64,000 nt of DNA from Macrostomum lignano (lineage: Eukaryota), in the NCBI GenBank assembly GCA_002269645.1, contig NIVC01002900.1:1-64000 (forward strand), in the 5' to 3' direction. The notes below the pieces were generated by a model that saw only the letters and a list, made by a program, of their open reading frames with translations, was not told the origin of the DNA and made no database searches. A program made the position numbers and the translations under genes. Positions within the stretch are counted from its first letter, which is position 1. Each line of letters opens with the position of its first letter. Shown here in pieces: positions 1 through 64,000 of this stretch.

Positions 1-13
1 GTAGCGAAAGATA

Positions 14-137
14 CTGACACAGCGCACTGCACACACTGACACAGCGGCACTGCACACACTGACACAGCGGCACTGCACACACTGACACAGCGGCACTGCA
101 CACACTGACACAGCGGCACTGCACACACTGACACAAC
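14..137. repeat. 23-bp minisatellite (actgacacagcggcactgcacac), intronic to the KANK-like gene
   Basis: About 5 tandem copies visible directly. Confidence 0.9.
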
Positions 138-175
138 GATGCCTGAAGACTGTAGCAGACACCAAACACCCTCAC

Positions 176-2202
176 CTTCAGCAGCTTCCGAAGCTTCGTC
201 GACATCGTCAGCGGCATCCAGCGTGGAGACAGCGCATCGACCAGCGCAGCCGTCGTCCGGTCGTCGAAGTCGCACACGTCGAGGCCGACTGAGCGGCGCT
301 CCGGTGGCGCGGCGCAGAAGCTGAGAGACACGTCGCGACAGGCGGGTCGCGCAGTGACGCCTGCGTGCCGACGACCGGCGCCGCTGCGCGCCGGCTCCGC
401 TCGTCCTGCTGCTCTGGCGCCGCGTCGGTGCCGACGCACTGATCGACGCCGGGGCCGGCTTCGTCAGATCGGCAGTCGGCCTGCTGGCTGGCGTCCGCGC
501 GTGGGCATAACGGCGACCGCGCAGTCCACGGCAGCATCCTGGCAGGTCGGCCGGGCCTGGGCGGCGGCCGTCATCAGCTGCGCCGACACTCGGAGATTGC
601 GTCGACAACCTCGACGGCGGTGCTTGCGGCCGACAACGTGGACTGCTGAATGGGCGGCTCTTCGACCGCTTCGGTCTCCGTGGCAATGCAGGACAGCGCG
701 ACACGTTCAGTTTCCGAGGCAACGTGCGAGCGGCCGACATCGTCAGTTGCTATGGCTACGCTAGTAAACGTGGCGGCATCTGTCAGCATTGAAGTGCTGA
801 TATACTTTAGTGCCATTGTCTCCATGGCAACGTCGCGAAAGAATTGACGCTCGGTTTCAATGGCAACATTGGAATGACCAACGGGAGACGTTGCGAAGGC
901 AAAATCCGACTTTGCGACGGGCACCGTCTCCATGGAAACGTCCGACAGACAAACTGAATCCGTTTCTATGGAAGCATCGGCAAACAGCGCTTCCCTTGCC
1001 TGTTCGTGTGGCTTCTCCGTTCCTATAGCAACGCTGAGAAAGCTGACCACCCGCGTAACCGAATTTCCGGCTCCGTCTGGGTGGCCGTGCCCGCAGCATC
1101 CAGGCAAAGTTCGGCGCCGAGTGCGCCTGCGGACCGGCCTGGCCGCTCCACCGGCTCCTCCACGGCCTCTCCTTTGAGGTCGTCTTCGTCGCCGATGAGG
1201 TCCACGCGAGGGTCGTCTGGGACTTCAATAACGGGCAGTTCGATTTTCGTATCCCGACGCGATTGCTCTGGCCGCCTCGATGGTGGCGCCGACTCCTCTG
1301 GCCCGGCGGCGCGAGCATCGACAATCAGCTCCTCCATGGCGGATTCCTCGCCGTCAGCAACGCACACCTGCTGGGAGAAGTCGCGCTGAGCCGGCGGCAG
1401 CCGGAGCGGCTCCGTCTGGGTGGCCATGCCCGGCAGCATCCAGGCGAAGTTCGGCGTCGACTGCGCCTGCGACAGGTGTGGCACTCAACCGGCTCCTCCA
1501 CGGCCTCGCCATCGTAATCCTCATCCTCGCCGAGGTGCTGCACGCGCGGATCATCCGGACCTCGATGATCGGCAGCTCGATCATCTTTCTGTCGAAGCCG
1601 CGGTGTTGGAATGCGGACCTCGGAGCCGGTGACGACTCCGCTGCCCCGGCGGCGCGGGCATCGACGACCAGCTCCTCCATGGCGGATTCCTTGCCGTCAG
1701 CGGCACATACCTGCTGGGAGAAGTCGCGCTTCTGAGGGGCAGCATGAAGGCGAAGCTGACCTCCGCCAAGGCTCCGCTGCCAGACTCTGTGGGCTTCTCC
1801 ACCTGAGCGGCCATTAGCGGCTCCTCGGCGGCCTCGCCGGCAGCGGCCAGAACGGCCTCCTCGGCCTCGAGCCGGCGAAGAAGGCGCCTCGTCCCAGCCC
1901 ATGTCTGGCAGCGCCGCCATGGCAGCCGGCACTCGGCCGCCGTCGCCGGCCGCGGTTCGCCAGCGGGTCTCGGCGTCGCCGCCCGCGCGCTGACCGGCTC
2001 GTCCAAGGAGCCGTCCTTGCTGGCGAACACCGTCTGGCCGAAGTCGACGCCGCCGCTTGAGCTGCCATCAGCGGCATCTGTGGCGGCATCCGAGAAGGCC
2101 TTCAACGCAGCCTGCGTCTCAGCCGATGGTGGCGCCGTGCGAACTGCCGCCTCGCAGCTGGCGGCGCGGCCTCCCAGAGCGAGGATGTGGAGACGCCGGA
2201 GG
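176..2202 (-). CDS. KANK: KANK-like gene, large internal exon (low-complexity region with TQT-like motifs); several frameshifts
   Basis: Acceptor cccag| at 2203 and donor |gtgagg at 175. Coding-like text hops between ORFs 1581-2105, 1354-1932, 1023-1484, 574-1107 and 208-537. Assignment rests on the KN motif in the upstream exon. Ankyrin repeats would lie beyond position 1. Confidence 0.6.
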
Positions 2203-2333
2203 CTGGGAGTGGGCCAAAATAAAAAGTATGTTTGAACTCGACTTAGTATACGCGCAATGCTACAGGCATGTTGCTTTCGGCTTGCTTTATTAGTTTTACA
2301 TTACTGCCTTTGTTGCTTAATCTGCACAGAAGG

Positions 2334-2891
2334 GGCACTGCTAGCCTGATCTGCACAGGGCACTGCTAGCCTGATCTGCACAGGCACTGCTAGCCTGATC
2401 TGCACAGGGCACTGCTAGCCTGATCTGTACAGGGCACTGCTAGCCTGATCTGTACAGGGCACTGCTAGCCTGATCTGTACAGGGCACTGCTAGCCTGATC
2501 TGCACAGGAAGGGCACTGCTAGCCTGATCTGTACAGGAAGGGCACTGCTAGCCTGATCTGTACAGGAAGGGCACTGCTAGCCTGATCTGTACAGGAAGGG
2601 CACTGCTAGCCTGATCTGTACAGGAAGGCACTGCTAGCCTGATCTGTACAGGAAGGGCACTGCTAGCCTGATCTGCACAGGGCACTGCTAGCCTGATCTG
2701 CACAGGGCACTGCTAACCTGATCTGTACAGGAAGGGCACTGCTAGCCTGATCTGTACAGGAAGGGCACTGCTAGCCTGATCTGCACAGGGCACTGCTAGC
2801 CTGATCTGACAGGAAGGGCACTGCTAGCCTGATCTGCACAGGAAGGGCACTGCTAGCCTGATCTGTACAGGAAGGGCACTGCTAGCCTGAT
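2334..2891. repeat. 25/29-bp minisatellite (gggcactgctagcctgatctgcaca +/- ggaa) in KANK intron
   Basis: About 20 tandem copies. Confidence 0.92.
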
Positions 2892-3300
2892 CGGCACCCA
2901 CCACTGCAACCCGAATATTAGTCAGTTCATTCCCATTTGCTCAATTTGTTCAGTTCTTTGTGACGCGCAGAATGCAAACACAATTAAATAATGGCATTAC
3001 GACTATTCAATAACTGATGATAACAGATGGGCAATCTGCACACAGCTAAACAGTTGAGAAATCTTCCATATAACTAATATTTAACTATTCGAATAATTAC
3101 GGGTGCCGAGCACCACACCAGCTGCCGCCCAAATGCAGCCAGAACCAATTAATCGCTCAACTGCAAACAGTTGACATCCCGCAACTTTCTATCTAAGGCC
3201 GCTTTTACAAAGTTGTCACGTGACCCCATATTTGTGGCGAAAAAAGGCCGGCACAGCAGATGAGCTTGGGAAAAACTGGCAGCCCAAATCAAAGGCTCAC

Positions 3301-3930
3301 TTGCAAACTGAACAGTCGGTGCGGGGCGCTGAAGCCGCTGCAGCAGCAAATCCTCCTGCTGCTCCTGCGGCTGCCGAGGCGGAGGCGACAGGGTTGAGTT
3401 TTCCCGACGTCCGCTGACGCTGTGAGGCCGCCGACTTTGCCGCGGCGGCCGACGTTCAGCGGAGGCCTCCTCTGAGGCTTCCAGCTGTTGATGCGGCTGC
3501 ACCGTCAGTCGCCGCTGGGTGGTGCCAAAAGTGGCGAATGTGTCCTGATCCTTGGGGTCTGGCCGCGGAGCTGGCGACGGCGACAACGGCGACATGGGCG
3601 AGCCGCTGGTCAAGGAGGTGAGCTCGTCGATGAGGTCCTGCACGCTGCCGCCGCCTGTGGAGGCTGAGGGTCCCACTGGCCCGCGCAGGCCCGAAGCTTG
3701 CGGCGGCGGCGGCAGCTTGCGTCGATCCGGGACGGCGCCGACGCTGCCACCGCGGGCGCGTCGGCGGGCTGGACGGGCGGCGCCATTGGCGCCACTAGGA
3801 GAGGGGCTGCCGCGTTCACAGAGCGCGCGAAGCTCACAAAGCTGCTGTCGATGTGGTAGCCGAAGGGGCAGCAGCTGCAGCGGTGGCTGTCAGCAGGGCC
3901 GGAACTGCGGGCCCCGACTGACTGCATCAT
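3301..3930 (-). CDS. KANK: KANK-like gene, first coding exon with KN motif; one frameshift near 3740
   Basis: CSCCPFGYHIDSSFVSFARSV resembles the KANK KN motif (PYGYxLDLDFxxY). After the frameshift it continues VPDRRKLPPPPQ...VQDLIDELTSLT. Donor |gtgagc at 3300. Confidence 0.7.
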
Positions 3931-5514
3931 GGCTGCACTGGCTCTGTAGGCGGCTACATCAATCAGTATTGAGTGGTTGCTATGGAAATTAAAAATTGTT
4001 CCAAATCCATGATACTAAAAATAGTTTGTCAGTATCTAGGTAAGTATCTATGTGATTGATTTCAGAAAAAACGGCTCAACCAATTTTCTTCAAACTTGCA
4101 CCATTTTATCATTTTTCCTTTGGGACTAAAAATAACTTTTTAGCAAGGAATAGTTGTTCGTTTTTAATTCTGTTTCAAAGAAAGCAATTGCATATTTTAA
4201 GTAAAAGCTCAAAACAATATATTCAATTCATATAGATTATTTACTTAAATATTACAAGTTAACCACTGAACTTCTTTGAATAAAAGCATAATGAAAAAAA
4301 ACAAATACATACCGTTAAAAATCTTATAAAAACAAATATCTATATTTATAGAATTAGAAGTTTGAAGAAAACTGGTTCAGCAGTTTTTTCTAAAATCGTT
4401 CACACACATACCTACGGACAAACCATTTTTAGTATATGGAAATAGTTGGGCATCAATGAAAGACTTGCCAAAATACTGTTTAGTTTAAGCAAATATAAAT
4501 TCATAACTGTAATGAAAACTCATAATAACTTAGATATTTAATTCAATACAATGATGTAGCTTTGAATAGGTTAAAGCCAAAGAAAGGGTGGGGTGGCCAT
4601 CTCAAGGAGATAAAATGTAAAAAATGGAGCTACTTTTGAAGTAGCTCAAAAATTTGTGAGACAAGTCGATTTTTACTAAAGTACCTATTTTCCCTTGGCT
4701 CCCTTTTCGGTATTGACCTCTTATAGTGATCTAATTCCATAGCTCAAACTGACTGGATTTGTATGTTGCATTATTAATATTAATCATGAAATTTAGCTAG
4801 GAATATACTGTGCATACTAGAAACAAATAGATAAATTAAATTAAATTTATAAAATATTGAAACTAAATTCGCTATTTAATAAGCTTAAAACAAAATATCA
4901 AGACTGCAGTGTGGGTCTCGGTCAGGTCAGGTCCAATTCAATTCCAAAGTAAGGAAAATACTCGTAACTTGCATGTAATTTGAAAAAAGAGACTACTCTT
5001 GTTTAAATTTATAACAAGTCATATAGAATTAAGTAAGCTCTTTATATACATTGAAATTGCCATTTTTAATACATAAGAAAAAATACATTTAAGATCATTT
5101 TATTCAAAGATTAGGTGTTCTTTTTTCGTAACAGTAAAAAAGCATAATTTGCGCTCGTTTCCAAAACTACACAAAAATCAAGGACTACTCTAGTAGAAGA
5201 AATGACCTCGTGTCTTAGAAATTTCTAGAAGGTGTGTTGACGTTCGATCCACTGCATGGAGGCCAGACTGTCTAGCCATCTTTGAGTGCCCTTGAAAATC
5301 CGCCTTTTAAATTTCACAGGATAATGTACAGTATGGTTGAACCAATTAGTAAGCTGTTTACGTCTGCAATTAGCTTGGCTTCTAAACTGATTAAAATCAT
5401 CGCAGCTGCCTTTCATTTATTCTTATGAAATATCATACTGCATGCATTCTTCATTGCTATTAAACTGAAAGTAGAAAGCTGTTTTGCTAAGTATATATTA
5501 TGCAGGAGTGGCCC

Positions 5515-5859
5515 GGGTCCATAAGAATTTCCCGCAGACGAATTGCCCGCCGAGTTTTTTCCCGCCAAGGTTTGCCCGCAATGCTTTTTCCTGCAGCGCA
5601 TTTGGCAGCTAGATTCTGTCTGAATTCCCCCCCCCCCAAAAAAAATACGCATTTGATATATGCATGCAGTTACTATCAAAACGTTTTGATCGGGTAAATC
5701 TCTTTATTAAAACTTACTATAAGCATTGGCGAGGCAATTCAGACAAAATCTGCCGCGTGGCCAAATGCGCTGCAGGAAAAAAGCAATGCGGGCAAATCTC
5801 GGCGGGCATATATTCGCTCGCGGGCAAATTGCACTGCGGGCATTTCTCGTGCTCCGATC
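5515..5859. mobile_element. Non-autonomous foldback/MITE, 345 bp
   Basis: Long imperfect inverted arms (ttgcccgcaatgctttttcctgcagcgcatttggc versus gccaaatgcgctgcaggaaaaaagcaatgcgggcaaa). 8-bp direct repeat AGTGGCCC at 5507-5514 and 5860-5867. Confidence 0.75.
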
Positions 5860-7058
5860 AGTGGCCCATCCAGTTATTCTACAGGGGTCGACAAAACTTT
5901 TACCTCAAGGGCTAGATGAAGAATCCGGCTCATTCTGCGGAGTGGAAAGGATCGAGGTAATTAGAAGATGAGAGATTGGAGAGAGAGTGGAGATGGTAGA
6001 GAGGAAAGGATCAGAGAGGAGAGGAGAGAGGAACAGGGAGAGGGGAGAGAAGAGAGAAGAGAGGGTGTCTGGTGTCTGAACTTAACGAGACACCAACCTT
6101 GAGCGGACGGGATTGCTATTGTGAAGTTTCAATGAACCATGCAGAATTGTGTACATGACTAACATACATGTACATATTGTACACGTACAACAGTACATGT
6201 GTTTTTTTTGCAGTCGATCAATCATTGCCCTTCGCAAGCCATATTTCATATCCTGGAAAAGCATATTGGAAGATGGCTCATAATCGCGCGGGTTAGAAAT
6301 ACTGCAAGGTCTTGCAAAAACATTTAAGATTTGCCACCAGTAACTTTTCGATGCTTTTAGTTGGCCTCCTCTCACAATTTTCACGATTCCGCTTTAGTGA
6401 AGCCCTCGATGGAATGATGAAAAAACACTGCAAAACACGATCAACACTTCAATTTGAAATGAAATTTTACGAGTGAAAGTCCACGACTCGTCCACTACAA
6501 GTCGCGATCTTGTATGATAATCATGAGTATTTATGAATATTGTAAGAATTATCTACAATCATTCTCAGTTGACATCAGGCATCGATGATTTTTGTCACAA
6601 TGCCAGCTTGTAAGTCGTATCAAAATTAAGAATTTGTACTTCAATTTTCGGCGGCTACGAGATTTATTTTTGCGCGAAGGAAAATGGGGACAGGCCACCT
6701 AAAAATATTATAAATTCAATGCTGAAACTGAAATCACTCGAATTAACTCAGTGCTGAGGGTACAGTTTCAATATATTTGAAACATTTAGACAAAAAACTG
6801 AATTACAAATTACAAGAGTCCACTGAGTTGCTTGCTGCAAGCATGTTCGAAAACGATAAGTAGCTGTTAAAAACAGCTGCATTGCTGCTCTTCAGGGTTC
6901 CTCCTCCATCAGCATGTCGAATCTCACTTCTGCAAGGTAAATCAAAATAATAAGCACACAAGTAAAAGACCTCTTAGAAAAAAGACCAGTTATGATCAAG
7001 ACCAAAATATTGGCGAGAAAAGCCGCCTGCAGACCGCACTGCATTCTCAGTTTACGAA

Positions 7059-7527
7059 TAGGGGTCGCAATCGAATCCCAGGATAAATTTTTGCGTTTTT
7101 TACAGTGTTATAAAATGAACAAATTGGGCCCAAAACTACGCTCGTAGTTCATTATTTATACTGCGCTAATCTCCGTAGTTGCCTCACGTCGTGTGGTGTT
7201 TATTTCAACCCGAGTGACAACTAAAAGTCTGTTAGAATTTTCGTTTTCGTTTTTCAAATTACGAGTACTTAATGGCTACACTTGGTATTGGTTGGTAGTT
7301 GCTAGTTGCTAGATTTGATGCTGTATGAGAGTGAGAGTAGATAGTCTCAATAGAGTCAATTTAGAGCTTTAGAAACTTTAACAAAATCTTTTACACTTTT
7401 TCTACTCTACTATCTACATTCGACATACAGTACACAATACATACATGTATCTCGCATTACATACAAGCTTAAAAATCTGTATTTTTCTGATTACAGGATC
7501 GCAAAAAACGGGATTTTGCGATCCCTA
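7059..7527. mobile_element. hAT-type MITE
   Basis: TIRs TAGGG(G/A)TCGCAA at both ends. Perfect 8-bp TSD TTTACGAA at 7051-7058 and 7528-7535. A similar lone end occurs near 12835. Confidence 0.85.
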
Positions 7528-7970
7528 TTTACGAATTGAATCATTCCAGCCAATGTTGCGAATATAATATTGTTAGCAAAAGAAAATGTAAACTTCTAAA
7601 TGTATTGATAATATAGGGCTCCGTGGACAGAAAAGCATTGCGTGTTCACCAAACCAATCAGACAGAAGCAAACGGCAGCACCCGCACAGCACAGACCAAT
7701 AAGTATAGCTAGACTGCGCATCCAGCATTGCTTGCCTTGGACTCGTTTTTTTGACAAAATGATAAAGCAAAAAATGGTCCTCTGTACCCCAGCCCAAAAC
7801 GATCGATATTTATGGCCTGGGGAAGACTGGCCCTTCTTCAGCTGTCTGCGCTCTGCCTTTTTTAAATTAACATGTACATTATTGCGGCTTGGGGACCACA
7901 ATAGCAATGCTATACTAGCTTTAAAGAGATAAGCAAAGTTTTTAAAAAATTAATAATTGCTCAAAACGAA

Positions 7971-8370
7971 ATGGAAGAACAACCCGAATCTTCTAAATTG
8001 CCGAGGAAAAGAAAGGGAAATCATGGCAGCTTTTGCTGCGCTGCTGGCTGCTCGAACAACTCAGCAATGTCTTTGATACTCAGGAGTGTCCTTTCATACT
8101 TTTGCAAAGGACAAGAAAATAAGGAAAAAGTGGCTGATAGCGCTGAGAAGAAAAGATTTTGAGCCATCGCCATCCACGCAAGTCTGCTCAATACATTTTG
8201 AGGAATCTTGCTTCAAAGAGCAATTTGCAGGCTTTCTGCCTAGCGTCAAAAGACGGCTATATCCAAATGCCGTTCCTTCCATCTTCCTGGCGTTCCTGAC
8301 CATCTGCAGCTGAAAGCTGAAAAGAAACGGAAGACTGCCACCGGCCAGCTCGCGAAGTTGATTTCGCCGC
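7971..8370 (+). pseudogene. THAP zinc-finger, 5' part of a P-element-like transposase (frameshifted)
   Basis: CCAAGCSN...FHTFAKDKKIRKKWLIALRR...VCSIHF...AVPSIF is the C2CH THAP signature, split over ORFs 7971-8162 and 8086-8313. Confidence 0.85.
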
Positions 8371-8371
8371 T

Positions 8372-9555
8372 GTGTGCCGTTCCATACTTTGTCCTGGTTC
8401 GCGGAGTAGTATGTCAGAGCACCTGAAGTTGACTCAGAAAATCCAGCCAGTGAAAGTTTTGGAGACGTCTTCTGGATGCTCTTGGGATCCATGACGCTAG
8501 AGTTGAGCTTTGGGGCCAGCTTCAATGGCTTCGTTTTCTCCAGTTCGAATAGCTGCCGGATGTGGCTGAAGTCGGCCACGATGAAGGCTCCATTTTGCGT
8601 CAAGTTTTGTTGGCTGGCAAAGAACTTGGACTCGATATTAGGCACGTAGTTCCAGAATTATTCTCTTTTGGAAATTATTATAGATGTTCTTAACCGTGTG
8701 GGTCGGATCGAACAGCAGGATTACGTTCAGCATGATAAGGATGAGGAATCGATGCTTGAAGATTGCCACCACAAAGCTTGTGAGTGAAAAACGCTCGATT
8801 TGCAGGGTGATTGTCGACTAGAATGGTGACTACGTTCAAATTAGTGCGCTGAAGCGTTTCCATAACGCTATTATAGTGTTCAAACAAAACTTCTGCTGTC
8901 AGCTTGCTTAATGGAAATAGCGCAACAACGTCACGAAACTTGCCAGCGATGGATTTGACCATGAAACAAAGCAACGTAGACGCTGTAGTATCCTGCTGCA
9001 TTCCAACAATCGTTCCGTTAGAGTATTGGATTATTCTGTTGAGATGAATTTCGTCAATGATAAGGTTCACGTTGGACTCCATTATTGAGAGATCTTGAGT
9101 CCGTAGGTGTAAGTATCGCTCATCAGAGACACCAGAGGTAACTGACAGCGGGCTGGATATCGCTGTTAGCCGCCTTACTGATGGAGAATCAGCACCTCGT
9201 GTTCTAACAAAGCCTGATAGCATGCTGTGCTCGCAGACTTAAGAACCATTGCAAACACAATCAAGTCAGGTGAGTACCGTAGAGACGACTTGTTTATCGC
9301 GCAGGACAGCTTCAGCTGCTCCACGATAAACTGAACTCTTTGACAAAGCGGCTCGGTGGATTCCTCACATTCTTCTATCCATCGCTGGAGGCAGGCAACG
9401 GCGTCTTCAATTAATTGCGTTCTTTCTCTGCTGCTGCTGCTTTGTGTTGCCAACGACTTTATTTGGGCCAGCATGTTCTGAACCTGGGAAAAGAGGCGGA
9501 CCTTGCCGCCGTCCAAGAATTGTTGCAGTCTGTTTTGGGGCAGTGATAAGCCCAT
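8372..9555 (-). pseudogene. P-element/THAP9-type transposase core, fragmentary and frameshifted
   Basis: LRYSPDL..., LIIDEIHL, TILVDNHPAN (RNase H-like acidic residues) and ADFSHIRQLFELE...KLAPKL...FSEST (GTP-binding insertion region). Confidence 0.8.
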
Positions 9556-9637
9556 TCACGCTCACGGCTACTGTCATGTCACCGTGAACCTGTAGGAGCA
9601 AAGCAGCATGGGCACGGTTCCGTATTTCACGTGAACA

Positions 9638-12480
9638 ATGCAGAATGTAGTGATTTCGGCACTAGTCACTAATGCGGGTAAGTTGGAGGCGCAACTTGCG
9701 AGTCTCCCCTGCCCGGACTCTGGCACAGCAGACTGGCTAGTAAAACAGTTTAAGCTTGATCAGAAAAATCTATCGAGAGATCAGCAGAGAACCACATTCA
9801 AGCTGCTCAATCACTTTCTGGGACAGATCTCGAAGAACGACACAAACTTAGGGAAAACGCATCTTCACGAGATGGCGATTGAGTTGCAGGACCCAGCGTG
9901 CCGTCCCATCTCACAGCCTTCAAAAAGAGCGACGCCTGCTCAGAAAGAATTTATTGACAAGCATATTCAGCAGCTGATTAACCAAGAGGTCATCGAAGAG
10001 TGTGAATCTGAATGGGCATCACCTATTGTGTTAGTTAGGAAAAAGGATGGCTCACAACGCCTCTGCATTGATTACCGTCAGGTAAACAAGTTGATTAAGC
10101 CTTGTAGTTTCCCCCCTGCCGTTAGTAGACGAATCATTCGACAGTCTTGCTGGATCAAAAGTCTTCTCGAGTTTGGATCTAACTTCAGCATATTGGCAAG
10201 TTGGCATTAGAGAACAGAATCGGGACATAACGGCTCTTTTCTGCCCCCAAGGATTGTTTCGTTGGAAGGTCGTGCCGTTCGGCATCAAAACGGCACCAGC
10301 AAACTTCGCTAAGCTGATGCACAAAGTCTTTCAACCGCTTCTTATGCGCGTGAGTTTGATCTACCTGGACGACATTATTGTTAAGGCAAAAGACAACGCG
10401 GAAATGATCGTGCACCTAGCTATGGTTCTTTGGCAGTTCAAAAAAGCGAATCCCAAAATAAAAGCCGTCAAAGTGCGAGCTTTTTAAAGACCGAGTCCGT
10501 TTCCTAGGTTTAATTGTTTCAGCAAAAGGCATTGAAGCGGACCCCGCTAAGGTTGAAGCGGTTCGAAACTGGTGTAAGCCAAACGACAAACAGCAGCTGC
10601 TTGCGTTTCTGGGGTTCCAAATTAATACAGGAAATTCGTCCCCAGGTTCTCAATCATTGCGGCTCCGCTCTATGCGCTCGCTAAGGACTCAGCAAACATC
10701 TGTCGGCTTGAAACTGATGACAAAGCATTCGAAGAGTTAAAGGCGAGCCTTTGCGCTCCCCCCGTCCTAGCCTATCCTGACCTCAGCTCAACGGCTGGAC
10801 TTTTCATATTAAACTGCGATTCATCGCTCGAAGTTATAGGTGGCGTGCTCTCCCAAGAAGGTCCGGATGGACAGGAACACGTCGTGGCTTACGCTTCGAA
10901 GAAGTTTAGCCAGGCTCAGCGCAACTACTGCGCCACCATGCGTGAGCTACTGGGACTTATCATCATGCTTGAACATTTTCGAACATACCTTCTGGACCGC
11001 AGGTTCCTGGTGCGCTCAGATGCTGAAGCCTTGCAGTGGCTTTACACAAAAAAGCACACCAAAGGCATGTTGGCCCAGTGGCTTGCGACCATCGAAGTGT
11101 ACAATTTTAAGATCAGTCAAACGCCTCTGGAGTGCCTCAATGAGTACGATTTTTCAATCCAGCATCGTGCTGGGGCCCATCACCTCAACGCTGATGTACT
11201 TAGTCGCAACCCGCGTTTCAGAGCAGATCACCATGACTGCCCAACTTGCAGCAAGATCCCCGCGTTCCGGGAAAGCTTTGAGGCTGAGGAATGAAGTCAA
11301 CCGTAGACAAGTCGTACAGCGGAAGGTAAAAAAGGCTGATACTTCGAGCCAGACGGAGTCTCTCAATGAACCGCCCGATACTTCGCCATCGTCGTCCACA
11401 CACTCTGATGAGATCAAGACAATGTCAGGTAGTACTCAGGCTCCGTGTTGTGTCCAGACGCAGACTCAAGAGTTCTCTGCGCGTGCACTGCACGTCGAAT
11501 CAGTCTCATCCGACAGGCAAACAACTGCTTTGTCAGCATCGCCACAGGCTTGTGCTGATTCCAGTGACAGCGACACCACACAGATCCAGGCGTCAGATGA
11601 TTATGCTCAGAGACCAGAGAGTCGCAATTTGCCCAGGCAGTTGCCATCGAAGCAAACAGACAGCTCGGAAGACGAAGAACTGTCCGAAGCAGCTGAGAAT
11701 CTTTGGGCCAGAGACGCCCAGGAGACGAGCGTTGATTTGCTGCGACTGATGGAAGCTGTCGAGGGTAAATCTCTAAGGCTGACTAAAGCAGAAATTCAGG
11801 ATTGTAAGCCGAGAGGTATGCACACTGTGGGCATTGTTTGACGAACTTGAAATCGAAGATGGGCTGCTGTTCCGCGTCAAGCTCTCTAACCTGGGCGAAC
11901 CGATTCGTCAGGTCATAATACCGGAGACAGCAGATATTGACGAGCTGGTTGCTGGCTATCACAAAGACATCAACCACTGTTGTGTAAATAGGACAGCTCG
12001 AATTTTGAAACAGGGGTTCCAAAGAACGAATTTAGAAGTGAACGTAAAAGGTGTGATAGCCGAATGCGAGATCTGCAACCGTACAAAAAAGCCAAGCGCA
12101 AAAATAAAGAACCATTACGACCTGTTCTCACGGGCTATTACGGGCTATCACGAATCAAGTTGTCCATGTGGACCATGAAGGCCCGTTTCCTGAACAAAAT
12201 GGTCACCGCTACTTGTTCGTCATGGTAGACAACTTCTCTGGCTACGTAGAAATCGTGCCTGTACCAGATGTGACGGCGGAGACCACAGCCACTACCATCC
12301 TGACAGAGAGTGGGTCGTAGGATACGGTACCATGGATCAGTTGGTTTCCGACAACGGCACGGCGTTCATAAATAAGACCGTAGCTGAAACTCGCTAGGCT
12401 CCTGGAAATTAACATGACACGAATCACAGCTTGCCGGCAACAGGCTAATGGTAAGTAGAAAGAACAATCCAGACGATAAA
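9638..12480 (+). mobile_element. Decayed Ty3/Gypsy pol (RT, RNase H, integrase); no LTRs seen
   Basis: WASPIVLVRKKDGSQRLCIDYR, LDLTSAYWQ, PFG, YLDD; RNase H VAYASKK...RNY...NADVLSR; integrase HHCC-like CEIC and core (VDNFSG, VSDNG); multiple stops and frameshifts. Confidence 0.9.
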
Positions 12481-13820
12481 GTCAGTGATTCGTGCTGTAC
12501 GAGTATGCCTGGAGAGACAAGTAATTTGGCCTTTCGCTGCTCGTTGGGCAGGCCTTTCTATCAGATCAACCATAGCTGAGTCGAAGGGCTGGTCTCCGGC
12601 AAAATCACCGCTACCATTGTCCCAATTGAACAATTCATTATTTTTTCGTCACAGTGCAACACAAATTTAGGCTATCGAGACTTTTTCATGTTCGTGCGAG
12701 TCTGCAAAAACAAAAAGCAATGTCCGGATTTCATTCATTTTAGTTAGACTCGGTTAGTCACTCCCAGTCTGCTTCAGATTTTTGGTTTGCCGCGAATCTG
12801 TACTTTCATTTTGCCAGCTCGCTTAGTCGCAGCTAGGATCGCAATCCCGCGAATTTTTTTTGTTTTTTTTTTACAAAACGTGTCGTAAAATGCTGTAATT
12901 TTTTTAATTATACTGCTGTAGCAAGGATTTCTCTATAACAAGAAGTTTCTAGTTGCGGCTGTTAACGACTGAAGCAGTAGGGCTCGTCAAAATTGTACCA
13001 TGCAGCAGACAGATGGATTTCGGCCAGACCAGGCTCATAGTCTACATTTCTAAGTAAATAGGTGAAGGCAGGTGAAAATGAAAGTCACTAGGAGTACCTT
13101 TAGCATGCTGACTGTTGAGAGGCATTTCTCATTATCGGAAACGAAATCCTATTCACAGTCCTATAATTTCATACTTTTCTTAAAGCAGCTTTATAATTTC
13201 TGTAAGCTGTAGTAACTGTCAAAATAATTAAGTTGTATTCCATGCTGTTGAAACAGGTGAGTTTCAAGTTCCTGATTAATACATTTAGAAACGTTAATTT
13301 CTACTTAAGACCAGAACTTTCGCATGCACCGAGTAAATTCCTTTTTATTTCTATTTGGATTTGTACATTGTGAGAGGTTGGACTTAGTATAGAAGCCTAG
13401 TGTGACAACTGTGATATTTTTTTTCTTGTAAATGAATATTGAGGACCCCGAGGTGAGGACCCCGAGCGAATTGAATTAGGTTTGGAGAATGCGTATTGAA
13501 AATGGATAATGGGAGGATTGAGCAAGTAGTGAGTATCCATAATGTATATTTAGTATGTTGGTATTTTCGGGGATAAGATCATGACGTAAATTTTGCGACT
13601 TTTGGAGACCAGCAGATAGTTCAGAAAGCTGCCTTTATATAATCCTACTATTCCTAAGTCAACCCCTTTTATCGATTTCTTCGAGAATAATCAATATGCG
13701 AGCCCGTAGAAACAATGGCATAATGAAGGAAGTGAAAAAAGTTGTCTGAAAAGCCTCCTCATGCCTAGTATTATAATCATAAGTCAAATTTCTCATTCTC
13801 ACAACAGTATTTGCTGTTGC

Positions 13821-13838
13821 TGTGTGTGTGTGTGTGTG

Positions 13839-13870
<32 letters not shown>
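13821..13870. repeat. (TG)n microsatellite, the 3' tail of the LINE
   Basis: Lies directly after the LINE 3' end on the minus strand. Confidence 0.9.
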
Positions 13871-16800
13871 GGTCGTTCGGAAAAAGTCGTCCTTCAGGCT
13901 AGCCATTCAGGGTGACTAGCCCTCAGGAAGCGTAGTGTCACCAACTCGTCGTGCAAGTTACTCGTGCCATTGAGGCCACACGTGATGCGGATCCAATCCC
14001 ACTTCGCGCATTCAAACCAATGGTCCTTGTCGCTAGGCGCGCCGAACTCTGTACAGGTTGTCATTCGCTCCTTGTTGATCTTGTTTTTCCAGTAATCGGT
14101 GTATCTACAGTGCCCTGTCCTGAGTTGGGCCAGGATGGCGGCCTCCCTTCTGGACGTGGCGGACCTGATGATCGGGTGGTTATACACGGATTTCAATCTC
14201 TGGTCGTTAGTAGTGAGGGTCTCTTTTTCGCGTATTTCTCTATTTTGGGGTGTGTTCTTCTATCACGTCCATGGCTAGGTGTAAAGCTTTTCTTTCAGCC
14301 ACGAGCGAGCTGCAAAGCGCTCCAGCGGCTGCAGTCCTCGCGATGGTAAGTTCGTTGCTGTAAGCTATACAAGCTGCACCGCCGTTTCTACCTTCACCGC
14401 TGACCGAGACATCAGTGTGAATTTTAAATTCGGCGTTGACGGCCTCCTTAATAGCCTTCCTCGCGGCCTCGGCGAGATCTGTGTCTCCCTTTTAGACCTC
14501 CTGGGAGCTCATGGAAAATCTTGATTCTGTCCGCCTGAAATCTTTTCCACGGTGGGTGTCTTTTAATTGCAAACTCTTCTCTTGGTGCGTTGCAGATCAT
14601 GAGGCAGAGTTCTCTAGTTTGGTCTCTCCATCCCCTGTTGGCTCTGAGTCTGCGGTTTCCATGCTGCTCCCACATTTTTTCTAGGGTTCCAGGGTGGGTG
14701 TCTAGCCGCTTTTTCCCACTCCATCATGCTCTTGATTCTCGCAGAGCTGGTGATAGGTAGGATTCCCGTTTCCAGATATACGGCTTCGATCGGGGTAGAC
14801 TTCATCAGGCCCGCAGTACTTCTGAGACACTCTCTTTGGGCTCGTTCTAACTTATCGAAGTTGGACTTTGCTATCCAAGGTAGCCAGGCAGCTTCGCAGT
14901 ACCAGACACAGCTTTCGACGATAGATTTATAGACTTTGATCAATTCTTCTTTATTCCATCCCCAATCAGTAGTAGCAAGCACTTTGATCACTCTGCTGCG
15001 TTTCCTCATTTTTTCGATGATCTTATCAGTGTGGTCTTGAAAGTGGAGGCCGCTGTCAATAGTGATTCCCAGATATTTGAGTGCTCTTCTGGTTTCGATG
15101 GGCCTGTTGTTGATGGTGAGTCCGAGTCTAAGCGTAGCGTCATGAGGTGACCTGCTGTACAGGCACGCCTCGTACAATCTTCAACTTTTTGGCCTAGCTA
15201 TAGGTTTTGTCTAAAGCGTTCTGGATTCTATAGTTTTGACTTCTTCGATCCTCTCCCCGCTGGTCCATATCGCTAGGTCATCTGCAAAGCCTCCGTACTC
15301 AACTCCTTCGGTCTCTTTGCCGTTCCAGTCGTTGACGTACAGGAGGTAGAGAATCGGCGCGCACACTGAGCCTTGAGGGAGACCTTGGTGGAAACGTCGG
15401 TATTTACTAATCCGTCTCCAATGCGGACTCTAGACTGGCGGCCTTCAAGGAAACTGGAGAACCAACGGGTGAGGTGTACAGGAACTCTTTCGTCCATCAG
15501 TCTTTCCACCAGTTTGACCCTACAAACCATTTCGTAGGCCTTGGAGCAGTCCAGGGTCACTGCCAGGGTCTTCTTTGGTTTACGTAATTACCATCCCTCT
15601 TGGATGTTCTGCACCAGTCTAAGAACTTGCTCCTCCGTGCTTCTACCTCGTTGAAAGCCGGCTTGCCATGGGCGGATCACCCGGTCTTCTTCCATCCAGT
15701 ACATGAGTCTGTTGCCTGTTGGTAACCATACGTTTCATGATCTTAGCGCAGACTGGAGTCAAGATGATCGGTCGGTATGAGTCCCTCTGCATGGGGTCCT
15801 TGCCTAGGTATCGGAATGATTTCCGCTTTCTTTCAAAGTCTCGGGCATAAGTATTCTTCCCAGCTTCGATTGAAAAGACCTAGCCATCTCATTCTCCTTT
15901 GGTAGAAAGGTTTTGCATAAATCACACTTCCACTCCGTCGACTCCGCCCTTCTTTTCCGGGGCCATGTTTTTGATGGCGTCGATGAGTTCTTCGTCGCAG
16001 AAGGGGATCCCGAATTCCGGGGCCTCCTCATAGATGGTGAGCCTTCTGGCCACTCTGGCCCTTTGATTCCGGTCTTCTTTTTCCATGTTGACCTATTGTT
16101 ATTAGCGTAGAGGTCTGCGAAGAGCGTGGCTTTCTCGCGGTCCGTCCAGGCGGTTTTGTGGTCCGCATTGATGTTTTGGTTGAGTGCGTTTTGCGCTCCT
16201 CCAGAGTACAGAGATTTGATGGTGGCCCATGTTTTCCTACCATCGTCCGCTTCCTCCAGGCTTTCAACATGTTCCCTCCAAAACTCTTGCTTTTTGTTTA
16301 GTTTTTTCAATAAGTTTTTGGTTCTGTGAACACCATCTTTCTCTAACTCTCCGGCGAATCTCTGGGTTCTTTGTCTCTGGTTTTCTGTATCTCTGAAAGT
16401 TCCTCGTCCCAGAAGGGTTTGTACTTGGGACCGGACTTCCTCTTACTAATGCTCGCTTCCGCCGCCTTGATCAGTGCCTCTCCCAGGGCTTTGGCCTCTT
16501 GGCTAACCGAGTTAACAGGAATATCATCCGCTAGCTCATCGAACGCGGTCTGGAAAGCGGTCCAATCAGCTTTTTTCCAGGCCCACGCGTGGCGGGCTCG
16601 GGATTCCCTAACCTCTCTATCCGTGTTAATCTCAATAATAATCGGGTAATGGTCAGATCCGAGTCCGTTGACCGTCTTCCAAGAGCTTCTCTGCCCGAGA
16701 TCTCCAGCTGCAAGGAATATATCCGGGACACTAGTGCGGCCAGTCCTCCAGTCGGTTCTGGTTGGTGAGCCGTCATTCAGTATGTTGTATCCGTACTCGC

Positions 16801-18099
16801 TGCACCAGTCAATCAGTTCTCGTGCCTCCCTTCTGCTCTCGCGGCCCTGGTCGTCGTCGCTGCCCCAATCGGCTGCATGTAGGTTGAGATCTCCTAGTAC
16901 CAGCTCTCTTCTATCGGATTTCATTCAGCTCCAGATGCTGTCCTCCTCGCGGTCATCCACGTTGGTTATCATGACTTTCTCTTTTCTGCTAGCATCGACC
17001 AGGACCCGTACGCCCTCAGTAGTGGTTCCTTTCCAGCTGTTCCAACGTCTGAAGGAGATGTTGTGCCGGATCAAGGTGAGGAGTCCTCCCCTTTCGAGTG
17101 GTCGCTGCGGCGGATTTCCAAACGGTCTTTCCGGATCGTAGTGAAGCCGCTAAAGCGGGGGTTGTACTCCGCGCTTCGAGTTTCGATTCCTGAATGACTG
17201 CGACATCGATATTTTGGTCGTGGAGGAATGCTTCGAGTTCAGCTCTTTTGGTTCCGATCCCGTCAGCGTTCCATTGGAGAATTCTGATGGTTTTAGTTTT
17301 GGTTTGTTTCCAACTTTCTTTCTTTCCTGTCGTAGTGTCTTCGGTCTCATGCTCCTCCCTTTCCTTCTTGATAGTATTTAGGCGTTCGAGACAGTCGCCG
17401 CAAGTCCACAGGCCTTTCTTCACTTCGGTTTCTAGTTGCTTTCTGCTGGCCTGGGTGCATTTCTTATGATACATTCCATCGCACCGTCTACATTTGGATA
17501 TCGTGGGCGAGACTCTAATGGCTTTCCCGCAACCTACTCTCCTGCATTTGGTTCCAGCGTTAGTCTCTCTCACCAGCTGTTCTCTACGATTCTTAAATTC
17601 TTCTAGTAGAATGCATGAGGGGGCTTCTGGGACAAAATTTGTAACGTCCACCATAATCCCATTAAATCCATTCATATTATCCCTGATAGAATCAGAAAAA
17701 AGGGGGGTCGCACTCGCTCACAAAACGTCCTCCATAATCCCATTAAATCCATCCATATTATCCCCGACAGAATCAGAAAAAAAAGAGTGGGTCGCACTTG
17801 CTCCGAAAACTTCGGAGTAACATGGAGTATGGAGTAACATACGTAAAAGATTACGACAGCTACTATAACTTTGCAGAAATCATTAGGCAATTGTAGAATG
17901 TCGTTACAATACGCTATAAGACTTTTAGACTGCATTAATAGATATTTTTACGCATGGTATTTTGCTGTGTGGCGGGTGGGTGATAGCGGAATGGGTATGG
18001 CAGCTGTTTCTTGTCATAGCGCGAGCGGTGTGTGCAGCATAGAGAAAAAAGCTTTCCCAGCTCAAGCCTTAACTAGCTCAAAGGATCCCTTGCCTAGCT

Positions 18100-18584
18100 T
18101 CAGAAACGCCCATTTAGTTCCTTGTTTAAACCCCCAGCCTTCTCAACCCCCAGCTCTTTCAGCAGTCTTCCTAGTTCTTTACTTGGCGCATGCAATAAAA
18201 AGCCCACCCCTTCTCCCAAACAGCCGCCAAGCCCCAATCCCAACTTTGTCTTACCAAAAATAACAGCTTTAACTAGCTTCCGAGCGATCGATTCCCTCCA
18301 CCCGCTTGAAGTCCCCATATTGTCTAATCTCCTAAGCATTTCTTTATCCCAGCGATTCTTCTCCTCAGGATAATCCTTATACTTTTTGTCGTGCCACATG
18401 CAGACAGAGTCTAGCTCATTCACAGGCTCATGCCCAGGATTTGGATTATTGTTTTTATCTAACTGTTTTTAAGTGGATTCGAAGGCCCGCAATATTTGTA
18501 GCCGGGAATTGTCCAGCCTTTGTTTGGATGAGGAAGCTTTTCAATTAATCCATGTGAATCTAAGTTACCACCATAGCGTTGCAT
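18100..18584 (-). CDS. Parvovirus VP1u-type phospholipase A2 (Polinton/adintovirus PLA2), one frameshift
   Basis: MQRYGG...PGYKYCGPSN (Ca-loop-like), frameshift near 18465, then NELDSVCMWHDKKY (HD dyad) and KTKLGLG. Confidence 0.8.
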
Positions 18585-18612
18585 TATTTATTTAAAATTT
18601 TCTTTTTAAAAA

Positions 18613-19639
18613 ATGGCAGAAGAAAAACTTAAATCTATCTACTACAGCGACAAAGGATTCTTTGTAGGCAAAAATGCAGTCGCCAAACTCGCAGAACTAA
18701 GTAATGAATCAAAACAAACAGTTGAAAGATGGCTCTCCAAGCAAGCAGTCTACCAAGTCTATTTCCCACCAGTAAAATTTGAAAGGCCCCATTTCAGTAT
18801 TTATAAACCTAATGAGGCGCACCAAGCAGATCTTCTGTTTCTCCCCAATGACTCAGGCTACAAGTATGCTCTCACAGTTATAGACATTGCCTCCAGATAT
18901 AAGGAAACGAGACCACTTAAGACAAAGAAGTCAGAAGCAGCTGCAGCTGCCCTCCAAGAAATTTACAAAAACTCACCCCTTAGTTACCCTGAAATCTTTA
19001 TGACCGACCCGGGAAAAGAATTCCTAGGTGCGTTGAAATCACTTCGACATAAGTATGACACAAAAATTCGCTACGGAAGAACTGAGCTCCACAGAGACCA
19101 GGCTTTTGTGGAAAGATTCAATCTAACTCTAGCCAAGAGACTATTCACTAAGCAGACAGCAGAGGAGCTGAAACTAAAAAGTGGCCAGTACTATACAAAA
19201 TGGACAGACCGCCTCCCCACTGTTATAGAGCAACTGAACAATGAAGTAACACGCATGACTGGATTGAAACCGTCCCATGCAATTAAACAAGACACTGTCG
19301 AACTTAAGGCATCTCTTAGAACAGACAACACACACAAAACACACAACACAAAACACACCTCGAACTACCCTAAGCTTCCAGGAGTTGAATCACCATACAT
19401 TACGGACAAACTCTGAGTTTCTACGCTTTTTATATCTACCTGGAGAGCTAGAGAAAGACACCAAAAGAAGAGCTACAGATCCATACTTCAGCCTTGATGT
19501 ACATAAAATAGACAGACATTTTACCTCCGACTCCGGTGACTATTACTTTTTATCTCAAGCCTTTAACCCTAAATCCCCCACGCGGTCATTCACTAGAGCT
19601 GAACTCCTAGTGATACCAGCTGACACAGAAATTAATTAA
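18613..19639 (+). CDS. Polinton retroviral-like integrase (frameshift near 19400)
   Basis: HQADLLFLP, LTVIDIASRY, MTDPGKEF, VERFNLTL (DDE), with a C-terminal RRATDPYFS...RSFTRAELL segment in ORF 19277-19639. Confidence 0.88.
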
Positions 19640-19656
19640 AATATTAAAATAAAAAA

Positions 19657-20197
19657 TGACAACGGTTGAAACCAGAACCATCAATAAACTCAATAAAACC
19701 GCTAGCCTATGATCTCACTGTAATGAGAGTGGTCATGCAAGTTCACAAAGATGCGGAGGTTGTTTAAAGATGACACTTGGTATAGGGAATTGGGATTCGA
19801 GAAGAAAGTTTATAAGGCAGAATCCGCGGCGCGGACCGCCACTCAAACGTCGGGGGCCGTTAGCATGGCCCGTAAGCGTAAGCGTAAAAAAAACGTAAGC
19901 GGTTTGTTCTTAGCACCCAATATTGCAGACATTGTAAAGGGTTTGAATATTCTAATCAGAAGTAATCTCAGTCTTAATTGGGTATTTAAGGGAAAGCGAA
20001 CGGATATTTTGTACAACATCTCTAACTCTGTTGCTGGAGGAAAGATGTTGGTAGAGAAACCAAATCCAGTGAAAAGAGTTGTATTGAGTAATAAGGAGAT
20101 TCACGAGATTGTGCTACAGTTTGAGACTGAAGATGGGGTGGGTGTTGATTTTAACGGTGAAGAGTTTGTATTGACGTTGATCATTGAGAGAATGTAA
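19657..20197 (+). pseudogene. Polinton minor capsid (penton) remnant
   Basis: C-terminus ILYNISNSVAGGKMLVEKPN...EIVLQFETEDGVGVDFNGEEFVLTLII resembles Polinton penton C-termini; the 5' part is disrupted. Confidence 0.6.
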
Positions 20198-20238
20198 GAA
20201 AAAAATTACAATTGCAAACTACAAAACAAAACTACAAA

Positions 20239-20478
20239 TTACAACTGCCTTATAACTTCAGCGAAGTTATAGTAGCTGTCGTAATCTTTTACGTAGGTTA
20301 CTCCATACTTATGAAACCAGTGAGATTTAAGTGCTTGACTAATATTAGGGACATTGATATCAACGCCGGGCCAATATTTTCTCATGTACTCGCTGCATTC
20401 TAGTTTGCATCGGTACTTACTCTTGTAATTAGGCTCGTGCACTTTGTAATAAGAACCTGGAGCGACAACTGGAAACAT
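20239..20478 (-). CDS. 79-aa unknown ORF inside the right TIR; 3' end duplicated in the left TIR (17830-17895)
   Basis: GVTYVKDYDSYYNFAE(V/I)IRQL is present in inverted orientation at both ends. Confidence 0.4.
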   Translation of the reverse strand: MFPVVAPGSYYKVHEPNYKSKYRCKLECSEYMRKYWPGVDINVPNISQALKSHWFHKYGVTYVKDYDSYYNFAEVIRQL

Positions 20479-20892
20479 TTTTAGAGAAAATTTAATTTTT
20501 TTTTCGGAGGATGAGCACCCTGCGCTGAGGATTTAAAGTCTTAGGGATCTGATTTCGCGAATTGAATGTGGGGAGAAGAATGCAGATTATTTTCTGATTG
20601 TTTCGAAGATGCTATGGGTGGATGTTAGTGGATTATGTAGGACACCTGTTATGCTCTGATTCTGGGATAATATGGATGGATTTGGGTGGATTATGGATGA
20701 CTTTTTGTGAGCGAGTGCGACCCTCTGATTCAGGGATAATATGGATGGATTTAATGGGATTATATTTGAAGTTTTCAAAGCGAGTGCGACCCCCCTTTTT
20801 TCTGATTCTGTCGGGGATAATATAGATGGATTTAATGGGATTATGGAGGACGTGAAAAATTTTGTCCCAGAAGCACCCTCATGCATTCTACT

Positions 20893-21149
20893 TCTTCTTC
20901 TTCTTCCGTCCTCCATTCCTCCGCGATGGTACATTTTTTACATTTCCACTGCGTATTACCGGTCTTGATCTTGTCTTGCTTCGCCCGGGTAAGGCCTGTG
21001 CAACTGCCATGGTACTGACATCCGCAGTTAGCGCACTCAATCGGTTTGGTCCCCGTAGCAATTTTCTTGCCGCACCGGTTACACGGTCCGGAGTTCACTT
21101 CGACGTCTCCAGCCTGTACAAGTCTAGCCGCTGTCCACCATTTTTCCAT
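20893..21149 (-). CDS. LINE ORF N-terminus: 2A-like motif plus first PHD finger
   Basis: RLVQAGDVEVNSGP followed by CNRC...CANC...YHGSC...WKCKKC. The frame resumes at 17604 (EFKNRREQ...) with a second PHD finger. Confidence 0.8.
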
Positions 21150-21291
21150 CCTTTTTTATTTGGTTTTCGGGTTCTTTGTTATTTTTGATAGGTTTTTGTC
21201 GTTTGAAGAATTCTGAACATTTGGATCTGGATGTGCGCCGTTTTCCTTCGAACTGCTTAACTAATGCAACGGCTTGGTGACGCTCCGTTTC

Positions 21292-21373
21292 AATCCGAGT
21301 GTTCGTGCATCCGACGGTGATCAGATCGTCGGCTCCCGTCCGCCGCGTAGAGGCCCCCGGATTATAGGACAGG
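21292..21373 (-). ncRNA. HDV-like self-cleaving ribozyme fold at the LINE 5' end
   Basis: P1 CCUGUCC/GGACGGG, P2 AAUCCGGG/CUCGGAUU, P3 GCC/GGC, L3 UCUACGC, P4 CCGACG/CGUCGG, J4/2 CGAA. Confidence 0.75.
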
Positions 21374-21916
21374 CTGTTGCTGTTGTTAAGGTCAACAAGA
21401 CAAGCTGTTGACAAGAGGTTTTTTGTCTCCCACCTCATCAGTGAAATGAGTTTTCTGATCGGTAAAATTCAGATCACTGAAAAAAGTTTTGTTTTAAAAA
21501 GAAAATCAAAGATGGCAAGTGTCATCCACATAGCGTTTGTGGTATCTCGGAGCAGTTTCTAACTTCATACGTACATTTTCATATGTCAAGCTTGAATTAA
21601 GACCAAAAATACTTGAATTCGTATCCATAAAACACAAACCTAGTCTCAATGTTCAACTGCAATACGGCTATTCTAAGTAACCTGACCACATTACGGAACT
21701 TCCCTCCCCCTGACATGTCCTCTTGGATCCTGCAGCCAAATCTTTAGCATTTAATTAAATGTTGAAATATTCCTGTTTCTGTCTAGTTTATTAAATAAAA
21801 ATTTAAATAAACAGTCAATCGCCCTGAAAATGAGCAAATGTAGTCCAAATGCATCGGAAATTAATAAATAAATGTTGATAAGATCTATTGAAGATATTTT
21901 AACCATTTTATTTTAG

Positions 21917-22321
21917 ATGGCAACAAAGGAAATCAAGCAAAGTCAGGATCTCTCGCTCAGTCTAGAAGACGAGCCTATAGAAGACACAGAGCCGCTTGTT
22001 TCCTTTCAAAGCAACCAAGAGAAGCAACTTGCAGTTAACGAACCATTGAAAAAAGCAACTGATTTTGAAAGGCTCACTCCAGGCAGCATCGAGTGGGTGA
22101 AGCCCGGTGATGTCTTCAAGATCAACGGTCAGCTGATTATTGTTGAAGAGGTACAGTGTAACAAAGTCTGTGTGGCTTGCAGAGAGAAAAATCTTCTTAG
22201 AGCTGGCCAAGCCTAGCTCTCTCAATAAATACCAGTATATTTTCCAGCCTGACTAGGCTGACCAATCAGCCGCTACCTCTGGCGTGCTCGCGCTCCAGAG
22301 TATGCACATGCGCGAGTACAA

Positions 22322-22369
<48 letters not shown>

Positions 22370-25300
22370 CCCCCCATCCCCCACTCTGCACAGAAAGCGA
22401 AACGCAGTCACCACATACAGCATGCACCCAATAACGTATATGAATTTAAAGCGATTCATTGCACTAAGAACAAGAAACAGTCCAAATTTACACTTTTCAA
22501 AGACAAGAGAGTATCAAGAGAAAATTTCACGGTCAATGTGATCAAATCGAAAAGTACACACCGTCTGCAGCCCGATTGCCAGCTCGCTCTTTTCCCAACG
22601 TCCCATTGCCACCCGCCTAAGGATGTTGTCCAAAGAGCTCGCAGCCGCCTGAACGAAATTCAGAGTGACTCGTCACTTTTCGTCAAGTGGTGCAAGATGA
22701 AGGACCCAACCCACTGTTCCGAGATCCTTGTGCCGATCTTCGTGTCAGACGACCACGAAATCCACGAGGTGAAAGTTAAAGACCACCTGAATTTGCAGCA
22801 TGTTGCTGGCCCACTTCACGGAGAGGTTTCAAATATCGACAACCTGAGTGACGAATCGCTGCTGCTAACGATGCGCATTCAAACTAGCAGGATGCGATCC
22901 GTTCCATTGGTTCGAATCGAAGAGAAGGAGCTTCTCGCCCCCGTTCCGGTAGTAGCGTCAGTTCCCCAGTGCGTGGACGAGGAGGAACTTCTCGCCAGGG
23001 TTGAAATCCTGGACAGACTTGTGTTCAGCAAAGACATCTCTACCCTGGCATTCTGCCGACTGCTTACTAATCCGAATCTTCGTGATAGCGCATGGGGTGA
23101 GCAGGTGGCGATGCTCCCAGACACCGAAGCTAAAGTAAGTCCTCTCTGCAAAAGCACGAGTCCAGAAAGTTTAAAAATCGGCAGCATCATTTCAATCGAT
23201 GGAGCATACACAGTGGTCATCGCAGTTCGCTGTGGTGCTGATAGAGTCCATGTAAAGATGGTGCAGTATGGAGCTCAGTCATTGGATGAAGACGAAACAG
23301 AGTGCCAGATCAAGTACATAATCAAGAAAAGAGAGACGGACACACAGCTCAGCGTACACAATGAGATTAAAAAGGATTGCCCTCTGTACCACCCTGTTCT
23401 TGGGCCACAAGGTTTATATGCAGAAGAAGCATTGACGCCTATTTTACTTCAAATCCTGAAGAAGGGTGATGTGATTCGAATAAGCTCGCGCTGGATCATT
23501 GTTGAAGATTCGGAATTCGCAAATGGCTCGTGCACTGTGGTCGCTATTTTCTACGACAAAATAAAGCTTCTCGAGACAAACAGGGTAATTAGACATACTC
23601 TTAACTTTAGGGTTATAAACCCTAGTAAGCAAGTTGAACCAGAGGGCTGGCTTTGTCGCTATGCTGAGGCCTGGTGCTTCGACCCAGACATTGTGATCAA
23701 AAGAGCTCATAGTCGACTTAACGAGAGTCAGTACTCACTGATCTCTAATAACGGAGAGCATTTTGTGAAATGGTGCAAGACAAAGTCTTCCAGTCACAGG
23801 CCAGAGTGCCTTGTCCCAATTTACTTGCCCAATGAGCACACTCACTCGGTGAAAGTTGGAGATCATCTGAACTTCACATGTGATAGTGGTACAAAGCTCC
23901 ATGGAGAAGTGACTGAGGTGACAGAGTTGAAGTCGAAGCAGAATATTCTACTCTGCATGAACGCGATAAAGCCGAAGTCAATTTGCTGTGTGCAAAAAAG
24001 TGAGCTCACTCTTGTCGGCCCTGTGAGCGTCGTTGTAACGGCCCCATTGTCCGTCAGTGAAGCAGAGCTGACGCAGCGAGTTCTGTTTATCGATAATTTG
24101 GCTTTCAAAGGAACAGAAAGCTCAATGAATATCTGCCGTTTTCTAACTAAATCAAAACTTGAGCTTGAAGACTGGAAGGACGTAATCTGCCGCAGTCAGC
24201 CCTTCAAAGATGCAGCAACTGAGCAGATTATTCTCTGCCGCCAAAGATGTCCAGATCAGTTGAAAGTTGGCGATATAATATTTCTGGATGGTGTGTACCG
24301 AGTTGTTGCCGAAATCCACCTTTGTGATGCTGAAGCAGCTGGACGATTCAAGATCGTGACTGTTCAATATGACTTGAGTCTGACAGAGAGTGGTGTGTCA
24401 AAGCTGAAGTACGCGATTCGAGCAGAGGAGACGGAAGCCGTGCTGTGCGTTCACAACAATCCAAGTTTGGACTGCCTCTTACACGGTGCTGGAAGAGATA
24501 TGCCAATGTATACATCTAATAAAGTTTACGATGTACGAACCATTTCACAGGGCTGTGTCATTTCGATGAGAAGAAGGTTTCTGCAGTATCAGCATTCCGT
24601 GGTTGTCAGTGATCCTACACTGGAAGGAGATAGCGGATCAGCTCAGTCCTGTGCTTCATTGGAGGTTATTGAATACGCGATGAAGCTTACTAGCAGAAAT
24701 GAAGTTGTGAAAGATAAAATTCGAGTCGATGTTTCAAAGCAGGAAGTCTACCTCGTCGTGTATGATAAAACCGGTGAAGAAAAGAAATGCAGTCCAAACA
24801 AAGTGATTGAGAGAGCCCACTCAAGGCTGGGGGAAAAGCAGCACAACACACAATGGAACAACAGTCGGGATTTCGCTCGCTGGTGCAGCCTTCAGCACCC
24901 AAGCAACAGGGAGCAGTGCAGGATTCCAGTTACATCGGCTCAGCAGCTGGTCGATTTCAAAAGAGGTCCCGTTAAGTTTCGTAAGTCGCCAGAAATTTAT
25001 ACCCACGACGCTGTAATGAGAGACTGCACAGCAGTTGAAGGTTGCAGCGACATCGTCAGGGTTACTCTGTATGAAAATAACCATGAGCAGCGTAGAGTGA
25101 GGCTCGAGGACTTAACCATCGATAAAGGTGAGAGCTTGATTCGTCGGGTGAATTACGAAGGCAATAAGGAATTCGCCACCGATGAGTTCAGCATCTTGAA
25201 GGACCTGATTGATTGCACTTTTCTGAATGCCGATGATGACGTTAAAGGATGGACGGGGAAAGAGAAAAAGTGTGGCAGTCGAGTCACCAGCCGAGACTTC

Positions 25301-26149
25301 TGTTATTGGCTCAAAACTACGAAAAAAGAACTCTGCAGCATTAAATACTTGTTTGAAAAAAACCTTGAAACCATGCAGAAAAAAATGGCGAAACTGTGCT
25401 GCGAAGGCGTCCTATATGACAATACGGATGAGCAAAGACGTCTGAGAATCGAAATCGAGCATGGAGTAGACAGGCGCGACTTAAGACTTCATGACCACAT
25501 CATTCTGAACCGTACGGTAGATGAAAAAGTAAAAGAAGTTCATTTTATCCTAGTTGAGTGGAACGAGGAGACACACACTGGTGTCGGTGTGACGTACGAG
25601 TTTCCACCAGAACCTACTGGAATTGGATTTATGAAGTTCAATGGATTTCTTCGAGTGAGCGGCCCTAATCAGATGGATAAGGTCGTTCACAACTCGGAGC
25701 CTGACTGGAATGAGATTGATGACAGGTTCAACACCCTAAGGGGCATCAAGGAATACCACCTCTTGCGCAACAATTGCGAGCACTTTGTAAATTTTTTGAT
25801 TTATGGCCGCGGTAGCTGCCTTCAGCTGAGCAAGCGGGTCTGGCAGATCGCCCACACGTTACCGAGCGCTATTCAAAACCTAGCTTCCTCCGTGACTCGA
25901 GTACTGCGAATGGCCGTCGCTGTAGTGCTGAGAGCGAATCCAACCATGGGAGAAGCATTTTCGTTTATTCCAGACATCCTCGCAGCCGAAGGTGGAAGCA
26001 TCGCTTTGATCGGCATTGTGAATTTTGTTGCCTGGCTACTGCTTCGACATCGCCGCGCAAACAGTGGGATGTCCCTTCAGGAGTACCAGGAGAGAAGGCT
26101 GGGCATCCTGTGCCGCGCACTTATTCCCATCGCGGGAGCATCGCAGTAG
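21917..26149 (+). CDS. Multi-LRAT/NC (permuted NlpC/P60) domain protein, ~1,329 aa; exons 21917-22150 and 22394-26149
   Basis: GT-AG intron 22151-22393 joins both exons in phase 0. Repeated V(V/I)xRAxSRL motifs; NCEHF at 25772-25786; hydrophobic C-terminus; acceptor ttttag directly before the ATG. Confidence 0.8.
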
Positions 26150-27884
26150 CACTCATCACATTCTTCAACCCTTTCTCGGCAGGCCTGACTGGCGCAGGTG
26201 TCGGTGTTGGTGTCACGACCTTCGGAATTGCCTGTGCCATACCGAAGCTGCTGGTTATTATCAAGGCCTGGAGGCATCCGTAGGCTCGCTAACCCCATGC
26301 TTCCAAAGTAGTGACAAGTCGACTCAAGCTGAAACATCAAAAGCTGAAGACTAAAACAGTGCTGCCATTTGCCACTCATCTGCGAGATCAGTTTAACATT
26401 TTAAAACCGCAGCACGTTGTGATAAATAATCAGAGTCGATCAAAATAAGAACTATTTCTTATACAATAGCGAATCGTCCGGGCCTGACAGGCGTAGCTAC
26501 TTAAACATACGCTACTAATAGTAGCGCACTCTAGTCTCCTTCGCTAAGTACATTGATTTATTTGTTTAATCCTAAATAATATCAAAATCACCATATTACT
26601 ATTAGTACTAAATTAATCATAAGTATACTAGATTAGCATATTTTTGAAAATGTACCCTGTCAGTTTGACAGACTTCCCGCCTCTTGCTTGTTCTGTGTAC
26701 GACTTACCAGCCTGGATTGTAGGTGATTTTTTGTTTCGTTATCATTCACTAATTTTGAATTCTATATCTTTTATCCAAAATTATTTTAATAATTAGTAGA
26801 CTATAAATTTTAGTAATCACTAACTTACAATGTGACAGCAATTGACTGAAATTTCAATGAAATAAATTGTATAATCCGCTAATTTTACCTGATAAATGAG
26901 GATTTGTAATCAGCTGATTTGTGCTAGCCGTCTTAGGAACTCAAGAACCCTGCCTTGCTGTGGACATCACCCCAGCAAGGCAAACTATTTGCACATTCAG
27001 CACAATTAGTTTTGGTCATTGTTCCACAACATATAGTTATTACCCCATGTAGAAATGTCATAACGTGACTGCTTTTTATAATTATTATTTATTCTCGCCT
27101 CCCTGTCTTTGCATTTAGAACGAAAAATGGTGAAATAATGACGTCTGTGCTGGGCAAAGTACACACAGTACTCGTATTTTTTCTGCCATTATTCAAACTC
27201 TGCTACCATGCTAAACAATCTGCCATTGCAAAGTACTCAGCGTAATTACCAATCAGGAGCGGCTCCTTGCTTTTGTCCTTGAACTCCAGAATCAGCGGCA
27301 GCGTCCTGTCTGCGTGACTCAGGCGTCTGGTATAGTTGGTCATCCGCATGGCGTCCTCCAGTGGCTGTTTCTGCATTGGAAAGAGTGGCTGTTGTATTCT
27401 GGAAGTCCACAAGTACAGCAAGTTGTCTCTGGCGGAGTGGCCCATGCTTCAATCTTATTACGCAAACGAATAAACTTCAAAAGTAGGCGACATTTGGTAC
27501 CTGAAGTCGCTTCATACCGGCCAAAAGTTCACAACGTCAGAATGAGCAAAATGTCGGCCCCTTGATTACTCAAAATGCCGACGCTTCGCATTGTCAAAAT
27601 TTTGCATCTTCAAAGTTCCACAAAATCGAAACTTCGAAAGTCGTGCCCTTTTTGAACTATCGACGCTTATGAAGGGGCCGACATGCTCGCTTTTTCGACG
27701 ATGCGAAAGAAAGTATCATTCGACGTTATAGAATTTGGGGGTTATGATCAGGCGAGGCCCGGTACATCACTAGCCTACATAAGCCTTGTCAGATAACTTC
27801 ACAGGCATTTAAAAAATTATGAAACTACAAAAAACTATCAGTTTTACAAAGCTTAAAATTCTGAATCGTTGAATCTAGAAAGCG

Positions 27885-28185
27885 ATAATACACCTGCTCC
27901 GATTGGGCCAGATGTGCAACTGACAGTTCAGCCGCAGCTATTGCGTGGCGCATCTGACGGCTGCATACGGCTATTCAGTCCACGGACTGGAGGTCGCCAC
28001 ACACACTCTCTCAATTACCCCAGCTAATGCTGGCACCCATTTTACAGCAGGGTGAACTGAACTTCTGAGGCAATGCAAAGTTAAATGTCTTGCTTAAAGA
28101 CACAAATTGTTCCAGTGAGATCGAGAATCGAACCGACGACCTACGAGTCGTGAGTCCGACGCTCTGACCACCAAGCTACAACCCC
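27885..28185 (-). mobile_element. tRNA-derived SINE with CORE/MIR-like central domain
   Basis: A box TAGCTTGGTGG and B box GGTTCGATTC, then gcaagacatttaac...ctgtaaaatggg; homologous to the copy at 63.4 kb. Confidence 0.75.
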
Positions 28186-29594
28186 CTAAGGCATAGAATT
28201 TGGAGGTTTTGAGGCGACACCCGGTACTTCACTGGCCTGAACAAGCCTCAAACGAGTTCACACAGTCACAGGTATTGAAGATTTATGAAACTGCAGAAAA
28301 ATATCATTCAAACAAAGCTTAAAACCTCTGAATCTTTGAATCTAGGAATAAAGCATATTCCACAAACCAAATATAATACTGGCTCGACCCGAGGATCCCA
28401 AGCTGACCGTATTTGCGTCCCGAAGCTGAATCTCCCGACGAGGAATGCGAAGCCTCTCAGCAATCTTCAGCTTCAGATTGCCAACGTAGAACCAATTGCA
28501 CAACTCGGAAATGCGAAAGTCGCTTGTTGGTGCAGCCATGGTCAATTTTAAATTGAATTGCAAAGCAGAACTAATTTATTGAAGCTGACTATTGGAATGA
28601 ATTATATGCTCGTATGTTGAGATGTGTCGATTTGTAAGAAAAACGTATTTGGAGCGTTTTAGAAATATATCGCTACGCATCGATCTTAATAGACGAGCTA
28701 TATCTGATACAAGTATGTGGATTTTGTCAATATCTTCGACATGTATGCATAACTTCTAATTTAAAGGGCAAGTAAATTTTAAACCGACTATGAAAGATGG
28801 TGCCGGGTGGGGGCATAGACATGAAATGCAACTTTCTGAATGAAAATCACTTGAGGGAACATCCGGACCTTATTGTTCCTCTTTCTTTCTAAAAATTCTG
28901 AATCTATTAACAGTCCCGATTTTTTACGAATAACGATTGCCAATTTGTTATACCAAATCTTAGAGCTGTACTCGTACAGTAGAAAATATTGCTATAAAAG
29001 ACCGCAAGGACACGTACCGATTCAATGAAATTTTTGAAGGGTTTCGAAACATTATTCATGGAACTGAAAAAAGGATTGTGATGTACGCAATGCTTACATG
29101 TGTAGTAACGTTAGATTTAATGCCAATTTTCCAATTTTTATTGTTTGTTTTTTTATCGAAAAGCCTGACCAAAACTTTTTTGTTGCCCTTTGTTGCTATA
29201 CATGCTACCATGTGACTCTGTCATAGCAGTTTACCTTGGTGTATCCCCCCCGTAGAAAATTCACCTTGGACGTGTATCCCCCCCCCCCCCGTAGAAAATT
29301 CCTGGCGACGCCCCTGTTGCTGTCATGCTATATGTCCACTTTGTAATTTGAATAATTGGTGCATGTGAAATAATAACATTGCAGATGCACTGTTAAGAAC
29401 GTATAATAGCATATTGTGGTGGCCCTGCTGGTCTGCGATTCGTGCAGTACAGATGCACCAGAAACAATCCCAACCCAACTATAAAGCTTGAAGGGGGGTG
29501 CACGCAGCCCAATGACTGATCACGCCATCAATTACTAGCTGCAGACAGCACCTCCCCCGGCCACACTGTCTGGCTACAGAATAGATAGAATCTG

Positions 29595-29850
29595 CGTTCG
29601 GCGTACGCTGCGGCCTGGGCACGGAGTCCAACGTCGCGCTCTTCGCGCTAGGGTGGCCACGTCATCCTGACGTGGAGAGTCGGAGAGTCGGAGAATCGCT
29701 GCGCCGCGAGAGCCGTTACACGACCTGCTGTTGTGGACGGCGCAGGATCCGCGGAGACGAGACCATAGGGCGAACGATGCGCTACACCGAGCTTCTTATG
29801 AGGGATGCGAGAGCCCGCCGCTCTGATTGCAGGGCTCGGTGGAAAAGCAA
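29595..29850 (+). mobile_element. RTE-like LINE 3' fragment
   Basis: AFGVRCG...ESNVAL and EPLHDLLLWT...MRY match the C-terminus of the 38-40 kb element. Confidence 0.6.
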
Positions 29851-30444
29851 TAGTGGGCCCAGGGCGGGCCGCTAGCGATTGCTGCTAGACAAGCGACTTT
29901 TCATTTTTTTGGTTATAACCTTTTTTACAACAAAAGAATCAACTCATTGACGTGGTTCTGCATACATGTAGTTCTTCTCAAACCTTTTAGTGGGCTCAGT
30001 AAAATGGTTTTCGAAAGAATAAATCAAGTAGCAAATGAGTGGCATGCCGCCCCTTTAGTTATATTTGGGTGGCATTACCGGCTACCACTGGCGGGCCACA
30101 ATGGCGGGCCGCTAGCATTTCGTGGCGCAACCCGCCAGTGGTCCACCCATGATGCCGACAGCGACAACGCTTGTGGGCCGCCAACTTTTTTCCCACCGGG
30201 GGGAGCTGAATTTTGAGATGTGCGGCCCACAGGCGTGTTCTGACACCTCTCCCTCTGTGGGTGCGAGGTGTATTTTGTTGTTGTTACGAATACGTGTAAT
30301 ATTGCAAATAATCACACCACTTCTAACAATTCAACTTTGGCCTCGCCCCATTCCATGTGCGAGTCGCTAAAATATAAAAAATCTTTTTTTAACACGTAAA
30401 ATGTCAAAACATTTCAGAAGTTTTTAATTTCTAACTTAGAACAC

Positions 30445-31405
30445 AACAACAAACTACAGCAACCCTGGGCAAGCCAAATTGGGTTGCTGTCAAATGGCGC
30501 GCGCAAGCGCAGATTTGCGCAGAATAGCGAGTCCGCGGGGGTCGGAGATTTGATCGTCTCTTAAAATCAGGTCGACGAAACGCAGACTACTCGCCTGACC
30601 AAGCCGCCGCGGCACGTCTTGCAGCAGCAGCAGCACGTCTTGAAGCGGCTCAGGGCAGTACTGCTCTGCCCGGATGACGTGGCCGGCCAGCTGTAGGCGC
30701 CGGATGCGCAGCAACTGGCTGGGTCGGGAGAGCTTAGCCCGTCGGTATAACTCGTCATTACTGGTGTTGGTGGTGGCGGTCGGCGAGTATTGGACACCGA
30801 AGGCGGCTTTCAGGAGTCCAGCGTGAACGGCGTCGAGTTGCCGCTCCTGCGGGCCGGTCAGTGTCCATATTTCAGCGTTGTAAAGGAGGACGGTTTCAAT
30901 GACGGCCTGGAACAGCCGCCCTCTCAGCCGATCCGGCAGCGCGGGGCTCTGCAGGACAGTCCGCACGGTGCGGAATGCGCCCCAGGCAAGCGCCCTGCGC
31001 CGTGCCATGTCCTCCGTGATGCTTGGCACCAGACCACCGAGGTAGACGAACTCTTTGCAGCGGGGCAGCAACGCCACCTGCCCGTTCGTGCAGCGGCAGT
31101 AGATCTCAGCTGGGAGGTCCGTCGGCACGGTCAGCACCATTGTCTTTTTGGTATTCACGGACAGTCCGATCGCAGCGGCCGCCGCCGTCAGCTGGTCTAG
31201 CAGGCGTTGAGCTCCTTCAGCTGTTGCTAGACAGCAGCGCTAGATCGTCCGCGTACGCTACGACGGAGAGTCGCTTCTCGGGGTGCCGCCTGCTTGTTCT
31301 GCGGCAGAGCAAGAATCCTTTGGAGTCTTCAGGGAAGCCAGTGCGCAGTACCCAATCCAGGACCAGGACTAATAGAAAAGGAGTTAGGGTGTCCCCTTGG
31401 AGAAC
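30445..31405 (-). mobile_element. RTE-like LINE 3' fragment (RT with YADD)
   Basis: GVLQGDTL, YADDL, FVYLGG, VLLYNAE, LAGHVIR; (TTG)n-like tail. Confidence 0.85.
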
Positions 31406-32029
31406 GCCGGAGAACGAAGAAGAAGAAGAAGAAAAGGATAATACACTAGTGTGCTTGTGGTGGATTTACTGTTGCGGTGTTCTTTTAATTCAATTGTTTT
31501 AAGTTCTTCTAAATCGTTGTCTTATTTCACAATAATTTAATCCTGGACATGGTTGTTGGTTGTACATTTGTTGGATCAGAGAACTGAGTCTGGTGGATGT
31601 GTATCTCATTCCGAGGGGAAATCAAGTAAACTAGATATACTAGAGGCTCACCATAACTACATGTAGGCTCATATACATTACCACTGCAATGCACTAACAT
31701 GCTAGGAATGACATGGGATCTTTAACTCGATGGTTTCAATTCGTGTCATGTCGTTTTCCCATTCACCTTTTCTTTTTCCTGTAATACCGAATTGTACATG
31801 TACAGTACAAGTCTATAGAAAGTAAAAGTGGGACCTACATGTAGTCAATCTGTAATAAGCAATATAAGCTTTAATAATAAGCTAAATAGAAAGTATAGTG
31901 CAAAGCTACTCGGCATTACCGCGGTCAGCCGACCTCGGCCCGAGGTGGTCGGCCCGAGCTAGAACCGCCGTCAACCCGCCGAGCTCTGCCCGATCTCGGC
32001 GGACCGAGCTCGGGCCGAGCTCGGCTTTG

Positions 32030-32790
32030 CCACTCGCGAGTACCAGTACAGTGTCGCGTTGAGCGGTCTTCTCCAGCTGCGCTGACAGGAACTCCAAAAA
32101 CTGTCGGTGCTCCTCAGGGCGCGCAGCCGTGGGCGCATAGGCACAGAAGAGCCGCATGTTACGCTTGCGGAGTCGGATGTCGACGCGCAGAAGCCGCGGC
32201 GAGAGGCTTCTCAAAGCGTGTACTTTGCTGAAGCCTCGGCCCGGTTAGAACGCCAATTCCTCCCAGACCTTTCGAGTCTGCTGATGTGTAATGCAGCAGC
32301 CAGCCACCGCCTACTAGGTGCTCCTTGTGAAGCCCAGGTTCGGCCGTGATGGAGAGCTCCTGCAGCATAATTATATCAAGTTGTAGGTCACCTGCAAGCT
32401 GGGCCAAAAGATGTTGTCTCCACTTTGCTCGCAAAGTTCGGCAGTTCCAGGTAGCAATTCTGAGCTGTTGCTGTGCGCATTTTGGTTCGGCTGGGGTCCG
32501 GTGATTTTGAACCTCACGGTCCCTGGCGCCACCCAAGCGGATCTGCACCACCAGTTGGCAGGGGCCGGCTGCCTGTGGCTCGTCGCTCGCGTCCCCGAAG
32601 TCGGCCACGGCGATTTCGCTCACGGCGGCGCCGTTCTTTGCGTCGACGCTCACTTCAGCAGCCCCGCCGAGTGGATGGTGTACCGCTCTTGGCAGCCGCA
32701 GCAGAAGCGCGCGGCTCTCCGTTGAGGCCTTGGAACGCACCGCTAGCATGCTTGACGGCGGCACCAGGAGGCGGTGGCACTATTTAAAGG
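32030..32790 (-). mobile_element. RTE-like LINE 5' fragment (APE endonuclease N-terminus)
   Basis: LRIATWNCRTL, MLQEL, GGIGVL, LFCAYAPT. Confidence 0.8.
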
Positions 32791-35399
32791 CTCAGCGTTT
32801 AAATATTTATACTATATTTATAATTCTAACTTAGTATTGACAAGAAGTTAAAGAACTAGCAAGTATAAAACACAGGGATATACGTGCTATAAAGTTGTAA
32901 TTATTGAATTGGAACAGCCAAGAAAAAAGTGAAAAATCGTGCAAAGTGAGGCTGTTAAGGCAGTCAAAATTCAACAAAGTTAAATAGTTATAAATTACTG
33001 CTTTTTGTCTGGGAAGATCGGAAGTGATTCTGGTTCTGGAATCGCGCGGTAATATGAAAGGCTAGTTGAAAAACGGCATGCGTGAACCATGTAATTTACG
33101 AGCGTACTTGTAATTCCAAGAAACAAGTTCCCACTACGGTTCACTAATTATCTTACTAGCTAGAGGCCAGAGGCTAGGTCTAGGATAGGTTTAATTCTAC
33201 TTTTTTTGCTCTGTTACTCCAATAGGATGATGCCTATATAGTCTATATGTGGTGTAGATTTACTAGTCAAGTTATCTATTATAGAGATAGGCCTAGGCTA
33301 ATATAAAGCAATTTTGTGCTCATGTACTACAGAACATAATAAGCTATTATAAGCAATAAGCATTAAACTGCATATGGTGGCTGTGGGTAGAAAATGCATC
33401 TATTCTACAATTTCAAGGTTGTAAATTGTTTGACTTGCTCTGCATCGCCTATAACTATAGGCCTAATGACTTATGACATCATAAAAAAATTGAATCATTT
33501 GCAATTAAGATTTATAAACTTTAATCATTATTACTTTATAGTTTATACTTACTTAGCCATTCATTGTCATGAAATTCATTGTCAAAGATCTTATTATGGG
33601 CATTGAAACTCTGGGTCTAGATTAAAATGGCCAAAGCAAAATGCTACTAGGATAATTGCTAATAGGATTAGGACAGGAATCTTAAGTTTAACATGTCATT
33701 TAACTTATTATCCATCAAAATATCAAAGTTATTTTTATAACGTTTGCCTTTCCTTTAGCTTTATTAATATAAACCAACAAAGAAAATATATTTGCCTAGC
33801 TACTATTGTGATTTAGAATTTGATTTTATTTTAGCTATTAAAAGGAAATACTTTATTATGCAAAATGAATAGGCCTATTTAATTCATTAGCATTAAGGGC
33901 TATCCTATAGTTTCGCACATTAAATTATTTTAAGGAATTATTTCGCCCTCTATTCAAGGGTGGTAGGGGGTGGGGGTTATAATTAAACGTGCGAAACTAC
34001 AGGATAGCCGCATTAAGCTAGGCCATATAAATTTGGTCTTTTACATATGGAACTATAGTAATATACTATAGATTGGCCTATAGGCCTAGATATCTTGAGG
34101 TATTTAATTTAGCTTAGGCTAAAAGATTAGATTTAGTTTAAATCAAGTCAAGCATTGCTTTCCTATTAGAAAAAAGTTGTTAAATGGTAGATTTCTGTCC
34201 AGTGCATTTTCAAAAGGACTTTATAGTGTGGTGCATTTTCTGTAAGTTACTACTTGGAATGTATATCAAAACAACCATATATAAAATGCCCTAAGTGTCA
34301 AAAGTTGCCATGCTTTGTGTGGTCTTCTATTGTCATAATTACAAGAAGGTAGTGATGGATCGAAATTCGATATTCGATTTCGATATTCCAAATTTCAAAA
34401 CTAATTTTGCATCGAAATAATTTCAATTTCGATTTTGAATTTCAACACCATTCATCAAAAATCATTTCGAAATTTTGGTTATATTTTAACAATTTAGACA
34501 TTGATGATCATGCTACACAAGTAAGAAAATCTATAGGAAGTGAAAGGAAGTGCGGTTCAAAGACTCAGTGGGGAGGTGAGAATCGCCTTTTCTACAAGAA
34601 AGATTGTGCGGGGCACACACTGTTCCAGGCCTTGTGCTGCACCCACCTCAACCTCCACAAGCCCACTGGCTGAACTCATCGACCTGGATTTTAATTGGCT
34701 AAAGACTTAAAGCCTTAATGAAATGGACTACTCGTATCTAGATCTTCAGCTTAAACAGCAGTGAAGAATAATACAACTTCTACTATATTTCTATGTACGA
34801 GTGTATAATACATAATACATCAGCATTTTCTATTTTGTATTTTTAAAGTAAGTTAGTGGAACGGCCGGAGGGAGAGAGCAAAGGCAAGATTGGAGAGCAC
34901 AAGCAAAACATCCTACCACCGACCCTGTATGGGCAACTTACAAGACACGAGTATATTTGGAAAGCATTCGAAAAACTATTTGGAAGATTAAAAGGTAAAC
35001 AAAGCAAAAGGAAAAAAAGAAGTTGCAGGAATTGCGAGAAAGAGGGCCAAAAGCAGAAAAAAATGCATGCAAGCTGGTGAGGAGAGATAGGCTGAGGCGG
35101 GCACAACACACAGGCTAAAAAGGCCCCACAGACACCCACCCCCCCCCCCAGGGGCGGCATACCCACCCCCGGACCAAGCACCCCCAAACACGGGCGACAA
35201 CAAGCCCCCCCCCCCGGCCCCACTAACAGCGATTGGCCAGCCAATCTACACTTAGCGGAACGGCCAGAGGGAGAGAGCAAAGGCAAGATTGGAGAGCATG
35301 AGCAAAACATCCCAAAAACCTGAACAAAGGGATTTAAAAGTAGGGTACACGGCGACGGGGCGAGTCAGGCGAGCGCTAGGAGGTGCCAACAGCACACGG

Positions 35400-36320
35400 T
35401 TGACCATTGGGCGCAGGAGACGGAGGCAACCTCCCGACTGCGGCTGCGGCAGGTAGCGTGAAATGGCAATGCTGCGCCAGCCGCCCAGCCGCTTGATCTG
35501 CTCCATGTTGAGGCCGCTGTCGAACGCCAGACAGGCGCCACCCCGTCGTAGAGAGTGGCCTGAGAAAGCTGTCACCGCCCAACCCGCATCTGTCAGAGCC
35601 CGAGCAAGGCGGCGGTCGAATTGACGCGATGACATCGGGCACCAGCTTCCGGCGATGTGGACGCAAAACAGCCGAGTGAGCGCCGGCGCAGACCGCAGCT
35701 TGTTAGCCTAAAAATGCCGCCGCAGGGCTTGGACAGGACATAGTGGGTGGCTTCCGAGCGCTGGCAGCACCGCCTCCTGGTAGTGTTGTCCGCATTGGTT
35801 GGTCTTCGACTGTCGAACTCGGAGTCTGCAGCACTGACTATCGGCCTGAGTGTCGCCGACGAGAATGGAGTGGCGCCCGCAGACATTTGCTTTCCTGAGA
35901 AGCGCCCAGAAGCAGCAGAGCACGGCGGCCCAAAAGGCGGCGTCTGCAGGGTCTCTTGGGTTCACCTGGTTTGCCAGTGAAAGCAGAACAGCCGGGTGAT
36001 GGGGTCTTTCTGCTTGACTGAATGGCCGCTTGTCCGTTTGGCGCTCTTAACTGCCAGATCGATCAGGCCGGACTTGGTGATGTCGGGGAGTTGCGCCAGC
36101 TTGAAGCTCCAGCTGATGGCCGCCAGGTGTCCACCGAGGCTACCGGGTGCCACGCCGCGCTTAGTCAGGCGTCGCACATACTCGACCAAGTGCACCGGGG
36201 ACGCCGCTAGTGGCTGAACACCTTCGAGGTTGCAGAAGCGCTGCCACTGTTCGAGGTTTGAAGCGTACGATGCCCTCGTACTAGGAGCCCAGGCGTCGGC
36301 GAGAAAGCGAAGGAGCGGCC
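35400..36320 (-). pseudogene. Tyrosine recombinase (frameshifted)
   Basis: AWAPSTRASY, LLRKAN (R), QSKTNQ, HPLCPV, GHSLRRGG (HxxR), GGWRS...SRYL (W, Y). Confidence 0.9.
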
Positions 36321-36329
36321 CGGGTAGGC

Positions 36330-36790
36330 GGGAGGCAGGAGGCGCCGGACCTGCAAAAGCAAAAGGAAGACGGAGGCAGGGCAGAGTGCGTGGCGCGAGA
36401 TGCAGCAGGATTCAGCAGCTAAATCATGCAGGCTACGGTAGAAGCGGAGAAAGAAATTTTGCGCCCCGCTTCTAGAAGCAAGGCGAGAGGCCGGGTCCGC
36501 CAGGACCTGGAAGGCGCCTGGAACGTGAAAGGCCCGCAGCCGCAGACCCCACGCGTCGCAGGCAAGCGACAGCGTGTGCAGGAGCCGGTTGACGTCGTTA
36601 CATGGCGAGCTGAGCTTGTTCAGCGCACCGACAGCCGCCGAGCTGTCGCTGTACACGACGATGCCCGCACCGGCGAAGCGGCCCGGGGCCGCGAGGATGC
36701 TGAGGACAGGCGTGATGGTCTCCTTAATGTTGATGTGGGCCGAAGCAAACTCCTCCACCTCAACCTTGTGGCGGCCAGACTACGCGACCG
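36330..36790 (-). pseudogene. DIRS/Ngaro RNase H
   Basis: HINIKE, YSDSSAAV, HVPG...LADPASR. Confidence 0.8.
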
Positions 36791-37689
36791 GCGGGGCGCA
36801 CTGACAATGCAGCCGCACTGGAAACCCCCCGCCAACCTCTGTCTAGCTGAGGTGGGGTGGTGGCGCACCGCGCTAGCCGGCTCGCTAAGCCAGGGGGGTT
36901 GGCGTAGCCAATCACGCCACGCCACATGTGCGCACCTCCCTTGGCCCCTCAATAATCTCTCGCTGTTTTCACTAATATAAATATACGCGCAAAGCAGCGC
37001 AAAATCTTCGCTGCCATTCCATCTATTGAAATAAAAAGGCCTTCCGCCTCAACCTCCACAAGCCCACTGGCTGAACTCATCGGCCTGGATTTTAATTGGC
37101 TAAAGACTTAAAGCCTTAATGAGATGGACTACTCGTATCTAGATCTTCAGCTTAAACAGCGGTGAAGTATAATACAACTTCTACTATATTTCTATGTACG
37201 AGTGTATAATACATAATACATCAGCATTTTCTATTTCGTATTTTTAAAGTAAGTTAAATCGTAAACATATCAAAGATACTTTTTATAAAACATGTAAGCT
37301 CATACATGCAGAGGCAAGGTGTTAACCTTTTTGCATGATTAGCGAAAAAGTAAAAATTTGTTAAGCTCAAAAATTTCGATTTCGATTTCAATTTCGATTT
37401 GAAAAATAATTTCGATCCATCACTACAAAAAAGTCTTTTATTGTTGCAATACTTCCTAGGCCATAGGGTACACTTGGTACCCCTAACCCTTTGATGTGGT
37501 CTATGTACTTTGGAGATTGACCCCTTGGTGTATTTTTGCAGGAACCTTAGTGTATATTTGTGCATTTTTAGAATTTACGAGGCCAACTCCTCTGTTGGAT
37601 GAGAAAGGTGAAGAACTCCCATCAGCGCAAAATTCCATTCCCTGAAATTCATTAGCTGAATTCTATGACCCAAATCCCATCATCCAAAT

Positions 37690-37830
37690 CCTTTCCAAAA
37701 TCTATCAAAATCCTTTCCATGAAACAGAAATCCCTCAAAATCTTCTCCATGAAATAGAAATCCCTTAAAATCCTTTCCATGAAATAGAAATCCCCCAAAA
37801 TCCTCTCTGTAAAATAGATATTCATCAAAT
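37690..37830. repeat. 30-bp degenerate tandem repeat
   Basis: Units of the form aaaatcctttccatgaaatagaaatccc. Confidence 0.7.
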
Positions 37831-37977
37831 TTCTTTCTGTGAAACAAAACTCTATCAACATTATCTCCTTCAAGTTGTAATTCATCAATTTAATCAATAG
37901 ACTATTGAATTGAAGTGTATAAAAAGGGGATTCAGTGGTTAGGGTTAAAGTTAGAGCTGCCTGTTGAATAGTGCCAA

Positions 37978-40652
37978 CAACAACAACAAGGTACTGCTCC
38001 TGCCGGCCAGGCAGTAGCCAGAAAGGGGGGAGCAGTCAGAAAGCGCGTCTCTTGGCCATTGCCCTCAGGAAGTCGCATCCCCCTGCTTGGTCTGGGGCGC
38101 CAGCATCACTCAGAAGTTGGTCAGGGTATCGCACCGTTCGCCCTTGGCCTCGCCTCCGTGGTCCCTGCAGCTTGAGCAGCAGCACGTCGTGTAGCGGCTC
38201 AGGACAGCGGGCCTCCGACCAGATGACATGGCCAGCCAGTCGAAGTCGCCGCCCGCGCAGCAGGTCAGAAGGCCGCGTCAGGCGCGCCCTAGTGTAGAGC
38301 GCGGCATTGGTCTCGCTGCCTGGGCCGCTGCGCACTCCAAAGCTGCACGCAGCATTGCCACATGTGCAGCGTCCAGCTGCCTCTCCAAGGCGTCCGTCAG
38401 GGTCCAAGTCTCGGCGTTGTACAACAGGACAGTCTCGACGACTGCCTGAAACAGCCGAGCCTTGAGCCCGTCGTCCAGGGCCTCAGATTGGAGCACGGAG
38501 TGCACAGATCGAAATGCGGCCCAGGCCAGTCCTCGTCGTCTCTTCAGGTCATCAGCAACGTCCGGCACGGAACCGCCAAGGTACACAAAGCGCTCGCAGC
38601 GGGTAAGCATAAATGCATTCCCGGCAGCGTCTCGGTAATTGATCTCGGCCAGCAAGTCAGAGGGCACCGTGAACACTACCGTCTTCCGCGTGTTCAGCTT
38701 AAGGCCGACCCGCGACGCTGCCGCCGTCAGGCCATCAAGCAGCCGCTGGGCACCTTCAGCCGTCGATGAAAGTAGCGCGAGGTCGTCTGCGTAGCCGAGA
38801 ACGGAGAGCCGCTTCTCCGGGTGCCGCCGACTCGTGCGTCTTCTCAAAAGGAAGCCGTCATCCAGGTTGGGCAGGCCGGTTCTCAGCACCCAGTCCAGTG
38901 CCAGCACAAACAGAAAAGGCGCCAAAGTGTCACCCTGCAGCACGCCTGACGACGTGCTGAATTGGTCTGACAGTCCATCTGGCGTCATCACCGAAGCGGT
39001 CGTGTCCTGGTACATCGCCATGATGGCGGGAATCAGTTGCTCTGGTACATTGTACGCACGAAGCACGAGAGGCAGCGCGCCGCGAGCCAGCGAGTCGAAG
39101 GCCTTGAGGAAATCAATAAAGATCACCACGAGACTTGACTGATGGATGCGCGCCTCCTCGATGATGCGGCGGAGGGCTAGGATCTGCGTCACTGTGCCGC
39201 GATGTGGGCGGAACCCGTTCTGCTCAGTTCGCAGGAACTGGTCCAGCACAGGCTGTAACCGAGCCAGCAGCACCCGGTTGAACAGCTTCGCGGCGCAGGA
39301 CATAAGCAAGATCCCCCTGTGCTCCTCCTTCCGTGTCGTGCCTGGCTTCTTCGGGATCGCGACGATGTGCGCAGTTGTCCACTCGCGGGGCGCGGCATCT
39401 CCAGAAAGGACACCGTTCATCACACGAGCCACCTCAATGGCGACCCTTGTGACTCGCAGCACCTCGATAGGCACCTCGTCCGGTCCCGGGGTGCGACCTC
39501 CCGGCGCCTGGCGAGCGAACTGCACAACGTCGTTGCTGGTCACTGGCTGGGTGTTGAAATCTTCCTGCGACGGCAGCGCCGTCTCGAGCGGCAGTGGCAT
39601 CACTTCTGGCAGAGGCGGTGGCGGCGCGTTGACGATATCGGCGAAGAAGTCGCGTAGCTCATTTCTGCGCGCTTCTGGCGTGTCGCCGGTCAAGTTTAGC
39701 ACCGTTTTCTTCTTGCAACCAGTCAAGGCGTTGATTGTCGGCCATACGAGCCGATTCCGTTGGTCGAGCCCTGCGGAGGTGACGCTTCGGATGGCATCAT
39801 CAACAGCGGCTTGCTGCTGCCTGACATAAACGTCTGACAGGGCTTTCTTGGCCTCTGCCGTCGGTCTCCTGGACCGTCGCAGCCTCTCGACTGTCCGCCT
39901 CGCCTCTTGAACCTCCTTGTCATCCGCCCAGACAGGGAGACTATGGGCTGCAGATTTCATCAGTGGCAGAGTTTTGCTCGCTGCCATCGCTACTGCCGCG
40001 CTAATTTCAGAGTAGTTACCGGTGCTCGCAGACTCTCCCAGTGTGGTGGCGAACGCGTACGCGAACCTGCTGCGGGTGCTAGAATCTCGCAGAGCCCGGA
40101 AATAGCGGCGTGGGGGTCGCTTGGGCGGCCTGTACAGCGGATCCCGGATGCGAAGGTTGCAGAAAAGCAGGCAGTGGTCGGATCGGATGGACAGTGGGGC
40201 CATCGTGTCGCAGTCTGTCACCCGACTGCGCTCGCGGTTACGAACAAGAATGTGGTCGAGCTGGGCCCGGCGCGTCGTGGCGTTTCGGCACGCATTCCGC
40301 TTTCTTTGCTTACAACCAGCAAAAGTCGCCAAACGAAAAGCTGGCTTGCGGAAGCGCGTGTTCGCCGACACCAGATCTTGCCGTGACATAAGGTCCGCAA
40401 GCGCACTAGAGTTGCCATTCTGGCGCGGGGACACGAACGGGGAGCGCTGGGACCTCTCCGCGACAGCGTTGAGATCGCTAAGCACCGCCAAAGTGTCACG
40501 CATTGCGACCGACTCGAGCTGCTCTGACAGGAAATCAAAGAACTGCGCCTCATGCTGACGGGCAGCTGTCGGTGCATACGCGCAGAACAGCCGGGCGTTA
40601 CGGCCTCGCAGTCTCACATCCACACGCAAAAGCCGAGGTGACACGGGGACAC
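37978..40652 (-). mobile_element. 5'-truncated RTE-like LINE with a long APE-RT ORF (38278-40644)
   Basis: TSD AGTGCCAA at 37970-37977 and 40653-40660; (TTG)n tail; DLNA, LDHILV, SDH, QNGFR, DFLKAFDS, GVLQGD, YADD. Confidence 0.92.
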
Positions 40653-41619
40653 AGTGCCAATAATAAAAAATTGAACCAATTAAACCAATTGATTGTGCAA
40701 TCGATTTTAGTCAGTATCAGTCTTAGTTAAAGTTAACAAAATGATTTCGCAATCTAAATCAAACCTCCAATACACAGTGGCAGTTAGAAGTTGAAGCCCC
40801 CAAATTTATCTATTGTGTCTCGCAAAAATAATTACAATCTCTGCAGAAAGTTTAAAGTATAGACATTGTTTTTCAAATGCTGTGCTTTTAGTTTTCATGC
40901 TTAAAGCAAGCAACTTATATCAGCATTGAAAGATCTTTCCAGCAATATAAGTATCTTCTCTCAAAGTTTAAAACTCGAGGAACAGTTTGTGTGATATATA
41001 TAAGTCCCGAATTTGAGTTGGCAGCCGTCTATGAGGAGATACGCATTAAACCTGACCAGTTGATCAATCCACTCAGCTTTAGATATAAGATTCCAATAGT
41101 GTTAGCCTTCAAATGAAATTTTAAGATCAAATGGACCCTTTGATAATTAATTTTCTATATATATTCATATGAAGTTTTCTATTATTGTTGACCAACTTTT
41201 TTATGTTTTAGACTAATAAGCTAAAAAAACCTACTCTAAGTTGCAAACTGTAATATATAAATTATACTTTGTTATAACTATATAAACAATGTCTAAACTC
41301 TAGTAAAGACAAACCTAACAAGATGAATTTGAGAGTTTATTGTCCAAAGCTTTCCTTTTTCAAATAAAAAATGTATTAACTTCATCCTAAGCTTAAGCTT
41401 AATCATGTAATCCATTGTTTCAAGCTAAATAAACTGCTTGTCCAATAATAAAACAATTGTGACATTAGCAGCAGCCTACTCTTATCTAATAGCTGCAACA
41501 TGCTTTAAAGTTGGTGCAAAATTGTGCATATATTGTAACTAGGCTTTGTATACAAGCCATTATAATGGCAAATCCATATTTCCGAATATCTGCCACTGAC
41601 TCATTCTTGCAGCCAGAGA

Positions 41620-41967
41620 ATGCCACCCAAGAAGAGGCAGTCAACATCCAAGCCAAAGGCTGCTGGCAGCAAGCGGGCAAAGCTGGATGAGGCTGCATCA
41701 GAGAGTTCAGCTGGCAAGGAAAAGAAGCCTGCCAAGGCTGCTGCTAAGAAGGAATCGGATGCACCTGCAGCTGCGGCTGCTCCCAGCACTGCTGCAGCTC
41801 CCAGCACTTCAGCCACATCGCTGGAATGCCCCGCTGCTAAGGACGCTGAAGGCCGGCCCTGGAGCCTGAAGCTGGCCTCCTGGAATATCAATGGCCTGCG
41901 CGCCTGGCTGAAGAACAATGGCACTCGTTATCTGCTGGAGGAGGCGCCCTTCATCATTGGAGTCCAG
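41620..41967 (+). CDS. APEX1: AP endonuclease 1, exon 1
   Basis: MPPKKR NLS; LKLASWNINGLRAW; donor |gtgcga at 41968. Confidence 0.93.
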
Positions 41968-42181
41968 GTGCGAATCTTAGCATTGATTTGTTCTAGTTGG
42001 ATTATCCCCATTTGACCCAGTTTGCTTTTCAATGGAATAGAATATCCCATGTAGCAATTCTAATGGATTATCTTCATTGATGCGGTTGGATTATCCTGTG
42101 TAGATGCCATGGCGACTTGATTATCACAAGTTATCCCATTGGATTATCCCATCGATACAGATTGGATTATCACAAGTTATC

Positions 42182-45100
42182 TGTGATGCTCTGCTGGCAA
42201 CTCTAGTGCTTGATAAATAACGAAGCTCGTATCTTGCTTTGCTTGTTTATTTGGCTTTAGGACCACATTAATGCTAGCGGGGCTTGTAACAAGATTATGA
42301 AGCTAGGACTCTTATATATTAGGAAGGGATGAGGGAGGCGGCTTTTGGGCGCAGCGGCCATAGACTATTGTGAAGTGGCTCATGCACTGTCGTCAGAACG
42401 TGGACTCTTCTCCAAAGACTTAGAGCAGCGTTAATGCTGATGCACTTTATTGTTTTCTATATTGCCTTAAGGCTCAAACATGCTTTTAGGAAACAAACAA
42501 GAGAGCGGTGCTCTAAAATATACGAATGCCTGTAGAGAGATAGGACATAGACAAAAAGCGAAACTTGAAGGGAACGAGAGAGTCAGTAAGAGAATTAATA
42601 GTAGTACATCAATGCGCGCGTTGATAGGAGGCATTCTCTCAATGCACAACATGCCCCTTCTTCAGAAGCTGCTTACAACCATGACCTATATGTATGGGTT
42701 ATATCAATAAAGTATAAAATTTCATGAGTAACTTTTAGAGTGGGGAAACATATCTTATTCAGTTCATTGTTAACAGGCAAGGTAGTTATTGTTCACTGCA
42801 ACTCATGAGAATGCTATGGGGTGAATCTCTCGGGAGGTCGACGGTCTCGCAAACTTCGTCTCAGTTGGGCCTGCTGTTGGTCATCGGGCGGCACGTCTGC
42901 ATTGGATGTGGGAACAGCATCTTCATCATCGTCATCGGCGTCTGAAGGCTGGTTTTGAGGCGCCAGCTGATTAGTGCTAGCTAACTGCAACCGACTGTCA
43001 GCGAGAACCCACGCCGTGTTCCTGCCTGCAGTCATCACAAAGGTCGCGGGGGTGCCTGACGACGATTCATGTGGTTTGTAGTGGACCGTCTCCCCCTGAA
43101 CGAAAGGTGAAACTACGGGCACGCGCAATCGTCTGCCAAAGACCAATTCCGCCGGGCATTTACCTCGGGACATGGACGAATTGCGATGGTGGAAAAGTAT
43201 CTTCTGAAGGAAGCGGAGAAACTCCATGTGGGTGACGCGCTCGGTCCACGCTCTCAACGCCGTCTTGACAGTACGAACTGCCCGCTCCGCCGATCCATTT
43301 GCCTGAGGGTAGTACGGAGGTGACTCCAATTTCCGAACGCCGTTGGCGCGTAGGAATGAGGATAGGGGATCACCAGTAAACTCAGGTGCGTTGTCCGACA
43401 CAAGTAGTTCGGGTACACCAAATCGAGAAAACACGGTAATTAGGGACCGAACAACGCTATCTCCTGATCTGTCACGCGACGGAAAAGCTTCTATCCATCC
43501 TGAAAACGTATCGACGACAATTAGGATATTTCCAATGTCCTTTACATACGCCCAATCGATGTGGATCCGCTGGAAAGGAAAAGTAGATGCTGGCCAAGTG
43601 TCTCTTTCTTTGAGCAGTCGCGGTCGTAGCTGATTGCATCCAGAACATCGACGCACAAATTGTTCAACATCAAGCCGCATCCACATTAATGCTAGCGGGG
43701 CTTGTAACAAGATTATGAAGCTAGGACTCTTATATATTAGGAAGGGATGAGGGAGGCGGCTTTTGGGCGCAGCGGCCATAGACTATTGCACGAGCGTATG
43801 TCATGTCTCCCTCCAGAAAGAAAGAGTTGAACTGTCTCCGAACAATGTAAACTTTATGTCAGGAACTCAACAGATAACTAATTCAAATTCAGCGTGTCAG
43901 ATTTCAATTTGGTTACTCGTAATGTGTAGCTAATGCGGTTTTTTAGCAGTCACGAGGAGTAGCGGTCTGGTTGGCGACGCATCCGGGTGCTACGGCGAAT
44001 TCCACCTGCTTCTTGTTCTTGCGCGCCTTGGGTCGAATTGTCGCTGGGGTTCCCTGCCTCCGTGTTTGCGGGATCTCCTGCTATTGATACTTCATCGTCG
44101 TGTGGCAGTGGAGCAAGTTGGTTGTCGCTTGCCAAACGCAGTTCGCTCCCGTCCAACACGAAGGCCGTGTTGCGGCCTCGGTTCATCACGTATTCGACAG
44201 TGGAGGGTGGAACGTCCGAAGTTGGCTGATACAGAACGCGCTCGCCGTGGTTGAACGTGGAGACTACAGGAGCGCGTAGTTGGCGTCCGAAAACAATCTC
44301 AGCTGGCGTCTTGCCCCTACACGTGGATGAGTTTGGGTGATGAAACAGCAATCGCTGTAGATAGGGAACAAATTCAGCGTGTGTGGTTCGTTCGTTCCAG
44401 GCCCGCAGAGCTCGTTTGACTGTCTGGACTGCTCGCTCAGCCGATCCATTGGCCTGGGGATAATAAGTTGGGGATTCCATCTTCTTTATGCCATTTTGGT
44501 GCAGCCAGCTCCTCAGTGAATCGCTGACGAACTCCAGAGCATTGTCCGAAACTAAAAGTTCAGGCACGCCAAAGCGTGTGAAAACAGTTCTGAGGCATTT
44601 AATGATCTGATCTGTGGATCGATCTTTACAGGGAAAGGCCTCGATCCAACCAGAGTGAGAGTCGACTGCTATCAGGATGTTTCCAACATTCTTTACGTAC
44701 GCCCAGTCAACGTGAAGCTTTTAAAACCGGTTTTCAGTCGATGGCCAGGTGTCTTTGGTCTTCCTCAATCTGGGCCGCAGCCTGTTGCATACATCACACT
44801 GGCTGACAAATCGCTCGATGTCAGCGCGCATTCCAGGCCACCAGCAGGACAAGCTCATGAAGTTGAGTGTCGCCAGAGACCCAGAGTGAGTGTCATGCGC
44901 TGCACGAAAAGCTTCTTTCCGCAGTCTTGGCGGAATGTAGACCTGGCGACCCTTGAACAGTAAGCCGTCCTCGATAGTTAGGCATTGCGATACGGCCTGG
45001 AATGGTTTCTCAGCCTGAGAACAGCCAGCCCAGTTTCCCGAGCGAATTCGGTGCATCACTTTTTTGATGAGCTCATCCAACTCTAGCTCTGCGGCAACCC

Positions 45101-47931
45101 GGTTCTTGGGAATGACAGACGGCTCGAAGGCAACGCAATCAATGGCTTCGCAGACTTCCGCCGAATCGTTAGATGAGTCAGTGAAGCGTAGGCGAGAAAG
45201 CGCATCGGCATGTGGAATCTTCTCTCCTGGTATATAGCGTATGGTGTAGTCAAGGTGCATCATCGCGAGTACCCATCTGCTAATGCGAGCGGAGGTGTTC
45301 AGTGGCACCCCGCGAGACTGGCCGAAGAGCTGTTCGAGAGGCTTATGATCCGTCTGTATTGTAAAGTGGCGGCCCAGTTAATAGTGCTTCAGCCGGCTGA
45401 CTGCCCAAAAAACGGCAAGGGCTTCTCGCTCTATGTTCGAATAGTTTTGTTCGGCAGTAGAAAGACACCGAGAAATATAGATCACAGGATGGCCATCTTG
45501 CGTGACCACTCCTGCAAGCGCTCCCTTGGAGGCATCTGTGGTAAGAGTGAGTTCCTTTTCTAATGAGTATGGCTGGACTATGGGTTGAGAGGCAATCTCC
45601 GTCTTGAGTTGTCTGAAGGCTCGGTCACACTCAGCTGTCCACTGAAAGTTGGCATCCGCTCTGCGCAGTCGATTTAGCGGCTGGTTCTTTCCAGAGAAAT
45701 TGGGTACTAGCCTTCCAAAGAAGTTTATTAGACCAACAAATCGTTCCAGCTCCTTCTTGTCTTTGGGTTGTGCGATGCTGCGGATTTTCTCAACCAATCG
45801 ATCATCGAGTTGGATGCCAGCAGCAGAAATTTTAAATCCCAGAAATGATATTTCATCAGTCGCCTCGATGCATTTGCTTTCGTTGATGGTGACATGCTTT
45901 TCTGCCAGCCTAGTCTTCACAGCACAAAGTCTTTTCTGTAGTGAATCACTGTTTTCGGCGAAAACTAATACGTCGTCTTGGTAGATGAGAACGCCCTTTA
46001 GGTCTGACAGAATACTTTCCATCGCGCGCTGAAAAATAAAAGATGCATTCTTCATCCCCATCTGAAATCTTTTCACGCGAAATAATCCTTTGGATGTGTT
46101 AATTATTGAGAGATCCTGAGCAGCCTCGTCCAATTCGATCTGCCAATAGGCCGACCTCAGGTCTACTTTGGCGAACGTCTTGGCGTTTTTTAGTTTGGAA
46201 AATAGGTGCTCCACGCTAGGGATGGGATAGTCCTCTGACTTGATCTTTACGTTGACATGAACGCTGTAGTCAGCGCACATCCTTAGGGTTCCATCTTTCT
46301 TTTTGACCCAGACGACAGGAGAAGCATTGCTCACCGGGCCGTCAACTGGTTCTATCACGCCCAACTGCTGCAGCCTGTCCAATTCAGCGTTGATGGAGGA
46401 TTCCAGGGCAACAGGCACAGGACGCGCATGGCAAAACCTCGGAGTGGCATCAGCGATAGTCTCCATTTTGGCCTTGATGCCTTTAATCACGGGTAGGGCA
46501 TCCACGCTGTTACCGATGCTAGTGGAGCATGTGCTGTGGACTTGCGCTGAGTCCAATAAGTCACGGTCTAACAGACCGAATGTCTTAGAGGCCTGTACAA
46601 TGATTAGTTCAGCAGGGTGAAACTTGCCGCGAAGCTCAATGGCGGTTGATAACTTGCCGAGGACTTTAAGTGTGTGGCCATCGTAGGCTTGAAGACGGCG
46701 ATGACACTTCTGGAGGGCTGGGCGGCGGAGTGACTCTTAGAGAGTGCTTGAAATGACGCTCACCGCAGCACCGGTGTCTACTTGCATTGGGATTTGAGCA
46801 CCATTGATGACTATGTTTTCCAGTGTCGAGTCGATAGCGTGAATCGTGTCCGCGTCCCCAAGGTGAAGAAGGGACGTGGTATCTGGTTGCGGCGTGTCTG
46901 CGTTTGAGAGCTCCTCGACGTTGTGGAGCTGGCGTGGTCGGGAGGATCGACATACCGATGCAAAGTTGGTTTGGTTTTGAGCATTTGCTGCAGGTTTTTT
47001 CAAACGCTGGGCACTTTCCAGCAACATGGACTTGACCGCAGTAACCACACTGTCCAGTGCGTGGTCCAATCTTGCGCGGAGTGGTAAAGTTGTTCTTTGT
47101 AGCCAAAGAGCCATGGTGAATCTCCGGAACAGTTTCCTTTGGTGGGGAGGTCGTGAACGGCGTGGAGGCTTGTTTATACACGAACTCTTTCACTTGCTTG
47201 ATCTGGGCAACAAAATCTACGATTTCCTCGACCGACAGCTCCTTGATCTGCATAGCTTCTAGAACTTTTTGCTGTGTTGTGGGACAGTGCATGCCAGCGA
47301 CTAACGCCAGTTGAATCATGACCTCTTCTGGGCTTTCTGCCTCTTTCAGCGAATCGAATTTGCAATGTTGGGCGGCCTTTCTTAGGCGCGAGAGGTAATC
47401 CGGAAGAGACTCGTCGTGCTGTTGCCGGATGGTGTAGAAGCGAGTTCGCTGGGCAATGGTGATGCGCGTCTTTGGTTGAAGGTAACTTTGAATGGCGGCC
47501 TCGATTGCAGAAAACTCCAATTCGTCGATCTTCTTTTGGGCCACCAGAGATGTTAGCTTTTCAAGTGCTGGCAATCCGCATAGTGCTAGAAAGTTATCCG
47601 CAATTTCTCTGTTGGTGCCTTCATCTTTCCATTTCTTGGCTCGAGCGAGCGCACGGAATGCTGTTAGCCACGTCAGGGCGCGCTCAGGTTCTGAAAGTTC
47701 GATGCGTCCAAGTGCTTGCGACGCCATTGTGATGCTCAGCTGGCAACTCTAGTGCTTGATGAATAACGAAGCTCGTATCTTGCTTTGCTTGTTTATTTGG
47801 CTTTAGGACCACATTAATGCTAGCGGGGCTTGTAACAAGATTATGAAGCTAGGACTCTTATATATTAGGAAGGGATGAGGGAGGCGGCATTTGGGCGCAG
47901 CGGCCATAGACTATTGCACGAGTGTATGTCA
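42182..47931 (-). mobile_element. Ty3/Gypsy (Mag-like) LTR retrotransposon, antisense in APEX1 intron 1
   Basis: 204-bp TG...CA LTR at 47728-47931 with a split 3' LTR (42182-42368, 43680-43803); 5-bp TSD TTATC; gag with CCHC-like motifs, protease DTG, RT YQDD, RNase H, integrase; PPT at 43804-43814. Confidence 0.92.
42369..43680 (-). mobile_element. 3' part of a second, related Gypsy element (integrase, PPT, 283-bp LTR) nested in the first element's 3' LTR
   Basis: IHIDWAY, VVDTFSGW, VSDNAPEF, NGSAER. PPT gaagaagggg next to an LTR at 42369-42651 (TG...CA). Confidence 0.8.
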
Positions 47932-48185
47932 TTATCCCATTGGATTATCCCATCGATACAGATTGGATTATCACAAGTTATCCCATTGGATTATCCCATC
48001 GATACAGATTCGATTATCACAAGTTATCCCATTGGATTATCCCATCGATACAGATTCGATTATCACAAGTTATCCCATTGGATTATCCCATCGATACAGA
48101 TAGGATTATCACAAGTTATCCCATAGGATCTCATAGGATCATAGGATACAGACCCTATTGGATTATCAAGATATCACAAGTTATT
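47932..48185. repeat. 46-bp minisatellite, also present at ~42000-42181 and split by the LTR insertion
   Basis: ggattatcccatcgatacagattggattatcacaagttatcccatt units on both sides of the element. Confidence 0.85.
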
Positions 48186-48257
48186 CGATAAGATAATTGC
48201 ATTAATACCGTAAATCCTAATCCATAATCCCACTGCCCCCTGGCCGGGTCATCCCAG

Positions 48258-48657
48258 GAGATCAAGTGCCCCTCGGCCAAGGTGCCCCCGGAAGCCAGCA
48301 TTCCCGGCTACCACGCGCTGTTCAGCTCGGCGGACAAGGACGGCTACGCGGGCACGGGCATCTACAGCCGCGACAAGCCGCTGTCCGTCAAGGAGGGCAT
48401 CGGTGCCGCTAAGCACGACAGCGAAGGCCGGGTGATCACGGCAGAGTTCGAGAAGTTCTACTTTGTGACCGCCTACGTACCGAACAGCGGGCGCCAGCTG
48501 GCCAGGCTAAAGTACAGAGTGTCCGAATGGGACAAAGACTTTGCCGCCTACCTGCGCGGCCTGGACGCCGTCAAACCGGTGATTGTCTGCGGCGACCTCA
48601 ACGTTGCGCACCTGGAGATCGACCTGGCCAATCCCAAGACCAACCAGCGCACGGCGG
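48258..48657 (+). CDS. APEX1: AP endonuclease 1, exon 2
   Basis: (Q)EIKC, GYAGT, EGRVITAEF, AYVPNSG, CGDLNVAH; AG/GT borders in phase. Confidence 0.95.
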
Positions 48658-48949
48658 GTGAGGAAGCTGCGGCTTGGCTGAAGGACAGTCAGCATTAGGC
48701 ACAGATGGAGACAGGGAGGCTGGATTGGTGGGCGGAGCCTGGTTGCTGGAGGGCAGCACTGATAAACATGGCGAGTTACCTAATCTGGTGTATAAGGCAC
48801 ACAGAAAGGACTTGAACTATTATAGGGGTGATTTGGGCAGTAAGATATCGATATGCTAAAATAGATGGGGTTTGTGAGGCAGAAAGATGAGGTAGACAGG
48901 GAGGGAGAAGGTGAGATAGTGTCGTGGTGAGGTGGCCAGAAGATGATCA

Positions 48950-49450
48950 GGTAGGTAGACAGGAGATAGTGAGGTAGGCAGGAGATGGTGAGGTAGGCAG
49001 GAGATGGTGAGGTAGGCAGGAGATGGTGAGGTAGGCAGGAGATAGTGAGGTAGACAGAAGATAGTGAAGTAGGCAGGAGATGGTGAGGTAGGCAGGAGAT
49101 GGTGAGGTAGACAGGAGATAGTGAGGTAGGCAGGAGATGGTGAGGTAGACAGGAGATAGTGAGGTAGGCAGGAGATGGTGAGGTAGGCAGGAGATAGTGA
49201 GGTAGACAGGAGATGGTGAGGTAGACAGGAGATAGTGAGGTAGGCAGGAGATGGTGAGGTAGGCAGGAGATAGTGAGGTAGGCAGGAGATGGTGAGGTAG
49301 GCAGGAGATAGTGAGGTAGACAGAAGATAGTGAAGTAGGCAGGAGATGGTGAGGTAGGCAGGAGATGGTGAGGTAGACAGGAGATGGTGAGGTAGGCAGG
49401 AGATGGTGAGGTAGGCAGGAGATGGTGAGGTAGGCAGGAGATGGTGAGGG
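48950..49450. repeat. 19-bp minisatellite in APEX1 intron 2
   Basis: gtgaggtaggcaggagatg units. Confidence 0.92.
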
Positions 49451-49481
49451 ACTCAAATGATAAATTGGCAACTCCCCGCAG

Positions 49482-49747
49482 GCTTCACCAAGGAGGAGCG
49501 GGACAGCTTCTCGTCCATGCTGAGCTCCCTCGACCTGGTGGACACGTTCCGGCAGGTGCACCCGGACCAGACCAAGGCGTACACCTTCTGGTCCTACATG
49601 CGCAACGCCAGGGCGCAGAACATCGGCTGGCGGCTGGACTACTTCCTGGTGTCCAAGCGGCTGGCCGGCCGAGTCTGTGACAGCCTCATCCGGTCAAGCG
49701 TGATGGGCAGCGACCACTGCCCCATTGTGCTGCTGCTGAGCCTGTGA
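49482..49747 (+). CDS. APEX1: AP endonuclease 1, exon 3 (spliced protein 337 aa)
   Basis: GFTKEER, YTFWSY, GWRLDYFLVS, GSDHCPI; AATAAA at 49971. Confidence 0.95.
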
Positions 49748-50139
49748 CCTGCCGGGAACTGCTGGCTGCCCAGCAATGCATTTCACTTAATTTACTGCTA
49801 ATCAGTTGTAGCTTTTTTCGAGCTTGTAGCGTCGAAACTTCTATTGTTATTATTGTATGTGCTTTTAAACTTGACTCTCCGCATAGCAACTAACAATTCG
49901 AGTTCCGGTCTATTTTTATAACCATTTTCTCTTCATTTTCTAGTTTAAGTTCTCTGGTTGTTTTTACAAGAATAAATAATTAAAAAACCGGAAATTCCTT
50001 CGGCTTGGCGCCGCCGCTTGTTGTGCCAATTTCTGTACTTTTGGCCTTCTATTTCTCATCTGCTGAATCATATTTAAGCACTAATATTCAAATTTACAAC
50101 ACCGCAGCTCTGGAACTCGATTTCCCAATCCCACTTCAG

Positions 50140-51342
50140 CCGGCCGCCGTCTCCGCAGTTTTCTGGCGGCGCAGCCGCGCCCTCTTGGCGATTGGCGCCA
50201 GCTGCCGGTTGGCGCCACCGTCTGCCGCCGCCCACGTGCGGTCCGGCCGGCACTTGGAGCACGTGCTCTACCCCGCCCGCCTGCGGCCAAAGCGGCCCCA
50301 GCAGGCCGCGGAGAAGCGGCAGCAGCAGCAGCGGCTCCCGAGCGCGCAGTCGTCGCTGGTGACTCGCGAGGATCTGGAGGCCGCCTGGAATTGGCAGGCC
50401 GAAGGCACCGACCCGGCTGCTGCCGCCAGCCTCATCCTCAGCGTCGACTGTCGCGCCATGAGCTCCGAGGACCTCGCGCTCAGCCTCCGCGCCATCGCAG
50501 CGCCATACCATGCGCGCCACCTTGGGGCCGGCGGCGAGACTGCGCTAGCGGCACTGCGCGCCGATCCCCGCCTGACGCTGCTCGAGTGCGCGGCCGCGGC
50601 GCGCGCGGGCCACCTCGGCCCGGCGCAGCTGTGCCACCTCGTTCGAGACCTCTGCGTTGCGCTGCGCTCCGACCCGCGCGTCACCGCCGCGCCGCTGATG
50701 CTGCTCAACTCCGCCGTGAACGACCTGCCCCTGGCACGCTTGCTGGAGACGCTGTGGCGCCTGACGCAGGCGACCGCGCCGCCGCCTGGCCCTGAGCCCG
50801 CGCTGCTTCGGCGCCAAGCTCTGGTGCATCTTCGTGCGCGCCTGTTTGAGCTGGAGGCGCCGGCGCCAGATTGCGCGGCTGCAGCTCGAGCGGCGCTTCT
50901 CTTCCCCGGCGAAGGCGAACTGGAGCCGTACCAGACGGCGCGCCTTTTGTCCGCGGCCCGGCGTGGCGCCGCTCGCGCCTCCGCTCTGGACCCCGCGCTG
51001 GTTGGCGACGCGGCTCTGGGCTGGCGGCCCCTCCTGGCCTGGTCGCTGCCGCCGGCGTGCCGACACCTGAGCGAGTGCGCCGAGGGCATGTTCGAGCTGG
51101 GCGCCGAAGACCTGGACGGCCTGCTGAACTCTCAGGAGGCCCTGCTGGCCGCCCTGACTCAGCCGGTGCCGCCGGACGAGTCCGCGACCGAGGCCGCCGC
51201 GGTGGCCGGCGGGTTGCGCGACTTCTGCGAGCTGGGGCCGCGCGTCCTTGAACGGCTGCCCTCGGCCGCCCGGCCGGACGACTTGGCAACCAAATTTCAC
51301 TCTGACCGGCGGCGCCTCCTACCGCTGGCCATCGCTGACTAG
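50140..51342 (+). CDS. Unknown alanine/leucine-rich helical protein with a transit-peptide-like N-terminus and no genomic ATG
   Basis: GC-rich 400-codon frame starting in phase 0 after acceptor ttcag|; AATAAA at 51409. Confidence 0.7.
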   Translation, partial: PAAVSAVFWRRSRALLAIGASCRLAPPSAAAHVRSGRHLEHVLYPARLRPKRPQQAAEKRQQQQRLPSAQSSLVTREDLEAAWNWQAEGTDPAAAASLILSVDCRAMSSEDLALSLRAIAAPYHARHLGAGGETALAALRADPRLTLLECAAAARAGHLGPAQLCHLVRDLCVALRSDPRVTAAPLMLLNSAVNDLPLARLLETLWRLTQATAPPPGPEPALLRRQALVHLRARLFELEAPAPDCAAAARAALLFPGEGELEPYQTARLLSAARRGAARASALDPALVGDAALGWRPLLAWSLPPACRHLSECAEGMFELGAEDLDGLLNSQEALLAALTQPVPPDESATEAAAVAGGLRDFCELGPRVLERLPSAARPDDLATKFHSDRRRLLPLAIAD

Positions 51343-51514
51343 CCAGCCTGCCACTGGCCGCTGCAATGGCGTACTGTCCCACAGCATTTTCTTGTGTTAT
51401 TGAACCGTAATAAAATATAGCAAACAGAAATAGCGCTTAGATGCGCTAAGATGTACAAAATATTTCATGGCGAATCGTTACTTCCTGTTTCTTTATTGTC
51501 CTTGGGTTGGGTTG

Positions 51515-52042
51515 TAGATCTTCAGGCTGGATTATCGCCTCCTAGATCTTCAGGCTGGATTATCGCCCTAGATCTTCAGGCTGGATTATCGCCTCCTAGA
51601 TCTTCAGGCTGGATTATCGCCCCCTAGATTTTCAGGCTGGATTATCGCCTCCTAGATCTTCAATCTGGATTATCGCCCCCTAGATTTTCAGGCTGGATTA
51701 TCGCCCCCTAGATCTTCAGGCTGGATTATCGCCTCCTAGATCTTCAGGCTGGATTATCGCCTCCTAGATCTTCAGGCTGGATTATCGCCCCCTAGATCTT
51801 CAGTCTGGATTATCGCCCTAGATCTTCAGGCTGGATTATCGCCCCTTAGATCTTCAGGCTGGATTATCGCCCTAGATCTTCAGTCTGGATTATCGTCCTA
51901 GATCTTCAGTCTGGATTATCGCCCTAGATCTTCAGGCTGGATTATCGCCCCTTAGATCTTCAGGCTGGATTATCGCCCTAGATCTTCAGTCTGGATTATC
52001 GTCCTAGATCTTCAGTCTGGATTATCGCCCTAGATCTTCAGG
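51515..52042. repeat. 26-29-bp minisatellite (ctagatcttcaggctggattatcgcc)
   Basis: About 19 tandem copies. Confidence 0.92.
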
Positions 52043-52218
52043 CCGGCCATTGTCAGCTTACCAGAGCCTCACACTGACCCATGCATGTAGTGGCCGTATA
52101 ACCTGCTCAGGGGAGTCGGCGGAACGGGCAGTAATTGTAATAAAAAAGATAGACCCTCGCATTTCGTCTCACCTCGCACTGCCAGGTGCCCTTTCATGCG
52201 TCCCTGTTTCAGCCCAGA

Positions 52219-52893
52219 ATGTCAGCCGAAGTCCCAGAGCCGCAGCAGCAGCAGCCTCCGGAACAGCCCGGCAGCCAGCAGGGATTCTCCCTGGCCGAGC
52301 TGACCGCCAGCTTCAACCGCTGCCGCGCCCAGCCCGGCCTCGGCCTCGCCGCCTATGCCGACGGCTACGACCAGCTGCTGCACTTCCTGCGCAGCCTCAA
52401 CAAGGCCTTCTACTTCGTGGTGCAGGACGTGGACTCGAAGCTGCGCATCCTGCGCTCCCATATCGTCGGCCCGGAGGCCGCCAGCTTCTCCAGCATCGCC
52501 GGCATGCTGCAGTTCGAATCGGCCGGCGGCTTCGCTGGCAAGGAGAACGGCTCCCGCACTCTGCTGCGGCTGCACCGGGCGCTGCTCTTCCTTGTGCTGC
52601 TGCTGGACCGGCTGGTCAGCGCGCCAGCTGACAAGTCCATCTCCAGCATCGCCGGCGAGTCCTACAACGAGTCGCTGGCCAATCACCATCCCTGGGCGGT
52701 GCGCAAGGCGGTCGGGCTGGCGCTTTACCTGCTGCCATCGCGTGAGACCCTGCTGGCCAACATGGCGCAGCAGAACGCCTGCGATGCTGCCGGGGTGCGC
52801 CAGCTGGTGACCGAGGCCGTGCCCTGTCTGAAGGATGTCTACGACCAGACCCAGCGACTGTACAGCGAAGCCAAAGCTCTGGAGCTGCCTTGA
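52219..52893 (+). CDS. CPTP: Ceramide-1-phosphate transfer protein (GLTP fold), single exon
   Basis: DVDSKLRIL, NGSRTLLRLHRAL, HHPWAVRKAV; acceptor tttcag 6 nt before the ATG. Confidence 0.88.
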   Translation: MSAEVPEPQQQQPPEQPGSQQGFSLAELTASFNRCRAQPGLGLAAYADGYDQLLHFLRSLNKAFYFVVQDVDSKLRILRSHIVGPEAASFSSIAGMLQFESAGGFAGKENGSRTLLRLHRALLFLVLLLDRLVSAPADKSISSIAGESYNESLANHHPWAVRKAVGLALYLLPSRETLLANMAQQNACDAAGVRQLVTEAVPCLKDVYDQTQRLYSEAKALELP

Positions 52894-52959
52894 ACTGCAT
52901 TGCTGTAGTCTAATAGCTGCTCTTCATGCTTTCATAGACTCTGAACTAAGCAAACTGCT

Positions 52960-53464
52960 TCTAAGCACACTGTCGCTGAAGCATTAGCCTGAAGCATACT
53001 GCTTCTGAAGCTTAGCCCCTGAAGCACACTGTCCCGAAGCATTAGCCTGAAGCACACTGTCGCTGAAGCATTAGCCTGAAGCATACACTGTTCCTGAATC
53101 ATTAGCCCTGAAGCATACACTGTTCCTGAATCATTAGCCCTGAAGCATACACTGTTCCTGAATCATTAGCCCTGAAGCATACACTGTTCCTGAATCATTA
53201 GCCCTGAAGCATACACTGTTCCTGAATCATTAGCCCTGAAGCATACACTGTTCCTGAATCATTAGCCCTGAAGCATACACTGTTCCTGAATCATTAGCCC
53301 TGAAGCATACACTGTTCCTGAATCATTAGCCCTGAAGCATACACTTCCTGAATCATTAGCCCTGAAGCATACACTGTTCCTGAATCATTAGCCCTGAAGC
53401 ATACACTGTTCCTGAATCATTAGCCCTGAAGCATACACTGTTCCTGAATCATTAGCCCTGAAGC
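52960..53464. repeat. 32-bp minisatellite (gaagcatacactgttcctgaatcattagccct)
   Basis: About 12 near-perfect copies plus degenerate ones. Confidence 0.92.
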
Positions 53465-53996
53465 ACCGAATCCCGCTGTATCCAAAGCAGATGACGGACA
53501 AAAAGTACTATTACAATACTTACTATTTTCATAGACTTACTTAAACTCAGTTTATCATTCTGCTGTTTCTATTAGATATTTATGCATTGATCTGGTCCCA
53601 GTCGGACCGTCCCAAACTTCTTAATTCCCTTCTCTATGCTTTGTCTTTCCTTTAGTTCAGAAGCGGACACTTAATTTAAGCGCTTTGTCTGTTTTGTTAG
53701 TTCATTACGCCAATCTAAAAATAGCCACTGATGTTCTAAAAAAGATTATTTAACGCACTGCTTACTACTGCTGATTTGTTGATGTTATATTAACTTAATA
53801 GTAGAAAAGAGCGCATTGAGATGTGTTCCTGGATTATCCCACCTAGTCAAAAGCGGCGCTACTCCATGCAAATTCTACTATTAAAGTCATTGCCCGTGTG
53901 GACTGTGCGGAATTTGCTCTCAGCTTCTATGCTTAAACAGCTTCTGTGTTCTATTTTCATTGCTCACTTGAGCACTGCTCTAGGCAAAATCCAGAG

Positions 53997-55043
53997 TTGA
54001 GCTCTAGATCTCCTTGGCAGTCAGTTCATGCTGTGCCGCCTGCTCATCCACCCCAAGTTCCCAAATCCGGACTTGAGCTCTAGATCTCCTTGGCAGTCAG
54101 TTCATGCTGTGCCGCCTGCTCATCCACCCCAAGTTCCCAAATCCAGACTTGAGCTCTAGATCTCCTTGGCAGTCAGTTCATGCTGTGCCGCCTGCTCATC
54201 CACCCCAAGTTCCCAAATCCGGACTTGAGCTCTAGATCTCCTTGGCAGTCAGTTCATGCTGTGCCGCCTGCTCATCCACCCCAAGTTCCCAAATCCAGAC
54301 TTGAGCTCTAGATCTCCTTGGCAGTCAGTTCATGCTGTGCCGCCTGCTCACCCACCCCAAGTTCCCAAATCCGGACTTGAGCTCTAGATCTCCTTGGCAG
54401 TCAGTTCATGCTGTGCCGCCTGCTCATCCACCCCAAGTTCCCAAATCCGGACTTGAGCTCTAGATCTCCTTGGCAGTCAGTTCATGCTGTGCCGCCTGCT
54501 CATCCACCCCAAGTTCCCAAATCCAGACTTGAGCTCTAGATCTCCTTGGCAGTCAGTTCATGCTGTGCCGCCTGCTCACCCACCCCAAGTTCCCAAATCC
54601 GGACTTGAGCTCTAGATCTCCTTGGCAGTCAGTTCATGCTGTGCCGCCTGCTCATCCACCCCAAGTTCCAAATCCGGACTTGAGCTCTAGATCTCCTTGG
54701 CAGTCAGTTCATGCTGTGCCGCCTGCTCACCCACCCCAAGTTCCCAAATCCGGACTTGAGCTCTAGATCTCCTTGGCAGTCAGTTCATGCTGTGCCGCCT
54801 GCTCACCCACTCCAAGTTCCCAAATCCGGACTTGAGCTCTAGATCTCCTTGACAGTCAGTTCATGCTGTGCCGCCTGCTCACCCACTCCAAGTTCCCAAA
54901 TCCAGACTTGAGCTCTAGATCTCCTTGGCAGTCAGTTCATGCTGTGCCGCCTGCTCACCCACTCCAAGTTCCCAAATCCAGGCTTGAGCTCTAGATCTCC
55001 TTGGCAGTCAGTTCATGCTGTGCCGCCTGCTCATCCACCCCCA
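53997..55043. repeat. 76-bp minisatellite
   Basis: About 14 near-identical copies with no unique spacers. Confidence 0.95.
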
Positions 55044-55058
55044 ATTTTCCGGCTCAAG

Positions 55059-56723
55059 GCGAGGCCGGTCGCCGATCCCTGGGCGAGCAGCTGCTTCGGC
55101 GAAGACGAGGAGCCGGCGGCGGCGTCAGCGGACTCCGACGAGCTGTATCTGCTGCCCCGTCTGGAGGTCGAGCGGCTCTGCGACTCCCGGCTGGACCCGC
55201 CGCTTGACGCCTCTTCGACTGCGCAGCCGTCGGCGGATTCGGCGACCGCCTCGACTGCGGCGCTGTTGAATCGCCGTCGCAGGCTGGTGCGCGCCGACTC
55301 GCTGATTCTGCGCGATCCGCAGGCACGGCACGCCATCGACATGCTGGCGGCTGTGCGGCGCCTCCGGCCGCTGCAGCGGCGCCAGATGAAGTGGCGTCGG
55401 CAGCGTCTGCAGCAGCAGCGACAGGTGAGTAGCGCGTCGTTTGCGACGGTCTGCGTTGTAGTGTGACATTTGTGTGTCCTTTGTGACATTTATGTGTGAC
55501 TTGTGTGACATTTGTGTGTGCCCTTTGTGACATTTGTGTGTGTGTGCCCTGTGTGACATTGTGTGTGTGTGCCCTGTGTGACATTGTGACATTGTGTGTG
55601 TGACTTGTATGATATTTATGTGTGCCCTGTGTGACATTGTGTGTGTGTGCCCTGTGTGACATTGTGTGTGTGTGCCCTGTGTGACATTGTGACATTGTGT
55701 GTGTGACTTGTATGATATTTATGTGTGCCCTGTGTGACATTGTGTGTGTGTGCCCTGTGTGACATTGTGTGTGTGTGCCCTGTGTGACATTGTGTGTGTG
55801 TGCCCTGTGTGACATTGTGTGTGTGACTTGTGTGACATTTTTGACATCGAGCCCCTGCAAAAAGGTTGGAGACCATCTGTGATTGCGGCGGCGGCCCTGG
55901 CGACAGCTGCCTGAGGATCTGAAGGGCTGTGCAGCATGAGAATCCCAGTCGTATAAAAATCGCGGAAATCCAATATTTTTAGGCCGGACTGGCTGCTGCG
56001 CCGCCCCCCGTCGCCTCCACCGATCTCTTCGGAGGAGGCGGCCCGCCTGCGCGACCTGCTGTCCGTGCCGGCGCACACCGCCGATCCGCGCGTCCCCCTG
56101 CTGCTTGGCGCCACCTCCGCCGAGGACTGTCGGCGCCTCCTGCTGAGCAGCGCGGCCGCCACGGCGCTGCTGGCCGGCTTCGACACCGTCTCGGACGCGG
56201 CGCTGCGCTCGCTGGCTCACGCGCTCGACCTGTTCCTGTCTCAGGTAGCGGCCAGGATTCATGCCAGTTGGGATTCCCGTCAATTGGGATTCCCGTCAAT
56301 TGGGATTCCCGTCAGTTGGGATTCCCGTCAGTTGGGATTCCCGTCAGTTGAAATTCCCGTCAGTTCGGATTCCCGTCAGTTGGGATTCCTGTCAGATCCC
56401 ACCCAGATGGCAGAGTCTCCATTCTCCTATTCAATTTTCTGCAGGTTTGCCAGCGCATCGCCGACCAGCCGAGCGTCAGCGACTATCCAGACGGCCTGCA
56501 CAAGGCGCTGGCCGACTTCGGCATCACGGAGGCCTGGCAGCTGCGCCGCTGCTACGACCGCCTCATCACCGGCGGCCGGCGCCGGGCGCAGGACCGACTG
56601 GCCGCTCTGCTCGCCCAGCTGGCGCCGGCAACGCCTTCCGCCGTTTCGGCTGCTCCGGAGGCGGTAGCAACCGCGGAGGTGAAGGCGGAGCCGGAGGATT
56701 CGGCTGCGGGCCAGGGGCTGTGA
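55059..56723 (+). CDS. SUPT7L: SAGA/STAGA subunit SPT7-like (histone-fold); exons 55059-55424, 55983-56244, 56445-56723
   Basis: LLPR...DPPL, HAID...RRLR, CRRLLL...LAGFD...LRSLAHAL and FGI resemble SUPT7L. An apparent 1-nt frameshift lies near 56005-56010 (C run). No genomic ATG outside the upstream repeat. Confidence 0.72.
55462..55840. repeat. TG-rich ~24-bp intronic minisatellite
   Basis: tgtgtgacattgtgtgtgtgccc units. Confidence 0.88.
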
Positions 56724-56952
56724 GACTCGCTCATCTCGCTGCTGTTGTGTACAGAATTGACCTGAGATCCCCCCAGTTTGCTGTTCATTGCTTTGTTACG
56801 CAATACATTTGTATAAAATATACCGGCTCTGCTGGCGTTAGCCAAACTGCTGCCTGCGTGTGCGGTCCCATAAACTCTGCTGACACTGACGGCTTTCTCG
56901 TTTGTGACGCCATCCTGCCTGCTGTTTCCATCTGTCTGGATGGCAGGCAGAT

Positions 56953-57620
<668 letters not shown>

Positions 57621-57896
57621 GCCCTCTACATGTATATGCCTATTTATTTTCATCCTGTAGTATCGGCCTGCAAAAGTGCCTGCAGGGGGGCGTCAGGAAG
57701 TCCAGATTAGTTAGTGAAGCATTTTGCCCGGTTTGACTATTTTTAAACGCGCAGCCAAATGTGAAGGCGGAGACACTCTGTGATTTAAATCGATTTCAAA
57801 ATGAAAGTTTCTGAAAGGCCTTCGCTGCAGCTGACTGCACTGGCAATCCTGCATTGACCTGCGCCTGCCAGGGTCTACCGGGGAGCTGAGGAGGCC

Positions 57897-59651
57897 TCAG
57901 GCGGGCAGCGCCACGGACTTCAGGGCTTCCCGGATTTTCTGTCCGAGCTGGTCGGCCACGGTCAGGCGGATCTGCTCCCTGACGGCCTCGACCTGCAGTG
58001 CCTTGGACACCAGGTCGCCCACCAGCCCGTTGTTTGTCACCTGGATGGGGCTCAGCCAGGCGTCGAAGTAGTTCAGGCTGATGGCGCCGCCAGGGCTGAG
58101 GTCTGCTTGCAGCGTCACGCGGGCGCGGAAGTCCGCGATGTGGATTTTGACGAACACGAGCGGCTGGCCCAGCAGCTTCACCTGAAATTGCATTGAGGCA
58201 ATTGTGGGGTATTCAGTGTGGCACTCTGGAGGAATTGTGGGGTATTCAGTGTGGCACTTTGGGGGAATTGTGGGTATTCAGTGTGGCGCTCTGGAGGAAT
58301 TGTGGGGTATTCAGTGTGGCGCTCTGGGGGAATTGTGGGGTATTCAGTGTGGCGCTCTGGAGGAATTGTGGGGTATTCAGTGTGGCGCTCTGGGGGAATT
58401 GTGGGGTATTCAGTGTGGCACTCTGGAAGAATTGTGGGGTATTCACTGTGGCACTCTGGGGGAATTGTGGGGTATTCAGTGCGGCACATTGGGGAATTGT
58501 GGGGTATTCAGTGTGGCGCTTTGGGGGAATTGTGGGGTATTCAGTGTGGCACTCTGGAAGAATTGTGGGGTATTCAGTGTGGCGCTCTTGGGGAATTGTG
58601 GGGTATTCAGTGCGGCACATTGGGGAATGGAGACTGTGCGGCACCTGAGCGCACCTGGAAGGCGCCCCGCACGCTGCGGATGTGCACGCAGGTCTTGGCC
58701 TCAGCCAGGCTGCCGCCCAGCGGCTTCAGCTGCAGGCTGCAGCTGCGGCTGACATTGTCCAGGCCGGCCACGTGCAGGTTGACGATCTTGATGAAGCCAG
58801 GGAGGCTGATCTCGGCCGGCAAGTCAACCTCGGCGAGCGCCTTGAACAGGTCGGTGCGCAGGATGTAGTCGGCAGCCAGGTTCACCGCCGCTGTGGCGTC
58901 TTCCGAGGACTGGGAGGCTGCGGGCGCGGTGCAGGGCTGGGCGAGTCGGATGGAACTGGGCGATTCCTTGCCACTGACCCCTGGGTGTACCGATCGCACT
59001 GCCCTGACACTCACTGCCCTGATACTCACTGCCCTGACACTCACTGCCCTGATACTCACTGCCCTGATACTCACTGCCCTGATACTCACTGCCCTGACAC
59101 TCACTGCCCTGACACTCACTGCCCTGACACTCACTGCCCTGATACTCACTGCCCTGACACTCACTGCCCTGACACTCACTGCCCTGACACTCACTGCCCT
59201 GATACTCACTGCCCTGACACTCACTGCCCTGACACTCTGCCCTGACACTCACTGCCCTGACACTCTGCCCTGACACTCACTGCCCTGACACTCTGCCCTG
59301 ACACTCACTGCCCTGACACTCTGCCCTGACACTCACTGCCCTGACACGATCACTGCCCTGACACTCGCTGCCCTGACACTCGCTGCCCTGACACTCTGCC
59401 CTGGCACTCGCTGCCCTGATACTCACTGCCCTGACACTCTGCCCTGATACTCACTGCCCTGACACTCACTGCCCTGACACTCACTGCCCTGACACTCACT
59501 GCCCTGACACTGCTAAAGTTCCTACTCTGCTCTGTCAGCGGGAGTCAGAGCCGGAGCCGAGAGTCAGGCCAGACTCACTGGCAGCCTGCAGCCGCGGTCC
59601 CAGCAGGAGCAGCAGCAGTCCGAAGGCGGCGGCAGTCGGCAGTCGGGGCAT
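57897..59651 (-). CDS. Secreted 227-aa protein, possibly TULIP/Group-7-allergen-like lipid-binding fold; exons 59651-59579, 58980-58655, 58181-57897
   Basis: Signal peptide MPRLPTAAAFGLLLLLLGPRLQA; GT-AG introns give consistent phases; alternating beta pattern with a C-terminal long helix. The fold call is tentative. Confidence 0.7.
58200..58626. repeat. 33-bp intronic minisatellite
   Basis: gggaattgtggggtattcagtgtggcgctctgg units. Confidence 0.92.
58997..59511. repeat. 15-bp intronic minisatellite
   Basis: tcactgccctgacac units. Confidence 0.92.
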
Positions 59652-60321
59652 TTCTGCAATCGCTTGAGCTCGGGAAGGATCAAGTCCAGCTTGTCGGGCG
59701 CTCGCATGGCTGGTTTGGCTAAACAGCTGCACTTTTATGCCGAGCTGCGGGCGTGGGGCCTGCCGGGATTATCGGCGTGAGACCCCGCCAGTCTGCCCAG
59801 GCGGAGGGACCGTCTAGCGCGTGACTCCCTGCATGGCCTGCGCTGAGCTGCGCACCAACCGAGCACGTCGGTGGAAAGTACACGCACTGCATGCAGCCAC
59901 AGCATACACCACCCACATTTTCCCACATAACAACATTTAACACACAAATCTGAAGCCCGACATAACAAGCGCATGTGTACCTTGTAGGTCGGCCTTCAGA
60001 TGCTCATTTCAGCACTGAGTGAAGCTAAACGAAAACTAATCTCTGGTCATTGTGACGGTCTGACAGTCCGGAGAAAACAAGTGCACAGCGCTACTGAGTT
60101 TCTTGTGCACCACTGTGAAGAGTGGCCTGCGTGTAAAGTGAGCATCTCAATTTCGGAAGAAAATTCAATAATTCGTAAAAAATATATTTATCAATGAAAA
60201 TTATTCAATCTTTTTGTTCCTCAAACTGCAGCTCAGCTCCTCAGCCCTCTCAGCCAGCACCTCTTTGAAATACCACTCTCATTCTGTGTCCTCTTGACCG
60301 CACTGACCCACGGTAAAGAAC

Positions 60322-61049
60322 TGACCCATCCTGAGCAACCCTGACCCATCCTCAGCAACCCTGACCCATCCTCAGCAACTCTGACCCATCCTCAACAACC
60401 CTGACCCATCCTCAGCAACTCTGACCCATCCTCAGCAGCCCTGACCCATCCTCAACAACCCTGACCCATCCTCAGCAACCCTGACCCATCCTCAGCAACT
60501 CTGACCCATCCTCAGAAGCCCTGACCCATCCTCAGCAACCCTGACCCATCCTCAGCAACTCTGACCCATCCTCAGCAACTCTGACCCATCCTCAGCAACC
60601 CTGACCCATCCTCAACAACCCTGACCCATCCTCAGCAACTCTGACCCATCCTCAACAACTCTGACCCATCCTCAGCAACCCTGACCCATCCTCAGCAACT
60701 CTGACCCATCCTCAGCAACCCTGACCCATCCTCAACAACCCTGACCCATCCTCAGCAACTCTGACCCATCCTCAGCAACTCTGACCCATCCTCAACAACC
60801 CTGACCCATCCTCAGCAACTCTGACCCATCCTCAGCAGCCCTGACCCATCCTCAGCAGCCCTGACCCATCCTCAGCAACCCTGACCCATCCTCAGCAACC
60901 CTGACCCATCCTCAGCAACTCTGACCCATCCTCAGCAACTCTGACCCATCCTCAGCAGCCCTGACCCATCCTCAGCAGCCCTGACCCATCCTCAGTAACC
61001 CTGACCCATCCTCAGCAGCCCTGACTCATCCTCAGCAACCCTGACCCAT
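60322..61049. repeat. 20-bp minisatellite
   Basis: ctgacccatcctcagcaacc units, about 36 copies. Confidence 0.95.
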
Positions 61050-61139
61050 TTCGACCCTCAGGATCTGGTTGGTCTCATCTTCACCAACCGAAGCAATGCA
61101 AGCAAGGTGAGCGCGCTCAGCAGGGGGGGGGGGTGTCAG

Positions 61140-62509
61140 TCATTTCAGAATGCCAAACGGCAGCTTCCTCGCCACCGGCTGGCAGTCGGCCGCCACCGCG
61201 GCAGCCCCGCCGCACTCCGCCGCCATCAGCTGCAGCAGCAGCGGCGGCGTCGGCTCCGCCATCTGCTGCTTCATCGCCTTCCCAGCCAGCTTCTTTTTTG
61301 ATTTCGTTGATGCCTCATCGCGTCGGGTCGCCGCCGCCTGCCGTCTGAAATGGGAGAAAATCGACTGGCTTTGCCGTCTTTCTTGACCCACTATGACCTA
61401 CATGACCTACCCTGACCCACTATGACCTGCATGACCTACCCCTGACCCACTATGACCTGCATGACCTACCCCTGACCCACTATGACCTGCATGACCTACC
61501 CCTGACTCACTATGACCGGCATGATCTACCCCTGACCCACTATGCCTCAGTCTGACCCACTGAACCACCAAAAACTTGACCCATCCTGACCCATTTAATT
61601 TTGGTCTATTTCTACGCACTCAGCGGCTCACCTGCAGTCGCTCAGGTCGGCCATCGGCGGCCCCCAGGCGGCTCCCAGCCGGCAGCCGATGCCGTAGACG
61701 GTCAGCACCGCCCTGGCCGCCGCGGCCGCCTCTGTAGCCATGTCGAGCGTCAGGGGCCGGCGCTGCCAGTAGGCGTGGCCCGCCGCGTCCTCCTCCACGA
61801 CGGCAGGCGACGCAACCGAGCCCGCAGCCGCCGCAGTCAGCTGCAGCAGGGCCCTGAGGCTGACCCGGCGCCGAGGCAGCCCGCTCCTCTCCAGAAGGGT
61901 TTCGAACCCCAGACCGACGTCGCAGACTCGGCGCCACCGGCCGAGAGCGAAAGTGTCGGACAGCTCGGCGGCGTCGTTGGTTCCGTAGTGGAAGACCTTC
62001 GTGATCTCGGCGGACTGGAAGAGTCGGGCGAGGCCGCCGCGGCTCAGCACCTGCGGCCGGCGGGCCAGGTCGATCAGGTAGGTCGGCGCGGCAGCGGCGG
62101 CCGAGGCGGAGGCGCCCTCGCGACTCACCGCTACGGCCAGGAGGACTGGCGGGTGCCTCGGCGGGCCGCCGCGTCGGCAGCTGACAGCCAGCAGTGGCGG
62201 CCCTCCGCCGTCGCCGCCGACAGCTTTGCAAACTTCGTCATCCTCGGTGTCGAATCCGTTGCCTAGCAACAGGAGCGCGTCGACGAGGTGCCCGCAGGCG
62301 GCCGGGGACTCGAGCAGGCGGACTCCGGCCTGGGCCAGCATCGCCTGCCTGACAGCCTCGGAAGCAGCCGCCGACGACTGCACGGCGACGACGGTGGCTG
62401 CAGCCGCTGCGGCCTCGGCTTCTTCGGCAGCTGGGCAGTTGGCGCGCCTCTCATCACTTGAGAAGCCGACCGGCCCTCTACTGCTTTTTGCAATTTTTCT
62501 AAGCTTGCG
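61140..62509 (-). CDS. EXD1/Egalitarian-like 3'-5' exonuclease-fold protein; exons ~62509-61632 and 61344-61140
   Basis: TYLIDL...GLARLFQSAEITKVFHYGTND...VCDVGL...VSLRAL...YWQRRPLT...AAA pattern; phase-2 intron containing a 30-bp minisatellite; 5' end uncertain. Confidence 0.7.
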
Positions 62510-62921
62510 CTGTGTGCCTTTTATATCAGAGTAGTGTCTTGAATAGACCGTGCAGCTGCGCTCACAATGGAGCTCATTCTCTCTCCTCTGCCGCCTCGGC
62601 TCTGTTCAGCACCTGGGCGCCTCGCGGCGGAGTCTCACGCAATATTTTCAATGGCTTTTGGGGTTTGTTTAATTTCCGCTCTGCTGTCTGCGCAGATTCA
62701 ATTTTTCTGGCTGTCGCAGCAGCTTACTTTCAGTAGAAATAAGCGAATTTGTTACGGCAGTGCCTGCTGGGCGTGCCTTTGCTTATTAAGGCCCCCATGG
62801 CCCCTCTGTAGGGTCTAATTATGCCACTCAAGTTTTTTAGGCGCCCCGCCGCCCTCTGCTGCACTTCAAAGCTCTTCTTCAAGTTCTTCTGCAGCTTCTT
62901 TTGCGTTTCTTGTTTGTCCCG

Positions 62922-63076
<155 letters not shown>

Positions 63077-63422
63077 TGTAGTTGGGGCGCTGTTTGAGTA
63101 GCTTAGCTGAGCTCTTCAAACACAGCGGGCGGGGACGCTGATTCGTCTGTTTTGATGTCTGCGCAAGTTGGCGGCCATCAGGGTGCGGGCGCGTGAGCTG
63201 CTGCCGACTCCGCCGCGCTGGACAAACAAGTCGCCAGAAGGTGGGGGCGCAGCGTCATTGAGCGCAAGCAGCTCTACTGAGCTTTGATCTGTCAGAAACT
63301 CTGGAAGTCATTCAGACCATCCAAGGAATGCCAGCAAAAATGAGGCATATGAAAATGCTCTCTCTCAGACTCTTCTAGCTGTTCTTCGTGACGGAGAACT
63401 GATGAACTCAGAGCTGTCAACT

Positions 63423-63685
63423 GCTGGGTTTTAGTCTAGTAGTTGGAGCGTCGGACTCACGACTGAAAGGTCAGGGGTTCGATTCTCAACCCAACTCGGA
63501 ACAATTTGTGTCCTTGAGCCAGCCACTTAATTCTGCATTGCTTCAGTTTATCCATTGCGGTAAAATGGGTGCGGAGTAATTGAGGTTGTGTGTGGCGACC
63601 CCGGTCCTTGAACTGAACAGCCGTACGCACCTTCAGTTGTTGGTTGTACATCTGCCCAATAGGGCAAGGTGTAATCAATTGTTGT
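63423..63685 (+). mobile_element. tRNA-derived CORE-like SINE, second copy
   Basis: gagcgtcggactcacgac...ggttcgattc head; gtgtccttgagc...cacttaa...gtaaaatgggtgc core shared with the 27.9-28.2 kb copy. Confidence 0.75.
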
Positions 63686-64000
63686 TATGTCAATCATGTA
63701 AATATCGAATCCCCTGGAGATTTAAGCTCGCTGTTTAATTTCTAAAATACGAACTTCACGATGGACAATTTCTCAAGTTCCTGTTGTTTTCCAAAGTAAC
63801 CTGGTAAGGAAGGAAACCTTCAAATATAACACAGCAGTTTTTTTAGTTTCTGCTCAACTAGCCCTCAGGCTCAAGACATCGCACCATCCAGCCATGCAGA
63901 GCAAAGCTGTATTCACAACACACACAGTGAGTCGGCATCTGTGACCATCATCGAGTTTCGCTTCTGCGCTGCACTCAATAAAAGTGTGAGAACGAGTCGC

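Follow-up and report, generated by a model that had tools for sequence, protein, structure and literature searches.

In this study, we found that the analysed window (64,000 nt of Macrostomum lignano contig NIVC01002900.1) harbors a gene for a protein that, judged from its translation, is built of nine LRAT/PLAAT-derived modules in the order M1-a1-b1-M2-a2-b2-M3-M4-M5, with a hydrophobic anchor at the C-terminus (Table 1). The gene probably encodes a lineage-expanded, intronless, membrane-anchored multi-LRAT protein, in which M5 is PLAAT/HRASLS-like, the upstream modules are non-thiol, and the copy itself is possibly lesioned. The locus belongs to an uncharacterised family that is best represented in M. 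lignano and that, from module homology, is also present in clams, mussels and an acorn worm.

Gene structure and Macrostomum lignano homologues

The closest relatives of the protein are intronless, tandemly clustered M. lignano 'LRAT domain-containing' genes with 36-45% identity. It is colinear over its full length with the products of three of them, P0001, P0002 and P0003 (45, 45 and 36% identity; BOX15_Mlig000580g1, Mlig026729g1 and Mlig027402g1, respectively); alignment A1, also over the full length, gave 44-45% identity. P0001 and P0002 are each encoded by a single ORF. Such tandem LRAT arrays have already been deposited as 'LRAT domain-containing protein' in M. lignano, where they carry automatic annotation only. 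The proteins share the module order, a three-segment anchor ending in Pro, the lack of introns and the AG|ATG start junction, and the window copy departs from the family only by an insertion in M1 and a terminal frameshift. The first-pass annotation had considered the array unusual. The architecture is not peculiar to this locus: a multigene family of M. lignano has it, and arrays analogous to it occur in bivalves and in a hemichordate.

The open frame of 3.75-kb (22394-26149) and exon 1 together give a protein of ~1330 aa; the listed ORF (22538..26149, 1203 aa) has an upstream stretch that is still open to 22394. Exon 1 aligns with aa 52-85 of P0001, its ATG is immediately preceded by ttttag, and the same ttYAG|ATG junction occurs in three M. 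lignano paralogues. When exon 1 is left unspliced, read-through meets a stop at 22214-22216. Since the M. lignano homologues are continuous across this site in M1, the stretch is regarded as an insertion of ~290 nt, whether it is spliced or not. It may be removed as an intron: the donor GAG|GTACAG (intron start 22151) is in frame with an acceptor that has a strong polypyrimidine tract, ..CTCTGCACAG|A, i.e. CCCCCATCCCCCACTCTGCACAG|A (ending 22393). The earlier description of the gene as nearly intronless agrees with the single large frame plus one exon found here and with the single-exon M. lignano homologues.

Table 1. Features of the multi-LRAT gene, in positions of the window
Feature	Position (strand)	Description
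Exon 1	21917..22150 (+)	Start codon, acidic N-terminus, first beta-strands of M1 (..VKPGDVFKINGQLIIVEE)
Putative intron	22151..22393 (+)	Within the ~290 nt insertion interrupting M1; includes (GA)n at ~22325-22365
M1, remainder	22394..22714 (+)	..ARSRLNEIQSDSSLFVKWC; Ser171 at nucleophile position; without H-box His
a1	22715..23164 (+)	Divergent LRAT-like; H-box His (PLHGEV), ..STLAFCRLLT; Thr at nucleophile position
b1	23165..23443 (+)	Beta-only half module (LKIGSIISIDGAYTVV..LSVHN)
M2	23444..23803 (+)	..AHSRLNESQYSLISNNGEHFVKWC; Gly532 at nucleophile position; H-box His lost in this copy
a2	23804..24259 (+)	H-box His581 (KLHGEV); Ser655 at nucleophile position; conserved Cys659 at +4
b2	24260..24535 (+)	Beta-only half module (LKVGDIIFLDGVYRVV..LCVHN)
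M3	24536..24913 (+)	His812 (24593-24595), Glu838, Ser902 (24863-24865) in NNSRDFARWC, the 'NS box'
M4	24914..25345 (+)	His949 (25004-25006), Ser1044 (25289-25291) in VTSRDFCYW; long insert (FLNADDD..)
Helical M4-M5 linker	25346..25441 (+)	AF2 helices 490-528 of the modelled segment
M5	25442..25879 (+)	Sole Cys-type module; His1128 (25541-25543), Tyr1199 (25754-25756), Cys1206 (25775-25777) in NNCEHF
In-frame tail	25880..26149 (+)	Amphipathic helices, hydrophobic segment 1 (~25985-26047), basic loop, start of segment 2, TAG at 26147-26149
Frameshift site	26134..26136 (+)	G run one base short of the family frame
Out-of-frame continuation	26137..26283 (+)	Encodes the remainder of hydrophobic segment 2, then segment 3; ends in ..KAWRHP and stop

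Module organization

The whole protein reached 87.4 bits against Pfam LRAT (PF04970; cut-off 24.3), and three single modules were above threshold, namely M2 (39.0 bits), M3 (32.1 bits) and M5 (30.6 bits). M1, M4, the two a modules and the two half-length b modules were reached only by family HMMs or profile-profile comparison. The family HMMs matched M1, which Pfam does not detect, at spliced aa 61-185 (iE 8e-15), as well as M2 (iE 2e-26) and M3 (iE 3.5e-31). M4 has no Pfam match, and its profile aligned over the full length with bivalve Cys-type modules (hhalign 98.2%, E 5e-14); the a-type profile aligned with the bivalve Cys-type LRAT modules with the H-box in register (probability 96.1%, E 3e-9). 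The b-type profile matched the N-terminal ~40 columns of LRAT-like modules (probability 76-87%), and b2, which is homologous to b1, was all-beta in the AF2 model. The suggestion that more degenerate modules lie between the recognisable ones is borne out by these matches.

The first-pass annotation described a tandem LRAT/H-NC array with the nucleophile Cys solely in the last module. All four motifs it quoted were found (ORF coordinates): ARSRL..DSSLFVKWC at aa 34, AHSRL..NNGEHFVKWC at aa 390, AHSRL..NNSRDFARWC at aa 760 and NNCEHFV at aa 1078. M4 contributes a fifth NC-like motif, VTSRDFCYW. The nucleophile position upstream of M5 is S, T, G, S, S and S in M1, a1, M2, a2, M3 and M4, which confirms the single-Cys pattern; the H-box His occurs also in a1, a2, M3 and M4, whereas this copy lacks it in M1 and M2. 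The Ser/Cys register of a2 was set by eye against 'SRDFC' of M4 and 'NCEHFC' of bivalves, and in the AF2 model of a2 (five strands and three helices) the Cys is the fifth residue of helix 101-110.

A higher-order repeat of ~330 aa had also been proposed. The repeat itself is evident, as unit B (ORF aa 70-430) and unit C (430-800) gave a Smith-Waterman score of 400 (z ~60) with 36.7% identity, but the period is longer, 356-370 aa. Units B and C are nearer to their own P0001 counterparts (42% and 45%) than to one another (37%), and the internal duplication of a ~365 aa a-b-M unit is, on these alignments, older than the split from the M. lignano genes.

The C-terminal anchor and the integrity of this copy

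Addition of one G at 26134-26136 gives ..IPIAGSIAVALITFF.., colinear with the homologues. The +2 frame is open to 26283 and aligns with the homologue C-termini, all of which end in Pro before the stop (three-frame translation, alignment A1 and hydropathy). Because of this 1-nt frameshift, the encoded tail is truncated to one of three hydrophobic segments. The hydrophobic C-terminal tail reported earlier is thus present, with one segment in frame and two in the shifted frame, matching the three of the homologues. The frameshift in the G run had been overlooked in the first pass.

As encoded, this copy is short of two anchor helices out of three, and without splicing its M1 contains a stop. Either the gene is intact and the assembly contains an error, or the copy is a truncated variant or was disabled very recently. 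We think it possible, although rather unlikely, that it is a recently inactivated pseudogene, in which a stop has come in with the M1 insertion, the anchor has been lost to the frameshift, and the frame is still long only because inactivation is recent. Both lesions are consistent with this, given that homologues are uninterrupted at the M1 site, and so are the transposon debris surrounding the locus and a partial duplicate with a frameshift inside the M. lignano cluster (L001:14848-17101). Moreover, no identical or near-identical protein was found in 5.8 billion clustered sequences or the gene index. On the other hand, the locus has a stop-free stretch of ~1250 codons, and the protein retains 122/132 (92%) of the residues invariant in five paralogues, on par with any annotated paralogue. 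Both lesions are terminal, and M1 is the one module evolving neutrally in the relatives (dN/dS 1.37 in M. lignano paralogues; overall 0.51). Good splice signals around the insertion restore the frame, and a frameshift in a homopolymer run is a typical assembly error.

Catalytic potential of M5 and the upstream modules

The H-box His corresponds to H60 of LRAT and H23 of PLAAT3 and lies N-terminal to the Cys in the permuted order. Of the nine modules, only M5, which adjoins the anchor, has the full Cys-His-Tyr set. In alignment A4, M5 lines up with 37 LRAT-like modules with its Cys, His and Tyr in register, and Tyr1199, seven residues before Cys1206, is invariant; against the Cys-type modules, M5 gave an hhalign probability of 99.9% (E 1e-36). 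His1128 in ..EVHFILVEW aligns to the HHAIV/HWAIY box, with a one-residue register judged by eye. At the third triad position, M5 carries Thr1145 (VGVTYEF); relatives read VIHY at this site, and PLAATs have His. It was reported that H60 and C161 are the catalytic residues of LRAT-like proteins (PMC3184775), and as the third triad residue is possibly dispensable in LRAT (PMC3142127), Thr1145 does not exclude M5 activity. The H-box His of M5, which the window copy keeps, is Asp in the closest M. lignano homologues, P0001 and P0002, so the canonical Cys-His chemistry is not conserved family-wide. The first-pass view of M5 as catalytically intact therefore stands for Cys, His and Tyr, but not for the third triad position, and it is weakened by the Asp of P0001 and P0002.

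The AF2 models (pLDDT 79.7 and 80.5, the latter for M5) showed five to six strands followed by two to three helices per module. Foldseek searches of both models against PDB gave no match at E<=0.001 and no PLAAT/LRAT structure. In BFVD, the M5 model matched a Harvfovirus protein (E 2.8e-4) and a Marseillevirus 'Lecithin retinol acyltransferase' (E 1.2e-3), both with probability 1.0, and had weak matches to kobuvirus and bat picornavirus polyproteins (E ~0.14).

We propose that M5 would act in a PLAAT/HRASLS-like manner at the cytosolic face of the membrane holding the protein, where an acyl chain taken from a phospholipid would be bound as a thioester acyl-enzyme and then hydrolysed (PLA1/2) or transferred (acyltransferase). 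The eight upstream modules appear to have lost the thiol while remaining under purifying selection; they may bind lipid, membrane or partners without a thiol and so position or regulate M5. In two M. lignano paralogues, dN/dS was 0.28-0.49 for a1 to M4 versus 0.37 for M5. The term pseudoenzyme given earlier to these modules should be used with caution: a2, M3 and M4 keep His together with Ser under constraint similar to that of M5, and could keep weak serine-type chemistry. Since His+Ser is widely conserved, the upstream modules may be more than scaffolds.

A stronger form of this idea, that the His+Ser modules (a2, M3 and M4, and the bivalve 'NRSxDF' type) are active serine-type acyl hydrolases or transferases and the protein is a multi-enzyme, seems doubtful to us. 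Of 405 related modules, 131 are in the His+Ser state, the most frequent one, and slightly fewer (117) in the His+Cys state; the His+Ser modules usually keep the second His too. His812, Glu838 and Ser902 fill the three triad positions in M3, whose His is invariant in four homologues, and these modules are as constrained as M5. However, the nucleophile position is variable (S, S, S and G in M3 of the homologues, the Gly being that of P0003; Thr, Lys or Met in a modules), and M3 has His in place of the conserved Tyr. To our knowledge, enzymatic activity has been demonstrated for no LRAT-like protein whose nucleophile position is Ser, the vertebrate FAM84/LRATD 'NSE-box' proteins included.

Genomic context

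Transposons flank the gene, as had been noted in the first pass. If a transposon or a virus-derived insertion had carried the gene along as a passenger, the intronless structure of the gene, the retroelement fragments on its flanks and the giant-virus proteins as the best structural matches of M5 would fit. We consider this highly improbable, as a search within 14-34 kb for direct or inverted repeats on both sides of the gene was negative, the gene is not fused to any transposase or reverse-transcriptase ORF, and its relatives lie in tandem arrays beside ordinary host genes, with module relatives across flatworm, bivalve and hemichordate genomes. The transposon-cargo reading, which the first pass had named as a possible refutation of its own view, is thus unsupported.

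PLAAT enzymes are able to damage organelle membranes, and the array had been suggested to be a decoy-sensor or an immune effector. The reading that it is an immune decoy-sensor or a membrane-rupturing effector against pathogens would draw on that property, on the lineage-specific expansion with tandem clusters of intronless genes, and on the moderately high overall dN/dS, all of which are circumstantial. It is improbable in our view, because neither context nor homology supports it: the protein and the locus have no immune domains, signal peptide or pathogen-related context, the neighbours of the M. lignano family genes are ordinary (Arf/Ras GTPase, PID, peptidase M14), and our literature search found no paper on a multi-LRAT family, including enzymatic, expression or localisation work. 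The locus is better annotated as a member of a host gene family than as transposon debris, with two lesions for the annotator to resolve.

Related arrays and significance

Exactly one Cys module is present in 40 of the 52 related array proteins of the flatworm, bivalves and the hemichordate, and it adjoins hydrophobic segments wherever such segments were detected; the remaining modules mostly combine His with Ser, as does the FAM84/LRATD 'NSE box'. Potamilus KAK3603616, Mytilus XP_076105740, Mercenaria LOC128548127 and Ptychodera XP_070565188 typically have one Cys module beside hydrophobic segments, while their other modules are non-Cys, mostly His+Ser in bivalves ('NRSxDF'). The bivalve order is reversed relative to the flatworm, with an N-terminal Cys module, membrane segments and then the Ser array, and the Ptychodera arrays deviate (patterns DNNC| and SC?CSN). 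The bivalve and hemichordate arrays have no a/b modules and are related at the module level only (E 1e-56 to 1e-9).

It is tempting, though speculative and on balance unlikely, to see in one thiol module at the anchor and a conserved His/Ser array a recurrent undescribed animal architecture in two opposite orientations (bivalve Cys-TM-Ser(n), flatworm array-Cys-TM), representing a new multivalent class of membrane-lipid remodelling proteins. If this were true, the Ser modules would be serine-type acyl enzymes, or presenters of acyl chains or substrates feeding the single thiol module.

Work on PLAAT/LRAT enzymes has dealt with small single domains, and its subjects include retinoid storage, the synthesis of N-acyl-phosphatidylethanolamine, the breakdown of organelles and the entry of picornaviruses. 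The multi-LRAT family links up to ten domains, systematically with one thiol module at the membrane and the others under selection in a His/Ser state. It offers a natural system for studying the actual role of 'NSE-box' LRAT domains, such as those of human LRATD1/2, and the way in which an active module and its pseudoenzyme paralogues work together within one chain.

Comparison with known systems

The picornavirus 2A H-NC and giant-virus LRAT-like proteins share the H-box/NC motif family with the array and are single viral domains; there is no sign of a recent viral origin of the array gene. FAM84A/B (LRATD1/2) have an 'NSE box' with Ser for Cys and the H-box His kept, as in a2, M3 and M4 and in the bivalve 'NRSxDF' modules (PMC3184775), but they are single-domain soluble proteins as opposed to the membrane-anchored array here. 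As the FAM84 Cys-to-Ser change was placed in the vertebrate lineage (PMC3184775), the Ser of the array modules is probably an independent replacement.

The PLAAT/HRASLS and LRAT proteins (PF04970, circularly permuted NlpC/P60) have the H-box His, Tyr and NCEHF Cys in the same order as M5, and in the PLAAT/HRASLS enzymes, as in M5, a hydrophobic membrane anchor follows the domain. On the other hand, the known PLAAT/LRAT proteins have one domain of ~130 aa, whereas the window protein has nine modules and the thiol in only one of them, and its relatives have three hydrophobic segments in the anchor in contrast to the one of PLAAT/HRASLS.

Module Organization of the Protein

The gene at 21917-26149 on the forward strand is best supported as encoding a membrane-anchored multi-LRAT protein. 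The match of this protein to the Pfam LRAT domain (PF04970) scored 87.4 bits, the gathering score being 24.3. The first-pass annotation had described a tandem LRAT array here, which our analysis confirmed, and the four motif strings that it quoted were all found in the window protein. A higher-order repeat exists as well: residues 70-430 and 430-800 of the long ORF are 36.7% identical, and their Smith-Waterman alignment scores 400 (z ~60 relative to shuffled sequences). Its period, previously put at ~330 aa, is corrected to 356-370 aa.

We divided the protein into nine modules, in the order M1, a1, b1, M2, a2, b2, M3, M4 and M5. As single modules, M2 (39.0 bits), M3 (32.1) and M5 (30.6) passed the Pfam LRAT threshold, and the six others, each scanned alone, gave no Pfam match. 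A family HMM, which was built from flatworm M2 and M3 and iterated over 160 collected relatives, also detected M1 (iE 8e-15) and, over its N-terminal half, M4 (iE 1e-5). An earlier shallow profile-profile comparison among the module types inside the protein gave probabilities below 30%; it was superseded by deeper profiles, in which flatworm-only module profiles were compared with bivalve-only LRAT-module profiles, the two sides being independent. M5 then matched the bivalve LRAT modules at 99.9% (E 1e-36), M4 at 98.2% over its full length (E 5e-14), the a modules at 96.1% over the beta-sheet part (E 3e-9), with their LHGEV His falling on the H-box His, and the b modules at 76-87% over the first ~40 columns. 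Since the profile results reach M1, M4, a and b besides the Pfam-positive M2, M3 and M5, the whole protein is, as judged from the profiles, essentially LRAT-derived, with seven full and two half modules.

The AF2 model of a2 to M5 (682 aa, 12-sequence alignment) had a pLDDT of 79.7, and in each full module two to three helices came after five to six strands, with b2 being all-beta. The M5 model had a pLDDT of 80.5. Foldseek searches of the PDB with these two models gave nothing significant and recovered no PLAAT or LRAT entry; the matches were weak, to small beta-barrels (Tudor, KOW, CAP-Gly) and Bet v 1. Among predicted viral structures, the M5 model matched a Harvfovirus protein (E 2.8e-4) and a Marseillevirus 'Lecithin retinol acyltransferase' (E 1.2e-3), both with probability 1.0, and weakly the kobuvirus and bat picornavirus polyproteins. 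When the PDB was searched with the M5 sequence, the NCEHF helix alone matched HRASLS2/PLAAT3 (E 0.14-1.3). The earlier annotation had named the failure of the modules to model as permuted NlpC/P60 folds as grounds for refutation; the structural searches neither bear this out nor cleanly dismiss it. Strong evidence that the modules are homologous to LRAT is provided by the sequence profiles.

Gene Structure and Genomic Surroundings

The 1203-aa ORF was listed at 22538-26149 (+), and its frame is open upstream to 22394. The upstream segment 21917-22150 begins with ATG and ends at the donor GAG/GTACAG, and a strong polypyrimidine acceptor (..CCCCCATCCCCCACTCTGCACAG/A) ends at 22393. The predicted splice joins this segment in frame to the long ORF, giving a predicted product of 1329 aa. 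The start ATG is directly preceded by ttttag (21911-21919), and ttcag/ATG is found at the same place in three M. lignano paralogues (L001:9996-10003 and L001:2666-2673 on NIVC01001606.1, and L003:9996-10003 at another locus). The conserved ttYAG/ATG suggests a splice-acceptor-like junction, which may belong to an intron of the 5'-UTR or to a spliced-leader site. An exact look-up of the ORF in the gene index and a homologue search found the window protein absent from the databases.

Two lesions were observed in this copy. In M1, residues 86-105 of the M. lignano homologue P0001 correspond to 345 nt of the window, and the read-through of exon 1 (VQCNKVCVACREKNLLRAGQA, then a stop) is similar to the ancestral 22-23-aa spacer of M2; therefore, ~290 nt in M1, including (GA)n, represent an insertion. 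No repeated element except (GA)n was found when the insert was compared across the window. The putative intron would excise most of the insertion, swapping ~21 aa for ~37 new ones. At the C-terminus, the frame after ..ALIPIAG closes with SQ and a TAG stop at 26147-26149, and the adjacent frame runs on as SIAVALITFFNPFSAGLTGAGVGVGVTTFGIACAIPKLLVIIKAWRHP and a stop to 26283, colinear with all homologue C-termini and likewise ending in Pro. With a fourth G inserted in the GGG run (26134-26136), the reading frame is recovered. An intron behind this frame change was rejected because the alignment leaves no room for it, which indicates a 1-nt indel. This terminal frameshift, which we add to the earlier description, stems either from faulty assembly or from a genuine truncation; by hydropathy, one of three hydrophobic segments survives in the encoded tail.

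As had been noted, the gene lies among transposons, and retroelement fragments (integrase, LINE, LTR and DIRS-like) were found on both flanks (Table). The possibility that it is transposon cargo was rejected since we looked for repeats bracketing the gene and found none.

Table. Transposon-related features of the window
Feature	Position	Strand	Remarks
Two inverted non-LTR 5' copies	17605-17905, 20230-20892		86-98% complementary; PHD-like and endonuclease-like ORFs
Integrase-core ORF	18613-19416		Between inverted LINE 5' copies
LINE pieces	30.5-32.8 kb
DIRS-like or Crypton-like element (suggested)	35252-35635, 36207-36758	-	Tyrosine-recombinase-like ..GHSLRRGGA..GGWRS.. and adjacent RNase H-like ORF, by eye
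LINE reverse transcriptase	38278-40644
Near-complete LTR-retrotransposon coding region	42814-47727	-	ORFs between the named parts too
LTR element, integrase	42814-43779	-
LTR element, RT/RNase H	45378-46556	-
LTR element, gag-like	46666-47727	-

Between window and M. lignano loci, common repeats show only ~75-80% identity. A short repeat family at 27891-28180 and 63432-63639 matches L003 17609-17880 and 21169-21363 at 74-80% identity. This divergence, with the absence of the window protein from the databases, hints at a related macrostomid as the probable source in place of M. lignano. A weak tblastn match at 55.4-55.8 kb was considered as a second LRAT gene and rejected, as it is a His/Thr-rich low-complexity repeat; on the reverse strand, 55400-55900 carries a tandem His/Thr-rich coding-like repeat (..HTHNVTQGTHTQ..) within an ORF of 409 codons that matches nothing in Pfam. 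Blocks of 58-65% G+C alternate with blocks of 35-45%, as noted for 1-4000, 38000-40000, 50000-52000 and 58000-62000, and at least the block at 38-40 kb corresponds to transposon sequence, that of the LINE reverse transcriptase.

Catalytic Residues and Selection

The NC boxes were aligned on F(+3) and W/C(+6/+7); the b half modules lack the NC-box region. In the spliced product, the nucleophile position is occupied by Ser171 in M1, Thr in a1, Gly532 in M2, Ser655 in a2, Ser902 in M3, Ser1044 in M4 and Cys1206 in M5, so that the last module alone has the Cys, as previously stated. The H-box His is present in a1, a2, M3, M4 and M5 and absent from M1 and M2. M5 had also been called catalytically intact. 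It has the Cys, the His and the conserved Tyr seven residues N-terminal of the Cys, invariant in a 38-sequence alignment, and Thr in place of His at the third triad position. According to a structural paper, mutagenesis of LRAT suggests that the third residue may be dispensable (PMC3142127). The H-box His of M5 is retained in the window protein and the relatives P0003, P0005 and P0154; it is Asp in the closest homologues P0001 (..SEADFILTEW) and P0002 (..SEVDFILTEW), both of which keep NNCEH. The catalytic intactness of M5 is probable but not certain.

The a modules have an invariant Cys four residues C-terminal of the nucleophile position (S-x-x-[FI]-C; compare 'SRDFC' of M4 and bivalve 'NCEHFC'), the register being set by eye. 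With their invariant His, they might be taken for hidden active Cys-His modules; this was rejected, since the Cys lies at +4 and occupies position five of its helix in the AF2 model. We read it as probably structural rather than a nucleophile in this by-eye register.

dN/dS was computed between P0001 and P0002, the window and P0001 being unsuitable because synonymous sites are saturated at 45% protein identity. The values were 0.28-0.49 for a1 to M4 and 0.37 for M5, against 1.37 for M1; the N-terminus gave 1.26 and the tail 0.85. These values indicate that the thiol-less modules are constrained like M5 and that M1 is decaying. The a-b-M units of the window protein are 42% and 45% identical to their P0001 counterparts and 37% to each other; being closer to the counterparts, they show that the internal duplication predates the divergence and that both copies were kept. 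The window protein keeps 122 of the 132 residues invariant in five paralogues, which equals any annotated member.

Relatives and Comparison with Known Proteins

The best homologues, P0001, P0002 and P0003 of M. lignano, are full-length colinear (45, 45 and 36% identity), are encoded by single ORFs and carry automatic names only. One 27-kb M. lignano locus holds four tandem copies, including a partial frameshifted duplicate, and next to it lie ordinary genes, which encode an Arf/Ras-type GTPase, a PID-domain protein and an M14 peptidase. The partial duplicate of the P0001 gene (L001:14848-17101) is 93% identical, extends from a2 to the C-terminus and has a frameshift near 16346-16368, which suggests that birth and death of copies continue in this cluster.

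A profile search with a four-sequence alignment returned P0003 alone, its candidate list being swamped. When 1.84 billion representatives were searched exhaustively with a profile, 248 proteins reached E<=1e-3, many of which contain as many as ten matches to the M3-type module; M. lignano paralogues, bivalve (Potamilus, Mytilus, Mercenaria) and hemichordate (Ptychodera) proteins are named among them. We searched the literature on LRAT arrays in Macrostomum or bivalves and found none. The family is thus present in databases under automatic names, and we found no publication that describes its architecture or the rule of one Cys module at the membrane.

Of the 52 proteins with at least three modules, 40 possess a single Cys module, and in those of the 40 where hydropathy revealed hydrophobic segments, the Cys module adjoins them. 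With the slash standing for membrane segments, the flatworm pattern is ..S-C-/// (array, Cys module, membrane segments) and the bivalve pattern is C/SSSS (Cys module, membrane segments, Ser array). The bivalve proteins P0004, P0008, P0010, P0013 and P0031 contain as many as nine or ten LRAT-like modules, with one N-terminal Cys-type module, hydrophobic segments and then 'NRSxDF' His/Ser modules, an arrangement that mirrors the flatworm order. The Ptychodera arrays P0049 and P0088 differ from the bivalve ones: in DNNC/, the Cys module is last and adjoins a hydrophobic segment, and SC?CSN has two Cys modules, with no segment detected by the hydropathy scan.

Concerning the chemistry, we infer that the anchor-proximal Cys module M5 would perform PLAAT-like acyl-enzyme chemistry and that the constrained thiol-less modules would serve as binding or regulatory units. 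Of 405 modules of relatives, 160 have Ser and 151 have Cys in the nucleophile column, and His with Ser (131) is slightly commoner than His with Cys (117); the thiol-less modules may possibly be serine-type units instead of the binding or regulatory ones that we propose. An immune decoy-sensor role, suggested earlier for the array, was found to be unsupported. The replacement of Cys by Ser is a known signature of vertebrate FAM84/LRATD, the 'NSE box' (PMC3184775), and most non-Cys modules of the array proteins resemble FAM84/LRATD in having Ser in place of Cys.

What the first reader, a model, noticed from the sequence alone, without database searches (positions are those of the whole stretch)
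41600..56723. Putative trans-spliced operon APEX1 - orphan - CPTP - SUPT7L, with two genes needing a spliced-leader AUG
Seen: four same-strand genes each have an AG acceptor at the CDS start (41612, 50139, 52212, 55058). Only ~160 nt separate the APEX1 AATAAA from the next acceptor. The orphan ORF and SUPT7L have no usable genomic ATG, yet both acceptors are in phase 0 with the ORF. Known: flatworm SL RNAs end in AUG that can serve as the initiator, and trans-splicing resolves polycistrons. Inference: SL-AUG gives M-PAAVSAVFWRRSR... and M-ARPVADPW..., the latter fitting the short SUPT7L N-terminus.
Basis: partly seen in the sequence, partly recalled or inferred. Interest (0 to 1): 0.72.

Follow-up and report, generated by a model that had tools for sequence, protein, structure and literature searches.

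The report
Flatworm trans-spliced gene cluster, leader-supplied start codons
This is a stretch of the flatworm Macrostomum lignano genome where four neighbouring genes look like a typical spliced-leader operon, and two of them have no start codon of their own and most likely borrow the AUG at the end of the spliced leader; both mechanisms are already known in flatworms, so this is a good example and not a new mechanism.

Summary
The window is Macrostomum lignano Mlig_3_7, contig NIVC01002900.1. The public RNA-seq-based annotation starts three of the four coding sequences on the first base after those AGs (50140, 52213, 55059). An APEX1 paralogue is flagged TRANSSPLICED. The M. lignano spliced leader (SL) ends in ATG.

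Gene order APEX1, orphan, CPTP, SUPT7L-like is kept in three about 99% identical loci. Gaps from poly(A) signal to next acceptor are 163, about 269 and about 118 nt once satellites are subtracted, which is the published operon range. Gene names put APEX1 with the orphan in one transcriptional unit and CPTP with SUPT7L-like in another. A single four-gene precursor is not shown.

The orphan has no in-frame genomic ATG before codon 107, evolves like a coding sequence, and has no homologue outside M. lignano.

- This window does have an in-frame ATG at 54939, but it is unusable in both other copies.
- The window's SUPT7L-like copy has a 2-nt deletion in exon 2.
- Acceptor 41612 puts the SL AUG out of frame for APEX1.
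- The orphan has a second, out-of-frame acceptor.

I could not reach any SL-junction reads. Verdict: a known kind of system; use of the SL AUG is inferred.

The parts
41610..41618 (+). APEX1 5' acceptor cluster: tandem AGs ending at 41612, 41616 and 41618. Only 41616 puts the SL AUG in frame (M-R-M-P-P-K-K).
   Evidence: The L003 copy's CDS is annotated from AGAATG, right after the second AG. Paralogue Mlig011745.g2 is flagged TRANSSPLICED.
41620..49747 (+). APEX1 coding region: exons 41620-41967, 48258-48657 and 49482-49747, with its own ATG at 41620. Intron 1 carries a nested LTR retrotransposon at 42182-47916.
   Evidence: The spliced translation of exons 41611-41967, 48258-48657 and 49482-49747 gives 340 aa, the length of the annotated product. 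Pfam Exo_endo_phos E=1.7e-32. Human APE1 structures E=3e-96. LTRs.
49971..50139 (+). APEX1 poly(A) signals (AATAAA 49971, ATTAAA 49979) plus a 163-nt repeat-free intercistronic region ending in acceptor CTTCAG at 50139.
   Evidence: About 99% conserved in L002 and L003.
50140..51342 (+). Orphan ORF: 400 codons with no genomic start codon. First in-frame ATG at 50458 (codon 107). SL-AUG reading gives M-PAAVSAVFWRRSR..., with an Arg-rich, acid-free, presequence-like N-terminus. Alternative out-of-phase acceptor at 50157-50158.
   Evidence: annotated 5'-partial CDS starts at 50140; 14 synonymous and 7 nonsynonymous differences, variable sites by codon position 10/0/12, no indels in 3 copies; no homologue outside M. 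lignano..
51409..52212 (+). Orphan poly(A) signal (51409), a 28-nt satellite (51515-52043), a second AATAAA (52139) and the CPTP acceptor TTTCAG ending at 52212.
   Evidence: The same unique flanks occur in L003 and L002, with the satellite expanded to about 2.5 kb and 8.5 kb.
52213..52893 (+). CPTP (GLTPD1-type glycolipid transfer protein), single exon. Genomic ATG at 52219. The SL AUG is in frame two codons upstream (M-P-R-M-S-A-E...).
   Evidence: Pfam GLTP E=1.6e-33. Best solved structures are human GLTPD1/CPTP, E=1.3e-33, against GLTP at 6.6e-4. The CDS is annotated from 52213, or its equivalent, in all copies.
52967..55058 (+). CPTP 3' region and intercistronic region: 32-nt satellite 52967-53465, ATTAAA at 53880, 76-nt satellite 53987-55041, and acceptor CTCAAG ending at 55058.
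   Evidence: The acceptor context is identical in L003 and L004.
55059..56723 (+). SUPT7L-like histone-fold gene: exons 55059-55424, 55983-56244 and 56445-56723. No genomic start codon before codon 95. The window copy lacks 2 nt after 56005 and is frameshifted as assembled. L003 and L004 give an intact 302-codon ORF from the acceptor.
   Evidence: The only solved-structure hits are human SUPT7L, E=0.28. Pfam Bromo_TP_like E=0.11. UniProt names the near-identical P0007 a BTP domain protein.

Best explanation
The region is a Macrostomum lignano spliced-leader operon-type cluster. APEX1, a lineage-specific orphan, CPTP and a SUPT7L-like histone-fold gene lie head to tail. They are probably transcribed from upstream of APEX1 into one or two polycistronic precursors. 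Each gene is released by 3' cleavage and polyadenylation of the upstream gene and by trans-splicing of the single 35-nt SL (which ends ...UUGCAUG) onto the acceptors at 41612/41616, 50139, 52212 and 55058.

The SL ends in AUG and three of these acceptors are in phase 0. So the SL AUG is the first AUG of the orphan, CPTP and SUPT7L-like mRNAs and is in frame. For the orphan and the SUPT7L-like gene it is the only AUG that can give the full-length protein.

Shown: the gene identities, the acceptor sequences and phases, the absence of a usable genomic ATG, conserved synteny, the repeat-adjusted spacing, and the match to annotated gene starts. Inferred: actual SL addition at each site, a common promoter, and initiation at the SL AUG.
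For: - Source: Mlig_3_7 contig NIVC01002900.1.
- The SL sequence ends in ATG, the trans-splice motif is [T/C]TNCAG, and operon gaps peak near 100 bp after repeats are subtracted, with a 1-kb threshold.
- The annotation pipeline cuts transcriptional units at mapped SL-read peaks. Its 5'-partial CDSs start at 50140, 52213 and 55059, at the same CPTP site in all copies, and at the same SUPT7L-like site in L004.
- APEX1 paralogue Mlig011745.g2 is flagged TRANSSPLICED.
- Shared name prefixes: APEX1 = Mlig011745.g2 and orphan = Mlig011745.g1; CPTP = Mlig000594.g1 and SUPT7L-like = Mlig000594.g2/g5/g8. The two members of each pair are unrelated in sequence, so I read a shared prefix as both being cut from one assembled transcriptional unit (naming rule).
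- Gene order is conserved in three loci, with no opposite-strand gene in between.
- Gaps are 163, about 269 and about 118 nt after removing satellites. The loci differ only in satellite length: 0.5, 2.5 and 8.5 kb.
- The orphan frame has no ATG from 49984 to 50458. Its substitution pattern is that of a coding sequence, Fisher p=2.5e-4. It has 6 Arg/Lys and no acidic residues in its first 40 residues.
- The SUPT7L-like frame 0 runs from the acceptor to the stop in L003 and L004. Its first genomic ATG (codon 95) falls inside the segment that aligns with human SUPT7L from residue 65.
- The SL AUG is known to serve as initiator in flatworms (Cheng et al. 2006, cited). It is regarded as a likely start codon in Macrostomum.
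Against: - No SL-containing read or transcript could be examined. The protein collection holds no transcript-derived M-PAAVS... or M-PRMSAE... product.
- Name prefixes give two units, not one. Nothing links the orphan to CPTP except spacing and synteny.
- The 55058 acceptor is AAG, not the CAG of the published motif.
- The L003 SUPT7L-like CDS is annotated from 20 nt further downstream.
- The orphan CDSs in L002 and L003 start after the second, out-of-phase AG, so acceptor use may be mixed.
- The window APEX1 CDS is annotated from 41611, 2 nt before the exon start expected from the AG at 41612.
- TATA-like strings (TATTTAAG near 50072, TAATAAAAAAG at 52137) precede two of the acceptors, so separate promoters with short outrons cannot be excluded from sequence.
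- Substitutions in SUPT7L-like exon 1 show no third-position bias: 1/2/2.
Confidence: 0.62

Rival explanations
1. There are four, or two plus two, independently promoted genes. Each is trans-spliced after a short outron, so the cluster is not one operon. The SL AUG would still be used for the two ATG-less ORFs.
For: Most trans-spliced M. lignano genes are not in operons. Name prefixes show only pairwise units. TATA-like strings lie 60-70 nt upstream of acceptors 50139 and 52212. The neighbouring minus-strand gene shows that a recognisable TATA-like box about 30 nt before the annotated 5' end does occur in this region.
Against: The 163-nt gap between the APEX1 poly(A) signal and the orphan acceptor leaves little room for a promoter. 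APEX1 and the orphan share a transcriptional-unit prefix, as do CPTP and SUPT7L-like. The repeat-adjusted gaps fall in the operon mode of the published distribution.
Confidence: 0.22
2. The orphan and the SUPT7L-like gene are trans-spliced, but translation starts at the first genomic in-frame AUG (orphan codon 107, SUPT7L-like codon 95) or at a non-AUG codon. The upstream open frame would then be untranslated leader.
For: The SL AUG has a weak context, with U at -3 (from the SL sequence), so leaky scanning is plausible. SUPT7L-like exon 1 shows no third-position bias. Both proteins keep their predicted helical cores downstream of those AUGs.
Against: The SL AUG would be the first AUG, in frame and without a stop, so scanning ribosomes should use it at least in part. 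Orphan codons 1-106 have no indel and no second-position change in three copies. Codon 95 of SUPT7L-like lies inside the stretch that aligns with human SUPT7L. Initiation at the SL AUG has been shown in other flatworms.
Confidence: 0.12
3. The orphan ORF is not a gene. It would be a chance open frame in 63% GC DNA, part of a long APEX1 3' region or a non-coding transcript.
For: There is no homologue in 1.84 billion representative proteins and no Pfam family. The AlphaFold model is poor. GC-rich M. lignano exons can be open in several frames; the SUPT7L-like transcript is open in three.
Against: This frame is open for 400 codons, while the five others reach 101-287. Differences among three copies are 14 synonymous to 7 nonsynonymous, with none at second codon positions and no indel. 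APEX1 has its own poly(A) signals upstream. The public annotation cuts a separate gene here.
Confidence: 0.04

Closest known systems
Macrostomum lignano SL trans-spliced operons (Wudarski et al. 2017, PMC5730564; Ustyantsev and Berezikov 2021, PMC8629364)
   Same: Same organism and same single 35-nt SL. Same-strand genes, a [T/C]TNCAG acceptor at three of four sites, intergenic gaps near 100-270 nt once satellites are removed, and satellites that expand inside the gaps. The first gene is itself trans-spliced. APEX1 is a conserved, neoblast-enriched gene, as those papers report for trans-spliced genes.
   Different: This cluster is not described in the text of those papers that I could read. 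The published names split it into two transcriptional units. Neither paper discusses genes that depend on the SL AUG.
Flatworm SL 3'-terminal AUG used as initiator methionine (Cheng, Cohen, Ndegwa and Davis 2006, J Biol Chem 281:733; cited in PMC9851317 and PMC12582326)
   Same: The SL ends in AUG. The acceptor is in phase with an ORF that has no AUG of its own. The predicted protein starts with the SL-encoded Met.
   Different: That work was done in Schistosoma mansoni with cDNAs and translation assays. Here the case is in a free-living macrostomid and rests on genome sequence, paralogue comparison and annotation only.
Caenorhabditis elegans operons resolved by SL2
   Same: Polycistronic precursor, about 100-nt intercistronic regions, and coupling of upstream 3'-end formation with downstream trans-splicing.
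   Different: M. lignano has one SL and no SL1/SL2 division. The nematode SLs do not end in AUG. The intercistronic regions here tolerate kilobases of satellite DNA.
slORFs (ORFs created by SL addition; slORFfinder, PMC9851317)
   Same: The ORF is defined only after the SL is joined to the recipient exon.
   Different: In that study the slORFs mostly use NUG codons inside the SL and are alternative to an annotated ORF. Here the SL AUG would start the main and only long ORF.

Membership tests
M. lignano SL operon (criteria of PMC8629364) | Adjacent genes on the same strand with no opposite-strand gene between them | tested here: met
   Gene calls on the contig and on two paralogous loci. The next gene downstream is on the minus strand.
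M. lignano SL operon (criteria of PMC8629364) | Repeat-adjusted intergenic distance below 1 kb | tested here: met
   163, about 269 and about 118 nt from poly(A) signal to acceptor after subtracting satellite arrays. The same unique flanks occur in L002 and L003.
M. lignano SL operon (criteria of PMC8629364) | Downstream genes carry the SL (SL-containing reads at the acceptor) | tested here: inconclusive
Indirect support: annotated gene and CDS starts fall on AG+1 at 50140, 52213 and 55059, the pipeline cuts at SL peaks, and an APEX1 paralogue is flagged TRANSSPLICED. The start differs in some copies.
M. lignano SL operon (criteria of PMC8629364) | One promoter and one polycistronic precursor | not testable with these tools
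   The only evidence is shared transcriptional-unit name prefixes for APEX1 with orphan and for CPTP with SUPT7L-like.
SL-AUG-initiated ORF (Cheng et al. 2006 type) | The SL ends in AUG | tested here: met
   The published M. lignano SL is CGGTCTCTTACTGCGAAGACTCAATTTATTGCATG. No SL copy lies in the window.
SL-AUG-initiated ORF (Cheng et al. 2006 type) | Acceptor in phase 0 with the ORF and no stop in between | tested here: met
   Met for 50139, 52212 and 55058. The phase is conserved in L002, L003 and L004.
SL-AUG-initiated ORF (Cheng et al. 2006 type) | No usable genomic AUG for the full-length protein | tested here: met
   Orphan: none from the upstream stop at 49984 to codon 107. SUPT7L-like: the first downstream ATG is codon 95. 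The upstream ATG at 54939 is followed by a TGA in L003 and is out of frame in L004.
SL-AUG-initiated ORF (Cheng et al. 2006 type) | Translation shown to start at the SL AUG | not testable with these tools
   This needs N-terminal proteomics, initiation-site ribosome profiling or a reporter.
APEX1 / exonuclease III family AP endonuclease | Full-length Exo_endo_phos domain with close similarity to human APE1 | tested here: met
   Pfam E=1.7e-32. Human APE1 structures E=3e-96 over residues 19-337.
CPTP (GLTPD1) | GLTP fold that is closer to CPTP than to GLTP | tested here: met
   Pfam GLTP E=1.6e-33. GLTPD1 structures E=1.3e-33, against GLTP at 6.6e-4.
SUPT7L (STAF65 gamma) | BTP/histone-fold domain and specific similarity to SUPT7L | tested here: inconclusive
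   The only solved-structure hits are human SUPT7L, but at E=0.28. Pfam Bromo_TP_like scores E=0.11, below its cut-off. UniProt names P0007 a BTP domain protein. The AlphaFold model is too poor to compare.

The most novel reading that the evidence does not exclude
Choice between two trans-splice acceptors 19 nt apart at the orphan gene (50139 in phase, 50158 out of phase) could act as a translational on/off switch. The first gives a 401-residue, possibly mitochondrial, lineage-specific protein that starts at the SL AUG. The second makes the SL AUG open a 68-codon overlapping out-of-frame ORF, and the main frame is left with no start before codon 107. APEX1 shows a similar pair: 41612 is out of phase and 41616 is in phase. 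If so, the phase of the SL AUG would be a regulated feature of flatworm operon genes. It would also be a systematic source of coding sequences labelled 'partial' or annotated in the wrong frame in M. lignano.
Probability: 0.15. Interest if true: 0.6.

Novelty: new member of a known kind. Interest (0 to 1): 0.3.

Why it matters
The mechanisms are established: SL operons in M. lignano and the flatworm SL AUG as initiator. So this does not change the field.

It has practical value in three ways:
- It is a clean, testable example in a flatworm that can be made transgenic, of genes that cannot make their protein without the SL-supplied AUG.
- It shows that the public annotation labels such genes 'partial', and that for the SUPT7L-like gene it follows wrong GC-rich reading frames.
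- It flags a lineage-specific orphan, co-arranged with the neoblast-enriched APEX1, whose predicted N-terminus exists only after trans-splicing.

Tried and rejected
- Direct RNA evidence: the protein collection holds only genome-derived or older gene-model products for these genes. There was no transcript-derived M-PAAVS... or M-PRMSAE... protein to trace to an SL-bearing contig.
- Supplementary tables: only one of the papers held a relevant row, the APEX1 paralogue.
- Orphan identity: no Pfam family. Nothing outside M. lignano in the word-indexed search or the full HMMER search of 1.84 billion representatives. The one extra hit, P0015, is a garbled fused M. lignano gene model.
- Structure: single-sequence AlphaFold models of the orphan (pLDDT 44) and of the SUPT7L-like protein P0007 (pLDDT 46) were too poor for fold comparison, so I ran no fold search.
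- SL gene in the window: none.
- The upstream in-frame ATG at 54939 as the SUPT7L-like start: rejected, because it is not usable in either other copy.
- A single fixed offset between annotated starts and acceptors: rejected, because the window APEX1 start (41611) and the L002/L003 orphan starts do not fit one rule.
- An upstream plus-strand gene that would extend the operon: none. The 10 kb upstream is retrotransposon sequence, and L002 and L003 have no annotated gene within 7 kb.
Full report
**Source and setting.** The orphan ORF matched a protein on contig NIVC01002900.1 of assembly GCA_002269645.1. This is Macrostomum lignano Mlig_3_7, and window coordinates equal record coordinates. M. lignano has a single 35-nt spliced leader (SL), CGGTCTCTTACTGCGAAGACTCAATTTATTGCATG, ending in ATG. 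About 30% of its genes are trans-spliced and about 15% are assigned to operons. The enriched trans-splice acceptor motif is [T/C]TNCAG. Operon intergenic distances peak near 100 bp once repeats are subtracted, and the authors use a 1-kb threshold (PMC8629364).

**The observation.**
The first three fit the published motif. The fourth is AAG.
- The APEX1 AATAAA (49971) lies 163 nt before 50139.
- The orphan frame is open from 49984. It has no in-frame ATG until 50458, which is codon 107.
- Joining ATG to each exon start gives in-frame reading for the orphan (401 codons), CPTP (M-P-R-M-S-A-E...) and SUPT7L-like exon 1.
- For APEX1, acceptor 41612 puts the SL AUG out of frame and gives a 26-codon overlapping ORF. 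The AG four bases on (41616) is in frame.

**Independent check against the public annotation.** The Mlig_3_7 gene set was built by assembling transcriptional units from RNA-seq. These units were then cut at peaks of mapped, SL-trimmed reads and at poly(A) sites, and ORFs were called afterwards (PMC5730564).
- The resulting NCBI coding sequences on this contig start at 41611, 50140, 52213 and 55059. They are 5'-partial because no ATG is present.
- The CPTP start is the same in all copies.
- The SUPT7L-like start in L004 (4001, in a +2 frame) implies a transcript that begins at the same acceptor.
- The L003 APEX1 coding sequence starts right after the second AG.
- APEX1 paralogue Mlig011745.g2 is listed as TRANSSPLICED and stringently neoblast-enriched in a supplementary table of PMC5816591.
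- Exceptions: the window APEX1 start is 2 nt upstream of the exon expected from 41612. The L003 SUPT7L-like start is 20 nt downstream. The L002 and L003 orphan coding sequences start just after a second AG at the equivalent of 50158.

**Operon evidence.** Three loci in the assembly are about 99% identical in the genes: the window, L002 plus L004, and L003. All keep the order APEX1, orphan, CPTP, SUPT7L-like, followed by a minus-strand gene.
- The gaps differ only in satellite length. The 28-nt array between the orphan and CPTP is 0.53 kb here, about 2.5 kb in L003 and 8.5 kb (307 copies) in L002, with the same unique flanks.
- After subtracting satellites, the distances from poly(A) signal to acceptor are 163, about 269 and about 118 nt. 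This is the pattern described for M. lignano operons.
- Names: in L002, APEX1 is Mlig011745.g2 and the orphan is Mlig011745.g1. CPTP is Mlig000594.g1. The SUPT7L-like gene is Mlig000594.g2 in L002, g5 in the window and g8 in L003. The prefix denotes a cluster of transcriptional units. The two genes of each pair are unrelated in sequence, so I infer that a shared prefix means both were cut from one assembled unit.
- This supports two dicistronic precursors. The authors note that units tend to break in repeat-rich gaps, so one four-gene precursor is possible but not shown.
- Upstream of APEX1 there is about 1 kb of AT-rich sequence and then retrotransposons. L002 and L003 have no annotated gene within 7 kb upstream.

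**The genes.**
- APEX1 is certain: Pfam E=1.7e-32 and human APE1 E=3e-96.
- CPTP is well supported: GLTPD1 structures E=1.3e-33, against GLTP at 6.6e-4.
- The orphan has no family and no relative outside M. lignano in either large search. It still behaves as a coding sequence:
  - Its frame is open for 400 codons, while the other five frames reach 101-287.
  - It has no indel among the three copies.
  - The copies differ by 14 synonymous and 7 nonsynonymous changes (Fisher p=2.5e-4).
  - Variable sites fall 10/0/12 by codon position.
  - With the SL Met, its first 40 residues have six Arg/Lys and no acidic residue. This resembles a mitochondrial presequence. That is my inference; no targeting predictor was available.
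- The SUPT7L label is weak but consistent. The only solved-structure matches are human SUPT7L (E=0.28, query 91-249 to chain 65-237). Pfam Bromo_TP_like scores E=0.11. UniProt names the near-identical P0007 a BTP domain protein.

**Corrections for the SUPT7L-like gene.**
- In L003 and L004, frame 0 from the acceptor runs through exon 1 (366 nt), exon 2 (264 nt) and exon 3 to the stop, giving 302 codons.
- In the window, exon 2 is 262 nt. Two bases are missing after 56005 in a C/G-rich run, so exon 1 and the histone-fold frame are out of register as assembled. This is either an assembly error or a disabled copy.
- The NCBI products for this gene (353, 309 and 332 aa) run partly or wholly in wrong GC-rich frames.
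- The window has an in-frame ATG at 54939 inside the 76-nt satellite. L003 has an in-frame TGA after it, and in L004 a 1-nt indel removes it from the frame. It is therefore not a conserved start.
- The first downstream ATG is codon 95, inside the stretch that aligns with human SUPT7L.
- Variable sites over the whole coding sequence fall 2/2/6 by codon position, but exon 1 alone shows no bias.

**Mechanism.** The best reading is a standard flatworm SL cluster. The SL AUG is the first in-frame AUG for the orphan, CPTP and SUPT7L-like mRNAs, and it is indispensable for the full-length orphan and SUPT7L-like proteins. Initiation at the SL AUG was shown for Schistosoma mansoni by Cheng et al. 2006 (as cited in PMC9851317 and PMC12582326). 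A Macrostomum genome paper notes that the SL's final ATG is probably a start codon (PMC10468722). The M. lignano trans-splicing study I read does not address the point.

**Limits.** I saw no SL-junction reads, 5'-cap data or peptides. TATA-like strings upstream of two acceptors leave room for separate promoters. The second orphan acceptor (50158) would put the SL AUG out of frame and give a 68-codon overlapping ORF. Acceptor choice could therefore matter for translation, but that is speculation.

**Verdict.** What it describes is a member of a known kind, in a genome where such clusters are already annotated.

Noticed in passing
window 42182-47916 (minus strand), inside APEX1 intron 1: A nested LTR retrotransposon with 189-nt LTRs at 42182-42370 and 47728-47916 (98% identical), a partial third LTR near 43600-43788, and long minus-strand ORFs. 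APEX1 spans about 8.1 kb here against 2.0-2.3 kb in L002 and L003, so those copies do not appear to have room for it and it looks like a copy-specific insertion. It sits inside a 46-nt satellite.
   Followed up: partly
window 38278-40644 (minus strand), also 30490-32764: LINE-like ORFs (endonuclease plus reverse transcriptase) fill the 10 kb upstream of APEX1. L003 shares the window's upstream sequence back to about 40555, inside the 5' part of the 38278-40644 ORF.
   Followed up: partly
window 47932-48129, 42085-42222, 51515-52043; L002 11355-19864; L003 about 11350-13870: Distinct satellites (46-nt and 28-nt units) share a GGATTATC core. The 28-nt array between the orphan and CPTP varies from 0.53 kb to about 2.5 kb to 8.5 kb among three otherwise about 99% identical loci.
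   Followed up: partly
window 55059-56875; L003 16097-17762; L004 4001-5492: The NCBI coding sequences of the SUPT7L-like gene (PAA54478.1 at 353 aa, PAA53335.1 at 309 aa, PAA62980.1 at 332 aa) follow wrong GC-rich frames for part or all of their length. The frame with the histone fold gives 302 codons from the acceptor in L003 and L004.
   Followed up: yes
window 56005/56006: A 2-nt deletion relative to both other copies, in a C/G-rich run of SUPT7L-like exon 2. It is either a frameshifted copy or an assembly error.
   Followed up: partly
window 50157-50158: A second AG acceptor 19 nt inside the orphan ORF. The L002 and L003 coding sequences are annotated from just after it. With this site the SL AUG opens a 68-codon out-of-frame ORF.
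   Followed up: partly
window 57897-59702 (minus strand): The neighbouring gene has CATAAAAG about 30 nt upstream of its annotated 5' end and a signal-peptide-like start, MPRLPTAAAFGLLLLLLG. It looks conventionally promoted and not trans-spliced.
   Followed up: no
proteins P0002, P0009, P0015, P0006 (older M. lignano gene models): Older gene models fuse neighbours of this cluster: P0002 joins APEX1 and the orphan, P0009 joins CPTP and SUPT7L-like, and P0015 joins the orphan, CPTP and SUPT7L-like. P0006 (2871 aa) clusters with both APEX1 and the orphan, but I did not inspect its sequence. UniProt names two of these models after unrelated families (HECT domain, BUG/TctC).
   Followed up: partly
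window 48953-49449, 52967-53465, 53987-55041, 55471-55847, 56265-56395, 56951-57620: Tandem arrays with 19-, 32-, 76-, about 25-, 16- and 4-nt units lie in the introns, 3' regions and gaps of the cluster. The SUPT7L-like acceptor lies only 17 nt after the end of the 76-nt array.
   Followed up: no
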